Positions 1-32,000 of a stretch of 32,000 nt of DNA are shown piece by piece (within the stretch, counting starts at the first letter, position 1; each line of letters begins with the position of its first letter). A program made the position numbers and the translations under genes. The stretch spans positions 330,001 through 362,000 of the forward strand of contig JBJLBP010000001.1 in NCBI GenBank assembly GCA_045568075.1, in the 5' to 3' direction. Under the pieces are notes generated by a model. It saw only the letters and a list, made by a program, of their open reading frames with translations, was not told the DNA's origin and searched no databases. This DNA is from Candidatus Thalassarchaeaceae archaeon (GTDB lineage: Archaea; Thermoplasmatota; Poseidoniia; Poseidoniales; Thalassarchaeaceae).

Positions 1-1482
1 CCAGCGCTGAACCCAGCGTCGATTTCAATCCCACTTGATGTCGAAATTCAATCGGACAGAGAGCGAAGACAACCCCGGAACACCGACGACGAAGGTTACC
101 TTCCCGAAGCAGCTCAACCTCACATTTGGGCCATCGAAAAGGACCAACTTTTGCGGACACATAGAGGTGCTGGACTACGACCGCGACTAGCCACTAGATG
201 GCCGGTCGTCGGTGGTCCAAACCGTGAGACCATCGATCCTCGCCCCCTCCGTCCTAAAGCAACAGGATCACAACCTTACAATTCTCGTCACGGCTATCTT
301 GAAGGAGCGGAGCAGTCAGTCGAAATTTGGTCTGCAAGTCGCCTCAAAGAGTGGGTCACCTGCCCGAGAAGGGGGTGGCTAAGCAGGGGATTGTCGGCCG
401 AGGAGGAAGAACGTCAGAGAGAGGACTTAGACTCACGAGCACAAGGAAATTTACTCCATGAAGTTCACCACCGGATCCTTGAACGCATCCTCGGAATTGA
501 ACAAGGAATCGAGCGCACAATTGACCAAATCCAGAAGGGGGAATTTCCTCAAAATATCACATCAAGCGGACTCTCGGACGCCGAATTACAATCGATTGCT
601 CTCGACGAATTATCCAACCTTGCACCTTGGTTGGAACGCACCGATGCGGTATCGAGCGCGAGGCTGAGATTGCTAACTGGATTCTCGCGCGCAGAGTGGT
701 TAGATTGGCTGAAGGATGGTTCTCCGATTAGTCCAACAGGACGAATCGGACGAATGGTTACTGCCGAATGTTCTCTAGAAGGAACGATTCCAATCGCGAC
801 GGAATGGGAGGCGCTGTCATTCAATTCGGCCGGGGTCGAGATTTCTATTCCTGCTAAGATCACAAGCCCTGGGAAGCAGAAATTGCCACCACTACGGCTT
901 CGTGGACAGATAGACAGAGTCGACTTGCTTCCATTCGACGCTGAAATGAAAGTCCTTGTCGACGAATCCGGCTCGAATAGCATCGCCCCATTGAGGCTCG
1001 CAGGCAGTGATTGGAAACCACGCCGTCTGATCATTATACGCGATATCAAAACAAGTGAGGGCGACCCTCTCAAACGCCACAAAGTAGGTTTGCTGGAGGA
1101 ATTACAACTCGCACTCTACGCCCGAGCTTGGGAGGTAGCCCATCCCGGAGACCTCGTTGTGGCCACAGGAATCAGCGTGATTGGCCACAACACCGACCAT
1201 TTACTCGAGGTTTCGAACCATCTGGCTACTAATTCAAAATCGAGGAACTTCGGCAATACGAAGAAGCAGCAGACACCCTCTCGATATCGCTTCCCAGACG
1301 AGGACGCAGAGAGCAAAAGCGATCCATTCCGGGCTTGGTTGGCTCAGAGACTATCCTCAGCCCTCGCGGCCGCAGCGAGAGCGGCCGAAGGTCGAGTTCA
1401 CCCAACACCGAGCAAGGATGCGTGCAAGTTCTGCCCGGTAACCTCGGTGTGCAATGTGAGACACAAGGGGGATGACCGATGA
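1..1482 (+). CDS. AddB/AdnA-like helicase-nuclease subunit, C-terminal PD-(D/E)XK nuclease domain with four-Cys (Fe-S type) staple; 5'-partial
   Basis: Frame 1 has no stop from nt 1, and the track ORF begins only at a TTG at 151, so the gene very likely continues upstream of the window. Motifs: WVTCPRRGW (Cys1, 361-363), HEVHHRIL, GQIDRVDLL, IIIRDIKTSEG (D...DxK), LQLALYARAW (QxxxY), CKFCPVTSVC (Cys2-4, 1423-1452). This is the AddB/Cas4-type nuclease layout. The stop overlaps the next start (ATGA at 1479-1482). Confidence 0.7.
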   Translation, partial: PALNPASISIPLDVEIQSDRERRQPRNTDDEGYLPEAAQPHIWAIEKDQLLRTHRGAGLRPRLATRWPVVGGPNRETIDPRPLRPKATGSQPYNSRHGYLEGAEQSVEIWSASRLKEWVTCPRRGWLSRGLSAEEEERQREDLDSRAQGNLLHEVHHRILERILGIEQGIERTIDQIQKGEFPQNITSSGLSDAELQSIALDELSNLAPWLERTDAVSSARLRLLTGFSRAEWLDWLKDGSPISPTGRIGRMVTAECSLEGTIPIATEWEALSFNSAGVEISIPAKITSPGKQKLPPLRLRGQIDRVDLLPFDAEMKVLVDESGSNSIAPLRLAGSDWKPRRLIIIRDIKTSEGDPLKRHKVGLLEELQLALYARAWEVAHPGDLVVATGISVIGHNTDHLLEVSNHLATNSKSRNFGNTKKQQTPSRYRFPDEDAESKSDPFRAWLAQRLSSALAAAARAAEGRVHPTPSKDACKFCPVTSVCNVRHKGDDR

Positions 1483-4400
1483 GCGAGGACTCAGATGAAA
1501 TCACGCTCAACACCGGCCAGCGGCTGGCGCTCAATCTCGATTCACATATTGTCATCGACGCAGGAGCGGGAACTGGAAAGACGATGACCATCGTCGAACG
1601 AGTAGTCCAACATTATCTCGAAGAAGATCAGCGGGCAACACGAATTCTCCCTCAGCCTGAGAGACCTCGCCGACTTGAAGGTGGCACAATTGTCTCACCA
1701 ATGGCGGAGCGCAAGGATTTGCGGGATTGGGGAGGATTGCTCCCTGGGGAGGTCGTTCTACTCACTTTCACCGTCGCAGCAGCCGATAAGATGCGTGACG
1801 AATTGAGGCAGAAAATCGCTCGTTTAGGAGTCGGTTCCTACGGTTCCTCGGGCGGCTATGATGCAGATCCACGAATCACCGACAAAGGCTTCCCCGAGCA
1901 GCTTCTGATGTTGGTTGAAGATGCTCCGATTGGCACAATCGACTCATTCTTCAATCAACTCGTTGCTCCATTCCGAAGTTTGCTGGGTGACGAATTAGGC
2001 GACGATGTGGTGACTGAATCTGATATTCTTCGCATCGTCGAACAGAGCATAAACACCCTCTGGCGCTTGCCCAATTCACCGAATCTCTACGGTGATGCGG
2101 TCGACGCAGGGATTCCAGTTGCAGATGTCGGTGCTGTCCTAGCAGCGCGCGACCGCATCTCTCAACATTATTCAGGCCGATACAAGGCAACGAAGATACT
2201 CAGTCCCTTGATATCGAAATCAATTTTCATTGCTGAAAGTGAACGGGGACTACTGGATGAAAATGAGAGAATTGACCCGGATCTTCTTCACGAGAGAATC
2301 ATGTCTTCGATTCGTACAGAAGATATCGACGAAGTTGTTTCAAATTTCCAATCAATCATTGAGGATTTCGTCGATGCCACTCGAACGAATTTGGCCGGCC
2401 TAACCCCTGGAGGTAAATGGGATCAAGGCACAAGAATCGATGTACTGGCAGCCCTTTCTGACTCAGGTCCTCCGACTGGAGATTGGCAACGTTTGATTTG
2501 GTTGAGCCGTGTATTACTTTGTATTACTGGCTCCCAATTACTACAGGATAAGGCGACTCTATTCCCTAGAAAGAAGTTGCCAAATAGTGACGAATGGAGC
2601 GCAGGAATTGCCTCGTATAGTGCTCTGAAGAATCCCTTCAAAGAGAACCTCAAGACCGTCTGGGAAGGATGCCACAATCGTGCCAAGGAAGTGATGAACT
2701 CACATGTGGGCAAACGCGTCCGTCACCACACTCGCCTCGCACTCATACTCGACCCACGAATTGGTTCAGGTATACCCCAAGGTGCGCCTCAGACGCTAGA
2801 ACATCTACCTGAGATATTGCCCGAGCGTCTGCCTCTTGGCCGACCACCGCAGGACTTTGCATTCGATTTGGCTTCTGAATCCCGCAACCTCGACGATATT
2901 CGTATTGTGCTGAAAGGATTGACGGGAATCGTCGATGTGCTGAAGGAGCGCGATGAGGTTCACGAGCATCGTGACATTGCATTGCTTGCGGGCGACTTAC
3001 TACTTGCTAACTGCCCGCGAGTCTGCCGTTTGTTCTATCCGCCAACTGTGATTGATGCACTCGATTCGTTAGATGAGATGACATGGCGTGACGATCATAT
3101 TCACCGAGCCTTCGCAGCCCTTGAAGCACTCGAAGAGAAGCCCAGCATGGCAGGTGAGGCAGCGGGACGGCTCAGCGAAATCAGAGCAGATCTTGAGCGC
3201 CGCCACTCTGATTTACGCAGTATCCGGCGACGTTATCGAGCCTTCATCATCGATGAGGCTCAGGACAATTCACCCCTACAATGGCGTATGCTATCTCGAC
3301 TCTGGGGGCCTAGGGAAATACGCTCAGGAGAGGTAGAGGAACCGGATACCGATTGGCAGCCAACAGTCTGTTATGTCGGCGATATGAAGCAGTCGATTTA
3401 CGCATTCCGTCAAGCCGAAGTTGCCGGATTCCGCCAATTCGCTGAGAGGTTGCGTGCCATCAATCGCCATGAATTTGACAACTTGAGTGAACTTACCCGT
3501 GAGCCAGTTCTACGGAGTGGAATCCAGAGTCGAGACCCGCGATTCTCTCATGAACGTCAGATTGTACGGGCTTCGCAATTGTTGGCAACCAACGCGCGCA
3601 ATCTCACTGGATGGGTGCATTTCGAGACGACCGAGGGAGCATCTTCCCTCACTCCAGAAGAGGTAGATGCTCGCAGAGATGGCCAAATTTCACTGACTAC
3701 GAATTACCGCACCGATGGTGATCTATTGGAGGTGATGAATGAGTGGTGGGAGGACCTATTCGGTGATCGCCATCGCTTCTTTCCCAACGCAGATTACTAC
3801 GCCTTGCCACAGCGTTTGCTTGCTTCCCCGAAGAAGGAGCACCGCCGTGGCGTCCTCGAATGGATTTGTCCAGTCAGAGACGATGGTGACGAGGATCCTC
3901 CTTCGGAATTGACCACGTACATCGATCCATTCGGCCCCGGTAAGCCGGACTCCTTTGAGCGCCAAGCGATGATGATTGCTGAGCGAATTCAGACATTGAC
4001 AGCGTGTAGAAACACCCGTGTCCGACACGCTTCCGGCGAATGGCTGGTGATCCCTTCAGCTGAAGAACCGATTCGGTACAGTGATGTCATGATTTTGATG
4101 GCAAGTCGCTCCAAGATTCGCGATGCTCTGATACGGCATCTCCGAGACCACAATATTCCAGTTCAAGCCGATCGTGAGGGCGGCTTGATGCGGCGACCTG
4201 TGGTAGCCGAACTCGATGGATTGCTACAATTCATCGCGCGACCGAGTAGTCGCTTCGCAGCAGCCTGGGTCGCGCGCTCCTCACTCATCGGAATGGATGA
4301 TGCAAGACTGCAAGCCTTCCTCTCGGCGGGAAGGAATGAGAATTTACTCGCGCGCTTGCTTGATTATTCAGCTTCAGAAAGGCAGCAGGCTTTGGTCCAA

Positions 4401-6527
4401 CGCTGGATTAATCTCTCAGCCGCTGGACGTCTTGTCGATTTGCTCGATGAAACCATCGATCAGTCAGACCTTCTCGTCGCTCATTGTGAAGAAGGAGCAA
4501 TCCAAGATGTCGAGAGATTCGTCAACGAAGTACGTTTGATTTCGAACTCCGTCGGCGGCGACCCTATCGTCATCGCCGACCGCCTACGTGACCTGCGGGA
4601 ACAGGACGGTCGCGCGCTTGAGGGCAAGAATACCCCTGAGCGCGACGCAGTCCAACTGATGTCTATCCACAATTCTAAGGGACTGGAGGCGAAGGTAGTT
4701 TTCGTCACTGATTTGTTTAGTAAAAAGCAGGTGACTCTGACCAATGAGGATCAATCAAGACTCATCGTCAACCCTGAATTCTTCGCGGGTCATCCAGCAC
4801 CTTGGCCTGGCAATAAGTACCCAGCATCCGCGATGTGGCAACACTCTCGAAGAATCGCTCTCAAACGGAAAAATGCTGAAGCTCGTCGTCTCCTATACGT
4901 CGCTGCAACGCGTGTTGAACAACACCTCGTCATCGTTGGCTCACCCGAGAAAACGGAGTGGATTGATGAGTCCGGATTGAAAATCGACTGGAAGTATTCC
5001 GAATCTCAAACAACGCTTGGCCAGATGTGGGCCGAATCGCTCAGGCAGGCTTCGCATCGTCGCGGCGAGACTTCGAATCAATCTCCATGGGTAGAAGCAG
5101 CGGACGATGGTCAGCCTCATCCACTCAACTCAGGAGCAGGGGCTGACCGATTCCTCAACCCCGGAAGTCTGCAACAAGATGGATGGCTACGTCCCCCCAA
5201 ATCGGGTCACCCAAAGCCTGGCATGAGAATTTACCATCATCCAGATTGCTTCCGAAGTGATGATTCGAAGGCGAATGTGCTTCACTCACCGCTCGTTCGT
5301 CAAACAATGCTCGATCAAGCCGTAAACGATTCTCGCTTAGCCCCGGTCGAATTGACTACGAGGATATCGACCGGTGCTCGCATCCGCCTCGCGCCGCACC
5401 GTCTCTCGAAGATTGATGCCTGCCCGCGCAGACATTGGTTCGAGACGCGCGGCGGCCTCAAACCTGACCCGATTTCTTCCACAGACCAACACGATGAGGA
5501 GGACGAACAAGATCCTCGTGCATCGAGGCTGATGGATGAGTCTGACGGCCCAACATTAGCCGAAACGGAGGGTGCTGCGAATCTACCTTCGCCGACCCAA
5601 TTGGGTCTCATAGTTCACAGGGTACTTGAGGTCGGCATAGGTAATCCTGGGCCAGATGGTGAGCAGCCTTCGATGGCCTTACCTGAAATTTGGTCGAATC
5701 CAGTTGAGAGCAGGCTGAGTGATAGCAACCTGCTCGCTGAGGTGTTCGCTGAGCTGATGCCACGCGGTGTCGACGAGGAGAAGACCGAGCAGGTAGTTTC
5801 GACGATGCTGCAACGCATCGAAGAGGGCCTCGTCGGACGTTTAACGCGCGCAGAAGTCATCGATGGCGAGCGAGTCGAAGGCCTGCGTACAGAATACCCA
5901 TTCACCATCTCCAATCCAGTTTCGTTCGAAACGGTTCCGAGAACCCGCTGGACTCCAGATGGAATCGAGCAATTGGCGGGCATCGAGAGAGCTAGTATCG
6001 ACATGGATGGTTCCATCGATCTGGCTCTCTGCTCATCGCACGAAGATGGGACTTCATCTATCAGGCCAATCGACCTGAAGACCGAACAGGCTGCGAGCAT
6101 CCTCGATGATTCGGGGTCACTTCTCGACGCTCTCGGTAACCACGCCACCGAACCTGCTAACGATGCTGAAATCGAGATGCTGCGCCACCACCGACTACAA
6201 TTGGCTCTGTACCACAGAGCGTTGGAGATGATGGAAGCGACGCGTCCTGAGGGGCAGCGTCGAAGGGTCGAGCGGCCAGCGATTCTTGTCGGTGTCACCG
6301 GCCGTCTCGTCATCTATCCGGTCGAGATGTTCGAACAAGCCCAAGCCCAGATAGACGATATTCTCGCAACGGCGGCGCGAATGGAACTCGCAACAGAACT
6401 TCCACTCGCCGATTTCCAGCGCCTCCCTCAATCGAAAGCCCACGTTTGCGCGATGTGCCCATTCAGCATGGGGGACTTGCCGATTTGCGGACCGCTGAGT
6501 GAAACCGAAGCGAGTATCGAGACCTGA
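1479..6527 (+). CDS. UvrD/AddA/RecB-like superfamily-1 helicase fused to a C-terminal PD-(D/E)XK nuclease with four-Cys cluster (1682 aa)
   Basis: Helicase motifs in order: I DAGAGTGKT (1563-1583), Ia LLTFTVAAADKMRDEL, Ib IGTIDSFFNQL, II FIIDEAQDNSP (DEAQD from 3252), III YVGDMKQSIYAFRQAE, IV LTTNYRTDG, V SIHNSKGLEAKVVFV, VI RRLLYVAATRVEQHLVIVG. Nuclease motifs: ACPRRHW (5421-5423), LIVHRVLE, GSIDLAL, IRPIDLKTEQ (DxK), LQLALYHRAL (QxxxY), CAMCPFSMGDLPIC (6447-6488). Confidence 0.85.
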   Translation: MSEDSDEITLNTGQRLALNLDSHIVIDAGAGTGKTMTIVERVVQHYLEEDQRATRILPQPERPRRLEGGTIVSPMAERKDLRDWGGLLPGEVVLLTFTVAAADKMRDELRQKIARLGVGSYGSSGGYDADPRITDKGFPEQLLMLVEDAPIGTIDSFFNQLVAPFRSLLGDELGDDVVTESDILRIVEQSINTLWRLPNSPNLYGDAVDAGIPVADVGAVLAARDRISQHYSGRYKATKILSPLISKSIFIAESERGLLDENERIDPDLLHERIMSSIRTEDIDEVVSNFQSIIEDFVDATRTNLAGLTPGGKWDQGTRIDVLAALSDSGPPTGDWQRLIWLSRVLLCITGSQLLQDKATLFPRKKLPNSDEWSAGIASYSALKNPFKENLKTVWEGCHNRAKEVMNSHVGKRVRHHTRLALILDPRIGSGIPQGAPQTLEHLPEILPERLPLGRPPQDFAFDLASESRNLDDIRIVLKGLTGIVDVLKERDEVHEHRDIALLAGDLLLANCPRVCRLFYPPTVIDALDSLDEMTWRDDHIHRAFAALEALEEKPSMAGEAAGRLSEIRADLERRHSDLRSIRRRYRAFIIDEAQDNSPLQWRMLSRLWGPREIRSGEVEEPDTDWQPTVCYVGDMKQSIYAFRQAEVAGFRQFAERLRAINRHEFDNLSELTREPVLRSGIQSRDPRFSHERQIVRASQLLATNARNLTGWVHFETTEGASSLTPEEVDARRDGQISLTTNYRTDGDLLEVMNEWWEDLFGDRHRFFPNADYYALPQRLLASPKKEHRRGVLEWICPVRDDGDEDPPSELTTYIDPFGPGKPDSFERQAMMIAERIQTLTACRNTRVRHASGEWLVIPSAEEPIRYSDVMILMASRSKIRDALIRHLRDHNIPVQADREGGLMRRPVVAELDGLLQFIARPSSRFAAAWVARSSLIGMDDARLQAFLSAGRNENLLARLLDYSASERQQALVQRWINLSAAGRLVDLLDETIDQSDLLVAHCEEGAIQDVERFVNEVRLISNSVGGDPIVIADRLRDLREQDGRALEGKNTPERDAVQLMSIHNSKGLEAKVVFVTDLFSKKQVTLTNEDQSRLIVNPEFFAGHPAPWPGNKYPASAMWQHSRRIALKRKNAEARRLLYVAATRVEQHLVIVGSPEKTEWIDESGLKIDWKYSESQTTLGQMWAESLRQASHRRGETSNQSPWVEAADDGQPHPLNSGAGADRFLNPGSLQQDGWLRPPKSGHPKPGMRIYHHPDCFRSDDSKANVLHSPLVRQTMLDQAVNDSRLAPVELTTRISTGARIRLAPHRLSKIDACPRRHWFETRGGLKPDPISSTDQHDEEDEQDPRASRLMDESDGPTLAETEGAANLPSPTQLGLIVHRVLEVGIGNPGPDGEQPSMALPEIWSNPVESRLSDSNLLAEVFAELMPRGVDEEKTEQVVSTMLQRIEEGLVGRLTRAEVIDGERVEGLRTEYPFTISNPVSFETVPRTRWTPDGIEQLAGIERASIDMDGSIDLALCSSHEDGTSSIRPIDLKTEQAASILDDSGSLLDALGNHATEPANDAEIEMLRHHRLQLALYHRALEMMEATRPEGQRRRVERPAILVGVTGRLVIYPVEMFEQAQAQIDDILATAARMELATELPLADFQRLPQSKAHVCAMCPFSMGDLPICGPLSETEASIET

Positions 6528-6587
6528 ACAAGCGTTGTGAAGCGACAGGGGGGAAGACTCCATTTGCCCAGTAGGGCAGCCGAAGCC

Positions 6588-8000
6588 ATGTCCGCCGACC
6601 TCGACAGCCTAGTTGAGAATGCAGAGAAGATTTGGGAGCAGTCGATCCTACCTAGTCTCGGGGAATTCATTGAGATCCACGCGCTCTCACCAGGATTTGA
6701 ACCAAATTGGGATGAATTGGGCGAGCTTCAAGCCACAATCGACCTCTTCACAGGTTGGCTAGATGAACAAGGCCTCGAAGGTATGAGTTACGAAACTCAT
6801 CGAATTGCAGAACATTCGCCGGTGCTGATGGTTACTATCGAAGGCACCGGTAGCGGCGAGGTTCTTTTCTACTCACATTTGGACAAACAACCGAGCCGAC
6901 CTCACCTTTGGTCAGAAGGATTGCACCCTCTGAAAGCGGTGCGTCGCGACCCATTCCTATTCGGACGCGGTTCAGTCGACGACGGCTATGGCGGGTACCT
7001 CTGCGTGACTGCGATTAGGTTGCTACAAGAGGCTGGAATACCGCACCCGAAGGCGACTTTCATCATCGAAACATGTGAGGAATCTGGTTCCTTCGATTTG
7101 CCACCCTACCTTGAGGCATTGACTGACGAACTCGGTTCGCCCGACCTCATAGTCGTGCTCGACAGCGGTGGCCCAACATACGATCACATATGGGTCACTG
7201 AGGCGCTGCGAGGTCTTGTAGCAGGCAACCTCAGAGTCAAGGTCTCGCACGAAGGAGTTCACTCAGGAATGTCTGGCGGAGCCATACCGTCTTCGTTCAG
7301 GATTCAGCGGATGTTACTTGACCGCGTTGAGGATAGCGAAACCGGTCGAGTGTTAATTCCAGAGATGCATGTCGATATCTCAGACAAGATTCAGGCTGAG
7401 GCTGCCGCACTCGGTGAGATACTCGGTGACGAACTTTGGAAGAGTCTACCAGTAGTTGATTCCCTAGAACCCCAAACACGCGGCGCCGACCAAATTCTGC
7501 TTGACATCAATTGGCGTCCAGCCCTCGGAATCATCGGCGCCGATGGCATGCCTCCAGTGCAGACTGCGGGTAACGTATTGCGAACTCACACCGACCTCAA
7601 ACTCAGCTTCCGCATCCCACCAGGAGTCAAGGCGGAAGAGGTACAGAAAATTGCCAAGAGTACTCTTGAGGCCAACCCTCCTTACGGCGCGGAAGTGACC
7701 TACTACGCAACAGAGCCTGCCGATGGATTCCATGCTCCACCTCTGCACGAAGGCGTTGCAGCAGCCCTAGACAGTGCCAGCCGATACCTCACTGGATTCC
7801 CACCGATGGCGACTTGGATAGGTGGAACAATTCCGTTCATGGCGATGATTCAGCAGAAATTCCCCGAGGCATCCTTCATCTGCACCGGATCGGCAGGTCC
7901 AGGGAATAATGCCCATGGACCTGACGAGAAACTCCACATCCCTCACTCAAAGCGGGTCAATGTAGCACTTGCAGCAGCAGTCGCAGCCCTTTGTGAGTGA
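6588..8000 (+). CDS. M20-family metallopeptidase (dipeptidase/deacylase-like)
   Basis: Motifs YSHLDKQP, GRGSVDDGYG and ETCEESGS (metal ligands/catalytic EE) plus NAHGPDE near the C-terminus. I prefer ATG 6588 (MSADLDSLVENAEKIW...) over the track's GTG 6537. Confidence 0.8.
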   Translation: MSADLDSLVENAEKIWEQSILPSLGEFIEIHALSPGFEPNWDELGELQATIDLFTGWLDEQGLEGMSYETHRIAEHSPVLMVTIEGTGSGEVLFYSHLDKQPSRPHLWSEGLHPLKAVRRDPFLFGRGSVDDGYGGYLCVTAIRLLQEAGIPHPKATFIIETCEESGSFDLPPYLEALTDELGSPDLIVVLDSGGPTYDHIWVTEALRGLVAGNLRVKVSHEGVHSGMSGGAIPSSFRIQRMLLDRVEDSETGRVLIPEMHVDISDKIQAEAAALGEILGDELWKSLPVVDSLEPQTRGADQILLDINWRPALGIIGADGMPPVQTAGNVLRTHTDLKLSFRIPPGVKAEEVQKIAKSTLEANPPYGAEVTYYATEPADGFHAPPLHEGVAAALDSASRYLTGFPPMATWIGGTIPFMAMIQQKFPEASFICTGSAGPGNNAHGPDEKLHIPHSKRVNVALAAAVAALCE

Positions 8001-8040
8001 TTTCTACGCCTCACCGAGGTAGACGTCGGGCATTCCAACC

Positions 8041-8066
8041 GCGGATTCGCAGAACATTCAATCCGC
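8041..8066 (+). other. Hairpin (GCGGATT / 12-nt loop / AATCCGC) downstream of the M20 gene; a second, mutually exclusive GC hairpin overlaps it (8063-8085)
   Basis: Perfect 7-bp inverted repeat read directly from the sequence. There is no T-tract, so its function is unknown. Confidence 0.25.
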
Positions 8067-8110
8067 CGCAGTTAAAGCGGGGCGGAGTCTCGAAGTAGCG
8101 AGGTGCGTCG

Positions 8111-8731
8111 ATGAGCGAAGAAGACTCCACTGTCTCCCCCGATCTACGAATCCGCCAATTGGAAGAGGATCTCCTCAAGGAGAAGGACCGCCTTGAGAAG
8201 CTCTACGCGGGTTACACAGCCCTCAAGGATGCGACCGATGAGAAGGACGCAACTATCGATGTCCTTGAGCGCCAGATGATCGACAAAGAGATCGAAATGG
8301 AGGGCATGCAGGAGCTCTTCTCAGAGAAGGATGTAAGAATCCGTGACCTCGAACTCGACGGTGCAAAGAACTCCCAGCGAGTCAAGCACCTCGAGCCAGA
8401 ACTCCAGAAGATGGAGGAGATGTATACTCGTGAATCAGCTCGTCTTGGCCGTGTTTTCGAGGTTGCTGAAGACCTCGATGAGGCACTACGCGTCGCCAAG
8501 GGCCAACTGAACGCTCGCGATGATTGGTATGCTCAACACATGAAACTCTTCGAGGATCTCAGTACAGCGATTCAGACCCGCTACGATATGATCGATTCCG
8601 CCATCGAGGCGATTCGCGAGCAGGAACTGAAGCAAGCAACCTTCCGCGAGCGCATGGATGAGGCTCTAGAAGCAGCAGGCGATGAGTTGACTGCTGATGA
8701 CGAGCCTGAGGAAGAAGTCGACGACGAGTGA
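8111..8731 (+). CDS. Hypothetical acidic coiled-coil protein (206 aa)
   Basis: GAGGTG Shine-Dalgarno 6 nt upstream of the ATG. The sequence is heptad-like and E/K/D/L-rich throughout, with an acidic tail (DDEPEEEVDDE). I recognise no family. Confidence 0.6.
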   Translation: MSEEDSTVSPDLRIRQLEEDLLKEKDRLEKLYAGYTALKDATDEKDATIDVLERQMIDKEIEMEGMQELFSEKDVRIRDLELDGAKNSQRVKHLEPELQKMEEMYTRESARLGRVFEVAEDLDEALRVAKGQLNARDDWYAQHMKLFEDLSTAIQTRYDMIDSAIEAIREQELKQATFRERMDEALEAAGDELTADDEPEEEVDDE

Positions 8732-8763
8732 ACCGTCTCGCAAGTTGAGTGATTATCTCAGAA

Positions 8764-9483
8764 TCATTCCGGTTTTGAACCGTCGGCGCGGCGAATGCAT
8801 TTTGCAGGAATGCCCCCCCATACTTCTCCTGCTGGGACCACTGTCCATTTTGGCAGTACAGCCATGGTGGCAATTACTGCTCCCTCTCCTATCTTACAAC
8901 CTGGTTGCACAGTCGACTTTGCTCCAATAAGAGCCCCATCGCCGATTACTACAGGAGCCATGACTAACTCACCTTTTTCAACAAGATGCGCATTGATTGT
9001 GCATGAACCTCCGAGAACAACATTATTCCCTATAATTACTGATTTGCAATCGTTAACATTCTCAGTGTTTAGTTGGCAACCCTTACCTATTTTCGCTCCA
9101 GAAAGTCTGTAGTACAATGTTCCAATGAATGAGGGGACTAGTTTTGGTAGGAAGAACAATGCAATACGATGGAAGAGCATTGAAAATGCCCACTGGATTG
9201 TAACAAACGATCTGAGCGGATACCTTCCTTCTCCAACTCGGGGGCCAGTCAAGCCACCTAGAACCCCTGATAACAAAACTAAGGTTACACCCCAAATCAT
9301 AACTCCAAATCCAAGGAGGATGCTTGTACCAAGAATTTCAATCCAGTAATCTTGCTCAGCAACTAATGGATGAAATTCAAGAAATATCCAGACTCCTGGT
9401 GTAGCAGCGATTCCCACAACAATTGCTAACATAGGGATGACTAGAGTAGTCAACAAATTCTGAACAAATTCAAACGATTTCAT
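8764..9483 (-). CDS. Membrane-anchored hexapeptide-repeat (left-handed beta-helix) acyltransferase-like protein
   Basis: About 4 hydrophobic helices at the N-terminus, then an LbH-type repeat run: GAKIGKGCQL...VIIGNNVVLGGSCTINAH...VVIGDGALIGAKSTVQPGCKIGEGAVIA. The start overlaps the upstream MFS stop (ATGA at 9480-9483). Confidence 0.7.
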   Translation of the reverse strand: MKSFEFVQNLLTTLVIPMLAIVVGIAATPGVWIFLEFHPLVAEQDYWIEILGTSILLGFGVMIWGVTLVLLSGVLGGLTGPRVGEGRYPLRSFVTIQWAFSMLFHRIALFFLPKLVPSFIGTLYYRLSGAKIGKGCQLNTENVNDCKSVIIGNNVVLGGSCTINAHLVEKGELVMAPVVIGDGALIGAKSTVQPGCKIGEGAVIATMAVLPKWTVVPAGEVWGGIPAKCIRRADGSKPE

Positions 9484-11294
9484 TTTTCTTCACCACGAAA
9501 TAATCCAGCTTCAGCATCAACGGCTTTTGCAACTCTTATTCCTTCTTCAACATCAATACGAAGGAATATCAGCATTCCTAGTAATATCACTATGACGATG
9601 CTGAGAAGGGCCATTCGGCTATCCATCGAAGATGATACTACAAAGTAAATCAATGGCCCGAATACAGCCGCTGCTTTTCCGATAAATCCGAAGAATCCGA
9701 AGAACTCAGTGGTCTTCGATGCTGGGATTAGCATGCCGAATAAACTGCGAGCCTGTGCTCCAGCAGTTCCCATTACCATTCCAACCATCATTCCAAGTAA
9801 AATCCATTGAAAGTTAACTCCAAATCCTGCGGGACCCCAAACATTGTCTCTCAGGAAGTTAGGCCACCAATCCACCATACCGCCTTCAATAATTGAGGGG
9901 TGCCCATCTCCTACCGATGCGCTTTCATCCAACTCTCCACCACTAAATGAGAAAGAGAATCTGTGTTCAGTCATTTGATCCATTTCAATGGCCAATAAGC
10001 CTGCATCCTCTAGGTTCAGAGAGGTTCTTTCATCCTCTCCCTCTTTCAAGAAAGAGAGGAAACTATCTCTGAATTCTGCATCCCCGGCTCCTTCTTTACT
10101 CACCCATCCATCTACTCCTTTATCATAGAGCGTGGAGAGTTCGTAAACACCCTCGTCTTCGTTCCAATCATATTGAAAATCATATCTTTCATGGTCATCA
10201 TCAAGATCTAGGGGTGCAAATCCAACCGCTAGTACGGCAACTACGCAGTAAACCGAAAGAGCAGCTCCAAGGATTTTTTTGGTACCATGTTTAGAAGCCA
10301 GACGGCCACCTATTACTGACATCGGGATAGCGGTGATATTGACCATTAGTAATAGTACGAAATTCATAGCCGGATTAATTCTTAGAACCGAATCCGCAAA
10401 AGCTGAGGCCATTGCTCCAATGGTATTGATGCCATCATAGAATAGAAGATATCCAATTAAGTAAGTTACCAATACTTTGTACTTCTTTATTTCCTTGAAT
10501 GTTTTACCAACTTCTCTGAATCCGTCAATCATTGCTTCAGTCAAAGATTCGTACTCAGTGGGATTGGGAATTTCAGGCTCAGGTGTATTCTTGAAAATTG
10601 GCATTCCAAAACCTAACCACCATAGTGCACTGGTGATGAAGACGAAGCTAAGTATCGGAGGGCTCCAACTTGTGGAAAGTCCAAAGAAACCAGTCGTCCC
10701 GACGACTAAGTGTACGATTAGTAGTAGTGAACCTCCAGCATAACCGTAGGCATATCCCCAACTAGAAACATGATCCATTAATCGATAATCTGCAAGATAG
10801 GGCATGAAAGCATAGTAGATTACATTCCCTCCTGCAAATCCAATATTTCCAATGACTAAACAGATTGCTAGGAATTTCCACGATGAATCCTCTCCCATGA
10901 AAGGTGAGATTCCCATTAATGCAGTAAATACGATGCCAATAATCGTGTAAATCCACAAAATTTTCTTCTTTATCGGCATTCGATCTGCTACAGCACCAAG
11001 AATCGGACTACTAATTGCAACAAACATACTAGATATTGCTAGCACAATAGCATAGAATCCATCACCGGTAACTTCCCATCCAGCATACTCTTTCCCACCC
11101 CCTGTGGCTAGATTGAACATACTGGATAGCAGGAAGGGGACTACTACGGTAAGAACAGTGAGTGCAAAGGCTTGATTGGCCCAGTCGTACCAATACCAAC
11201 TCTTCAGAGATTTTTTCTCTTCAGCACTCATTTTGTCGAGCAAATTATCGACTAATTCTGATTTCGAACCCCCACTATCCGAAACAGATTCCAT
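9480..11294 (-). CDS. MFS transporter, UMF1/Atg22-like family, with a large acidic soluble insertion
   Basis: WYWYDWANQAF signature near the N-terminus and many TM segments. A ~125-aa non-hydrophobic acidic block lies between TM segments (about 9830-10214). The start is uncertain: ATG 11294 (MESVSDS...) is preferred over the track's TTG 11351. Confidence 0.7.
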   Translation of the reverse strand: MESVSDSGGSKSELVDNLLDKMSAEEKKSLKSWYWYDWANQAFALTVLTVVVPFLLSSMFNLATGGGKEYAGWEVTGDGFYAIVLAISSMFVAISSPILGAVADRMPIKKKILWIYTIIGIVFTALMGISPFMGEDSSWKFLAICLVIGNIGFAGGNVIYYAFMPYLADYRLMDHVSSWGYAYGYAGGSLLLIVHLVVGTTGFFGLSTSWSPPILSFVFITSALWWLGFGMPIFKNTPEPEIPNPTEYESLTEAMIDGFREVGKTFKEIKKYKVLVTYLIGYLLFYDGINTIGAMASAFADSVLRINPAMNFVLLLMVNITAIPMSVIGGRLASKHGTKKILGAALSVYCVVAVLAVGFAPLDLDDDHERYDFQYDWNEDEGVYELSTLYDKGVDGWVSKEGAGDAEFRDSFLSFLKEGEDERTSLNLEDAGLLAIEMDQMTEHRFSFSFSGGELDESASVGDGHPSIIEGGMVDWWPNFLRDNVWGPAGFGVNFQWILLGMMVGMVMGTAGAQARSLFGMLIPASKTTEFFGFFGFIGKAAAVFGPLIYFVVSSSMDSRMALLSIVIVILLGMLIFLRIDVEEGIRVAKAVDAEAGLFRGEEK

Positions 11295-11375
11295 ACCACT
11301 TACGATGCGAGCAGGCAAATTAGGTTGACCTATTGGACCCGTCAGAATCAAGTCGGGGTTCAGAGCCGATAAATC

Positions 11376-12510
11376 ATGGGAGATGCCTGTGGTGTGATGG
11401 GCGACGGCTCACCCGCCGTCAAGATTCATCATTTGGTCAAGGCGCCAGAGAACACCGCAGCATCGATATCTCGTCGAGAGTCTTGGGACGCAAGCAAGCC
11501 CGCGACAGTCTATGTGACTCCTGAGCGAATGCCAGACGGCACGCCATGCCAAGCCGCGACTGTGATTCTCAGAACTCGCGGATGTGCTTGGTGGTGGAAG
11601 TCTGGATGCACCTTTTGTGGCTACTTCAACGACGTACGCGATGATGTGACTGCAGACAATCTCTTCGCGCAGTGGGATGCTGCAAAGAAGCAAACCAAGG
11701 ACTTCAAAGGATGCACGATGGTCAAGGTCTACACTTCTGGGACCTTCTTCGAAGACCAAGAGAATCCAGTCGAGTGGCAAGAACACGTCCTGCGGGAGAC
11801 TCACGAGATGGGTCTACACCTCATCGTCGAAGCCCAAGCACACATGTGCAAGCCAGAGAAACTCGCCTTCCTCGCCAAGCACAATCCGAACACTACAGTT
11901 GCAATCGGACTCGAGGCTTACGACGACGCAGTACTACGATTTCACGTCAATAAGGGATTCTCAACGAAGACCTGGCGCAAGTCGGTAGCTGACCTCCGCA
12001 GCCAACGGTCTTCGAGTCAAAACCTACCTGATTTTCAAGCCCCCATTCATGAGTGAGGGCGACGCCCTCGAACACACTTCAAAGTGGCTCATCGAAGTCG
12101 CGCCGCTCTCCGACGAAGTATCGATCAACCCGATGAACATCCAAAATCGAACCATCGTCGACCGCCTCTTCCGCAATCGAGAGTACCGCCCGCCATGGCT
12201 GTGGTCACTGGTCGAGATGATCCAGCGAACCCACGAAGCCACCGCAGAGCACGACGCCCGCATCATCGTTCATCCAACTGCGGGCGGCAAAATCCGCGGC
12301 GCCCACAATTGTGGCAATTGCGATAAGCACGTGGTCGCCGCAATAGAACGCTACTCAGTCTCCCGTAATCTAGCTGAATTCAAAGGACTCGAATGCGATT
12401 GTAAGGCCGTCTGGTCTGCAGAAATCAATTCAGATCTCACATTCCCTACTCCACTAGGGTCAGGGCGCGACCGCAGAGGCAACCGCGTTGACCTAATGCG
12501 AGCGCCCTGA
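11376..12510 (+). pseudogene. Radical-SAM protein resembling the archaeosine-synthesis enzyme RaSEA (TIGR01210-like), interrupted by a 1-nt frameshift near 12000
   Basis: Cys motif ILRTRGCAWWWKSGCTFCGY in ORF 11376-12056 (frame 3). The homologous sequence continues in frame 1 as ..ANGLRVKTYLIFKPPFMSEGDALEH...INPMNIQNRTIVDRLFRNREYRPPWLWSLVE (ORF 12049-12510). Frame 1 is closed by TAG at 11986-11988, so the shift lies within 11989-12003. An alternative start is ATG 11397, 26 nt downstream of GATAAAT (possibly leaderless). Confidence 0.6.
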
Positions 12511-12513
12511 GTT

Positions 12514-12530
12514 GAGGGACTACGTCCCTC
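12514..12530 (+). terminator. Hairpin GAGGGAC-TAC-GTCCCTC, 4 nt after the radical-SAM stop codon
   Basis: Perfect 7-bp stem read from the sequence. No following T-tract, so the terminator role is tentative. Confidence 0.3.
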
Positions 12531-12600
12531 GCCCAATGCTTAAGGGCGAATCTATGGTGGTCAGCCCGTCCACGAAGTATTGTGGGTAAGTGGTGTCTCG

Positions 12601-12858
12601 ATGGCAAATGACGACGGATTCCTACAAGGCGATAACGAACCTGCGGCTTCAAGGGTGATATTAGTCGGAGCATTGGTCTCCGCTCTCATCTTCATGGTGG
12701 TCTTCAGTATCCTCTACCCAGGTCAGAATTACCCCGTGATTTCCGACTTCGAAACCTTTGGCGCACTTACCGGCGGAATCTGGTTTTTCATCCTTGGAGC
12801 GATGTTTGGAATCTTCGCGATTCTGGCTACGATGATTACGGAGGCCACTCGCGAGTGA
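12601..12858 (+). CDS. Small membrane protein, 2 predicted TM helices (85 aa from ATG 12601)
   Basis: Two hydrophobic stretches: VILVGALVSALIFMVVFSILY and GGIWFFILGAMFGIFAILATMI. Its stop lies inside the GAGGTGA Shine-Dalgarno of the next gene. Confidence 0.55.
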   Translation: MANDDGFLQGDNEPAASRVILVGALVSALIFMVVFSILYPGQNYPVISDFETFGALTGGIWFFILGAMFGIFAILATMITEATRE

Positions 12859-12868
12859 GGTGATTGTG

Positions 12869-14533
12869 ATGGATTCGATACTCTCAACCTTAGCAGTTTT
12901 CTGGGCTTGCGCCCTCATTTTCTACCTCCTCGTCCATCGTGGACTGTGGATTTTCTCTGACGTTGCCCGTGGCATGGGGATGTTCATGCTCGAGAAGGCT
13001 CTCGGCCCTGGAATCGAATTAGTCGAGGGCCGTTCAGGCTCTGCAGCAAGAGCATGGATTGTTCAGTCAGCCCTGTGGCTGATGCTCGGTGGGCTATTCA
13101 CCTTCGAGGGTTTTTGGCTTGCTCACGACCCTACTGCTCTGCACTCACTCAGTGCTTGGGGATATGATCCGACCGCCGAGACACTGGCTGCTACCGGCAA
13201 GGCCGTGACTGCCTTCGGTGGAGTCACGATGGCAATTATCGGCTGCGGTCTGCACATTCTCCCCAAGTTGCTAGGAACTGATTTGGCGAGTGAGCGTAAC
13301 GGTACTCTCGTCTCCTTCCTTTACTCAGGGTCAGTTGCAGTGATGATAATCGGCTCGCACGACCCTGTAATTCTGGGAGTCAAGGTTCTCATTATCGGCA
13401 CAGGCATCCATATTCTGGCTATTACTGCAATCGTAATCAACCAACTACTGACACTCGCCAATCGTTCGGGTTCAATCTCTTTACCGGCTTGGTTGATTCT
13501 CTTCGGATTGATGTCTGAATCGTTCAACCTGATCGCAGGAATTGCCACCGGTGCTATCACCGATGGCGATGGCCAGTGGCTGATGTATAGAATTCAGTCT
13601 GGTGGATTCTTCTTCCTCTCAACCGCTGGTGTAGTACTCTATGCTACGAGTGTGGCGAGCGGCAATGCTCTGTGGTCACGTTCACTAGTCGGTGCCACTC
13701 TATTCGGCGGCTTGTTCACTCTACAGCCTCTGGGATCTCGTGAAGGCTCGCTAGTTGCGGACCTCTTCGGTCTCGATGCTGGCGAGATGGCAATGGGTCA
13801 GAGCGACATGGTCGTCTCAAGCTTCTTGCTGGCGTTAGCTGCAATTCCAGTGATTGCCTTCTGCGCTAATGCAATGTTGACGATGCGCGGTGGTAATTCT
13901 TCTGGCGCCAACCCAAATATGGCAGGCTTGGCTGAAATGAATCTCGGTGTTATAGCGATGATTCCTGTCTTCGTTGGGGCCTTGTTTGTTCAGACAGATT
14001 CGGTCTCCGGGACCGATGCTCTAACTGGTATTGCTGGAACCATCGATGAAATGGGTCGTTGGGCTGTCTTAGTGCCACTGAACTTCGGTGCTGCTCTAGC
14101 CCTGTATCCGTCGATTACTGGTCGCCAGTTAGCTTCGGCTAGCCGCGCCCGAACCGCTTTCTGGCTGATGTCGAGCGGCGTGCTACTGGGATTGATGGTG
14201 ACTCTGACATCGAATGCCATCGATATTGCTCTACTCGATGCTGGCGTTCTTGATCCGTCGAGCCTGGCTCACGACTTGGCTGTGGCTGGCTCGGTAATAT
14301 TCTACTTCGTAGTAATCGCAATGATTCTGCACTGCATGAACATGGTCAGCGGACTATTCCGTGGGCAAATCGTTGGAGAGGGTGATGAGGGCGCTTCGAG
14401 CATCCAGGTGGATAGTTACAATCTCGCTTCGCCAACGACGGTGGCTCGAATCTTGGGCTCTGGCGCTGGAATGGACACTGTCATCGTGCCGGTCGGTGAA
14501 TCTGATGAGGCTGGTTCGGCGACCGACCTTTGA
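12869..14533 (+). CDS. Polytopic integral membrane protein, ~12-13 TM, unknown function
   Basis: About 13 hydrophobic segments. GAGGTGA (12857-12863) lies 5 nt before ATG 12869, indicating translational coupling to the small upstream membrane protein. No family is confidently recognised. Confidence 0.65.
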   Translation: MDSILSTLAVFWACALIFYLLVHRGLWIFSDVARGMGMFMLEKALGPGIELVEGRSGSAARAWIVQSALWLMLGGLFTFEGFWLAHDPTALHSLSAWGYDPTAETLAATGKAVTAFGGVTMAIIGCGLHILPKLLGTDLASERNGTLVSFLYSGSVAVMIIGSHDPVILGVKVLIIGTGIHILAITAIVINQLLTLANRSGSISLPAWLILFGLMSESFNLIAGIATGAITDGDGQWLMYRIQSGGFFFLSTAGVVLYATSVASGNALWSRSLVGATLFGGLFTLQPLGSREGSLVADLFGLDAGEMAMGQSDMVVSSFLLALAAIPVIAFCANAMLTMRGGNSSGANPNMAGLAEMNLGVIAMIPVFVGALFVQTDSVSGTDALTGIAGTIDEMGRWAVLVPLNFGAALALYPSITGRQLASASRARTAFWLMSSGVLLGLMVTLTSNAIDIALLDAGVLDPSSLAHDLAVAGSVIFYFVVIAMILHCMNMVSGLFRGQIVGEGDEGASSIQVDSYNLASPTTVARILGSGAGMDTVIVPVGESDEAGSATDL

Positions 14534-14603
14534 GTCGGTTGATTCCGGAAGGTCAGACCGTCAAGTTGAGGGGTAAGCCTCCTTGTTGCAAACGAGGGAT
14601 GAC

Positions 14604-15887
14604 ATGAGGATTGGACTGGTCGGCAAGCCAAATGTGGGTAAGTCCACGACATTCTCTGCCCTGACGCAGACTCCTGTGGACATCGCCAATTACCCTTTCA
14701 CAACTATCGAGCCGAATGTCGGTGTATCGTGGATTCCACTGAGGGAACCGTGTGCTTGCGCGGCTATGCGTGCTAAACGTGAGTCTGATGGAAGGCTTGA
14801 GAAAACAACTTCTGACGACCCTCGAGGGGGTAGCATTTGCACACCAAACACAGGTTCTTGCGTCGGCCACAATCGATTGGTTCCAGTGACTCTTGTCGAT
14901 GTGGCCGGACTGGTTCCCGGCGCTCACGAAGGGCGTGGGCGAGGAAATCAATTCCTCTCCGATCTCGCACGCTGTGATGCGCTAATCCAAGTTGTCGATG
15001 TATCTGGTTCGACCGATCTTGAGGGTAATCCGGTCGGCGAGGGTGGTTCTGATCCAGTCGAGGAGCACGAATTCCTGCTCGGTGAGTTGGATGCATGGAT
15101 TCGGGGTATCATCGAATCGAGTTGGCAGCGCGGTGCTCGCCGTGTTCAATCCGAGGGAGAGAAAGCCCTCACTACCTATCTTCACGATCAATTGAGTGGT
15201 ATCGGTGCTAGTGAATTACAAGTTACTGCCGGAATCGCAGCGGTAGGGTCGAAGCACCCCGATGCTGGAGTGCCATGGTCATGGGGGGAAGCGGAGTTGA
15301 CTACACTCGCGAAGACGGTTAGAGCCGCCCTATTCCCAATCTGCGTGGCAGCTAACAAAGCCGACCGAGCTAATGATGGAGTGTGGGCTAATCTAGCGGA
15401 AATCGTTGAATCAGCAGGAGGAATCCTCGTACCGACCAGTGCTGAAGCCGAACTTGCGCTTAGCAGGGCAAGTGTGGCTGGCCTTATCGAGCACCGGCCC
15501 GGTGGTGGATTCACCATCAGTGCTGAGGGCGAAGCAAAACTCTCCGAGGCCCAGCGAATGGCGCTGTCCTCGATCGGTGAATCACTCTCGAGATGGTCTG
15601 GAGGAGGCTTAGTCGGTCTCGTCGGTGACATTGTCTTCGATAGACTCGACCGGCGAGTTGCATATCCAGTGCAGGATGAGACTCATTGGGTCGATGGCGA
15701 AGGTAACATCCTGCCCGATGCGATTCTCATACCAGAAGGAACCACGGCGAAGGGACTAGCTTACGCGGTTCACAGTGACTTGGGAGACGGCTTCATTCGC
15801 GCTACTGATGCTCGCAGTGGTCGTGTTATTGGAGCTGAGCATGAAGTCCAAAACGGCGATGTAATCCGAATTCACGCCAAGTCTTGA
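14604..15887 (+). CDS. Obg-family GTPase (YchF/Ygr210-like) with C-terminal TGS-like domain
   Basis: G1 GKPNVGKST, G2 region YPFTTIEPNVG, G3 DVAGLVPGAHEGRGRGNQFL, G4 ANKADRA, and a C-terminal TGS-like end ...VQNGDVIRIHAKS. ATG 14604 (MRIGLVG...) is preferred over the track's TTG 14583. Confidence 0.85.
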   Translation: MRIGLVGKPNVGKSTTFSALTQTPVDIANYPFTTIEPNVGVSWIPLREPCACAAMRAKRESDGRLEKTTSDDPRGGSICTPNTGSCVGHNRLVPVTLVDVAGLVPGAHEGRGRGNQFLSDLARCDALIQVVDVSGSTDLEGNPVGEGGSDPVEEHEFLLGELDAWIRGIIESSWQRGARRVQSEGEKALTTYLHDQLSGIGASELQVTAGIAAVGSKHPDAGVPWSWGEAELTTLAKTVRAALFPICVAANKADRANDGVWANLAEIVESAGGILVPTSAEAELALSRASVAGLIEHRPGGGFTISAEGEAKLSEAQRMALSSIGESLSRWSGGGLVGLVGDIVFDRLDRRVAYPVQDETHWVDGEGNILPDAILIPEGTTAKGLAYAVHSDLGDGFIRATDARSGRVIGAEHEVQNGDVIRIHAKS

Positions 15888-15892
15888 GCCGT

Positions 15893-16576
15893 TCACAGAT
15901 CGACGATCGGCTCGAGCACGACCTCGTAAGTAACAGCCGTCCAAGTGATATCGTAATCCTCGTTACTATCGACAAAGCCTCCGATTCCCGGCGGGGCACT
16001 GATATCAGCAGTAATCGTCAGTGCCCAAGTTCCACGTCCAAATCCGCCATCGTTCCACTCGGCGCGAATATCACCCTCGCTGACATCCTCAATCTGATAT
16101 GACTCACCGGTGTAATTGCTCGTCACATCCCAACCCATAGTGAATCCTGAATTGCCTCCACCACAAGTTCCAGAGTCACTCTGATCATCAAACTCGCCGT
16201 CTACTCCAGACACATCGCTAGTACCATCGACTGAATCTGAGAATCCCGGTCCTGGATCGTCATTATCGTTGCAAGTCACAAAGACTTCGACATAACCGAT
16301 GAAAAATTCACTCTCGACGTCGAAGAATGAGTCGTGAGAGTCGCCGTCGCCGAGGTTCACCGATTCACTCAATTCGATGGTAACCTCGTTGAACGTAACG
16401 ACCCATCCTCCACGAGCCCCTCCACCTGATGAGGAAGCCAAGAGGTCATCATCGATGAGGCTGGGCATGACTTGGAAGTAGAGTGGAAAGACAATCATGA
16501 AGGCGATTGAAATGCCGAGCATAGCCTGCTTACGCGGGGTGTCGATCAGACTCTCGAAGTCCATCTTGCTCGCCAT
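15893..16576 (-). CDS. Hypothetical N-terminally anchored, highly acidic (D/E/G/S-rich) probably extracytoplasmic protein
   Basis: A single N-terminal TM/signal-anchor (LGISIAFMIVFPLYFQVM) is followed by a beta-rich acidic sequence. ATG 16576 (MASKMDF...) is preferred over TTG 16600. Confidence 0.55.
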   Translation of the reverse strand: MASKMDFESLIDTPRKQAMLGISIAFMIVFPLYFQVMPSLIDDDLLASSSGGGARGGWVVTFNEVTIELSESVNLGDGDSHDSFFDVESEFFIGYVEVFVTCNDNDDPGPGFSDSVDGTSDVSGVDGEFDDQSDSGTCGGGNSGFTMGWDVTSNYTGESYQIEDVSEGDIRAEWNDGGFGRGTWALTITADISAPPGIGGFVDSNEDYDITWTAVTYEVVLEPIVDL

Positions 16577-16640
16577 TGGGTACCTGCAATAGCCTATCAA
16601 GAAGCCTACGGGCTTGAGTCAGAAGCGCTCGAAAGCGGAC

Positions 16641-17117
16641 TCATTCTTCTTCCGTGAGCGCTTCTGTCCATTGCTTGACGTCGATTCCTTCGCGTCCAAA
16701 GTGGACGCGAGATCGTCGGTATTCGGGTAATAGGAAGCCGATGATCGACCTTTCCCCGAATGTCCATTGCCATGGGCATCGGGGAAGTCGAGAACTCCAT
16801 TCATCGAGAATAGATTTCCACTCTTCTCCTTCGAGATGAGGTGGGATTTCAATCGAGATCCAAGTGATTCTGCCAGCTGAGCCGGGTACATTCGACCAAG
16901 TTCGCAGGCTCAGTCCTCGAGCCGAGCCTTCGAGTACCTCGATACCGAGGACTCGTGTCATCCGTGAAAGTGGCATAATGATGGCGAAACGATGCACCAT
17001 GCGAGACTCTTCCAAGCGACGCATGGACCATCCGCGCGACTCTCCGACTAATCTCAGAGCGCGGATGGCATCGGTCGGTGTCACCGAGACAGGAATCTCA
17101 AGAAGACGCCCGACCAT
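16641..17117 (-). CDS. Hypothetical protein (158 aa)
   Basis: Longest ORF at this locus, co-directional with the ribosomal-protein array, with globular-looking composition. No motif recognised and no obvious SD. Confidence 0.45.
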   Translation of the reverse strand: MVGRLLEIPVSVTPTDAIRALRLVGESRGWSMRRLEESRMVHRFAIIMPLSRMTRVLGIEVLEGSARGLSLRTWSNVPGSAGRITWISIEIPPHLEGEEWKSILDEWSSRLPRCPWQWTFGERSIIGFLLPEYRRSRVHFGREGIDVKQWTEALTEEE

Positions 17118-17242
17118 GTCGAGGGGTCACACCAATCGGCCTTAGCGGTTGGTGCGCGTGTCGTGAGGCCTGAACGAGGGAAGGGTGAGCAGTCCCGCGG
17201 CATCCGCCCGTTAGAGCGGCCAGCGTCCGCACGACCTGATAG

Positions 17243-17259
17243 CCACCGCTAGGCGGTGG
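17243..17259 (-). terminator. Hairpin CCACCGC-TAG-GCGGTGG, 33 nt downstream of the rpl12 stop
   Basis: Perfect 7-bp inverted repeat. No T-tract follows on the transcribed strand, so this is tentative. Confidence 0.25.
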
Positions 17260-17291
17260 TTGCAGGGTAGTGTTCTCGCTTACTTCGCGCT

Positions 17292-17603
17292 TCAACCGAA
17301 GAGAGATCCGAGTCCTTCGAAGCCACCGGCGTCGTCTTCCTCTTCCTCTACTTCAGCTGGAGCTTCCTCAGCAGCAGGAGCGCCGGCAGAGCCGCCAGCA
17401 GAAGCTGGGGCAGCGGCGACAGGCGCAGCGACCGCAGTCGCCATTGCCTCACCGATGTCAACATCACCGAGCGAAGTGACGAGTGCCTTTACACGAGCAC
17501 CGTCAACATCCACACCAGCGGCGCTCAGAACTGAGCTCACACCGTTTTCATCGATTTCCTTCTCTGCGGAGTGCAGAAGCATTGCAGCATATACGTATTC
17601 CAT
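17292..17603 (-). CDS. rpl12: 50S ribosomal stalk protein P1 (archaeal L12)
   Basis: [17 protein letters not shown]... N-terminus, an Ala/Pro hinge and an acidic tail [32 protein letters not shown] context places the start at 17603 rather than the track's GTG 17612. Confidence 0.95.
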
Positions 17604-17621
17604 TTTTCTCACCTATTTTTT

Positions 17622-18647
17622 TCAGCCGAAGAGATCGCCTAGTCCACCGAACTCGGCTTCCTCTTCTTCCTCCTCTTCCTCCTCAGCCGGAGTTTCCTCG
17701 GCTGGGTCTGCCGCATCGGAGGTTGCGGCGGGTGCGCTGGTGGCGGCGCTAGCAGCAGCACCGAGTGCAGCTGCCAGCTCGTCATCAAGCGCAGAGGAAT
17801 CTAGCTGGCCCGCGAGGGCCAGCGCGCGCGCGTTGGCGCGCGATACGAACAGTGGAATCGTGACATCGTTGGTGATGCCAGCTTCCACAGCGACAGATGT
17901 CGCCTCTCCGCTGGCCTTGGCCAGGAGGGTCGGCATTGTCTGTGAAGAGAACCAGCGGATGTTGCAGGCGAGATTGAAGGCGCCTGATGTCGCTGTGATG
18001 ATGTCCGTGCGGAATTCTTCAGTGTCGATGTCGAGCGAGTCGGCTTCGAATAGGAAGCCGTCCTCAATCGCTCCGGTAAGGATGATACCAATCTCAATCG
18101 GATTGATTCCAAGCTTTGCGAGCATGATTCCAAGGTCAGCAGAAATCGTTTCTCCTTGCTCGACCACAGTCGTAGTCTTCTGGATAGCAACCTTGCCCTT
18201 GTCGATCTTCGCGGGAATTCCCACGGCGTTGAATTCACCGACGATTGGACCTGGTCCAAACTCGGTTGGTCCCTGCTCTACGACGATGTCGATTGGAGAT
18301 ACCTCGCCTTCCTTAGCTGCACGGCCCTGACGGGTCTTCTCCAATTCTGAGAAGAGTTGGAAGGCGTTCATTGAGTCTGTGTGAACGATGGCCGGCTGGA
18401 TTGCGCCATCAAGTAGAGTGTCGAGGTCGCCCATAGGGCGGCCAGATTGTTCCCAAGCGAGGCGCATCAGCGTCTTCTTGGCCATCGTGATACTCATGCT
18501 GTTGCGGAGGTCTTTGCGCATGCTGAGCATGTTCTTGGCTGGGACGCCGCCAATGTCGACGACTCCCAGAACTCCATCGGAGGACAGAATCGCGGCGAGT
18601 TCTCCGACGCGATCGCGCTTCCATGGAGCGACCTTAGCATCAATCAT
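17622..18647 (-). CDS. rpl10: 50S ribosomal protein uL10 (P0)
   Basis: N-terminus ...APWKRDRVGELAAIL...VVDIGGVPAKNMLSMRKDLR and C-terminal tail EEEEEEEEEAEFGGLGDLFG. The start overlaps the rpl1 stop (ATGA at 18644-18647), with GAGGTGA upstream. Confidence 0.95.
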   Translation of the reverse strand: MIDAKVAPWKRDRVGELAAILSSDGVLGVVDIGGVPAKNMLSMRKDLRNSMSITMAKKTLMRLAWEQSGRPMGDLDTLLDGAIQPAIVHTDSMNAFQLFSELEKTRQGRAAKEGEVSPIDIVVEQGPTEFGPGPIVGEFNAVGIPAKIDKGKVAIQKTTTVVEQGETISADLGIMLAKLGINPIEIGIILTGAIEDGFLFEADSLDIDTEEFRTDIITATSGAFNLACNIRWFSSQTMPTLLAKASGEATSVAVEAGITNDVTIPLFVSRANARALALAGQLDSSALDDELAAALGAAASAATSAPAATSDAADPAEETPAEEEEEEEEEAEFGGLGDLFG

Positions 18648-19288
18648 TGAATCACCTCAATCTTGATTGAGGGTCCCATCGAGGTCTTGACGTAGCAAGA
18701 GCGGATATTTCCAGTACCGCGCTCGAGCTTACCTGTGACACGAGTCCAGATTGCCATTGCGTTGTTGGTCAATTCATCGACGCTCTGCTCGCGAGAGCCG
18801 AGAGGGCTGTGGAAAGTCATCTTATCGCGCGAGCGCACGATTGCAGTATCCTTCAGACCGGCAGCAATCATTGCTGGGTCAAGGGTAGGTGGAACTGGTC
18901 GAGGCATCTTACCGCGAGGTCCGAGAACCACACCGAGGAAGCGACCGACAGTTCCCATATGTGGGATTTCAGCGAGGAAGAAATCAATGCTATTCGCAAG
19001 CTTACGAGCCTTCTGACGATTTCCACCGAGATCTTCGATAGTCGTTGGATCGATGATATCGATTCCGGCGGCGCGTGCCTTGGTAGCCATCTCGCCACCA
19101 GCAAACATTGCAATCTTCACCGGCTTACCGCGACCTGCAGGGAGACGGATCTCCTCCTGGATACGGTTTGCTGGGTTCTTCAGGTCAATGTCCTTCAAGT
19201 TAAACGAGAACTCGACGGTCTCAGTGAACTTGCGCTCAGGAGCGCTGTTCAGGGCTTCTTCAATCGCTGTTTGGATGTTTTCTCTCAT
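18644..19288 (-). CDS. rpl1: 50S ribosomal protein uL1
   Basis: ERKFTETVEFSFNLKDIDLKNPANRIQEEIRLPAGRGKPVKIAMFA... is typical uL1. GAGGTGAGGAAT precedes ATG 19288, which I prefer over the track's start at 19345. Confidence 0.9.
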   Translation of the reverse strand: MRENIQTAIEEALNSAPERKFTETVEFSFNLKDIDLKNPANRIQEEIRLPAGRGKPVKIAMFAGGEMATKARAAGIDIIDPTTIEDLGGNRQKARKLANSIDFFLAEIPHMGTVGRFLGVVLGPRGKMPRPVPPTLDPAMIAAGLKDTAIVRSRDKMTFHSPLGSREQSVDELTNNAMAIWTRVTGKLERGTGNIRSCYVKTSMGPSIKIEVIQ

Positions 19289-19341
19289 ATTCCTCACCTC
19301 TGCGGTCAGCGAGGTTCCCCTCTCCCGCAATTCGTGATATT

Positions 19342-19620
19342 TCACTCAAAATGTTCGTTGAATCTCCCTTCTTCCATTGCTTGTAGAGCGGCCTTGGGCT
19401 CCATGCCCTCAACCTTGACGCGCATTGCCACACAGGTACCCATGATCTCACGCGAGCGCGCGTAAAGAGATGAACCGGTCAAGCGGTCCTTCTGCTTCTC
19501 AGCGACCTGCTTGACTTGCTCCATTGAGAGGTTCTCAGTGGAGGCATCCCAGCTGCCGTTGCACTTCTTCAGACCGAGGGTCTGTATGATCACGTGAGGA
19601 GTCTCGTTTCGCGCTGACAT
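19342..19620 (-). CDS. rpl11: 50S ribosomal protein uL11, C-terminal (rRNA-binding) domain only; the N-terminal domain is absent from this locus
   Basis: ETPHVIIQTLGLKK...NLSMEQVKQVAEKQKDRL...IMGTCVAMRVKVEG aligns by eye to the hinge plus C-terminal domain of bacterial and archaeal L11 (KTPPASFLLKKAAGIEKGS...GTAKSMGIEV). The ~65-aa N-terminal domain (GGKAxxGPPLGPALG...) is not encoded in any frame of the 86-nt spacer up to the spt5 stop. Confidence 0.8.
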   Translation of the reverse strand: MSARNETPHVIIQTLGLKKCNGSWDASTENLSMEQVKQVAEKQKDRLTGSSLYARSREIMGTCVAMRVKVEGMEPKAALQAMEEGRFNEHFE

Positions 19621-19706
19621 ACATGATACCCCCTATTGAAGCGACCCGCCGACCTACTCTCTCTATTTGAGCGTGCTGACGGGCCTCCTGATTCTCCTTT
19701 TTTTGC

Positions 19707-20606
19707 TCATTCGACGCGCTGAGTGACTCTTACTTGGTCAGCGCGCACGGTCAGAGCGACTGGAACAGCTGCATCGAAGAGCTCGACCGTGACCTCTTCT
19801 TTGGATTCTGTAACGCGGATGACGCGGGCGGATTGGCCCTTGAAAGCGCCACCGCTGATCTCGATGATACAACCTTCTTCGATGCCGGCGGTAGCCGCCT
19901 TTGGCTCGAGATAGGAAAGTGTGTTTTCGAGAGGTGACACGCCTGGAAGCACCTTACGGCAATTCTTCAGGCGGGTCGTGGTCATACCGACCATTCCGAT
20001 TAGCTTCTCGACGTGGTGCACGGCGGAGGCTTCGACGAAGATGTAGCCACGCACGTGGCCAGGGACTAGGACTCCGAAGATCTCGTCTTGGATATCCTTG
20101 AGTGACCCGGTTCCTGAGAGGCGGGCGCGAATCTCCTTTGCGACGTTCTGTTCCTGACCGATGCTAGTCTTGAGGATGTAGAGGAAAGAAGCGACGTCTC
20201 CATACATTGCGCCAATCTGAGGAATGGCATAGCGAACTGCCCCCGTCCCCTCGGACGTATCGGATTTGTAATTCTCGATATTGGCCGGGTCGACCCATTC
20301 GAAATTCTTGTAGATGGTTCGAGATGAGACCTCCTCGCTGTCAGAGATGAACAGTAGAGGGGTAACGTCGTTCAGGCGGTTGCCGAAAGCGAGACCGCGA
20401 GCAGGACCGGAGCGAACGTGCTCGAGTGACTCAGCAGGAATGCCGGTGCACTCGGTTACGCGAGCGGTTACGGCATCGATATCTTCGGGATTGCCGGCAC
20501 CATAGATACCATCCCAAGCGCCGGGGAAGTCAGCGACCTCATCGGCTCGCTGCATGATTAGGACCTTCTCGCCGTGGCGAACATAGACTACGAATGCGTC
20601 AGACAT
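19707..20606 (-). CDS. spt5: Transcription elongation factor Spt5 (NGN+KOW) with a ~145-aa N-terminal Nudix-fold-like extension
   Basis: C-terminal half: FLYILKTSIGQEQNVAKEI...GYIFVEA (NGN) and GCIIEISGGAFKGQSARVIRV (KOW). N-terminal half: FVVYVRHGEKVLIMQRADEVADFPGAWDGIYGAGNPEDIDAVTARVTECTGIP is Nudix-like. GAGGTGAGAAAAATG places the start at 20606 (MSDAFVVY...). There is no stop between the two halves. Confidence 0.8.
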   Translation of the reverse strand: MSDAFVVYVRHGEKVLIMQRADEVADFPGAWDGIYGAGNPEDIDAVTARVTECTGIPAESLEHVRSGPARGLAFGNRLNDVTPLLFISDSEEVSSRTIYKNFEWVDPANIENYKSDTSEGTGAVRYAIPQIGAMYGDVASFLYILKTSIGQEQNVAKEIRARLSGTGSLKDIQDEIFGVLVPGHVRGYIFVEASAVHHVEKLIGMVGMTTTRLKNCRKVLPGVSPLENTLSYLEPKAATAGIEEGCIIEISGGAFKGQSARVIRVTESKEEVTVELFDAAVPVALTVRADQVRVTQRVE

Positions 20607-20616
20607 TTTTCTCACC

Positions 20617-20883
20617 TCAGGAGTTCGTAAGCCATGAGAAGAAGTCAGGCAGGACATTGTCCATCAACCAGAGCATACCAAATCCGATAGCACCGAGAAT
20701 GAACATTCCGATACCACAGACGATGACAGTCTGGCGGAATTCCTGCTTGGATGGCTTGCGAGCCATCTTCAGGATACGTGCCATCGATCCAGTCTGAACG
20801 CGGCGTACGCGCTCCTCGATATCATCCTGCAGTCTCTGTGCAGTTTGCTCGATGGCCCCGATGTCTGAGTTCTCCATAGCCAT
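20617..20883 (-). CDS. secE: Protein translocase subunit SecE / Sec61-gamma
   Basis: C-terminal KMARKPSKQEFRQTVIVCGIGMFILGAIGFGMLWL (basic segment plus a single TM) and the conserved position upstream of spt5. GAGGGAGAG precedes ATG 20883. The stop TGA is embedded in the spt5 SD. Confidence 0.8.
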   Translation of the reverse strand: MAMENSDIGAIEQTAQRLQDDIEERVRRVQTGSMARILKMARKPSKQEFRQTVIVCGIGMFILGAIGFGMLWLMDNVLPDFFSWLTNS

Positions 20884-20923
20884 TGCTCTCCCTCTACAGC
20901 GACCCGGCGACAAACCACCCCTC

Positions 20924-20929
20924 TTTAAG
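20924..20929 (-). promoter_or_regulatory. Candidate archaeal TATA box (CTTAAA on the minus strand) for the secE-spt5-r-protein transcription unit
   Basis: Matches YTTAWA. It lies ~43 nt upstream of the secE ATG, consistent with a TSS ~25 nt downstream and a short SD-containing leader. Confidence 0.3.
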
Positions 20930-20938
20930 CACGCCGGG

Positions 20939-20956
20939 CGAACCCCAAGGGGTTCG
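20939..20956 (-). terminator. GC hairpin CGAACCCC-AA-GGGGTTCG between ftsZ and secE
   Basis: Perfect 8-nt inverted repeat ~55 nt downstream of the ftsZ stop, just upstream of the candidate secE TATA. Confidence 0.3.
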
Positions 20957-21011
20957 TCAGCAGTGGCTCAGTAAGAGCAGCTGAATCCATTTCCCAAAGG
21001 TTGGGCTGGAA

Positions 21012-22130
21012 TCAGTTGACGAATTCGACAGTACGGCTGCGCAGGTTACGCATCTGTGTGTGCAGCGCCGCGCCGTGAATTTGCTCGGACTTGACTCCAG
21101 TCAGCACGAGCAACACACGGATTTCATCTCCCATCGATGGATCGGTAGTTGCACCCCAGATAATCCTCGCATAGGGGTTGATTCGGTCGCGAATCAACTG
21201 AGCGCAGCGCTCCGCATCACCAAGCGAGAGCGTAGGCCCCCCGACAACATTGACCAACGCGCCACGAGCATCCGAGATGTCGATCTCGAGTAGCGGCGAT
21301 TCGAGCGCTTCATCGGTAGCACGCTCAGCGCAATTCTCGCCACTCGCCTCACCAAGTCCAATCATTGCGACTCCACCACCATTCTCCATTACGGAACGAA
21401 GGTCTTGGAAGTCGAGGTTCACAACACCCTCTTTCGCAATCATTTCAGATACACCAGCGATAGATCGTATCAGTAATTCATCGGCGACTCGGAAGGCGGC
21501 ATCGAGAGGTAAATCTCGTACACCATCAACCTCTAGAAGCCGCTCATTGGGAAGAACAACGACCGTGTCGCACACCTCACGTAATCGCTCGAGCCCCCAC
21601 TCAGCATTCTGACGTCGTAGAGCGCCCTCTGATAGGAATGGATAGGTCACTACGGCAATAGTCAGCGCACCCTCAGCACGCGCCAAACGAGCAATCACAT
21701 GCGCCGAACCTGTGCCTGTGCCTCCGCCCAAACCGGCGGTGATGAAAGCCAAATCACATTCGGCGACCTCTTTCTTGAGAGCCTTCTCTGATTCGAAGGC
21801 GGCCTGCTCTCCCTTCTCGGGATCGCCACCCGCTCCTCTGCCTCTGGCACTTCTACCGATGAGCACCTTGTTGTCGACGCCCACTCTAAGCAAATGTTGG
21901 GCGTCGGTGTTGATGGCCATTCCACGAACGTACTCGCCATCGAACAGACCTTCCAATTCTAGCCGAGCCACAGTGTTGGAGCCACAGCCACCACAACCGA
22001 AGACACGGATGCGTGGTTGCAGGGATTTGAGTAAGGTCTTGAGTTCAGGATCGGACTCAGTCTGGACCGGAGCGCCCGGTGGTTCTTCCCCATCCTGAAG
22101 TTCCAATACGCGATCGATTAGGTGCTTCAT
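21012..22130 (-). CDS. ftsZ: Cell division GTPase FtsZ
   Basis: VFGCGGCGSNTV (G-box 1), ITAGLGGGTGTGSAHVIARLA (tubulin signature GGGTGTG) and VVTYPFLSEG. ATG 22130 (MKHLIDRV...) is preferred over TTG 22154. Confidence 0.95.
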   Translation of the reverse strand: MKHLIDRVLELQDGEEPPGAPVQTESDPELKTLLKSLQPRIRVFGCGGCGSNTVARLELEGLFDGEYVRGMAINTDAQHLLRVGVDNKVLIGRSARGRGAGGDPEKGEQAAFESEKALKKEVAECDLAFITAGLGGGTGTGSAHVIARLARAEGALTIAVVTYPFLSEGALRRQNAEWGLERLREVCDTVVVLPNERLLEVDGVRDLPLDAAFRVADELLIRSIAGVSEMIAKEGVVNLDFQDLRSVMENGGGVAMIGLGEASGENCAERATDEALESPLLEIDISDARGALVNVVGGPTLSLGDAERCAQLIRDRINPYARIIWGATTDPSMGDEIRVLLVLTGVKSEQIHGAALHTQMRNLRSRTVEFVN

Positions 22131-22208
22131 ACGAATCGCTGGCTCTTGAAGCAAGGATAATGCTTGCCGTAGCGATTGGGCCCGAAGGGCCCATTGTCAA
22201 CCCCTCAA

Positions 22209-22889
22209 TCACTGAGCCAGAAGTTGCTTTCGTGTCTCAATGAATCGCACCACGAAGGTGTAGACACCGCCCCAGAAAGAGACGGCGATTGCAAGTGTCA
22301 TTCCGTTGAGCTCAGCATTTCCAAGAAGTGCCCAGTGAGCATACTCGTGGGCGGTGGAAATATCGATTCCAGCACCGCCGGTGCCGGCCTGCCAAGCAGC
22401 CCAAATCAGGCTAGCAAGCGTAACCACAAGACGGTCGGCACGGCTGAATCCACCATACAATCTCCCCAAGCCGACCGATTGGGCCTGCGTTCCCATGTAT
22501 GATCCTAGTAAGGTGAGCAAAGCAGCAGCCCAACCCGCCAGCGGGTCAATGACGAATGCTGTGTTGTAGCCGATGGCAATAATCAATCCAACATCGACGA
22601 CGCGATCGATTGTATGATCAAGAAAATCTCCATACGGGCCATCAGTTCCTTGATGCCGAGCAAGAGCTCCATCGAGCGCGTCGAAAAGACCAGCAATCAG
22701 CACCAGTACTACAGCGCCAATAATCATCATCGCGCCGTCGCTGTCCATTCCAGCAACAGCAAGCAAGTAGAACGAGACGACCGAAATAACCAGTGAAGTC
22801 CACGTGAGAACGCTAGGGTCTAGGTCACCCATTCGCAGCACGAGGGGTTGGACCGCCTTTGTCCAGGTGTCACGCATCTTCTCGAACAT
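22209..22889 (-). CDS. CDP-alcohol phosphatidyltransferase family protein (archaeal polar-lipid head-group synthase)
   Basis: Signature D-x2-DG-x2-AR-x8-G-x3-D-x3-D, seen as DALDGALARHQGTDGPYGDFLDHTIDRVVD, plus multiple TM helices. Confidence 0.85.
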   Translation of the reverse strand: MFEKMRDTWTKAVQPLVLRMGDLDPSVLTWTSLVISVVSFYLLAVAGMDSDGAMMIIGAVVLVLIAGLFDALDGALARHQGTDGPYGDFLDHTIDRVVDVGLIIAIGYNTAFVIDPLAGWAAALLTLLGSYMGTQAQSVGLGRLYGGFSRADRLVVTLASLIWAAWQAGTGGAGIDISTAHEYAHWALLGNAELNGMTLAIAVSFWGGVYTFVVRFIETRKQLLAQ

Positions 22890-23458
22890 CAGTCATCCAT
22901 CCGTGCTATCCAGTCGATTACGCCCTCAGGGCTAGCCGGTTTGAAGCCATCTGAAATCCATGCAAGAATCGACTTGACAACGGAGTCCACATCTTCTGTC
23001 GTCGTATCGAACTCCGACCAAGGTGAATCTCCCTCGCGCTCGTTCCAAGCCCCGCCAAGCAATTCCCACTCGACATTGCTCTCAATTTTCTCTGCTGAAT
23101 AACCACGCTCGCTGAGCCGCTCGCGCAGGGTTGCTGGGTTGCAGCGGAGCACCACGACAGCGTCAGCGGGGAGGTGGTGCGAAAGGTGTCCATCGATTAT
23201 TTCCGACGAGGCAGGAGCCGATTCCCAAGAATCAGCAATTGCTTCAATCAACAGATCGAGATCGACTGGGCGAGCGCCATCACTCGGGTCTAGCTCGCCT
23301 AAAGCGCCGGCCGATTGTGCCAATTCCTCAATTGTCATGATACCAAATCCAGCTGCTGACAAAAGCGTTGCAACAGTCGTCTTGCCAGTGCCGGGTGTAC
23401 CGGCGAGGGCGAGTCGGAAGGTGCTGACCACGTTGCCTCGGGTTGGTCGGGAACCCAT
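22889..23458 (-). CDS. Fap7/AK6-type adenylate kinase (small-subunit ribosome biogenesis NTPase)
   Basis: P-loop LAGTPGTGKTTVATLL, IIDGHLSHHLPADAVVVLRCNPATLRERLSERGYSAEKIESNVEWE. ATG 23458 is preferred; the track's longer ORF (to 23587) overlaps the divergent CAX gene. Confidence 0.8.
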   Translation of the reverse strand: MGSRPTRGNVVSTFRLALAGTPGTGKTTVATLLSAAGFGIMTIEELAQSAGALGELDPSDGARPVDLDLLIEAIADSWESAPASSEIIDGHLSHHLPADAVVVLRCNPATLRERLSERGYSAEKIESNVEWELLGGAWNEREGDSPWSEFDTTTEDVDSVVKSILAWISDGFKPASPEGVIDWIARMDD

Positions 23459-23508
23459 GAACGCATCGCGAGGCCGACGCAACATTGACCCATCAATCGC
23501 GCACGCGC

Positions 23509-24678
23509 ATGACCATGAGTGAGCCCGCGACCGCCGATGCAACCGGAACACAATCGACAAACCTGAGTGTATTAGGAGCATTTTCACCTAAGAAAACCAA
23601 GCTGAATCTCCTACTTCTTGCCGTGCCTATTACTTGGTATTACGCATACATCTCACATGACTCAACAGCCGCCTTCTTCGCTTCGATGGTAGCAATCATG
23701 CCGCTCGCATTCCTGATGGGTCGTGCAACTGAAGAAATCGCCCTACGTACCTCCGAATCACTAGGGGGGCTGCTAAACGCTACCTTCGGAAATGCTGCAG
23801 AGATGATAATTGCTGGGCTCGCTATCTATGCTGCATACACCGCCGGAGTGGGTAGTGATACCGCGAACACCATGATCCACCTCGTACAAGCGAGCCTGAT
23901 TGGAAGCATCCTCGGAAATCTCCTCCTCGTCATGGGGCTCGCCTTTGTCTGGGGTGGAATCCATTTCGAAGAGCAAGAATTCTCCTCTGCGCAAGTCAGT
24001 ACCAATAGCAGTCTGTTACTTCTAGCGGTGGTCGTGCTCATCGTACCAACCGCTTTCCACTCATCTGTTGGTGGAGATTATGATGGGGGAGGTGTAGAGA
24101 ATCTAAGCCACATTGCAGCAATAATTTTGTTGGGATTGTACGGCCTTTTCCTCTACTTCCAATTCCGTTCACACGCGCATCTATTCGCCACCGAGGGACA
24201 ACATCACGAGTCTCCCGAAATGACCCAACGCGATGCCATAATCCTACTTGTTCTCGCCACAGTACTAGTCTCTTGGATGGCTGAGATTTTGGTGCATTCA
24301 GTCGAATCCGCCGCCGCCGATGTGGGGCTTCCTCATCTCTTCATCGGCGTGATTTTGTTGCCACTATTTGGTAATGCAGCTGAGCATTTTACCGCTGTCA
24401 CAGTTGCTGGAAAAAACAAGATGGATCTATCTTTTGCCATCGCCGTCGGCTCCTCGACACAGATCGCTGTCTTTGTCGCCCCACTGATGGTTCTCATCTC
24501 TTGGTTATTGGGTGTGCAGTTGACTTTCGAGTTTGGTATGCTCGAGACAGTCGCAGTGTTCTGCGCTGTTATGATTGCGAATTTGATTGCTGCTGATGGT
24601 AAATCGAATTGGTTGGAAGGGGCGATGCTACTGGGCGCTTATGTGATTCTTGGGGCTGCTTTCCTCTTCCATCCGTAA
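23509..24678 (+). CDS. Ca2+/H+ (cation/proton) exchanger, CaCA/CAX family
   Basis: Duplicated alpha-repeat signatures GNAAEMIIAGLAI and GNAAEHFTAVTVA, with ~11 TM. The start is ATG 23509 or 23515; the track's TTG is at 23485. Confidence 0.85.
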   Translation: MTMSEPATADATGTQSTNLSVLGAFSPKKTKLNLLLLAVPITWYYAYISHDSTAAFFASMVAIMPLAFLMGRATEEIALRTSESLGGLLNATFGNAAEMIIAGLAIYAAYTAGVGSDTANTMIHLVQASLIGSILGNLLLVMGLAFVWGGIHFEEQEFSSAQVSTNSSLLLLAVVVLIVPTAFHSSVGGDYDGGGVENLSHIAAIILLGLYGLFLYFQFRSHAHLFATEGQHHESPEMTQRDAIILLVLATVLVSWMAEILVHSVESAAADVGLPHLFIGVILLPLFGNAAEHFTAVTVAGKNKMDLSFAIAVGSSTQIAVFVAPLMVLISWLLGVQLTFEFGMLETVAVFCAVMIANLIAADGKSNWLEGAMLLGAYVILGAAFLFHP

Positions 24679-24722
24679 TCGGAAGGGTAGGCTATTGAGC
24701 CGCCTGTACCGGGGGACTCACA

Positions 24723-25607
24723 ATGAGTTGCCTCGGTGCCCTTCCCACTAGCTTTGAACCAACATATACCTGTGCGACTGAGATACTTGCCACTGCTCCG
24801 GTTTCGGCACTGATCATATTCGTAATCGGCATTCCGCTTATCAGTATCGCCAAGCGCTATCTGCGCAGATTATTTGACAAAACCGAGTTCGACGAAGCCC
24901 TTGAAAATTTTATTTTTCGAATCGCCGTTCTGTTGATGTGGGCTTTAGTAATCCTCACCGCTGCAAATGAATTGGGCATCAATGTGACCGGCATCGTCGC
25001 TGCATTGGGAATTCTTGGACTGGCTGTCGCCTTCGCCGCTCAGGACACCATGGAGAATATCATTGCGGGTATATTCGTCATCGTCGACAGACCGTTCCGA
25101 GAAGGTGAGCGCATACTTTTGCCAAAGAAGCTCGGTGGCATTTACAGTAGTTGGGGTGATGTTATCGAAATTGGCCTGCGTACCACGGTCGTGCGCTCTA
25201 CTGATGGGGTGATGCTAACTATTCCCAACAAATTGCTGACCAATGATACAGTAGCAAATTTCAGCCACAGTGCCGACATGGAATTACGCGTTCGGATTAG
25301 GCTGGGACTGATTCCTACCTGGTCTAATGTATCGAAAGCTGAAGAAATCATCATAGATATTGCGGAAAATCATCCTGATATCAGCAAGACGCCGAAACCG
25401 CCAGAGGTTGTAATGCGCGATTTCGGGGACCAAGAAGTTATCATGGAAATCCGATATTATGTCAATAATGCTCGAAAGATGCGTCCGTCAAAGTCCTTCT
25501 TTGTCGGTGAAATTCTTCGACGATTTGATGAGAGTGGGGTGTCGTTGGCTTTCCCAGTCAGAATCAATATGAACAGTGACGTCGACCTCGGAGATCTTGG
25601 ATTTTAG
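24723..25607 (+). CDS. Small-conductance mechanosensitive channel (MscS family)
   Basis: Three N-terminal TMs, then the pore helix/beta-domain signature LAVAFAAQDTMENIIAGIFVIVDRPFREGERI. Confidence 0.85.
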   Translation: MSCLGALPTSFEPTYTCATEILATAPVSALIIFVIGIPLISIAKRYLRRLFDKTEFDEALENFIFRIAVLLMWALVILTAANELGINVTGIVAALGILGLAVAFAAQDTMENIIAGIFVIVDRPFREGERILLPKKLGGIYSSWGDVIEIGLRTTVVRSTDGVMLTIPNKLLTNDTVANFSHSADMELRVRIRLGLIPTWSNVSKAEEIIIDIAENHPDISKTPKPPEVVMRDFGDQEVIMEIRYYVNNARKMRPSKSFFVGEILRRFDESGVSLAFPVRINMNSDVDLGDLGF

Positions 25608-25701
25608 GCAGTGCGATTCCATTGAGGCCTTGCTCGGCCGATTATTCAGCCGGCTGGGTAATCTCGCGCTTCAGACGGTAGCCATCCGATTGAGATATCT
25701 T

Positions 25702-27087
25702 TCACAGATACTCTTTTGATTCTCTGAAAATCAGGTTATAGCGGCAGAACTCATCTGGGTCTCCCTCAACTTCTTCCCGTCGAATCAACACATTACCTTC
25801 AGTAAGGTATCGAGCAGTTAGGGCACCTTCGATGATACCATCGTCGAGAGCCCATAGAGGAAGTATGTCCTCCTCATCCGTGAGACTTGAGAGGTTGACC
25901 TTGATATGGAATTCGGGATCGATATCATAACTCAGTTTACCAAGTCCAGCGTACTCCCACCAATCCATCATTTCGTTTAGGAATTCGATGTGGCCCTGTA
26001 TATTTCTCATACTGAAGGATAGTTCCTGCCCGATACGATTCCCCACTTGTCTCAGCAGTGAGGAAATGTCAATTCCGAATGAGCTTAGGCTACCAAGACC
26101 TCCTTTTTCGAGTTCTTTCCTTGCTTCACTGATTTCTGCTCCTGCAGCCATGAAGGCTTTGGGGTTGAATGGGGTATCCGTATCAGGGAGTTCGTCGGTG
26201 ATTTGAAGCACACTCCTTATTTTATCTAGGAATGATCCACTGTCCAAAGTCAACTTCAGAGGATCGACTATCTTCTCCTCAGTGAATCTTTTTGAGGCTG
26301 CTTCGAACGGTATAGCCTCTTCCCATATCCATTCTATGAGGTCGCTTTGTGAATCTGCGAAGTTAGAGGACTGGACAACTAAGGCCACATCGTTCTTACC
26401 TCTACCAACTGGATTTTCTTCAGTTTTCAGATATTGAATAACCTCTGATGAATCCATCACTGCACCCTGAGCATCGAGATCAACCGAATGTCGAATCTCA
26501 ATCGAACTGTCAAGTTCGTTGTAGAATCTTATTGTCCTCTTGTCTAATTGGCCTAGAACTCTAACAACGACGCCTTTCTTTGCTGCTGAATTTACCTCAC
26601 TAAGTGCAGAACTTCTGCACAGGTGAAGAATACCAAACTTCCCTAGGACTAGAACGAGACTCTCTTCAGCCTCATCAGCCATCTTCTCAATTCTCTTGAG
26701 AATGTGGACTCTTTCCTTTAGAACAGCGAACTTGGGTTCGTCGATTGATGCTTTGTTTTCGGCTGAGTCCTTTCCACTTTTCTCACCCGAATCCATTCTT
26801 TTGAATCCCTCTTCAATCCTAGAAAGTTGCTCCCGTCTGATTTCAACGAGATGCTTTACTACATCAGTAATTGAAGGACTGGAGAATCTCATTGGTCTGT
26901 CCGCAGTAGAAGTGACTAACCCTATTTGTTGGAGTCTTTCTAGAGAGTTGTAAGCATCCAATCTGGTTGTTCCGAGTTCTTTTGCCAGTTCGCTAGCCTT
27001 CATGTTGGGGCTTGTTGAAAGGATGATTACAGCATTAGCCTCCCTTTCAGAGAGACCTGCGTCAGAGAGTATCTGAATCCAACTCAT
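25702..27087 (-). CDS. TrmB-family HTH transcriptional regulator with a long (~370 aa) C-terminal region
   Basis: The N-terminus LSEREANAVIILSTSPNMKASELAKELGTTRLDAYNSLERLQQIGLVTS...PMRFSSPS matches the TrmB winged-helix pattern. The C-terminal end (WWEYAGLGKLSYDID...LDDGIIEGALTARY) weakly recalls a V4R-type domain (unverified). Confidence 0.7.
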   Translation of the reverse strand: MSWIQILSDAGLSEREANAVIILSTSPNMKASELAKELGTTRLDAYNSLERLQQIGLVTSTADRPMRFSSPSITDVVKHLVEIRREQLSRIEEGFKRMDSGEKSGKDSAENKASIDEPKFAVLKERVHILKRIEKMADEAEESLVLVLGKFGILHLCRSSALSEVNSAAKKGVVVRVLGQLDKRTIRFYNELDSSIEIRHSVDLDAQGAVMDSSEVIQYLKTEENPVGRGKNDVALVVQSSNFADSQSDLIEWIWEEAIPFEAASKRFTEEKIVDPLKLTLDSGSFLDKIRSVLQITDELPDTDTPFNPKAFMAAGAEISEARKELEKGGLGSLSSFGIDISSLLRQVGNRIGQELSFSMRNIQGHIEFLNEMMDWWEYAGLGKLSYDIDPEFHIKVNLSSLTDEEDILPLWALDDGIIEGALTARYLTEGNVLIRREEVEGDPDEFCRYNLIFRESKEYL

Positions 27088-27091
27088 TTAA

Positions 27092-27559
27092 TCAACTCTC
27101 ACTGGTAACGCTGCTCATTGCTGAAAGGATGTTTGCAACGTGTTGTCTAGGCCTAAACAGCCAATCATAGACGTAGTGAATCTTGTTATCGGGCCCGATG
27201 ACGAAAGAAGATTTGGAGGGAAAGATACCCAAGTGCATCGGAACTTCAAAGCTTTCAGCCACCTTTCTATCCGGATCAGAAAGGAGTGTGAATGGCAATT
27301 GCAGATTCTCCTTGAACTTCTTATGTTGTGAAACGCTGTCACGACTAATTCCAATAATCTCCACAGGAGGTTCCAGAGAACGGAACAGATCGTACTGATC
27401 CTTGAACGAAAGACATCCTCTCTTGCACGTTGGTGAGCGGACCATGGAGAAGAAAAACACGACTTTCCACTGGCCTTTCAACTCGCTGAAGGCGAAATCT
27501 TTGCCCTCACTAGTTTCGAGAGTGAACTCGGATGCCATCTCTCCAATCATTTTAGGCAT
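27092..27559 (-). CDS. bcp: Bcp/PrxQ-type peroxiredoxin (AhpC/TSA thioredoxin-fold family)
   Basis: KVVFFFSMVRSPTCKRGCLSFKD...IIGISRDSVSQHKKFKENLQLPFTLLSDPDRKVAESF fits the Bcp pattern. Cys spacing is C-x3-C (TCKRGC) rather than the usual C-x4-C. Confidence 0.7.
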   Translation of the reverse strand: MPKMIGEMASEFTLETSEGKDFAFSELKGQWKVVFFFSMVRSPTCKRGCLSFKDQYDLFRSLEPPVEIIGISRDSVSQHKKFKENLQLPFTLLSDPDRKVAESFEVPMHLGIFPSKSSFVIGPDNKIHYVYDWLFRPRQHVANILSAMSSVTSES

Positions 27560-27590
27560 AGCAAAAACCCCAAATTAACTCACTTTTAAT

Positions 27591-28223
27591 TCAATCTATA
27601 TCCAGTATGTGACCCATTCTCTGGCGCTTGGTATCGAGATATCTCTGATTAATAGGAGAAATTCCTGTTATGTGCGCCTTGCGTTGAACCACTTGAATTC
27701 CATTGTCTGCTAATCCCTTGACCTTGAGAGGATTGTTTGTCATGAGTCTGACTTTGTTAATTCCAATCTCTTTGAGCATTGTCGCAGCTATCGAGTATTC
27801 GCGCGCATCCGCAGGAAGACCTAGTGCCAAGTTAGCATCCAGAGTGTCGTAGCCCAAATCTTGCAGAGCGTAGGCTTGGATCTTACACTTGAGTCCGATT
27901 CCCCTGCCTTCCTGTCTTAGGTAAGCAATAGCTCCAGAACCCTCTTCCTGAATTCTTTTCATGGCGGCTTGCAGTTGAGGACCGCAATCACACTTCATCG
28001 ATCCGAAAGCATCTCCAGTTAGGCACTCGGAATGAATCCTCACCAAGGGAGATGAATTACTGTTCATTTCGCCTGTGTACAGCAGAGAATGTTCATTTCC
28101 ATCTTCATCGACTGTGACTCGGATTCTGAAATTTCCATATTCAGTCGGCAAGAAAGAATCTGCCTCAATTTCATCGATTCTATCTTTCTTTAGTTGAATC
28201 GTCATGTTCCGCGGTTTGTCCAT
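27591..28223 (-). CDS. ribA: GTP cyclohydrolase II (bacterial-type RibA)
   Basis: VRIHSECLTGDAFGSMKCDCGPQLQAAMKRIQEEGSGAIAYLRQEGRGIGLKCKIQAYALQDLGYDTLDANLALGLPADAREY...RLMTNNPLKV is near-collinear with E. coli RibA (zinc Cys triad present). The start is ATG 28223 or 28205. Confidence 0.9.
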   Translation of the reverse strand: MDKPRNMTIQLKKDRIDEIEADSFLPTEYGNFRIRVTVDEDGNEHSLLYTGEMNSNSSPLVRIHSECLTGDAFGSMKCDCGPQLQAAMKRIQEEGSGAIAYLRQEGRGIGLKCKIQAYALQDLGYDTLDANLALGLPADAREYSIAATMLKEIGINKVRLMTNNPLKVKGLADNGIQVVQRKAHITGISPINQRYLDTKRQRMGHILDID

Positions 28224-28270
28224 TAGGTTATCAATGACTGTTTGTGTTCCTAATGGAAGCAAACACCCGA

Positions 28271-28278
28271 TTATATGC
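28271..28278. promoter_or_regulatory. Near-palindromic TATA element (TTATAT / ATATAA) in the ribA-phr divergent intergenic region
   Basis: It is centred ~26 nt upstream of the phr ATG (28300), the spacing expected for a leaderless archaeal mRNA. On the other strand ATATAA lies ~50 nt upstream of the first ribA ATG. Confidence 0.4.
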
Positions 28279-28299
28279 AGAACTAGTATTGTCGCACAC

Positions 28300-29856
28300 A
28301 TGCACGAGACTAGAGAGGTGGGTTCAGGATCTCCTCACAGTCGTGTGCGTGAATTAAATCATCTACCAATAAATCCGGATGGTGAGTTTGTTCTATACTG
28401 GATGACAGCCTGTCGCAGATTCCATCATAATGCTGCTCTCGAGCGTTGTATACAGATAGCTGTGGAGATGGGGAAGCCAGTACTAGTAGTAGAGCCAGCA
28501 TCTATCAGGCACAAATGGTCAAGCGATAGGATTCTGACTTTCTTGGCACAGGGTATGGTAGACAATCTAGCAATCTTTGAATTCCATGGCATATCGTATC
28601 TACCATGGATCGAGACTCACAAGGAGCCTGGAGATGGCCTACTTCGTAATCTGTCGAGAAAATCATGTGCTGTTGTAGTAGATGACTATCCAACATATCT
28701 TCCAAAGTTTGTAATGGATCGGGCTAGAGAGACATGTTCTGTTCGTTTGGAAGCTGTAGATTCTAACGGTATTATCCCAATGAGTTGGGCTGAAGATGCG
28801 CACCTGACTGCATATTCATACCGTAAGCATGTCCAAAGGAGCCTTGTTGATGCTATGTTCAGCATCCCAAAATACAATCCCATGGATTCCATCAAAGAGA
28901 ATCTCATGGTCAATCCGTCATATCTCGAGTCACTTTTCTCTTCGATAGGAGTTGAAATTACTCCTTACGAATGGTTGTGGAGGTTGGCTCAGGGGGGCGA
29001 GATCGGCGTCGAGGCTTGCTCTCCTCTGGATATTGACCATAGTGTAGGTCCAGTAGAATCAATGCGCGGAGGGAGGTTTGAGGCGCTGATTAGATTCGAG
29101 AAATTTTTGCAAGGAGGATTAGATCGCTACGATACTGGCAGAAATGATACTGATGATCCTGCGACTAGTGGCCTATCACCCTGGATTCACTTCGGACACA
29201 TATCGAGTTTCGAGATAGTTCTAGCAGTATTAGACAAGGCGAATTGGGATATTGGAATGATTTCATTTGAGGATACTGGAAGGGGTTCTCGAAGCGGTTG
29301 GTGGGGGCTTCCTGAGGCATATGAGGGGTTTCTTGATCAAATCATCACTTGGCGAGAACTGGGATTCAATTTCGCACACTACAGAGAGGACCACAATAGC
29401 ATCCATTCCATACCTGCTTGGGCCAAGAAGTCGCTCAATTACCATGCTAATGATGAGCGTCTAGCATACACATTCGAAGAGATTGAGCAGGCCATGACCG
29501 ATGACGAGGTTTGGAATGCTGCACAGCGCCAGTTACTCCGTACTGGACATATTCACAACTACCTTAGGATGGTCTGGGGGAAGAGGATTCTTGAATGGGC
29601 TCCAAACCCCGAAACAGCCGCTGAATGGATGATAATAATCAATGATAAATGGGCATTGGACGGGAGAGATCCAAATTCCTACACGGGTATTTTCTGGGTT
29701 CTGGGTCGACATGATAGAGCCTGGGGTCCTGAGAGACCTATTTTTGGGAAGGTTAGGTACATGTCTTCCAGTAATACGAAAAAGAAATTGAGGCTTGACA
29801 ATTATCTGGCCAAATGGGCTGAGGACGCCCCTATTCCAAAGTCCACGATTAGGTGA
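28300..29856 (+). CDS. phr: Class II CPD photolyase (deoxyribodipyrimidine photo-lyase)
   Basis: TSGLSPWIHFGHIS, ITWRELGFNF, HNYLRMVWGKRILEW, DGRDPNSYTGIFWVLGRHDRAWGPERPIFGKVRYMSS are class II photolyase hallmarks (compare Methanosarcina class II enzyme). ATG 28300 is preferred over the track start at 28204. Confidence 0.9.
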   Translation: MHETREVGSGSPHSRVRELNHLPINPDGEFVLYWMTACRRFHHNAALERCIQIAVEMGKPVLVVEPASIRHKWSSDRILTFLAQGMVDNLAIFEFHGISYLPWIETHKEPGDGLLRNLSRKSCAVVVDDYPTYLPKFVMDRARETCSVRLEAVDSNGIIPMSWAEDAHLTAYSYRKHVQRSLVDAMFSIPKYNPMDSIKENLMVNPSYLESLFSSIGVEITPYEWLWRLAQGGEIGVEACSPLDIDHSVGPVESMRGGRFEALIRFEKFLQGGLDRYDTGRNDTDDPATSGLSPWIHFGHISSFEIVLAVLDKANWDIGMISFEDTGRGSRSGWWGLPEAYEGFLDQIITWRELGFNFAHYREDHNSIHSIPAWAKKSLNYHANDERLAYTFEEIEQAMTDDEVWNAAQRQLLRTGHIHNYLRMVWGKRILEWAPNPETAAEWMIIINDKWALDGRDPNSYTGIFWVLGRHDRAWGPERPIFGKVRYMSSSNTKKKLRLDNYLAKWAEDAPIPKSTIR

Positions 29857-29860
29857 TTAG

Positions 29861-31255
29861 ATGTACAAATATAACCACACGACCACTGTTGAAGCTGATA
29901 TTGAATCTACCTTTGCTTGGTTCGAGCATGAGGGGTCATTTCGGCGACTGATGCCTCCTTGGGAAGTCGCCGAGGAGGTACGAGCAGACGAGTCCCTTGA
30001 GGTTGGGTCGCAAAGGGTGTTCAAATTCCCGATGGGGCCACTCAAGATGACATGGATTGCAGAGCATACTGCTTACGATCCGCCACACCACTTTGCAGAT
30101 ACGATGGTCAAGGGTCCATTCTGGTCCTGGAATCACAATCACGACCTGAAGGAGTCGAATGGAACAACTACGGTTGAAGACGAAGTTACCTACCAAGTTC
30201 CATTCGGACCACTTGGAAATCTAGCCGACAGGGTTCTTGGAGGAATGCTGGTAAAGAGTCGGCTAACGAGAATGTTCAGGGCGCGCGAATTGCGTCTTCA
30301 AAGAGACTTGGAACAGCATTCTAAATTTTCGCATCTTCCTCGAAAGCGTATTTTGGTTGCAGGCTCATCTGGCATGATTGGTACGCAATTGGTAGCATTC
30401 TTGGACACAGGAGGACATGAAGTCTGGAGACTAGTAAGACGACAGCCCAAGCAAGGGGCTAATGAGATTCGTTGGGATCCGAGTAACGGTGAAATTGAGG
30501 CTAGTGAGCTTGAAGGGTTTGATGTCGTAATCCACCTAGGTGGGGAAGGAATAGGTGACAAGCGATGGAACAAGAAGAGGAAAAAGGCTATTCGAGATTC
30601 ACGCGTTAACAGCACGACCCTACTCTCCAATACAATCGCATCCCTGGAGAAAAAACCTGAGGTGTTCGTTCTCGCCAGCGCTATCGGCTGGTACGGCAAT
30701 CGTGGAGACGAGGAACTCACCGAGAAGAGTGCATCCGGCAAGGGTTTTCTCCCTGACGTATGTAACGAGTGGGAGGCTGCTGCAGAGGCCATAGAAGATG
30801 CAGGAATTCGTACGGCTTACTTACGATCTGGCATAGTGCTAGCAGCGACTGGAGGAGCCCTCGGTAAGATGCTACTACCATTCAAGCTCGGTGCAGGTGG
30901 CCCGATGGGAGGTGGCAAACAGTGGATGTCTTGGATTTCTCTTGACGACCAGATTTACGCTATTCACCATCTCGTATTGAATGAAGAATCAAGTGGAGCA
31001 TACAATATCACAGCCCCAAATCCCGAGAGGCAGAAGAATTTTGCAAAGGCTCTGGGTAAGGTTCTGAGACGACCGGCTTTTGCTCCTCTACCAAAATTCG
31101 TAATCAAAATTATATTTGGCGAGATGGGTGAGAAACTGACTCTAGATAGCCAGAGAGTCCTGCCCACTCGACTACAGAAGGAAGGCTATGACTTTGTGCA
31201 TGAAGATCTTGAATCCGCACTGAGAGACTCTCTGGGTATGTGGAGAAATATCTGA
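29861..31255 (+). CDS. Fusion protein: N-terminal SRPBCC/START-like domain + C-terminal SDR39U1/YfcH-type epimerase-family domain (TIGR01777, DUF1731 end)
   Basis: The C-terminal ~300 aa are collinear with E. coli YfcH: ILVAGSSGMIGTQLV, VIHLGGEGIGDKRWNKKRK, ASAIGWYG, RSGIVLAATGGALGKMLLPFKLGAGGPMGGGKQWMSWISLDD. The N-terminal ~150 aa (FAWFEHEGSFRRLMPPW...GPLGNLADRVL) look SRPBCC-like. The AGGTGA SD is formed by the last codon plus stop of phr. Confidence 0.8.
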   Translation: MYKYNHTTTVEADIESTFAWFEHEGSFRRLMPPWEVAEEVRADESLEVGSQRVFKFPMGPLKMTWIAEHTAYDPPHHFADTMVKGPFWSWNHNHDLKESNGTTTVEDEVTYQVPFGPLGNLADRVLGGMLVKSRLTRMFRARELRLQRDLEQHSKFSHLPRKRILVAGSSGMIGTQLVAFLDTGGHEVWRLVRRQPKQGANEIRWDPSNGEIEASELEGFDVVIHLGGEGIGDKRWNKKRKKAIRDSRVNSTTLLSNTIASLEKKPEVFVLASAIGWYGNRGDEELTEKSASGKGFLPDVCNEWEAAAEAIEDAGIRTAYLRSGIVLAATGGALGKMLLPFKLGAGGPMGGGKQWMSWISLDDQIYAIHHLVLNEESSGAYNITAPNPERQKNFAKALGKVLRRPAFAPLPKFVIKIIFGEMGEKLTLDSQRVLPTRLQKEGYDFVHEDLESALRDSLGMWRNI

Positions 31256-31271
31256 CTTATCTCACATATTT

Positions 31272-31760
31272 TCAGTCATCAATTCTTGAGAACAAACTCG
31301 CAAAACCGAGGCTCGAGAGCGCTATAACTGTGGAAAAACCAGGCAAGAAACTTTCACTTTCTGAGTTATCTTCGATTGGAGGCATCTCTTCATTGGGTGC
31401 AGCATTTACGATGATTATTCCCACCATTCCGAAGTCTTCGTGAGGTTCACAGACATACTCAAATGACCCATTTGTACCTCGCTCGAATGTGAATGTGTAA
31501 TCGACATTTCTTGAGGCATCCCCAGAATCAAACAAACCATTTTTGTCTACTGCATTGTGAGCCAATAGCTCTCCACTCCAGAAGAATCTGACCGAATCTC
31601 CCTCGGTTATTGTTACAGTCTCTGGTGAGAATCTGAGGTTGGTACTGTCCACACTAACAACGACCACTTCACCTTCCTCCTGAATCGTTTGAGCCTGAGT
31701 GATCGTAGCCGAAGAAGCCAGAAAAAACGCTAGAAACACAACTCCGATAGCGGTTCTCAT
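31272..31760 (-). CDS. Type-1 blue copper protein (halocyanin/plastocyanin-like cupredoxin) with signal peptide and PGF-CTERM-like anchor
   Basis: Signal-like N-terminus MRTAIGVVFLAFFLASSATITQA. Cu ligands: LAHNAV (His) and YVCEPHEDFGM (C-x2-H-x4-M). C-terminus: an acidic linker, then LPGFSTVIALSSLGFASLFSR (PGF motif + TM + basic residue). Confidence 0.8.
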   Translation of the reverse strand: MRTAIGVVFLAFFLASSATITQAQTIQEEGEVVVVSVDSTNLRFSPETVTITEGDSVRFFWSGELLAHNAVDKNGLFDSGDASRNVDYTFTFERGTNGSFEYVCEPHEDFGMVGIIIVNAAPNEEMPPIEDNSESESFLPGFSTVIALSSLGFASLFSRIDD

Positions 31761-31921
31761 GTTTCGGAACTATCGAATGAGTGTATTAACTGCTGTTTTC
31801 TTAATCATAGTCATTTCATTGCTAAAAATTGGGTTTATCTATGGGTTATTCTGTGGTGAACTGACAGAGATTTATATGTGATTTCGACGAAAAAATACAT
31901 CTGTTCATAACCTCTACTTCG

Positions 31922-32000
31922 ATGGCACGTGACATGATTATCAAGAACATGTTCGCTTTGCTTGCATCGAGTTACGTCTCATTCGGAGTCTCTACGATGG
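31922..32000 (+). CDS. Possible 5' end of a gene running off the window (MARDMIIKNMFALLASSYVSFGVSTM...)
   Basis: An ATG follows an AT-rich 160-nt intergenic region containing ATTTATAT (31871-31878). Only 26 codons are visible. Confidence 0.25.
   Translation, partial: MARDMIIKNMFALLASSYVSFGVSTM

Follow-up and report, generated by a model that had tools for sequence, protein, structure and literature searches.

The two genes that open the window, the 32,000 nt stretch of Candidatus Thalassarchaeaceae DNA analysed here, raise the question of which helicase–nuclease they encode, whether a machine of bacterial style truly belongs to this chromosome, and what it would do there. The host is archaeal and belongs to the Poseidoniales, or Marine Group II, which are abundant ocean archaea. 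Archaeal genes within the window include those for ribosomal P0/L10 (with the archaeal/eukaryotic insertion domain), L1, Spt5-NGN, FtsZ and a TrmB regulator, and GC content is 0.50–0.56 over positions 1 to 9000, with no compositional break. Homologues are named Candidatus Thalassarchaeaceae, Thalassarchaeum, Poseidoniales, Poseidoniaceae and Poseidonia; Poseidoniaceae and Thalassarchaeaceae, both named families of the Poseidoniales, carry the pair. The genes and their junction are located as follows:

1–1482, + strand: 3′ part (493 codons) of the AddB-like subunit 1 gene, open from base 1
1467–1482, + strand: translational-coupling junction read from the sequence, purine run GGGGG at 1467–1471 and then ATGA at 1479–1482
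1479–6527, + strand: AddA-like subunit 2, 1682 aa, SF1A (UvrD-type) helicase followed by PD-(D/E)XK nuclease (Pfam, NCBIfam)

Subunit 1 is read in frame 1 and stops at the TGA at 1480–1482, with its N-terminus outside the window. The remaining N-terminal ~710 codons lie upstream, for a full length of ~1204 aa (~1200 aa in relatives); residues 712–1204 of P0329 (1204 aa) align to all 493 residues of the window fragment at 94% identity, and this fragment matches PDDEXK_1 (Pfam, 5e-18). Within the ATGA at 1479–1482 the stop codon of subunit 1 overlaps the start codon of subunit 2, and such an overlap (ATGA, TGATG or TTGA) after a GGAGG/AGGTG-like run is found in all 10 of the 10 related loci. About 60 bacterial addB–addA loci likewise have overlapping genes in the B-then-A order. 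The coupled genes and the nuclease-bearing, 5′-truncated first subunit of the preliminary description agree with these readings.

The nuclease of subunit 1 comprises the following segments, for which invariance refers to an alignment of 24 homologues:

325–378, + strand: start of the nuclease domain, IWSASRLKEWVTCPRRGW, with the first cluster cysteine (C121 of the window fragment); W, S, C, P, R and W invariant
904–1131, + strand: catalytic motifs, whole span
904–927, + strand: GQIDRVDL, I-D-R-V invariant
1030–1059, + strand: IIIRDIKTSE (D-x-K), R-x-x-K invariant and the D of D-x-K nearly so
1105–1131, + strand: QLALYARAW (QxxxY), Q-x-A-x-Y invariant
1423–1452, + strand: C-terminal CKFCPVTSVC (CxxCx5C), the other three cysteines of the AddB/Cas4-type iron–sulfur signature, all invariant

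The first of these segments corresponds to the N-terminal part of Cas4 and AddB nuclease models. CxxCx5C was seen in 8/8 of the subunit 1 sequences examined from Marine Group II, and most bacterial AddB have it too. Bacterial AddB aligns to the full-length subunit 1 family profile over 620 columns (hhalign probability 98.8%, E 1e-16); AddA gave no match to that profile, and a search of the PDB by sequence only with the subunit 1 profile found nothing. In an AF2 model of the homologue P0333 (pLDDT 79), the top five PDB fold matches are AddB chains (3u44_B, 4cei_B and 4ceh_B among them; E ~3e-19, TM ~0.46–0.50), with AdnA (E 2e-15), RecC (E 9e-11) and UvrD ranking behind. A Walker A motif was sought in eight Marine Group II copies of subunit 1 and was absent from all eight. 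Subunit 1 is thus a predicted AddB-like dead-helicase scaffold: its fold is helicase-like, Walker A is missing, and the nuclease site is complete and flanked by four conserved cysteines.

Subunit 2 matches UvrD-helicase (7e-26), UvrD_C (1.7e-12), PDDEXK_1 (3.9e-9) and AAA_19 (6e-9) in Pfam, which includes the three models proposed beforehand for profile searches, and its profile matches bacterial AddA at E 4e-83; the 1682 aa UvrD/AddA-like helicase with a C-terminal nuclease was correctly described. Its helicase motifs are:

1557–4928, + strand: motifs I–VI, whole span
1557–1583, + strand: motif I/Walker A, DAGAGTGKT
1758–1793, + strand: motif Ia
1932–1961, + strand: motif Ib, GTIDSFF (TIDSF, aa 153–157)
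3246–3269, + strand: motif II, IIDEAQDN (DEAQD, aa 592–596)
3372–3422, + strand: motif III, YVGDMKQSIYAFRQAEV
3693–3713, + strand: motif IV, LTTNYRT
4659–4706, + strand: motif V
4884–4928, + strand: motif VI, RRLLYVAATR

Its nuclease domain, with conservation across 30 homologues, contains:

5421–6488, + strand: nuclease domain, whole span
5421–5438, + strand: CPRRHW, with C1315 nearly invariant
5604–5630, + strand: H1380, invariant
6009–6032, + strand: D1514, invariant
6060–6089, + strand: D1532-x-K1534, invariant
6198–6224, + strand: Q1574xxxY1578, invariant
6447–6488, + strand: CAMCPFSMGDLPIC, CxxCx9C, with C1657 and C1660 invariant

Motif-by-motif comparison with 33 bacterial AddA indicated that motifs I–VI are intact, and among 23 homologues they vary little or not at all. 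Judged by its residues, subunit 2 has lost none of the SF1A helicase motifs, and its predicted PD-(D/E)XK active site is complete. An AF2 model of the nuclease domain (pLDDT 84) best resembles Fe–S-bearing AdnA (top), ACE1/Cas4 and Dna2, followed by AddA and AddB.

The preliminary term 'AddAB/AdnAB-like' left two families open, and a machine of AdnAB type, with dual motors and ATP binding in each of the two subunits, or of RecBCD type must be weighed. Mycobacterial AdnAB is likewise a heterodimer with a helicase-like region and a nuclease in both subunits, AdnA is the second-best fold match of subunit 1, and an AdnA chain tops the fold list of the subunit 2 nuclease. RecB is homologous to subunit 2, with the NCBIfam recB model (112.8 bits) scoring little below addA (134.7), and RecC is a degenerate helicase-like scaffold, as is subunit 1. 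However, against the PDB the subunit 2 profile ranks AddA first (3u44_A, 77 bits), ahead of PcrA (54), RecB (50) and AdnB (39), and AddB leads both AdnA and RecC in the subunit 1 fold search. Subunit 1 keeps an intact nuclease active site and cluster cysteines, neither of which RecC is known to have, and no RecD-like SF1B gene was found near the Poseidoniales pair to supply a third subunit. In AdnAB the Fe–S cluster sits in the nuclease of AdnA, the non-motor subunit, and the motor-like domain of AdnA binds nucleotide (PMC13000450). Because subunit 1 lacks Walker A, the pair is AddAB-like rather than AdnAB-like; the AddAB half of the term stands, on the profile and fold of subunit 1, and the alternative is very improbable.

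Both Marine Group II subunits find their best match, in sequence and in fold, in bacterial AddAB (RexAB; B. subtilis, PDB 3U44/4CEH). Shared features are the overlapping genes with addB first and addA second, an A subunit with an active SF1A helicase (predicted to be so in Marine Group II) and a RecB-family nuclease, and a B subunit with a helicase-like fold and a nuclease flanked by C...CxxCx5C cysteines. The Marine Group II A subunit is, however, ~35% longer (1682 vs ~1200–1260 aa), a difference made up of many insertions of 12–34 residues and not a single added domain. Its nuclease also carries C...CxxCx9C, cysteines found in 1/33 bacterial loci; CxxCx9C is present at the C-terminus in 6/7 Marine Group II copies, and all four cysteines occur in 5 of 68 other representative proteins (mostly bacterial, few archaeal). 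In addition, 21/33 bacterial AddB have a Walker A, unlike the Marine Group II B subunit. The putative Fe–S-type four-cysteine nuclease domain and the extra length of the A subunit appear particular to the Marine Group II lineage.

More than 120 full-length homologues were found (45–100% identity); given this number and catalytic motifs that are invariant across homologues of the pair (23–30 sequences aligned), the pair is far beyond chance. The Marine Group II family is long-branched, enlarged (A subunit 1500–1716 aa) and monophyletic in 200/200 neighbour-joining bootstraps, and NCBIfam equivalog cut-offs are missed widely (AddA 134.7 vs 860.75; AddB 15.9 vs 486.5). A divergent lineage had been proposed from size and motif variants; the lineage is borne out by the tree and the scores, but the motif variants are weak evidence, the aspartate in motif Ib being present also in 6/33 bacterial AddA.

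Such machines had been taken at the outset to be exclusively bacterial, an incomplete premise. Halogeometricum (WP_310925833.1), Natronomonas amylolytica (WP_336136435.1), a Methanospirillaceae MAG and a Thermoplasmatota MAG carry addB–addA pairs in which, as in Marine Group II, a PDDEXK_1 protein (1019–1121 aa) is encoded directly upstream of a UvrD/PDDEXK_1 protein. These pairs outscore every other non-Marine-Group-II sequence compared directly with the Marine Group II profiles: 177–204 bits for the A subunit (Natronomonas 195, Thermoplasmatota MAG 178) vs ≤147 for bacterial AddA taken from loci, and 44 bits for the Halogeometricum B subunit vs ≤13. The two B subunits examined, from Halogeometricum and Methanospirillaceae, also lack Walker A. 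In contrast to Marine Group II, the other archaeal A subunits are of ordinary AddA size (1062–1262 aa), and the two examined, from the same two hosts, lack the C-terminal cysteine motif. Sister placement of these pairs to the Marine Group II clade was not recovered by neighbour-joining (5/200 bootstraps).

Within the Poseidoniales the gene order is conserved as subunit 1, subunit 2, M20 peptidase, radical SAM and Obg-like GTPase, both at 71% identity (1.53 Mb contig), where ribosomal P1/P0/L1 genes are next in line, and at 32% identity (3.0 Mb contig). Neither the M20 peptidase nor the other neighbours hint at a function. Since the pair, its start/stop overlap and its neighbours are conserved to 32% identity on contigs of 1.5 and 3.0 Mb, the locus is not a chimera, which had been raised as a possible refutation, and not obviously a mobile defence island. 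The locus is vertically inherited within the order, and lateral acquisition, if any, would be ancient. A long-known vertical archaeal family had been foreseen as the other refutation; inheritance is vertical within the order, but the family is not a characterised one. No paper describing the Poseidoniales pair was found in the literature searched; the pair is a known type of machine (AddAB), not a new one, of which this member is uncharacterised.

The same surroundings bear on whether the pair is a dedicated antiviral module that recognises foreign DNA and destroys it, like UvrD-Cas4 fusions or Gabija GajB. UvrD-Cas4-like fusions of bacteria and mesophilic archaea are tied to defence contexts, with type III restriction-modification or Dcm (PMC5704561), and PADLOC gave weak matches to GajB (UvrD helicase) and Cas4. 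The other archaeal pairs have variable contexts that are partly mobile or defence-like: the Halogeometricum pair adjoins a BrxC/BrxD-like gene, an IS element and ParA, which indicates that related pairs can occupy such regions, and the Methanospirillaceae pair adjoins an AAA_15/AAA_21 ATPase. The Poseidoniales pair, however, lies among housekeeping genes, and the gene order holds from relatives at 100% identity to those at 32%; no methylase, restriction, GajA/OLD, Cas or toxin gene was found within ~10 kb. The PADLOC matches are ≤54 bits and generic to the UvrD domain, and the protein paired with subunit 2 resembles AddB and is no defence effector. The defence alternative of the preliminary description thus lacks genomic-context support in the Poseidoniales and is unlikely.

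Another DNA transaction (processing of stalled or reversed forks, Dna2-like flap removal) or a decaying relic is quite improbable. In fold, the nucleases are also similar to Dna2 and to Cas4-family enzymes, function is unreadable from sequence alone and the neighbours are uninformative on this point; the architecture and the partner are nevertheless those of AddAB. AddAB acts on reversed forks as well as breaks, so this alternative largely overlaps the AddAB reading. No catalytic residue of the helicase or the nucleases varies across a family that has diverged to ~30% identity, which argues against a relic.

In archaea, Mre11-Rad50 with HerA-NurA processes DNA ends and so provides RadA with 3′ single-stranded tails (PMC7690668, PMC3326311). 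The Marine Group II pair presumably shares this job, but the proteins and mechanism are unrelated: HerA-NurA consists of a hexameric FtsK-like translocase and the NurA nuclease, the pair of an SF1 helicase heterodimer.

The pair is therefore probably an AddAB-type heterodimeric helicase–nuclease, a housekeeping enzyme that Marine Group II encode on the chromosome and inherit vertically. If it works like B. subtilis AddAB, the complex would bind a double-stranded DNA end, and the AddA-like motor would translocate 3′ to 5′ and unwind the duplex. The 3′ strand would be cut by the nuclease of the AddA-like subunit, the 5′ strand by that of the AddB-like one. In subunit 1, the inactive helicase domain may search the 3′ strand for a Chi-like regulatory sequence. 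Given the archaeal host, the downstream recombinase would be RadA, unlike in bacteria, and the resulting 3′ single-stranded tail would be passed to it and not to RecA. Linear foreign DNA would also be degraded, a side effect known from RecBCD and AddAB. The most likely function in Marine Group II would thus be AddAB-style end resection, in which broken DNA ends are trimmed for repair and feed the archaeal recombinase.

In frame 1 no stop codon occurs before the one at 1480–1482, leaving 493 open codons from base 1; the N-terminus of the encoded AddB-like protein (subunit 1) lies beyond the window edge. A 1682-codon ORF at 1479–6527 follows and encodes an AddA-like protein (subunit 2). The two overlap by ATGA, exactly at 1479–1482, with a G-run at 1467–1471; the overlapping genes of the preliminary description are thus found as described. 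All ten related loci keep a start/stop overlap, which reads ATGA, TGATG or TTGA and follows a Shine-Dalgarno-like purine run, consistent with equimolar synthesis of the two partners of a heterodimer. The genes are adjacent and co-oriented in addB to addA order, as in bacterial addB-addA loci, and B-then-A order with overlapping genes is the rule among the bacterial loci retrieved.

Pfam searches with subunit 2 return UvrD-helicase (7e-26), UvrD_C (1.7e-12), PDDEXK_1 (3.9e-9) and AAA_19. The helicase is of the SF1A UvrD-like kind and has all of motifs I–VI in intact form, with conservation throughout the family: Walker A (GAGTGKT), Ia, Ib, II (DEAQD), III (GDxKQSIYxFRxA), IV (NYR), V and VI. 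Both motif strings quoted earlier are present, TIDSF at aa 153–157 and DEAQD at aa 592–596. The motif Ib variant TIDSF had been read as a sign of a divergent lineage; however, its aspartate also occurs in 6/33 bacterial AddA from addB-addA loci, and as a lineage marker it is ruled out. At the C-terminus is a RecB-family PD-(D/E)XK nuclease with the catalytic D, D-x-K and QxxxY, and residues H1380, D1514, D1532, K1534, Q1574 and Y1578 are invariant in homologues. This nuclease domain resembles the nucleases of bacterial AddA and of bacterial AddB to much the same degree.

Profile searches place the whole of subunit 2 nearest to AddA. In NCBIfam the best matches are addA_alphas (134.7 bits), addA_Gpos (121) and recB (112.8), all above PcrA and UvrD; every one of these scores is far short of the curated equivalog cut-off (860.75 and 707.65 for the first two, respectively). 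Likewise, the family profile matches Bacillus subtilis AddA in the PDB (77 bits) ahead of PcrA (54), RecB (50) and then UvrD and AdnB (39), and profile–profile comparison with the 33 bacterial AddA gives an E-value of 4e-83. Relative to bacterial AddA, subunit 2 is longer by approximately 350–420 residues, distributed as many insertions of 12–34 residues rather than as one added domain.

Subunit 1 is less readily placed. The window part has a PDDEXK_1 match (5e-18), but AddB is only marginal by sequence searches: NCBIfam gives marginal AddB and Cas4 matches, with scores of 15.9 against a cut-off of 486.5 for addB_alphas and 15 against 903.7 for addB_Gpos, and searches of the PDB with phmmer and a subunit 1 profile return nothing relevant. 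Full-length proteins were retrieved with the N-terminal 800 aa of a relative, as the 493-aa fragment used as a query gave mostly short fragments. The full-length relatives are 1127–1305 aa, and the window fragment shares 94% identity with one of them (P0329, 1204 aa). Comparison of the subunit 1 family with the 33 bacterial AddB by hhalign gives a probability of 98.8% (E 1e-16, 620 columns) across both the helicase-like region and the nuclease, with no match to AddA. An AlphaFold model of a second full-length homologue (P0333; pLDDT 79, residues 1–680 well predicted) retrieves AddB chains from the PDB as its top five Foldseek matches (E ~3e-19, TM ~0.46–0.50), followed by AdnA (2e-15), RecC (9e-11) and UvrD. 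Only these two independent tests, profile–profile and fold comparison, resolve subunit 1 as AddB-like.

Walker A is absent from subunit 1 in every copy examined (n=8), and the motor function of this subunit has presumably been lost. In the subunit 1 alignment the nuclease motifs IDRVD, RDIK and QxxxY vary little or not at all. Subunit 1 therefore has the make-up of an AddAB B subunit, a helicase-like fold without Walker A joined to a C-terminal PD-(D/E)XK nuclease. An AdnAB-type complex, in which both subunits need a nucleotide-binding UvrD-like domain, is rejected on the missing Walker A and on the position of AdnA below AddB in the fold ranking. A RecBCD-type complex is rejected as well: there is no RecD-like gene within about 10 kb, and subunit 1 retains the D, D-x-K and QxxxY, nuclease residues that RecC is not known to have. 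Profiles, folds and motifs together bear out the central claim of the preliminary description, an AddAB-type two-subunit helicase–nuclease in an archaeal chromosome. Judged by sequence, the pair falls outside the curated AddA and AddB subfamilies and inside the wider AddAB architecture; it belongs to the AddAB kind as an uncharacterised member whose lineage-specific features are modest.

Conserved cysteines accompany both nucleases. In all 8 copies of subunit 1, C...CxxCx5C cysteines flank the nuclease, as in AddB, and are invariant in the alignment; in subunit 2 the four are C1315 and C1657xxC1660x9C1670. For subunit 2 residues 1160–1682, an AlphaFold model (pLDDT 84) finds its best matches in the AdnA nuclease, ACE1/Cas4 and Dna2, with AddA and AddB nucleases close behind. 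AdnA is documented to bind an Fe–S cluster (PMC13000450), and Cas4 and Dna2 are described as Fe–S-binding nuclease homologues (PMC5704561). Fe–S cluster binding is a prediction for the nucleases of both subunits. The C-terminal motif of the A subunit is present in 6/7 copies from Marine Group II (phylum Thermoplasmatota, order Poseidoniales), in 1/33 bacterial AddA from loci and in 5/68 other long representative proteins, mostly bacterial with a few archaeal. It is characteristic of the Marine Group II lineage; however, since a minority of other, mostly bacterial AddA-like proteins also have the cluster, a unique lineage mark is ruled out.

When 1.84 billion representative proteins are searched exhaustively with subunit 2 residues 560–1682, 57 representatives match at E ≤ 1e-30, all of them proteins of 1500–1716 aa or fragments thereof. 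Beyond these, scores fall to approximately 105 bits for proteins of 1100–1250 aa, one of them named AddA. Homologues with names belong to Candidatus Thalassarchaeaceae, Thalassarchaeum, Poseidoniales, Poseidoniaceae and Poseidonia, all Marine Group II, and their automatic annotations include ‘UvrD-helicase domain-containing protein’, ‘PD-(D/E)XK nuclease family protein’, ‘exoDNAse V beta subunit’ and ‘hypothetical protein’. In a genome contig scan, at least six Poseidoniales loci among the matches listed carry the pair. It is present in relatives from Thalassarchaeaceae and unclassified Poseidoniales at 45–50% identity and in both Poseidoniaceae loci at 32–33%. The Marine Group II family is monophyletic in two neighbour-joining analyses (100/100 and 200/200 bootstraps), and its long branch is placed with weak support beside other long branches from bacteria (P0217, 50%; P0218, 29%); no donor lineage is proposed. 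The divergent lineage that had been suggested is supported by monophyly, branch length and scores below the AddA/AddB equivalog cut-offs.

The pair opens a series of genes that continues with an M20 peptidase, a small coiled-coil protein, a hexapeptide acyltransferase and a radical SAM protein, and then a large membrane protein, an Obg-like GTPase and ribosomal P1, P0 and L1. Features of the window referred to here are as follows.

Features of the window downstream of the helicase–nuclease pair
6537–8000 (+), M20-family peptidase
8111–8731 (+), 206-aa predicted coiled-coil protein with weak SMC-/Spc7-like matches only
9480–11351 (−), ATG22/MFS-type transporter, between the hexapeptide acyltransferase and radical SAM genes
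11376–12510 (+), radical SAM gene, split into ORFs 11376–12056 (226 aa) and 12049–12510 (153 aa)
12860–14533 (+), 557-aa protein with no Pfam match that looks multi-pass membrane
17260–18330 (+), 356-aa ORF with no family match
17622–18647 (−), ribosomal P0, antisense to the preceding ORF

Archaeal markers elsewhere in the window are ribosomal P0/L10 with its insertion domain, L1, Spt5-NGN, FtsZ and a TrmB regulator. GC is even (0.50–0.56) across the junction at 6527. A 71%-identity relative has the identical gene order on a 1.53 Mb contig, and a 32%-identity relative (3.0 Mb contig) keeps the core order of both subunits, M20 peptidase, radical SAM, membrane protein and GTPase. Even GC and synteny on Mb-scale contigs rule out a bacterial/archaeal chimera, and the break between 6527 and the archaeal core genes that had been considered as a possible refutation was not found. 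The locus is chromosomal and stable.

This setting also bears on whether the pair is a defence module, which had been put forward as an alternative; systems to compare would be UvrD-Cas4 fusions or Gabija GajB. UvrD-Cas4 fusions elsewhere are tied to defence (PMC5704561). However, PADLOC matches are to generic UvrD and Cas4 domains only, and the neighbours encode an M20 peptidase, an acyltransferase, a radical SAM protein, a GTPase and ribosomal proteins; linkage to restriction–modification, Dcm/Vsr, GajA or other defence genes was not found among them. Nor is the context variable, with synteny holding down to 32% identity. A dedicated defence role is therefore disfavoured, and what the locus presents is an intact, strongly conserved AddAB architecture in a housekeeping context.

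The M20 peptidase gene begins 10 nt past the AddA-like stop codon and, wherever the downstream gene of a Marine Group II locus was identified, comes directly after the pair; the copy in the 32%-identity relative (L085) is 43% identical to that of the window. It may be co-transcribed with the two subunits, and no functional link to the helicase–nuclease is evident. The coiled-coil protein is apparently kept in position as a 211-aa gene in three related loci (L002–L004). The transporter gene has low GC (0.42 against ~0.53 around it) and a 58%-identity orthologue at the same position in another related locus (L007), and is missing from L002, L003 and L004, an insertion/deletion polymorphism in otherwise conserved synteny. 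The radical SAM gene is frameshifted just upstream of 12000, and its two pieces match an intact 377-aa orthologue in L002 at 82% and 90% identity; the split is either a sequencing/assembly indel or a recent pseudogene. The membrane protein has counterparts in the same place, ahead of the Obg-like GTPase gene, in L002 (550 aa) and L085 (627 aa, 26% identity, E 1e-22). The 356-aa ORF sits in the highest-GC kilobase of the window (0.61) and is probably spurious. Over the last 7 kb (25000–32000) GC drops to 0.43–0.50; genes there encode a TrmB-family regulator, a peroxiredoxin, GTP cyclohydrolase II, a 550-aa protein without family match, an epimerase/DUF1731 protein and a cupredoxin.

Unexpectedly, among the sequences from outside Marine Group II that were compared directly, the top scorers against the family profiles are archaeal. 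Halogeometricum scores 204 bits for the A subunit and 44 bits for the B subunit, and A-subunit scores are 195 for Natronomonas, 178 for a Thermoplasmatota MAG and 177 for a Methanospirillaceae archaeon; for comparison, bacterial proteins from loci reach at most 147 bits (AddA) and 13 bits (AddB). All four share the two-gene arrangement.

addB-addA-like pairs in other archaea
L088, 4635–11747, Halogeometricum
L089, 4881–11399, Methanospirillaceae archaeon
L090, 4942–11189, Thermoplasmatota MAG
L091, 4826–11789, Natronomonas

Archaeal addB-addA pairs are thus already in public genomes. The haloarchaeal and methanogen copies have variable contexts, partly mobile or defence-like. The Halogeometricum pair adjoins a BrxC/BrxD-like gene, an IS element and ParA, and that of the Methanospirillaceae archaeon adjoins an AAA_15/AAA_21 ATPase and AGOG. 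Among these pairs, the Marine Group II lineage is distinguished by its enlarged size, its occurrence in both families of the order and its synteny.

AddAB machines unwind dsDNA from its ends at the expense of ATP, degrade both strands and are regulated by a Chi sequence; for the present pair all enzymatic activities are predictions by analogy with B. subtilis AddAB. On that model the complex would bind a DNA end, and the A subunit would translocate 3′ to 5′, unwinding the duplex. The 3′ strand would be cut by the A nuclease and the 5′ strand by the B nuclease, while B, through its dead helicase domain, may scan the 3′ strand for a regulatory sequence. The product would be a 3′ tail for the archaeal recombinase.

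Textbook accounts assign AddAB, RecBCD and AdnAB to bacteria. Reviews attribute archaeal resection to Mre11-Rad50 with HerA-NurA (PMC7690668, PMC3326311). A literature search found no paper mentioning AddAB in Marine Group II or other archaea and no relevant paper on Poseidoniales and Rad50, nor is the pair discussed in the main genome papers on Marine Group II. A broader scenario, which should be regarded as rather unlikely, is that AddAB-type machines are an old and largely overlooked means of DNA-end processing in mesophilic Euryarchaeota and Thermoplasmatota. The enlarged Poseidoniales version, with cysteine clusters in both nucleases, would then date from the ancestor of the order and be used with RadA, either replacing HerA-NurA or acting before it, and the haloarchaeal, methanogen and other Thermoplasmatota pairs would form one archaeal lineage rather than separate recent bacterial imports.

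In the archaeal order most abundant in the plankton, an intact AddAB-type enzyme is encoded at a fixed place in the chromosome, with similar pairs in other archaea, a further case of a conserved bacterial-type gene in Marine Group II. This raises the questions of whether a bacterial-type resection machine is compatible with RadA and archaeal single-strand-binding proteins, whether there is an archaeal Chi-like signal, and whether the AddAB-type machine replaces or supplements HerA-NurA. The kind of machine is itself already well understood; the interest lies in its archaeal host and in its interface with archaeal recombination proteins.

Follow-up and report, generated by a model that had tools for sequence, protein, structure and literature searches.

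The uL11 gene of Poseidoniales archaea encodes the hinge and rRNA-binding domain of the protein without its N-terminal domain

The window analysed here, a stretch of 32,000 nt of DNA from a Candidatus Thalassarchaeaceae archaeon, carries on its minus strand the genes for SecE, Spt5, L11, L1, L10 and L12, in that order (Pfam). Its L11 gene, encoding the ribosomal protein uL11, is only 92 codons long. uL11 is a universal two-domain protein of the GTPase-associated centre of the ribosome, in which its N-terminal domain (NTD) meets elongation and release factors. The features of the locus are listed in the order of transcription.

20617-20883, minus strand: SecE (PF00584; 86-88 aa in the gene calls of other assemblies)
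19707-20606, minus strand: Spt5 with NGN and KOW domains, preceded by a lineage-specific N-terminal extension of about 140 aa (Pfam; TIGR00405 matches residues 143-297)
19621-19706, minus strand: spacer of 86 nt between the Spt5 stop and the uL11 ATG (three-frame translation; NTD profile negative)
19647-19668, minus strand: near-invariant 22-nt motif AAATAGAGAGAGTAGGTCGGCG, a TATA-like box with conserved downstream bases
19342-19620, minus strand: uL11, 92 aa from an ATG, hinge and C-terminal 23S-rRNA-binding domain only (matches to PF00298, Pyrococcus furiosus L11 and NF002232)
18644-19288, minus strand: uL1, 214 aa from its ATG, with a longer GTG-initiated ORF reaching 19345 (PF00687, E 7.5e-45; called at 214 aa elsewhere)
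17622-18647, minus strand: uL10/P0, 341 aa, insertion domain present (PF00466, PF17777, PF00428)
17292-17612, minus strand: stalk protein P1/aL12 (PF00428, E 1.1e-15)
16641-17117, minus strand: conserved hypothetical protein of 158 aa (158-179 aa elsewhere), directly 3' of P1/aL12

Within the window, uL1, uL10 and P1 are of ordinary length and domain content (Pfam), and an Rfam scan of the window found no rRNA gene. Spt5 is called as 299 aa in other assemblies; its stop codon ends at 19707, and the uL11 ATG lies at 19620.

The first-pass annotation of this DNA had described a 92-aa rpl11 within a secE-spt5-rpl11-rpl1-rpl10-rpl12 array, beginning at the interdomain hinge, encoding the C-terminal domain (CTD) alone and leaving the NTD no coding capacity in the 86 nt upstream. 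This description is borne out throughout. Pfam identifies every member of the array in order. PF00298, the L11 RNA-binding domain, is the sole Pfam match of the 92-aa ORF (30.2 bits against a cut-off of 21.4, with ORF residues 8-70 on profile positions 6-69 of 69), and a Pfam scan of the ORF gave no match to PF03946, the profile of the factor- and thiopeptide-contacting NTD. In a phmmer search of the PDB, ORF residues 7-92 aligned with positions 73-159 of P. furiosus L11, a protein of 164 aa (4v6u_BH, E 1.6e-11). The first residue of the ORF, at the head of its N-terminal peptide (M)SARNETPHVIIQTLGLK, therefore falls about six residues ahead of the hinge threonine, which is the boundary between the two domains. 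All three frames of the 86-nt spacer hold stops or unrelated sequence, without an NTD.

Against the NCBIfam model of archaeal L11 (NF002232), the ORF covers profile positions 74-158 of 164 only and scores 60.6 bits, short of the full-length equivalog cut-off of 162 bits; a full-length control (P0148) scores 234.6. These proteins are named 'hypothetical protein' by NCBI and L11 by JGI, and the former label is consistent with the absent PF03946 and the sub-threshold NF002232 score. By its operon position, its fold and the sequence of its CTD, the 92-aa ORF is the uL11 orthologue.

An AlphaFold2 model of the 92-aa protein, built with 46 homologues, has a pLDDT of 89.2 and a pTM of 0.81. In a Foldseek search of the PDB, the model was best matched by Methanocaldococcus jannaschii L11 from the complex of the P-stalk base (chain 5d8h_C, with a TM of 0.86 and an rmsd of 1.4 A across 88 columns), followed by Haloarcula marismortui L11 (4v9f_I, TM 0.79) and then by bacterial L11 CTD fragments. 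The CTD is at the same time unusually diverged in sequence, with a Pfam score of 30 bits where most other CTD-only proteins that we scanned reach 49-64 bits (see below), and with a CNGSW loop where a GSG-x-P loop is usual. This divergence, the CNGSW loop included, may be a co-adaptation that followed the loss of the NTD.

The spacer between Spt5 and uL11 contains a conserved element. The 22-nt motif, AAATAGRGAGAGYAGGTCGGCG, begins 48 nt and ends 27 nt ahead of the uL11 ATG, is followed on its 3' side by a G-rich, Shine-Dalgarno-like run, and occurs once in the window, where no chance match is expected. It is kept across the listed loci of the Thalassarchaeaceae (MGIIb) and recurs in a relaxed form in three loci of the Poseidoniaceae (MGIIa), the TATA-like motif reading AAATAGGGAGAGCAGGTCGGCG in MGIIb and TTATATAGGGGAGTTTAGTCGGCAAG in MGIIa. 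An Rfam scan of the window, this motif included, matched no family. Judged by its sequence and position, the motif together with the G-rich run forms a putative promoter and leader belonging to uL11 itself; the motif could be a promoter/initiator, or else the binding site of a regulatory protein, for example an r-protein autoregulation site. On one Poseidoniaceae contig (L013, 4008-4884), two small ORFs encoding hydrophobic proteins of 161 and 129 aa, neither with a Pfam match, lie between Spt5 and uL11, and the promoter-like motif still stands directly 5' of uL11 despite these two inserted genes.

The exact 92-aa protein is present in 730 indexed blocks of a public assembly collection. Six contigs listed from it (57-71 kb, from six different samples) all carry Spt5 of 299 aa, the 86-nt gap, the 92-aa gene, L1, L10 and L12. 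A protein search returned 147 clusters at 90% identity, with Candidatus Thalassarchaeaceae or Poseidoniales named as their sources; the majority of the clusters listed have a length of exactly 92 aa, and identities reach down to 64%. Database variants of 96-129 aa were considered as longer forms of uL11 and rejected, being alternative upstream start calls with unrelated N-termini.

Among the contigs of GTDB species-representative genomes there were 342 matches, of which the best 80 were analysed. These 80 carry Thalassarchaeaceae/MGIIb labels or generic ones (Poseidoniales, Euryarchaeota, Methanobacteriota, Thermoplasmatota) and include the single-cell genomes AG-422-I22, AG-457-A01 and AH-287-M04 as well as long-read metagenome-assembled genomes (MAGs) with contigs of 533-698 kb. 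The ATG stands at the hinge in all 80 of these loci, and the gene has 92 codons in 79 of them and 91 in the remaining one. The new N-terminus, MSARNETPH, is nearly invariant. An upstream start, a frameshift or an in-frame extension was rejected as a source of further coding sequence, with stops in all three frames and a median of 4 open in-frame codons 5' of the ATG across the 80 species. Pairwise dN/dS has a median of 0.066 (Nei-Gojobori), with synonymous sites saturated in 2088 of 3081 pairs, which together imply that the gene has long been in its truncated form and that purifying selection on it is strong.

The truncated uL11 is thus conserved biology and not an assembly error. The first-pass annotation had favoured biology over a random assembly gap, and the recurrence of the same hinge ATG and 91-92-aa ORF in 80 of 80 best-matching Thalassarchaeaceae genomes agrees with that preference; it had also named some 200 additional NTD-coding nucleotides at this junction in sister genomes as the finding that would overturn it, and none of the 80 has any in-frame upstream coding sequence.

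At one locus (L009, protein P0113), the spacer and the first 31 uL11 codons are identical to those of the window and the remainder is markedly diverged (67% identity overall); this uL11 may be a recombinant or come from a chimeric contig.

The truncated form extends to the second clade of the order, the Poseidoniaceae according to the names of cluster members. Here the protein, 90-93 aa long and beginning MPKPWTSH..., shares 42-51% identity with the one in the window. It falls into 117 clusters (90% identity), for which the Pfam annotations recorded on the uL11 part are all PF00298 and never PF03946, and it lies in the same context of Spt5 (304 aa), L11-CTD, L1, L10 and L12. In both families the protein begins at the corresponding point of the hinge, where a T-x-H is conserved, and PF03946 occurs in none of the 264 Poseidoniales-type uL11 clusters (90% identity) that were retrieved. 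Comparison of these sequences suggests that the truncation is probably ancestral to Poseidoniales; since both families share the hinge start and the upstream promoter-like motif, one loss in the ancestor of the order is the most likely course.

CTD-only forms of uL11 were also found in other archaea.

P0227, 89 aa: an abundant AT-rich marine lineage (332 indexed blocks); overlaps the Spt5 stop by 4 nt
P0180, 162 aa: an archaeon; 8-nt overlap with the Spt5 stop
P0163, 94 aa: an archaeon; 253-nt gap to Spt5
P0179, 100 aa: an Aigarchaeota MAG; 48-nt gap to Spt5
P0187, 194 aa: Ca. Tiddalikarchaeum anstoanum (DPANN); near Spt5, with three opposite-strand ORFs intervening
P0189, 138 aa: an Aenigmarchaeota MAG; begins at the hinge, known from the protein alone
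Loci of CTD-only uL11: L014/L015, 5001-5270; L016, 5001-5489; L017, 5001-5285; L098, 4001-4303; L099, 4001-4585

Several of these proteins have long C-terminal tails rich in Lys, Glu and Ala. The CTDs of the other archaea are nearer to the canonical sequence (49-64 bits, as against 30) and bear no specific relationship to the Poseidoniales form, which argues for CTD-only uL11 having evolved independently in these lineages. A further protein, P0156 (139 aa), keeps the first 25 residues of the NTD alone, fused directly to the hinge, a remnant whose sequence looks like decay and not relocation.

One apparent addition to this set, P0133 (91 aa), was rejected as an assembly chimera: its C-terminal two-thirds are 95% identical to eukaryotic L12e, and its contig (L011, an 822-nt Tara contig with P0133 at 451-726) joins to this a Poseidoniales-like Spt5 3' end and uL11 N-terminus, the chimera having formed at a conserved stretch. 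The same caution applies to short CTD-only matches taken without their genomic context.

In the AT-rich marine lineage, L1-L10-L12 lie on the opposite strand from uL11, with AlaRS between, and uL10/P0 (L014, 8987-9847, minus strand) is short, at 286 aa, ending in ...SLKKEADKE without the FGGLGDLFG-type tail of the Poseidoniales P0.

We searched for the missing domain with a profile made from six NTDs, each taken from a full-length archaeal L11. The profile recovered control NTDs at E 1e-32 to 1e-41, half-NTDs at E 1e-13 to 1e-20 and, at 9e-11, a remnant of 25 residues. When the 32-kb window and 549 kb of Poseidoniales loci from about 90 genomes, covering some 6-20 kb around uL11 in each genome, were translated in six frames and searched, the best E value was about 1; the loci of the other CTD-only lineages likewise gave a best E of about 1.

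The N-terminal extension of Spt5 (residues 1-142; window 20181-20606, minus strand) is a conserved stretch of about 140 aa ahead of the NGN and KOW domains in both Poseidoniales families, found also in L007, L012, L013 and most of L018-L097. It has no Pfam match. A profile search of the PDB gave weak matches (E 0.036-1.2), mostly to Nudix hydrolases over the Nudix-box region, and a faint one to IPP isomerase; the Nudix-box glutamates are not kept (R-[IV]-T-E-C-T-G). To judge from these matches, the extension looks like a degenerate Nudix-like domain that is probably non-catalytic. It was also considered as a place in which the NTD might be hidden, and rejected, given the lack of a Pfam match and the near-complete restriction of its weak profile matches to Nudix hydrolases.

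From the hinge boundary alone, the first-pass annotation had left the choice between a split and a reduced uL11. The evidence now leans to reduction, with no NTD near the gene in any locus and other archaea truncated in the same way. On the observed gene structure, synteny, conservation, selection and modelled fold, we consider it quite likely that a functional, orthologous uL11 lost its NTD outright, leaving a minimal protein of the stalk base.

The alternative that fares best, and which we still regard as unlikely, is a split gene, in which the NTD would act in trans, either from an ORF of its own at another place in the genome or as part of some other ribosome-associated protein. Room for a relocated domain is left by the 6-20 kb of sequence that the search covered per genome, and the MGII CTD is so diverged that a relocated NTD might equally escape recognition. 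The published marker inventory is ambiguous on the point: of the CheckM markers, Rinke et al. report 11 that none of the 270 Poseidoniales MAGs contains (TIGR00537, TIGR02237, TIGR00422, PF01287.15, TIGR03677, PF09249.6, PF13685.1, TIGR00162, PF02649.9, PF03684.8 and PF01849.13; PMC6461757), and PF03946 is not among them. Its omission is neutral, as it is not established that PF03946 belonged to the marker set. However, no NTD signal appeared in the window and the 549 kb, including uL1, uL10, P1, Spt5 and the small ORFs; several unrelated lineages are equally truncated without a neighbouring NTD gene; and the 25 residues left in P0156 have the look of decay. What keeps the uL11 NTD on the ribosome is chiefly the covalent linker that joins it to the CTD, so a free NTD would be expected to have little anchorage. 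If PF01287 and PF01849 are, as we take them to be, eIF-5A and NAC, the translation apparatus of Poseidoniales may be atypical beyond uL11.

Less probable than a split gene is the replacement of the NTD by a non-homologous, lineage-specific protein, for which the 158-aa protein downstream of the stalk genes would be the candidate. It lies 3' of L12 in the same orientation and position in 62 loci from both families, has 44-47% identity between the families and an invariant LPRCPWxWTFxERSxIGYLLP motif, and has no sequence relative in Pfam, NCBIfam or the PDB. Its candidacy as a partner of the stalk operon comes from position only, across a 174-nt gap to L12 that does not imply co-transcription; a single-sequence structure prediction was unusable (pLDDT 38), and the other lineages in which uL11 is CTD-only do not have the protein.

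We give a shade less weight again to the possibility that a full-length rpl11 lies elsewhere in the genome and that the 92-aa gene is an extra, specialized copy. Our view of each genome was of the sequence around the operon, which allows for such a copy; yet the 92-aa gene fills the canonical slot between Spt5 and L1 in every Poseidoniales locus, the strength of purifying selection on it, at a place in the operon that is universal, fits a sole copy, and none of the 264 retrieved clusters includes the NTD profile. It is hardly credible that a deletion in the assembly, a frameshift or gene decay has produced an artefact or a pseudogene here: the architecture is the same in 80 species, whether their genomes are short-read MAGs, long-read MAGs or single-cell assemblies, the ATG and ORF length are kept with no relaxation of selection (dN/dS 0.066), the fold model is complete and confident, and a promoter-like motif and Shine-Dalgarno-like run are conserved upstream.

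Under the preferred reading, the outright loss of the NTD, the domain would have been lost once in the ancestor of Poseidoniales and the gene held thereafter under purifying selection, its 92-aa product being the hinge plus a complete archaeal CTD. In uL11, rRNA is bound by the CTD and translation factors are contacted by the NTD, which works alongside the nearby insertion domain of uL10 in factor binding (PMC9122527). The 92-aa protein is predicted still to bind and clamp helices H43/H44 of 23S rRNA and to steady the P-stalk base beside uL10, a binding that we infer because the fold is retained and the GTC-x-[SA]-M helix conserved. Retained rRNA clamping and stalk support would explain the strong constraint on the CTD, and yeast ribosomes deficient in uL11 carry much less bound stalk protein (PMC9122527).

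With, as we infer, no NTD supplied in trans, the MGII ribosome would be without the surface that uL11 offers to translational GTPases, and factor docking would be left to the tails of the P stalk, the sarcin-ricin loop and the uL10 insertion domain (PF17777, present here). In yeast, changes of glycine to alanine or proline in the GPLG motif of the NTD reduce poly-Phe synthesis to 9-32% (PMC9122527). The site of thiopeptide binding is the cleft between the uL11 NTD and H43/H44 (PMC5960728). Half of this pocket would be gone from the MGII ribosome, and insensitivity to thiostrepton-type compounds is therefore predicted; by analogy with the known site, we consider it probable.

More broadly, it is likely that the ribosomes of all Poseidoniales have a GTPase-associated centre without the uL11 NTD and that the same state arose independently in several DPANN and TACK lineages. 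If this is true, a factor-docking and thiopeptide-binding domain held to be universal is dispensable in nature and outside the laboratory, and its loss would be compensated or exploited, be it through intrinsic resistance to the thiostrepton class, a changed regulation of translational GTPases or a replacement protein particular to the lineage. Marine Group II (Poseidoniales) archaea rank with the most abundant archaea in surface waters of the ocean, and an order-wide natural loss in a dominant free-living group would surprise ribosome specialists. The NTD-less uL11 would be a natural experiment on what the NTD contributes, and its dispensability is directly testable. For genomics, marker sets that include PF03946 or full-length L11 models would systematically under-score the completeness of genomes from these lineages. 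In a search of the full-text literature, most subscription journals lying outside it, no paper turned up that describes a uL11 without its NTD in any archaea, MGII and DPANN included, and we provisionally regard the natural form as unreported.

Among known systems, canonical archaeal uL11 (M. jannaschii 5COL and 5D8H; P. furiosus 4V6U; H. marismortui 1S72/4V9F) occupies the same operon slot as the window protein and shares with it the CTD fold (TM 0.86 and 0.79), down to the additional C-terminal helix of archaea, and the G-T-C-x-[SA]-M helix motif. The window protein differs in being without residues 1 to about 70, the whole NTD with its conserved Gly/Pro-rich GPPLGP motif, and the two are about 31% identical over the CTD. 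The CTD-only proteins of other archaea resemble the Poseidoniales form in starting at the hinge, in matching PF00298 alone and in lying beside or near Spt5; unlike it, they have CTDs much nearer to the canonical sequence and, in several cases, the long C-terminal tails.

The nearest analogue in form is the bacterial laboratory fragment L11-C76 (1HC8, 1ACI, 1FOW, 1Y39), likewise a stand-alone L11 CTD, studied alone or with rRNA, to whose type of chain the model fits with an rmsd of 1.6-1.8 A (Foldseek). L11-C76, however, is an engineered bacterial truncation, whereas the form described here is the natural gene of a whole archaeal order. The nearest in physiology are uL11-deficient cells (yeast rpl12 knock-outs and bacterial rplK mutants), in which translation is possible without the uL11 NTD; in yeast, the deficiency lowers the number of stalk proteins bound and raises both misincorporation and readthrough (PMC9122527). 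Those mutants are impaired laboratory strains that have lost the whole protein, whereas MGII archaea have kept the CTD and are ecologically dominant.

Follow-up and report, generated by a model that had tools for sequence, protein, structure and literature searches.

Spt5 is the universal transcription elongation factor, and its archaeal form is usually treated as a minimal protein with an NGN and a KOW domain. Characterized archaeal representatives, such as those of Pyrococcus furiosus (Spt4/5 complex, PDB 3p8b) and Thermococcus kodakarensis (9bct), begin with the NGN domain itself (the chains matched here align from residues 2-9), and the gene lies between secE and the gene for ribosomal protein L11. 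We examined a 32,000 nt stretch of DNA (hereafter the window) from an archaeon of the Thalassarchaeaceae (Marine Group II b, MGIIb), a member of the ocean's abundant Marine Group II archaea. The window carries a genuine spt5 gene in this same secE-spt5-L11 position, but in its product ~140 residues precede the NGN domain. Specifically, the product has three parts: a Nudix-fold domain (residues 1-112), a variable linker and a normal NGN-KOW Spt5. The gene and its immediate surroundings are as follows.

19707..20606, minus strand: whole Nudix-Spt5 gene, 299 codons plus stop; the ORF is also continuous in 78 of 80 related loci

20612..20618, minus strand: Shine-Dalgarno sequence GAGGTGA of spt5, read directly from the sequence; it overlaps the secE stop codon TGA (20617-20619)

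20617..20913, minus strand: secE, the upstream neighbor (Pfam SecE at 4e-6)

19342..19620, minus strand: uL11 gene, the downstream neighbor, 92 amino acids (Pfam PF00298 only)

The minus-strand ORF runs without interruption from its ATG (complement of 20604-20606) to the stop codon, and a strong Shine-Dalgarno (SD) site is present directly after secE, both as reported in the preliminary description of this DNA. The peptides quoted there (VVYVRHGEKVLIMQRA, FPGAWDG, AVTARVTECTGIP and FLYILKTSIGQEQNVA) are all found in this frame. Judging from the Pfam assignments of its neighbors, spt5 sits in the universal ftsZ-secE-spt5-L11-L1-L10-L12 cluster, and the gene order is identical at two related loci (L082 and L083). 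The uL11 encoded downstream consists of the C-terminal RNA-binding domain alone, which aligns to residues 73-159 of Pyrococcus L11, and this short form recurs in related loci.

The regions of the encoded protein can be assigned to the DNA as listed here.

20271..20606, minus strand: Nudix-fold domain, residues 1-112, catalytically degenerate (profile matches, hhalign, AlphaFold plus Foldseek)

20208..20270, minus strand: variable linker, residues 113-133 (mean pairwise identity 0.44; pLDDT <50 at residues 116-127)

20187..20207, minus strand: junction MYGDVAS, residues 134-140 (mean pairwise identity 0.955)

19932..20186, minus strand: Spt5 NGN domain, residues about 141-225 (PF03439; PDB 3p8b, 9bct and 4zn1)

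19710..19931, minus strand: Spt5 linker and KOW domain, residues about 226-299 (TIGR00405; sub-cut-off Pfam KOW match; PDB alignments)

Residues 141-297 are genuine archaeal Spt5, comprising the NGN and KOW domains, and they align end to end with the archaeal proteins of known structure over roughly 150 amino acids. The NCBIfam equivalog model TIGR00405 matches residues 143-297 with 108.9 bits (cut-off 69.95), Pfam PF03439 (Spt5-NGN) matches residues 142-206 with 45.4 bits (cut-off 22.4; E = 7.9e-12), and the Pfam KOW model matches residues 249-275 with 19.3 bits (E = 0.001), just under its cut-off of 22.3. The Pyrococcus structure 3p8b is matched at E = 8e-25, the NGN domain also aligns to 9bct and 4zn1, and the PDB alignments extend to residue 297, spanning the KOW domain. 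The long N-terminal extension first noticed by inspection is therefore confirmed, at about 140 additional residues. The linker that joins the Nudix domain to Spt5 measures about 20-30 residues, includes an 11-residue insertion confined to the 299-amino-acid forms, and is probably flexible. It ends at the well-conserved junction, whose first residue, Met134, is kept in at least 90% of the sequences. Because this residue lies 7 residues ahead of NGN strand 1, it may mark the ancestral start of Spt5.

Residues 1-112 truly belong to the Nudix superfamily. This homology is established by a profile search of 1.84 billion proteins together with hhalign, and not by direct family scans. A profile built from the fused sequences alone (A3) retrieved canonical proteins that score above the Pfam threshold for NUDIX, with E values of 7e-14 to 1e-6, and hhalign comparison with these canonical relatives gave a probability of 99.5% (E = 2e-22; 124 columns, 28% identity). 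The direct scans gave fainter signals. With Pfam, the N-terminal domain encoded in the window reached no family, and six of eight fused N-terminal domains matched PF00293 below threshold (best E = 3e-4). With NCBIfam, the domain from the window gave weak matches to IDI and NudB (E about 0.02-0.09), and the fused-only profile searched against the PDB recovered mostly Nudix enzymes at marginal significance (best E = 0.013).

A structural model points the same way. An AlphaFold run that used a 36-sequence alignment (A4) produced block-mean pLDDT values of 72-96 for residues ~1-115 and a helix at residues 43-54. Foldseek searches with this model, a check proposed in the preliminary description, returned NudI, RppH, Ap4A hydrolases, BdRppH, MutT, IDI and the C-terminal domain of MUTYH as top matches, with E values of 1e-7 to 1e-5 and target TM-scores of 0.54-0.73 for NudI, RppH and the Ap4A hydrolases. 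The Nudix shape of the model is not fully independent evidence, since the alignment contained canonical Nudix sequences, but the profile homology itself is independent. The NGN part and the arrangement of the domains were poorly modeled (pLDDT <50, pTM 0.50), and a single-sequence run on the 299-amino-acid protein (mean pLDDT 35) was superseded by the alignment-based run. Profile search, hhalign and model thus agree with the original reading of the extension as a Nudix fold.

This domain does not conform to the metal-binding Nudix-box consensus G-x5-E-x7-R-E-U-x-E-E-x-G-U. Its box was located by alignment with canonical relatives.

20439..20501, minus strand: degenerate Nudix box, residues G36-I56, GAGNPEDIDAVTARVTECTGI, aligned to G-x5-E-x7-[KR]E[IV]xEETG[IL] of canonical relatives

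In the closest canonical relatives (P0088 numbering), glutamates E53, E57 and E105 are invariant and E56 is nearly so. The corresponding residues in the fused protein are R49, C53, K100 and E52, respectively, such that three of these four glutamates are replaced, two of them with reversal of charge (Arg49 and Lys100). Arg49, at the position of the first box glutamate, is invariant in the fused proteins. The second box glutamate persists here as E52 and is Q or D in three other lineages (P0055, P0063 and P0070), and for this reason no box glutamate is common to the whole fused family. The third is Cys53, a variable position occupied by S, I, V, T or A in other fused sequences, and the downstream catalytic glutamate is Lys100 in MGIIb and T, A or S in sister lineages. 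Thus the REUxEE segment reads ARVTEC in the window and DRVAQS or ERVSQI in sister lineages.

The preliminary description had suspected that catalytic glutamates of the box were replaced, and both the alignments and hhalign bear this out. It had also described the box as one residue short, which proved incorrect: the Nudix-box helix has its full length, and a deletion of 2-3 residues lies in the loop ahead of it. Residues that are invariant across three fused lineages include R10, R20, W31-D32-G33, G36, R49, T54-G55 and R70, and the invariants specific to the fused clade are R49 and R70-G71, beside W31-D32-G33. The loss of glutamates argues against residual hydrolysis, and from these sequence comparisons we consider canonical Nudix hydrolysis by this domain very unlikely.

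The fusion is not peculiar to the window. At least 160 species-level genomes gave matches, and we examined the best 80 loci for continuity of the ORF. In 78 of these the frame runs uninterrupted to its stop codon, and in the remaining two it is still open at the end of the contig. The complete ORFs encode 288-300 amino acids in 72 cases; the other six are longer owing to uncertain starts. In public collections, complete proteins of 288-299 amino acids number in the hundreds; 608 homologs are present, and among the matches listed all 120 of 120 are 288-300 amino acids long. Orthologous spt5 genes therefore carry the same extension, a point on which the preliminary description had called for a survey of related genomes. 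The fusion likewise occurs, in uninterrupted frames, in two marine lineages that are more divergent (P0055, 306 amino acids; P0063, 385 amino acids), and in one sister lineage further acidic (a poly-acidic tail) and zinc-finger segments have been added at the N-terminus.

The Nudix core has a mean pairwise identity of 0.71 and 29 invariant columns. Estimates of dN/dS are about 0.085 for the Nudix part and 0.017 for NGN-KOW, values that are rough given that dS is near saturation. These comparisons indicate that purifying selection acts on the Nudix domain throughout the order, and that Spt5 in Marine Group II archaea, at the loci examined, always carries a Nudix-derived N-terminal domain.

By analogy with other Nudix-derived domains discussed below, we lean toward the view that the domain, without catalysis, binds a ligand or a partner while tethered to the clamp of RNA polymerase. 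It descends from an uncharacterized archaeal Nudix subfamily and has lost the metal-binding glutamates of the box; it would thereby have given up canonical pyrophosphate-bond hydrolysis and would have been retained for binding. Because NGN docks on the clamp, the Nudix domain would be held beside the elongation complex on a flexible tether. Its most likely use would be to bind a phosphorylated, nucleotide-type ligand without turnover, or else a protein partner, and the bound signal would be coupled to the effect of Spt5 on processivity, pausing or termination. With a pI of 4.4 and a net charge of about -10, the N-terminal domain is acidic, a property that speaks against general binding of RNA or DNA and points to no particular ligand; we judge general binding of nucleic acids by this domain to be unlikely on the same ground. 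Arg49 and Lys100 could simply neutralize the remaining acidic residues and so stabilize a metal-free fold, rather than bind phosphates.

A narrower version of this proposal, which we regard as doubtful, is that the dead pocket binds an alarmone, ADP-ribose or NAD, a dinucleoside polyphosphate, or the non-canonical 5′ cap or 5′-triphosphate of the nascent transcript, with occupancy altering the grip of Spt5 on the clamp. If this were true, a universal elongation factor would act as a metabolite- or cap-gated switch for genome-wide processivity, pausing or termination.

Other explanations must be weighed against a binding module. One of them, that the fusion is biologically meaningless, is extremely improbable. 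In that case it would have arisen through faulty annotation or assembly, as a pair of genes joined by an indel, or as a frame from which only a short NGN-KOW product is made by initiation at Met134. The conserved Met134 does lie where a minimal Spt5 would start, and many database entries are fragmentary or frame-shifted, which we attribute to short contigs and adaptor read-through. However, the frame is intact in every locus followed to its stop codon, in species genomes that were obtained independently, by many studies and with many assemblers, and it is uninterrupted in the two divergent lineages as well. Furthermore, a TGAGGTG-type SD motif is present 5′ of the annotated spt5 start in 62 of 65 related genomes, whereas only three of 65 have an SD-like motif 5′ of Met134, which weakens the concern about internal initiation raised in the preliminary description. 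The dN/dS value of the Nudix part shows that this part is translated and selected. ORF continuity, dN/dS and SD position together largely refute the artefact, two-gene and short-product readings.

Given that the domain is real, it might still be an enzyme with a non-canonical active site, engaged beside the polymerase in co-transcriptional 5′-end processing (removal of pyrophosphate, NAD caps or Np4 caps) or in nucleotide sanitizing or cleavage. The Nudix fold is kept, the RNA pyrophosphohydrolases RppH and BdRppH are among the top structural matches, E52 and the invariant acidic residues D22, D26 and D32 persist in MGIIb, and some members of the superfamily with an atypical box are active, IDI (one of the weak matches) being an example. 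Nevertheless, we find this quite improbable in view of the two basic replacements among the three lost glutamates, the presence of Q or D in place of E52 in lineages P0055, P0063 and P0070, the shortening by 2-3 residues of the loop that bears the G-x5-E glutamate, and an acidic surface that is unfavorable for RNA binding. A third possibility, for which the loss of catalytic residues also speaks, is a role confined to structure or protein docking: the domain would have no small-molecule ligand and might, for instance, stabilize NGN, replace or supplement Spt4, contact clamp or stalk subunits of RNA polymerase, or bridge to the ribosome or other factors. Many protein-interaction modules are as strongly acidic as this domain, the nearly invariant MYGDVAS junction hints at a fixed relation to NGN, and the acidic and zinc-finger additions in one sister lineage suggest a platform that accretes interaction modules. 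We nonetheless hold pure docking to be rather unlikely, as the residues invariant in three fused lineages cluster in and near what were the Nudix box and the substrate loop and form no obvious new surface, and a linker that is variable and modeled at low confidence speaks against rigid packing.

An uncultured and very abundant planktonic archaeal order has an enzyme-derived domain permanently attached to Spt5. The occurrence of this fusion in at least 160 species-level genomes, under purifying selection, implies some form of control or coupling, particular to the lineage, at the polymerase during elongation. The family would also offer a clean natural example of the conversion of a Nudix enzyme to a pseudoenzyme by charge reversal of its metal ligands. 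Databases name the full-length homologs just ‘transcription elongation factor Spt5’; annotation pipelines thus miss the Nudix domain, and marker-gene pipelines based on TIGR00405 take in the longer Nudix-Spt5 proteins unnoticed. In agreement with the view that the architecture is undescribed, our searches of the literature on Spt5/NusG in connection with Nudix, on Poseidoniales Spt5 and on archaeal Spt5 N-terminal extensions found no description of it. The hypotheses set out here are directly testable with recombinant protein.

The relation of this domain to known Nudix proteins can be stated at several levels. With canonical hydrolases (MutT, NudI, Ap4A hydrolase and RppH; PF00293) it has the fold in common, at target TM-scores of up to 0.73, and it retains the G..G...TG[IL] framework of the box and the box helix. 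It differs from them in that the REUxEE glutamates are without conservation, the loop is 2-3 residues shorter and a lysine (Lys100) stands in place of a glutamate. Structurally it resembles RppH only as Nudix proteins in general resemble one another: RNA 5′-end enzymes of the RppH and Dcp2 type have an intact box and a basic RNA-binding surface, in contrast to the degenerate box and low pI found here. The closest relatives outside the fused clade, retrieved by the fused-only profile at E values of 1e-13 to 1e-8, belong to an archaeal Nudix subfamily of stand-alone proteins (~135 amino acids) and NUDIX/eIF-2B-domain fusions, of which Haloferax volcanii HVO_1934 is an example (listed in PMC8576121). 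In this subfamily the Nudix domain is likewise fused at the N-terminus of another protein. However, it keeps a canonical [KR]E[IV]xEETG[IL] box and a downstream WE[HN] glutamate, and its partner is an IF-2B/ribose-1,5-bisphosphate-isomerase-like domain rather than Spt5.

Segments ahead of NGN also occur outside the archaea. The N-terminal region of eukaryotic Spt5, which is disordered, and the N-terminal extensions and insertions of bacterial NusG are comparable insofar as an acidic segment precedes NGN here as well, but the fused archaeal segment is a folded, enzyme-derived domain, unlike the acidic region of eukaryotic Spt5.

Nudix domains have been put to non-catalytic use elsewhere. The NUDT9-H domain of TRPM2 is a dead Nudix sensor attached to an ion channel. 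The NrtR family and Bacteroides AraR (5bs6, which is among the profile matches at E = 4.7e-4) carry a Nudix-derived domain without the full catalytic box on a transcription protein, as is the case here, and we propose them as a working analogy in which an effector-binding domain would control the module attached to it. In those regulators, the module attached to the Nudix domain is a DNA-binding winged helix, and their targets are specific promoters. Pfam and NCBIfam scans of the 299-amino-acid protein detected no winged-helix or wHTH family, and the C-terminal partner is NGN-KOW. The partner is thus a general elongation factor, and any effect of the Nudix-derived domain would therefore be polymerase-wide.

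The gene occupies the universal spt5 position, its neighbours in the window being ftsZ, secE and then the genes for L11, L1, L10 and L12:

19707-20606, minus strand: Nudix-Spt5 open reading frame of 299 codons, with its ATG at 20606 and its stop at 19707-19709 (ORF listing and direct reading)

Residues 141-297 of the product are an ordinary archaeal Spt5, aligning end-to-end with the Spt5 proteins of Pyrococcus, Thermococcus and Methanocaldococcus (147-152 aa; E values of 8e-25 to 7e-21). The protein matches the Pfam Spt5-NGN family (7.9e-12) and the NCBIfam equivalog TIGR00405 (108.9 bits, cut-off 69.95), and judged by sequence it belongs to the Spt5 family, with every testable defining feature present. 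Because these matches coincide with the universal gene position, the extra residues that a preliminary description had placed ahead of the NGN domain (about 145) are real, and number 140.

A continuous frame with a strong start site directly after secE had also been proposed, and direct reading bears this out, recovering in frame all the peptides quoted at the time. The motif GAGGTGA (20612-20618, minus strand) precedes the ATG, and the Shine-Dalgarno region (TGAGGTGAGAAAAATG; 20604-20619, minus strand) contains the secE stop codon TGA (20617-20619), an overlap that suggests translational coupling of secE and spt5. Of 65 related genomes, 62 have a TGAGGTG-type Shine-Dalgarno sequence ahead of the annotated start, and only 3 have a similar motif ahead of the internal Met134. 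Met134 lies seven residues ahead of NGN strand 1, in the starting position of minimal Spt5 proteins, and is plausibly the ancestral start codon, kept after an upstream Nudix gene became fused. A 316-codon form beginning at an upstream ATG would overlap secE and lacks the ribosome-binding site.

The extension is also present in orthologous spt5 genes. A search with residues 1-140 returned matches that were all from Poseidoniales (Marine Group II) and that, where long enough, continue through MYGDVAS[FY]LYILKTSIGQEQNVA into NGN. With one genome taken per GTDB species, 160 genomes encode a relative, and in the best 80, drawn from many independent studies, 78 loci carry an uninterrupted ORF to a stop codon (72 of 288-300 aa and six longer, with uncertain starts); in the remaining two the frame is open at the contig end. 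The top-scoring relatives (91% identity) are Thalassarchaeaceae, the Marine Group II b (MGIIb) lineage, and the window is assigned to that lineage on this basis. Searching with the full-length protein yielded 608 homologues, and all 120 listed are 288-300 aa long. Many of the matches to residues 1-140 are fragments whose odd lengths are explained by ends in apparently adaptor-derived peptides. Fragments P0014, P0018-P0023 and P0046 start or end with LSLIHI, CLLYTSPSPRD/CLLYTSDAADE, SYTHLTLPTILLV or MCIRDR, which we interpret as sequencing adaptors that have been translated; on that reading, false protein termini arise in public metagenome assemblies through adaptor read-through.

Conservation varies along the protein. 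Across 76 species, mean pairwise identity is 0.71 in the Nudix core (29 invariant columns), 0.44 in the linker (residues 113-133), 0.955 at the MYGDVAS junction, 0.80 in NGN and 0.84 in KOW. Pairwise NG86 estimates of dN/dS, which are rough because dS is near saturation, are ~0.085 for the Nudix part versus ~0.017 for NGN-KOW. In view of this constraint, the continuous ORFs and the conserved Shine-Dalgarno sequences, an artefact, a two-gene arrangement and an untranslated leader were each dismissed, and it is very improbable that the fusion is artefactual or that only a short product is made. An 11-residue linker insertion (KSDTSEGTGAVR-like; 20235-20270, minus strand; residues ~113-124) is found in 299-aa forms and is missing from the 288-aa forms of related species; nowhere else in the protein are conservation and model confidence as low.

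The extension had been read as a Nudix fold, and several searches agree. The window's own N-terminal domain had no match in a Pfam scan and matched NCBIfam weakly (E values of 0.02-0.09), to type-1 IPP isomerase and NudB, both members of the Nudix superfamily. A profile built from fused sequences only gave 297 matches among 1.84 billion representative proteins. Those outside the fused family (E values of 7e-14 to 1e-6 with this profile), including stand-alone proteins of ~135 aa and fusions of NUDIX with an IF-2B domain (410-480 aa), match NUDIX well above the Pfam threshold. When the fused family was compared, profile against profile, with 20 canonical stand-alone relatives, the probability was 99.5% (E value of 2e-22; 124 columns, 28% identity), and six of eight fused N-domains from three lineages individually match PF00293 below threshold. 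An AlphaFold model from a 36-sequence alignment folds residues 1-115 (block-mean pLDDT 72-96) into a sandwich rich in strands, residues 43-54 forming a helix. Foldseek searches of the PDB with this model retrieved NudI, E. coli RppH and Ap4A hydrolases (target TM-score ≤0.73), BdRppH, MutT, IPP isomerase and the MUTYH C-terminal domain, and Spt5 structures for the C-terminal half. The alignment contained canonical Nudix sequences, so the fold corroborates the homology but is not independent of it; the homology statistics do stand independently. By homology and predicted fold, the N-domain is a Nudix superfamily member.

In the closest canonical relatives the Nudix box reads G-x5-E-x7-[KR]E[IV]xEETG[IL]. 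Numbered on P0088, a stand-alone relative, Glu53, Glu57 and the downstream Glu105 are invariant, and Glu56 is nearly so.

Residues of the fused family at canonical glutamate positions (P0055, P0063 and P0070 stand for lineages of the fused family)
Glu53: Arg49 in the window protein; invariant in all three fused lineages
Glu56: Glu52 in the window protein; Gln or Asp in the P0055, P0063 and P0070 lineages
Glu57: Cys53 in the window protein; C, V, T, A, S or I across the fused family
Glu105: Lys100 in the window protein; invariant in MGIIb, and T, A or S elsewhere

These replacements uphold the earlier proposal of a degenerate box. The box was also said to be one residue short, which proved incorrect; the helix is full length, and it is the loop ahead of it that is shorter, by 2-3 residues. 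Not one of the box glutamates persists throughout the fused family, and basic residues have taken the place of two metal ligands, so that canonical metal-dependent pyrophosphohydrolysis by the N-domain is very unlikely. The residues invariant in all fused lineages (F5, R10, E13, L16, R20, W31-D32-G33, G36, V46, R49, T54-G55, G67 and R70) map for the most part to the former substrate loop and box or close to them.

The analysis has shown a genuine Spt5 to which a folded, conserved Nudix domain with a degenerate catalytic site is joined by a variable tether, itself modelled with low confidence. Because NGN binds the RNA polymerase clamp, the Nudix domain would be held at the elongation complex. 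On balance we favour a non-catalytic binding module, in which catalysis would have been lost and selection kept. The retained pocket framework, together with the fused-clade-specific Arg49, Arg70 and Lys100 that replace metal ligands, suggests that the former pocket may bind a phosphorylated nucleotide-type ligand directly, without metal. The main rival, a pure protein-docking role, seems to us unlikely but draws on the acidity of the domain (pI 4.4), a property that also argues against general RNA binding, and on further acidic and zinc-finger segments accreted by one fused lineage. A residual or non-canonical enzyme, acting for example in co-transcriptional 5'-end processing, is disfavoured by the substitution pattern and appears decidedly improbable.

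The nearest non-fused relatives of the putative binding module form an uncharacterised, mostly archaeal Nudix subfamily, whose resemblance in NCBIfam to NudI, NudB and NudG-type enzymes is weak and stays below the cut-offs. Of two fused lineages that are more divergent, that of P0055 (306 aa) belongs to a 444-member marine-sample cluster labelled only Thermoplasmatota or 'archaeon'. In the other, the P0063 lineage (385 aa, GCA_002505935.1; loci L082:3796-5158 and L083:3162-4524), the Nudix domain is preceded by an additional acidic stretch with a zinc finger of C2H2-like type (CSWCGEKLASARELADHKLLH). At both loci spt5 does not adjoin secE, and its start is overlapped by another ORF, of 82 aa, that has two C2H2-like fingers.

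Other genes in the window were also noted:

19342-19620, minus strand: uL11 gene directly downstream of spt5, encoding 92 aa with the C-terminal RNA-binding domain only
151-6527, plus strand: two adjacent large genes resembling bacterial AddAB-type helicase-nuclease, encoding a 443-aa PD-(D/E)XK protein and a 1682-aa UvrD-helicase with a C-terminal PD-(D/E)XK nuclease domain
12860-14533, 28204-29856 and 8111-8731, plus strand, and 15893-17117, minus strand: ORFs of 557, 550, 206, 235 and 158 aa without a Pfam family

The uL11 protein matches only PF00298 in Pfam and aligns to Pyrococcus L11 residues 73-159. Its factor-binding N-terminal domain is missing at the locus, where the 86 nt that separate the gene from the spt5 stop cannot encode one. 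Six inspected MGIIb loci and the P0063 lineage share this 92-aa form. AddAB-type helicase-nucleases are unusual in archaeal genomes. The Pfam-less ORFs had no family at E ≤ 1e-5 (557, 550 and 206 aa) or E ≤ 1e-3 (235 and 158 aa).

Nudix-Spt5 sequences are public and annotated simply as Spt5. Named proteins among the 120 listed homologues are 'transcription elongation factor Spt5' or 'NusG', with PF03439 as the only precomputed domain. Among the fragments P0369, P0402, P0357 and P0374, some from the N-domain are named 'isopentenyldiphosphate isomerase' by JGI, and two fragments carry a precomputed PF00293 match. Automated annotation of the family is thus inconsistent, full-length proteins being called only Spt5 or NusG. 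As had been surmised, full-text searches on Spt5/NusG with Nudix, Poseidoniales or N-terminal extensions turned up no account of the architecture, and neither did a survey of elongation factors by domain, published in 2026 on a sample of only ~40 archaeal proteomes. The fusion is robustly real and occurs across a broad range of taxa in an ecologically dominant group.

The N-domain does not match the sequence motif that defines Nudix hydrolases and should therefore not be classed among them. Parallels for the proposed ligand-binding role are the NrtR/AraR-type regulators (AraR, 5bs6, is among the profile matches), and a further parallel is the NUDT9-H domain of TRPM2. NrtR-type regulators have a winged-helix domain; Nudix-Spt5 has none and is therefore not an NrtR-type regulator, although by analogy it may work like one.
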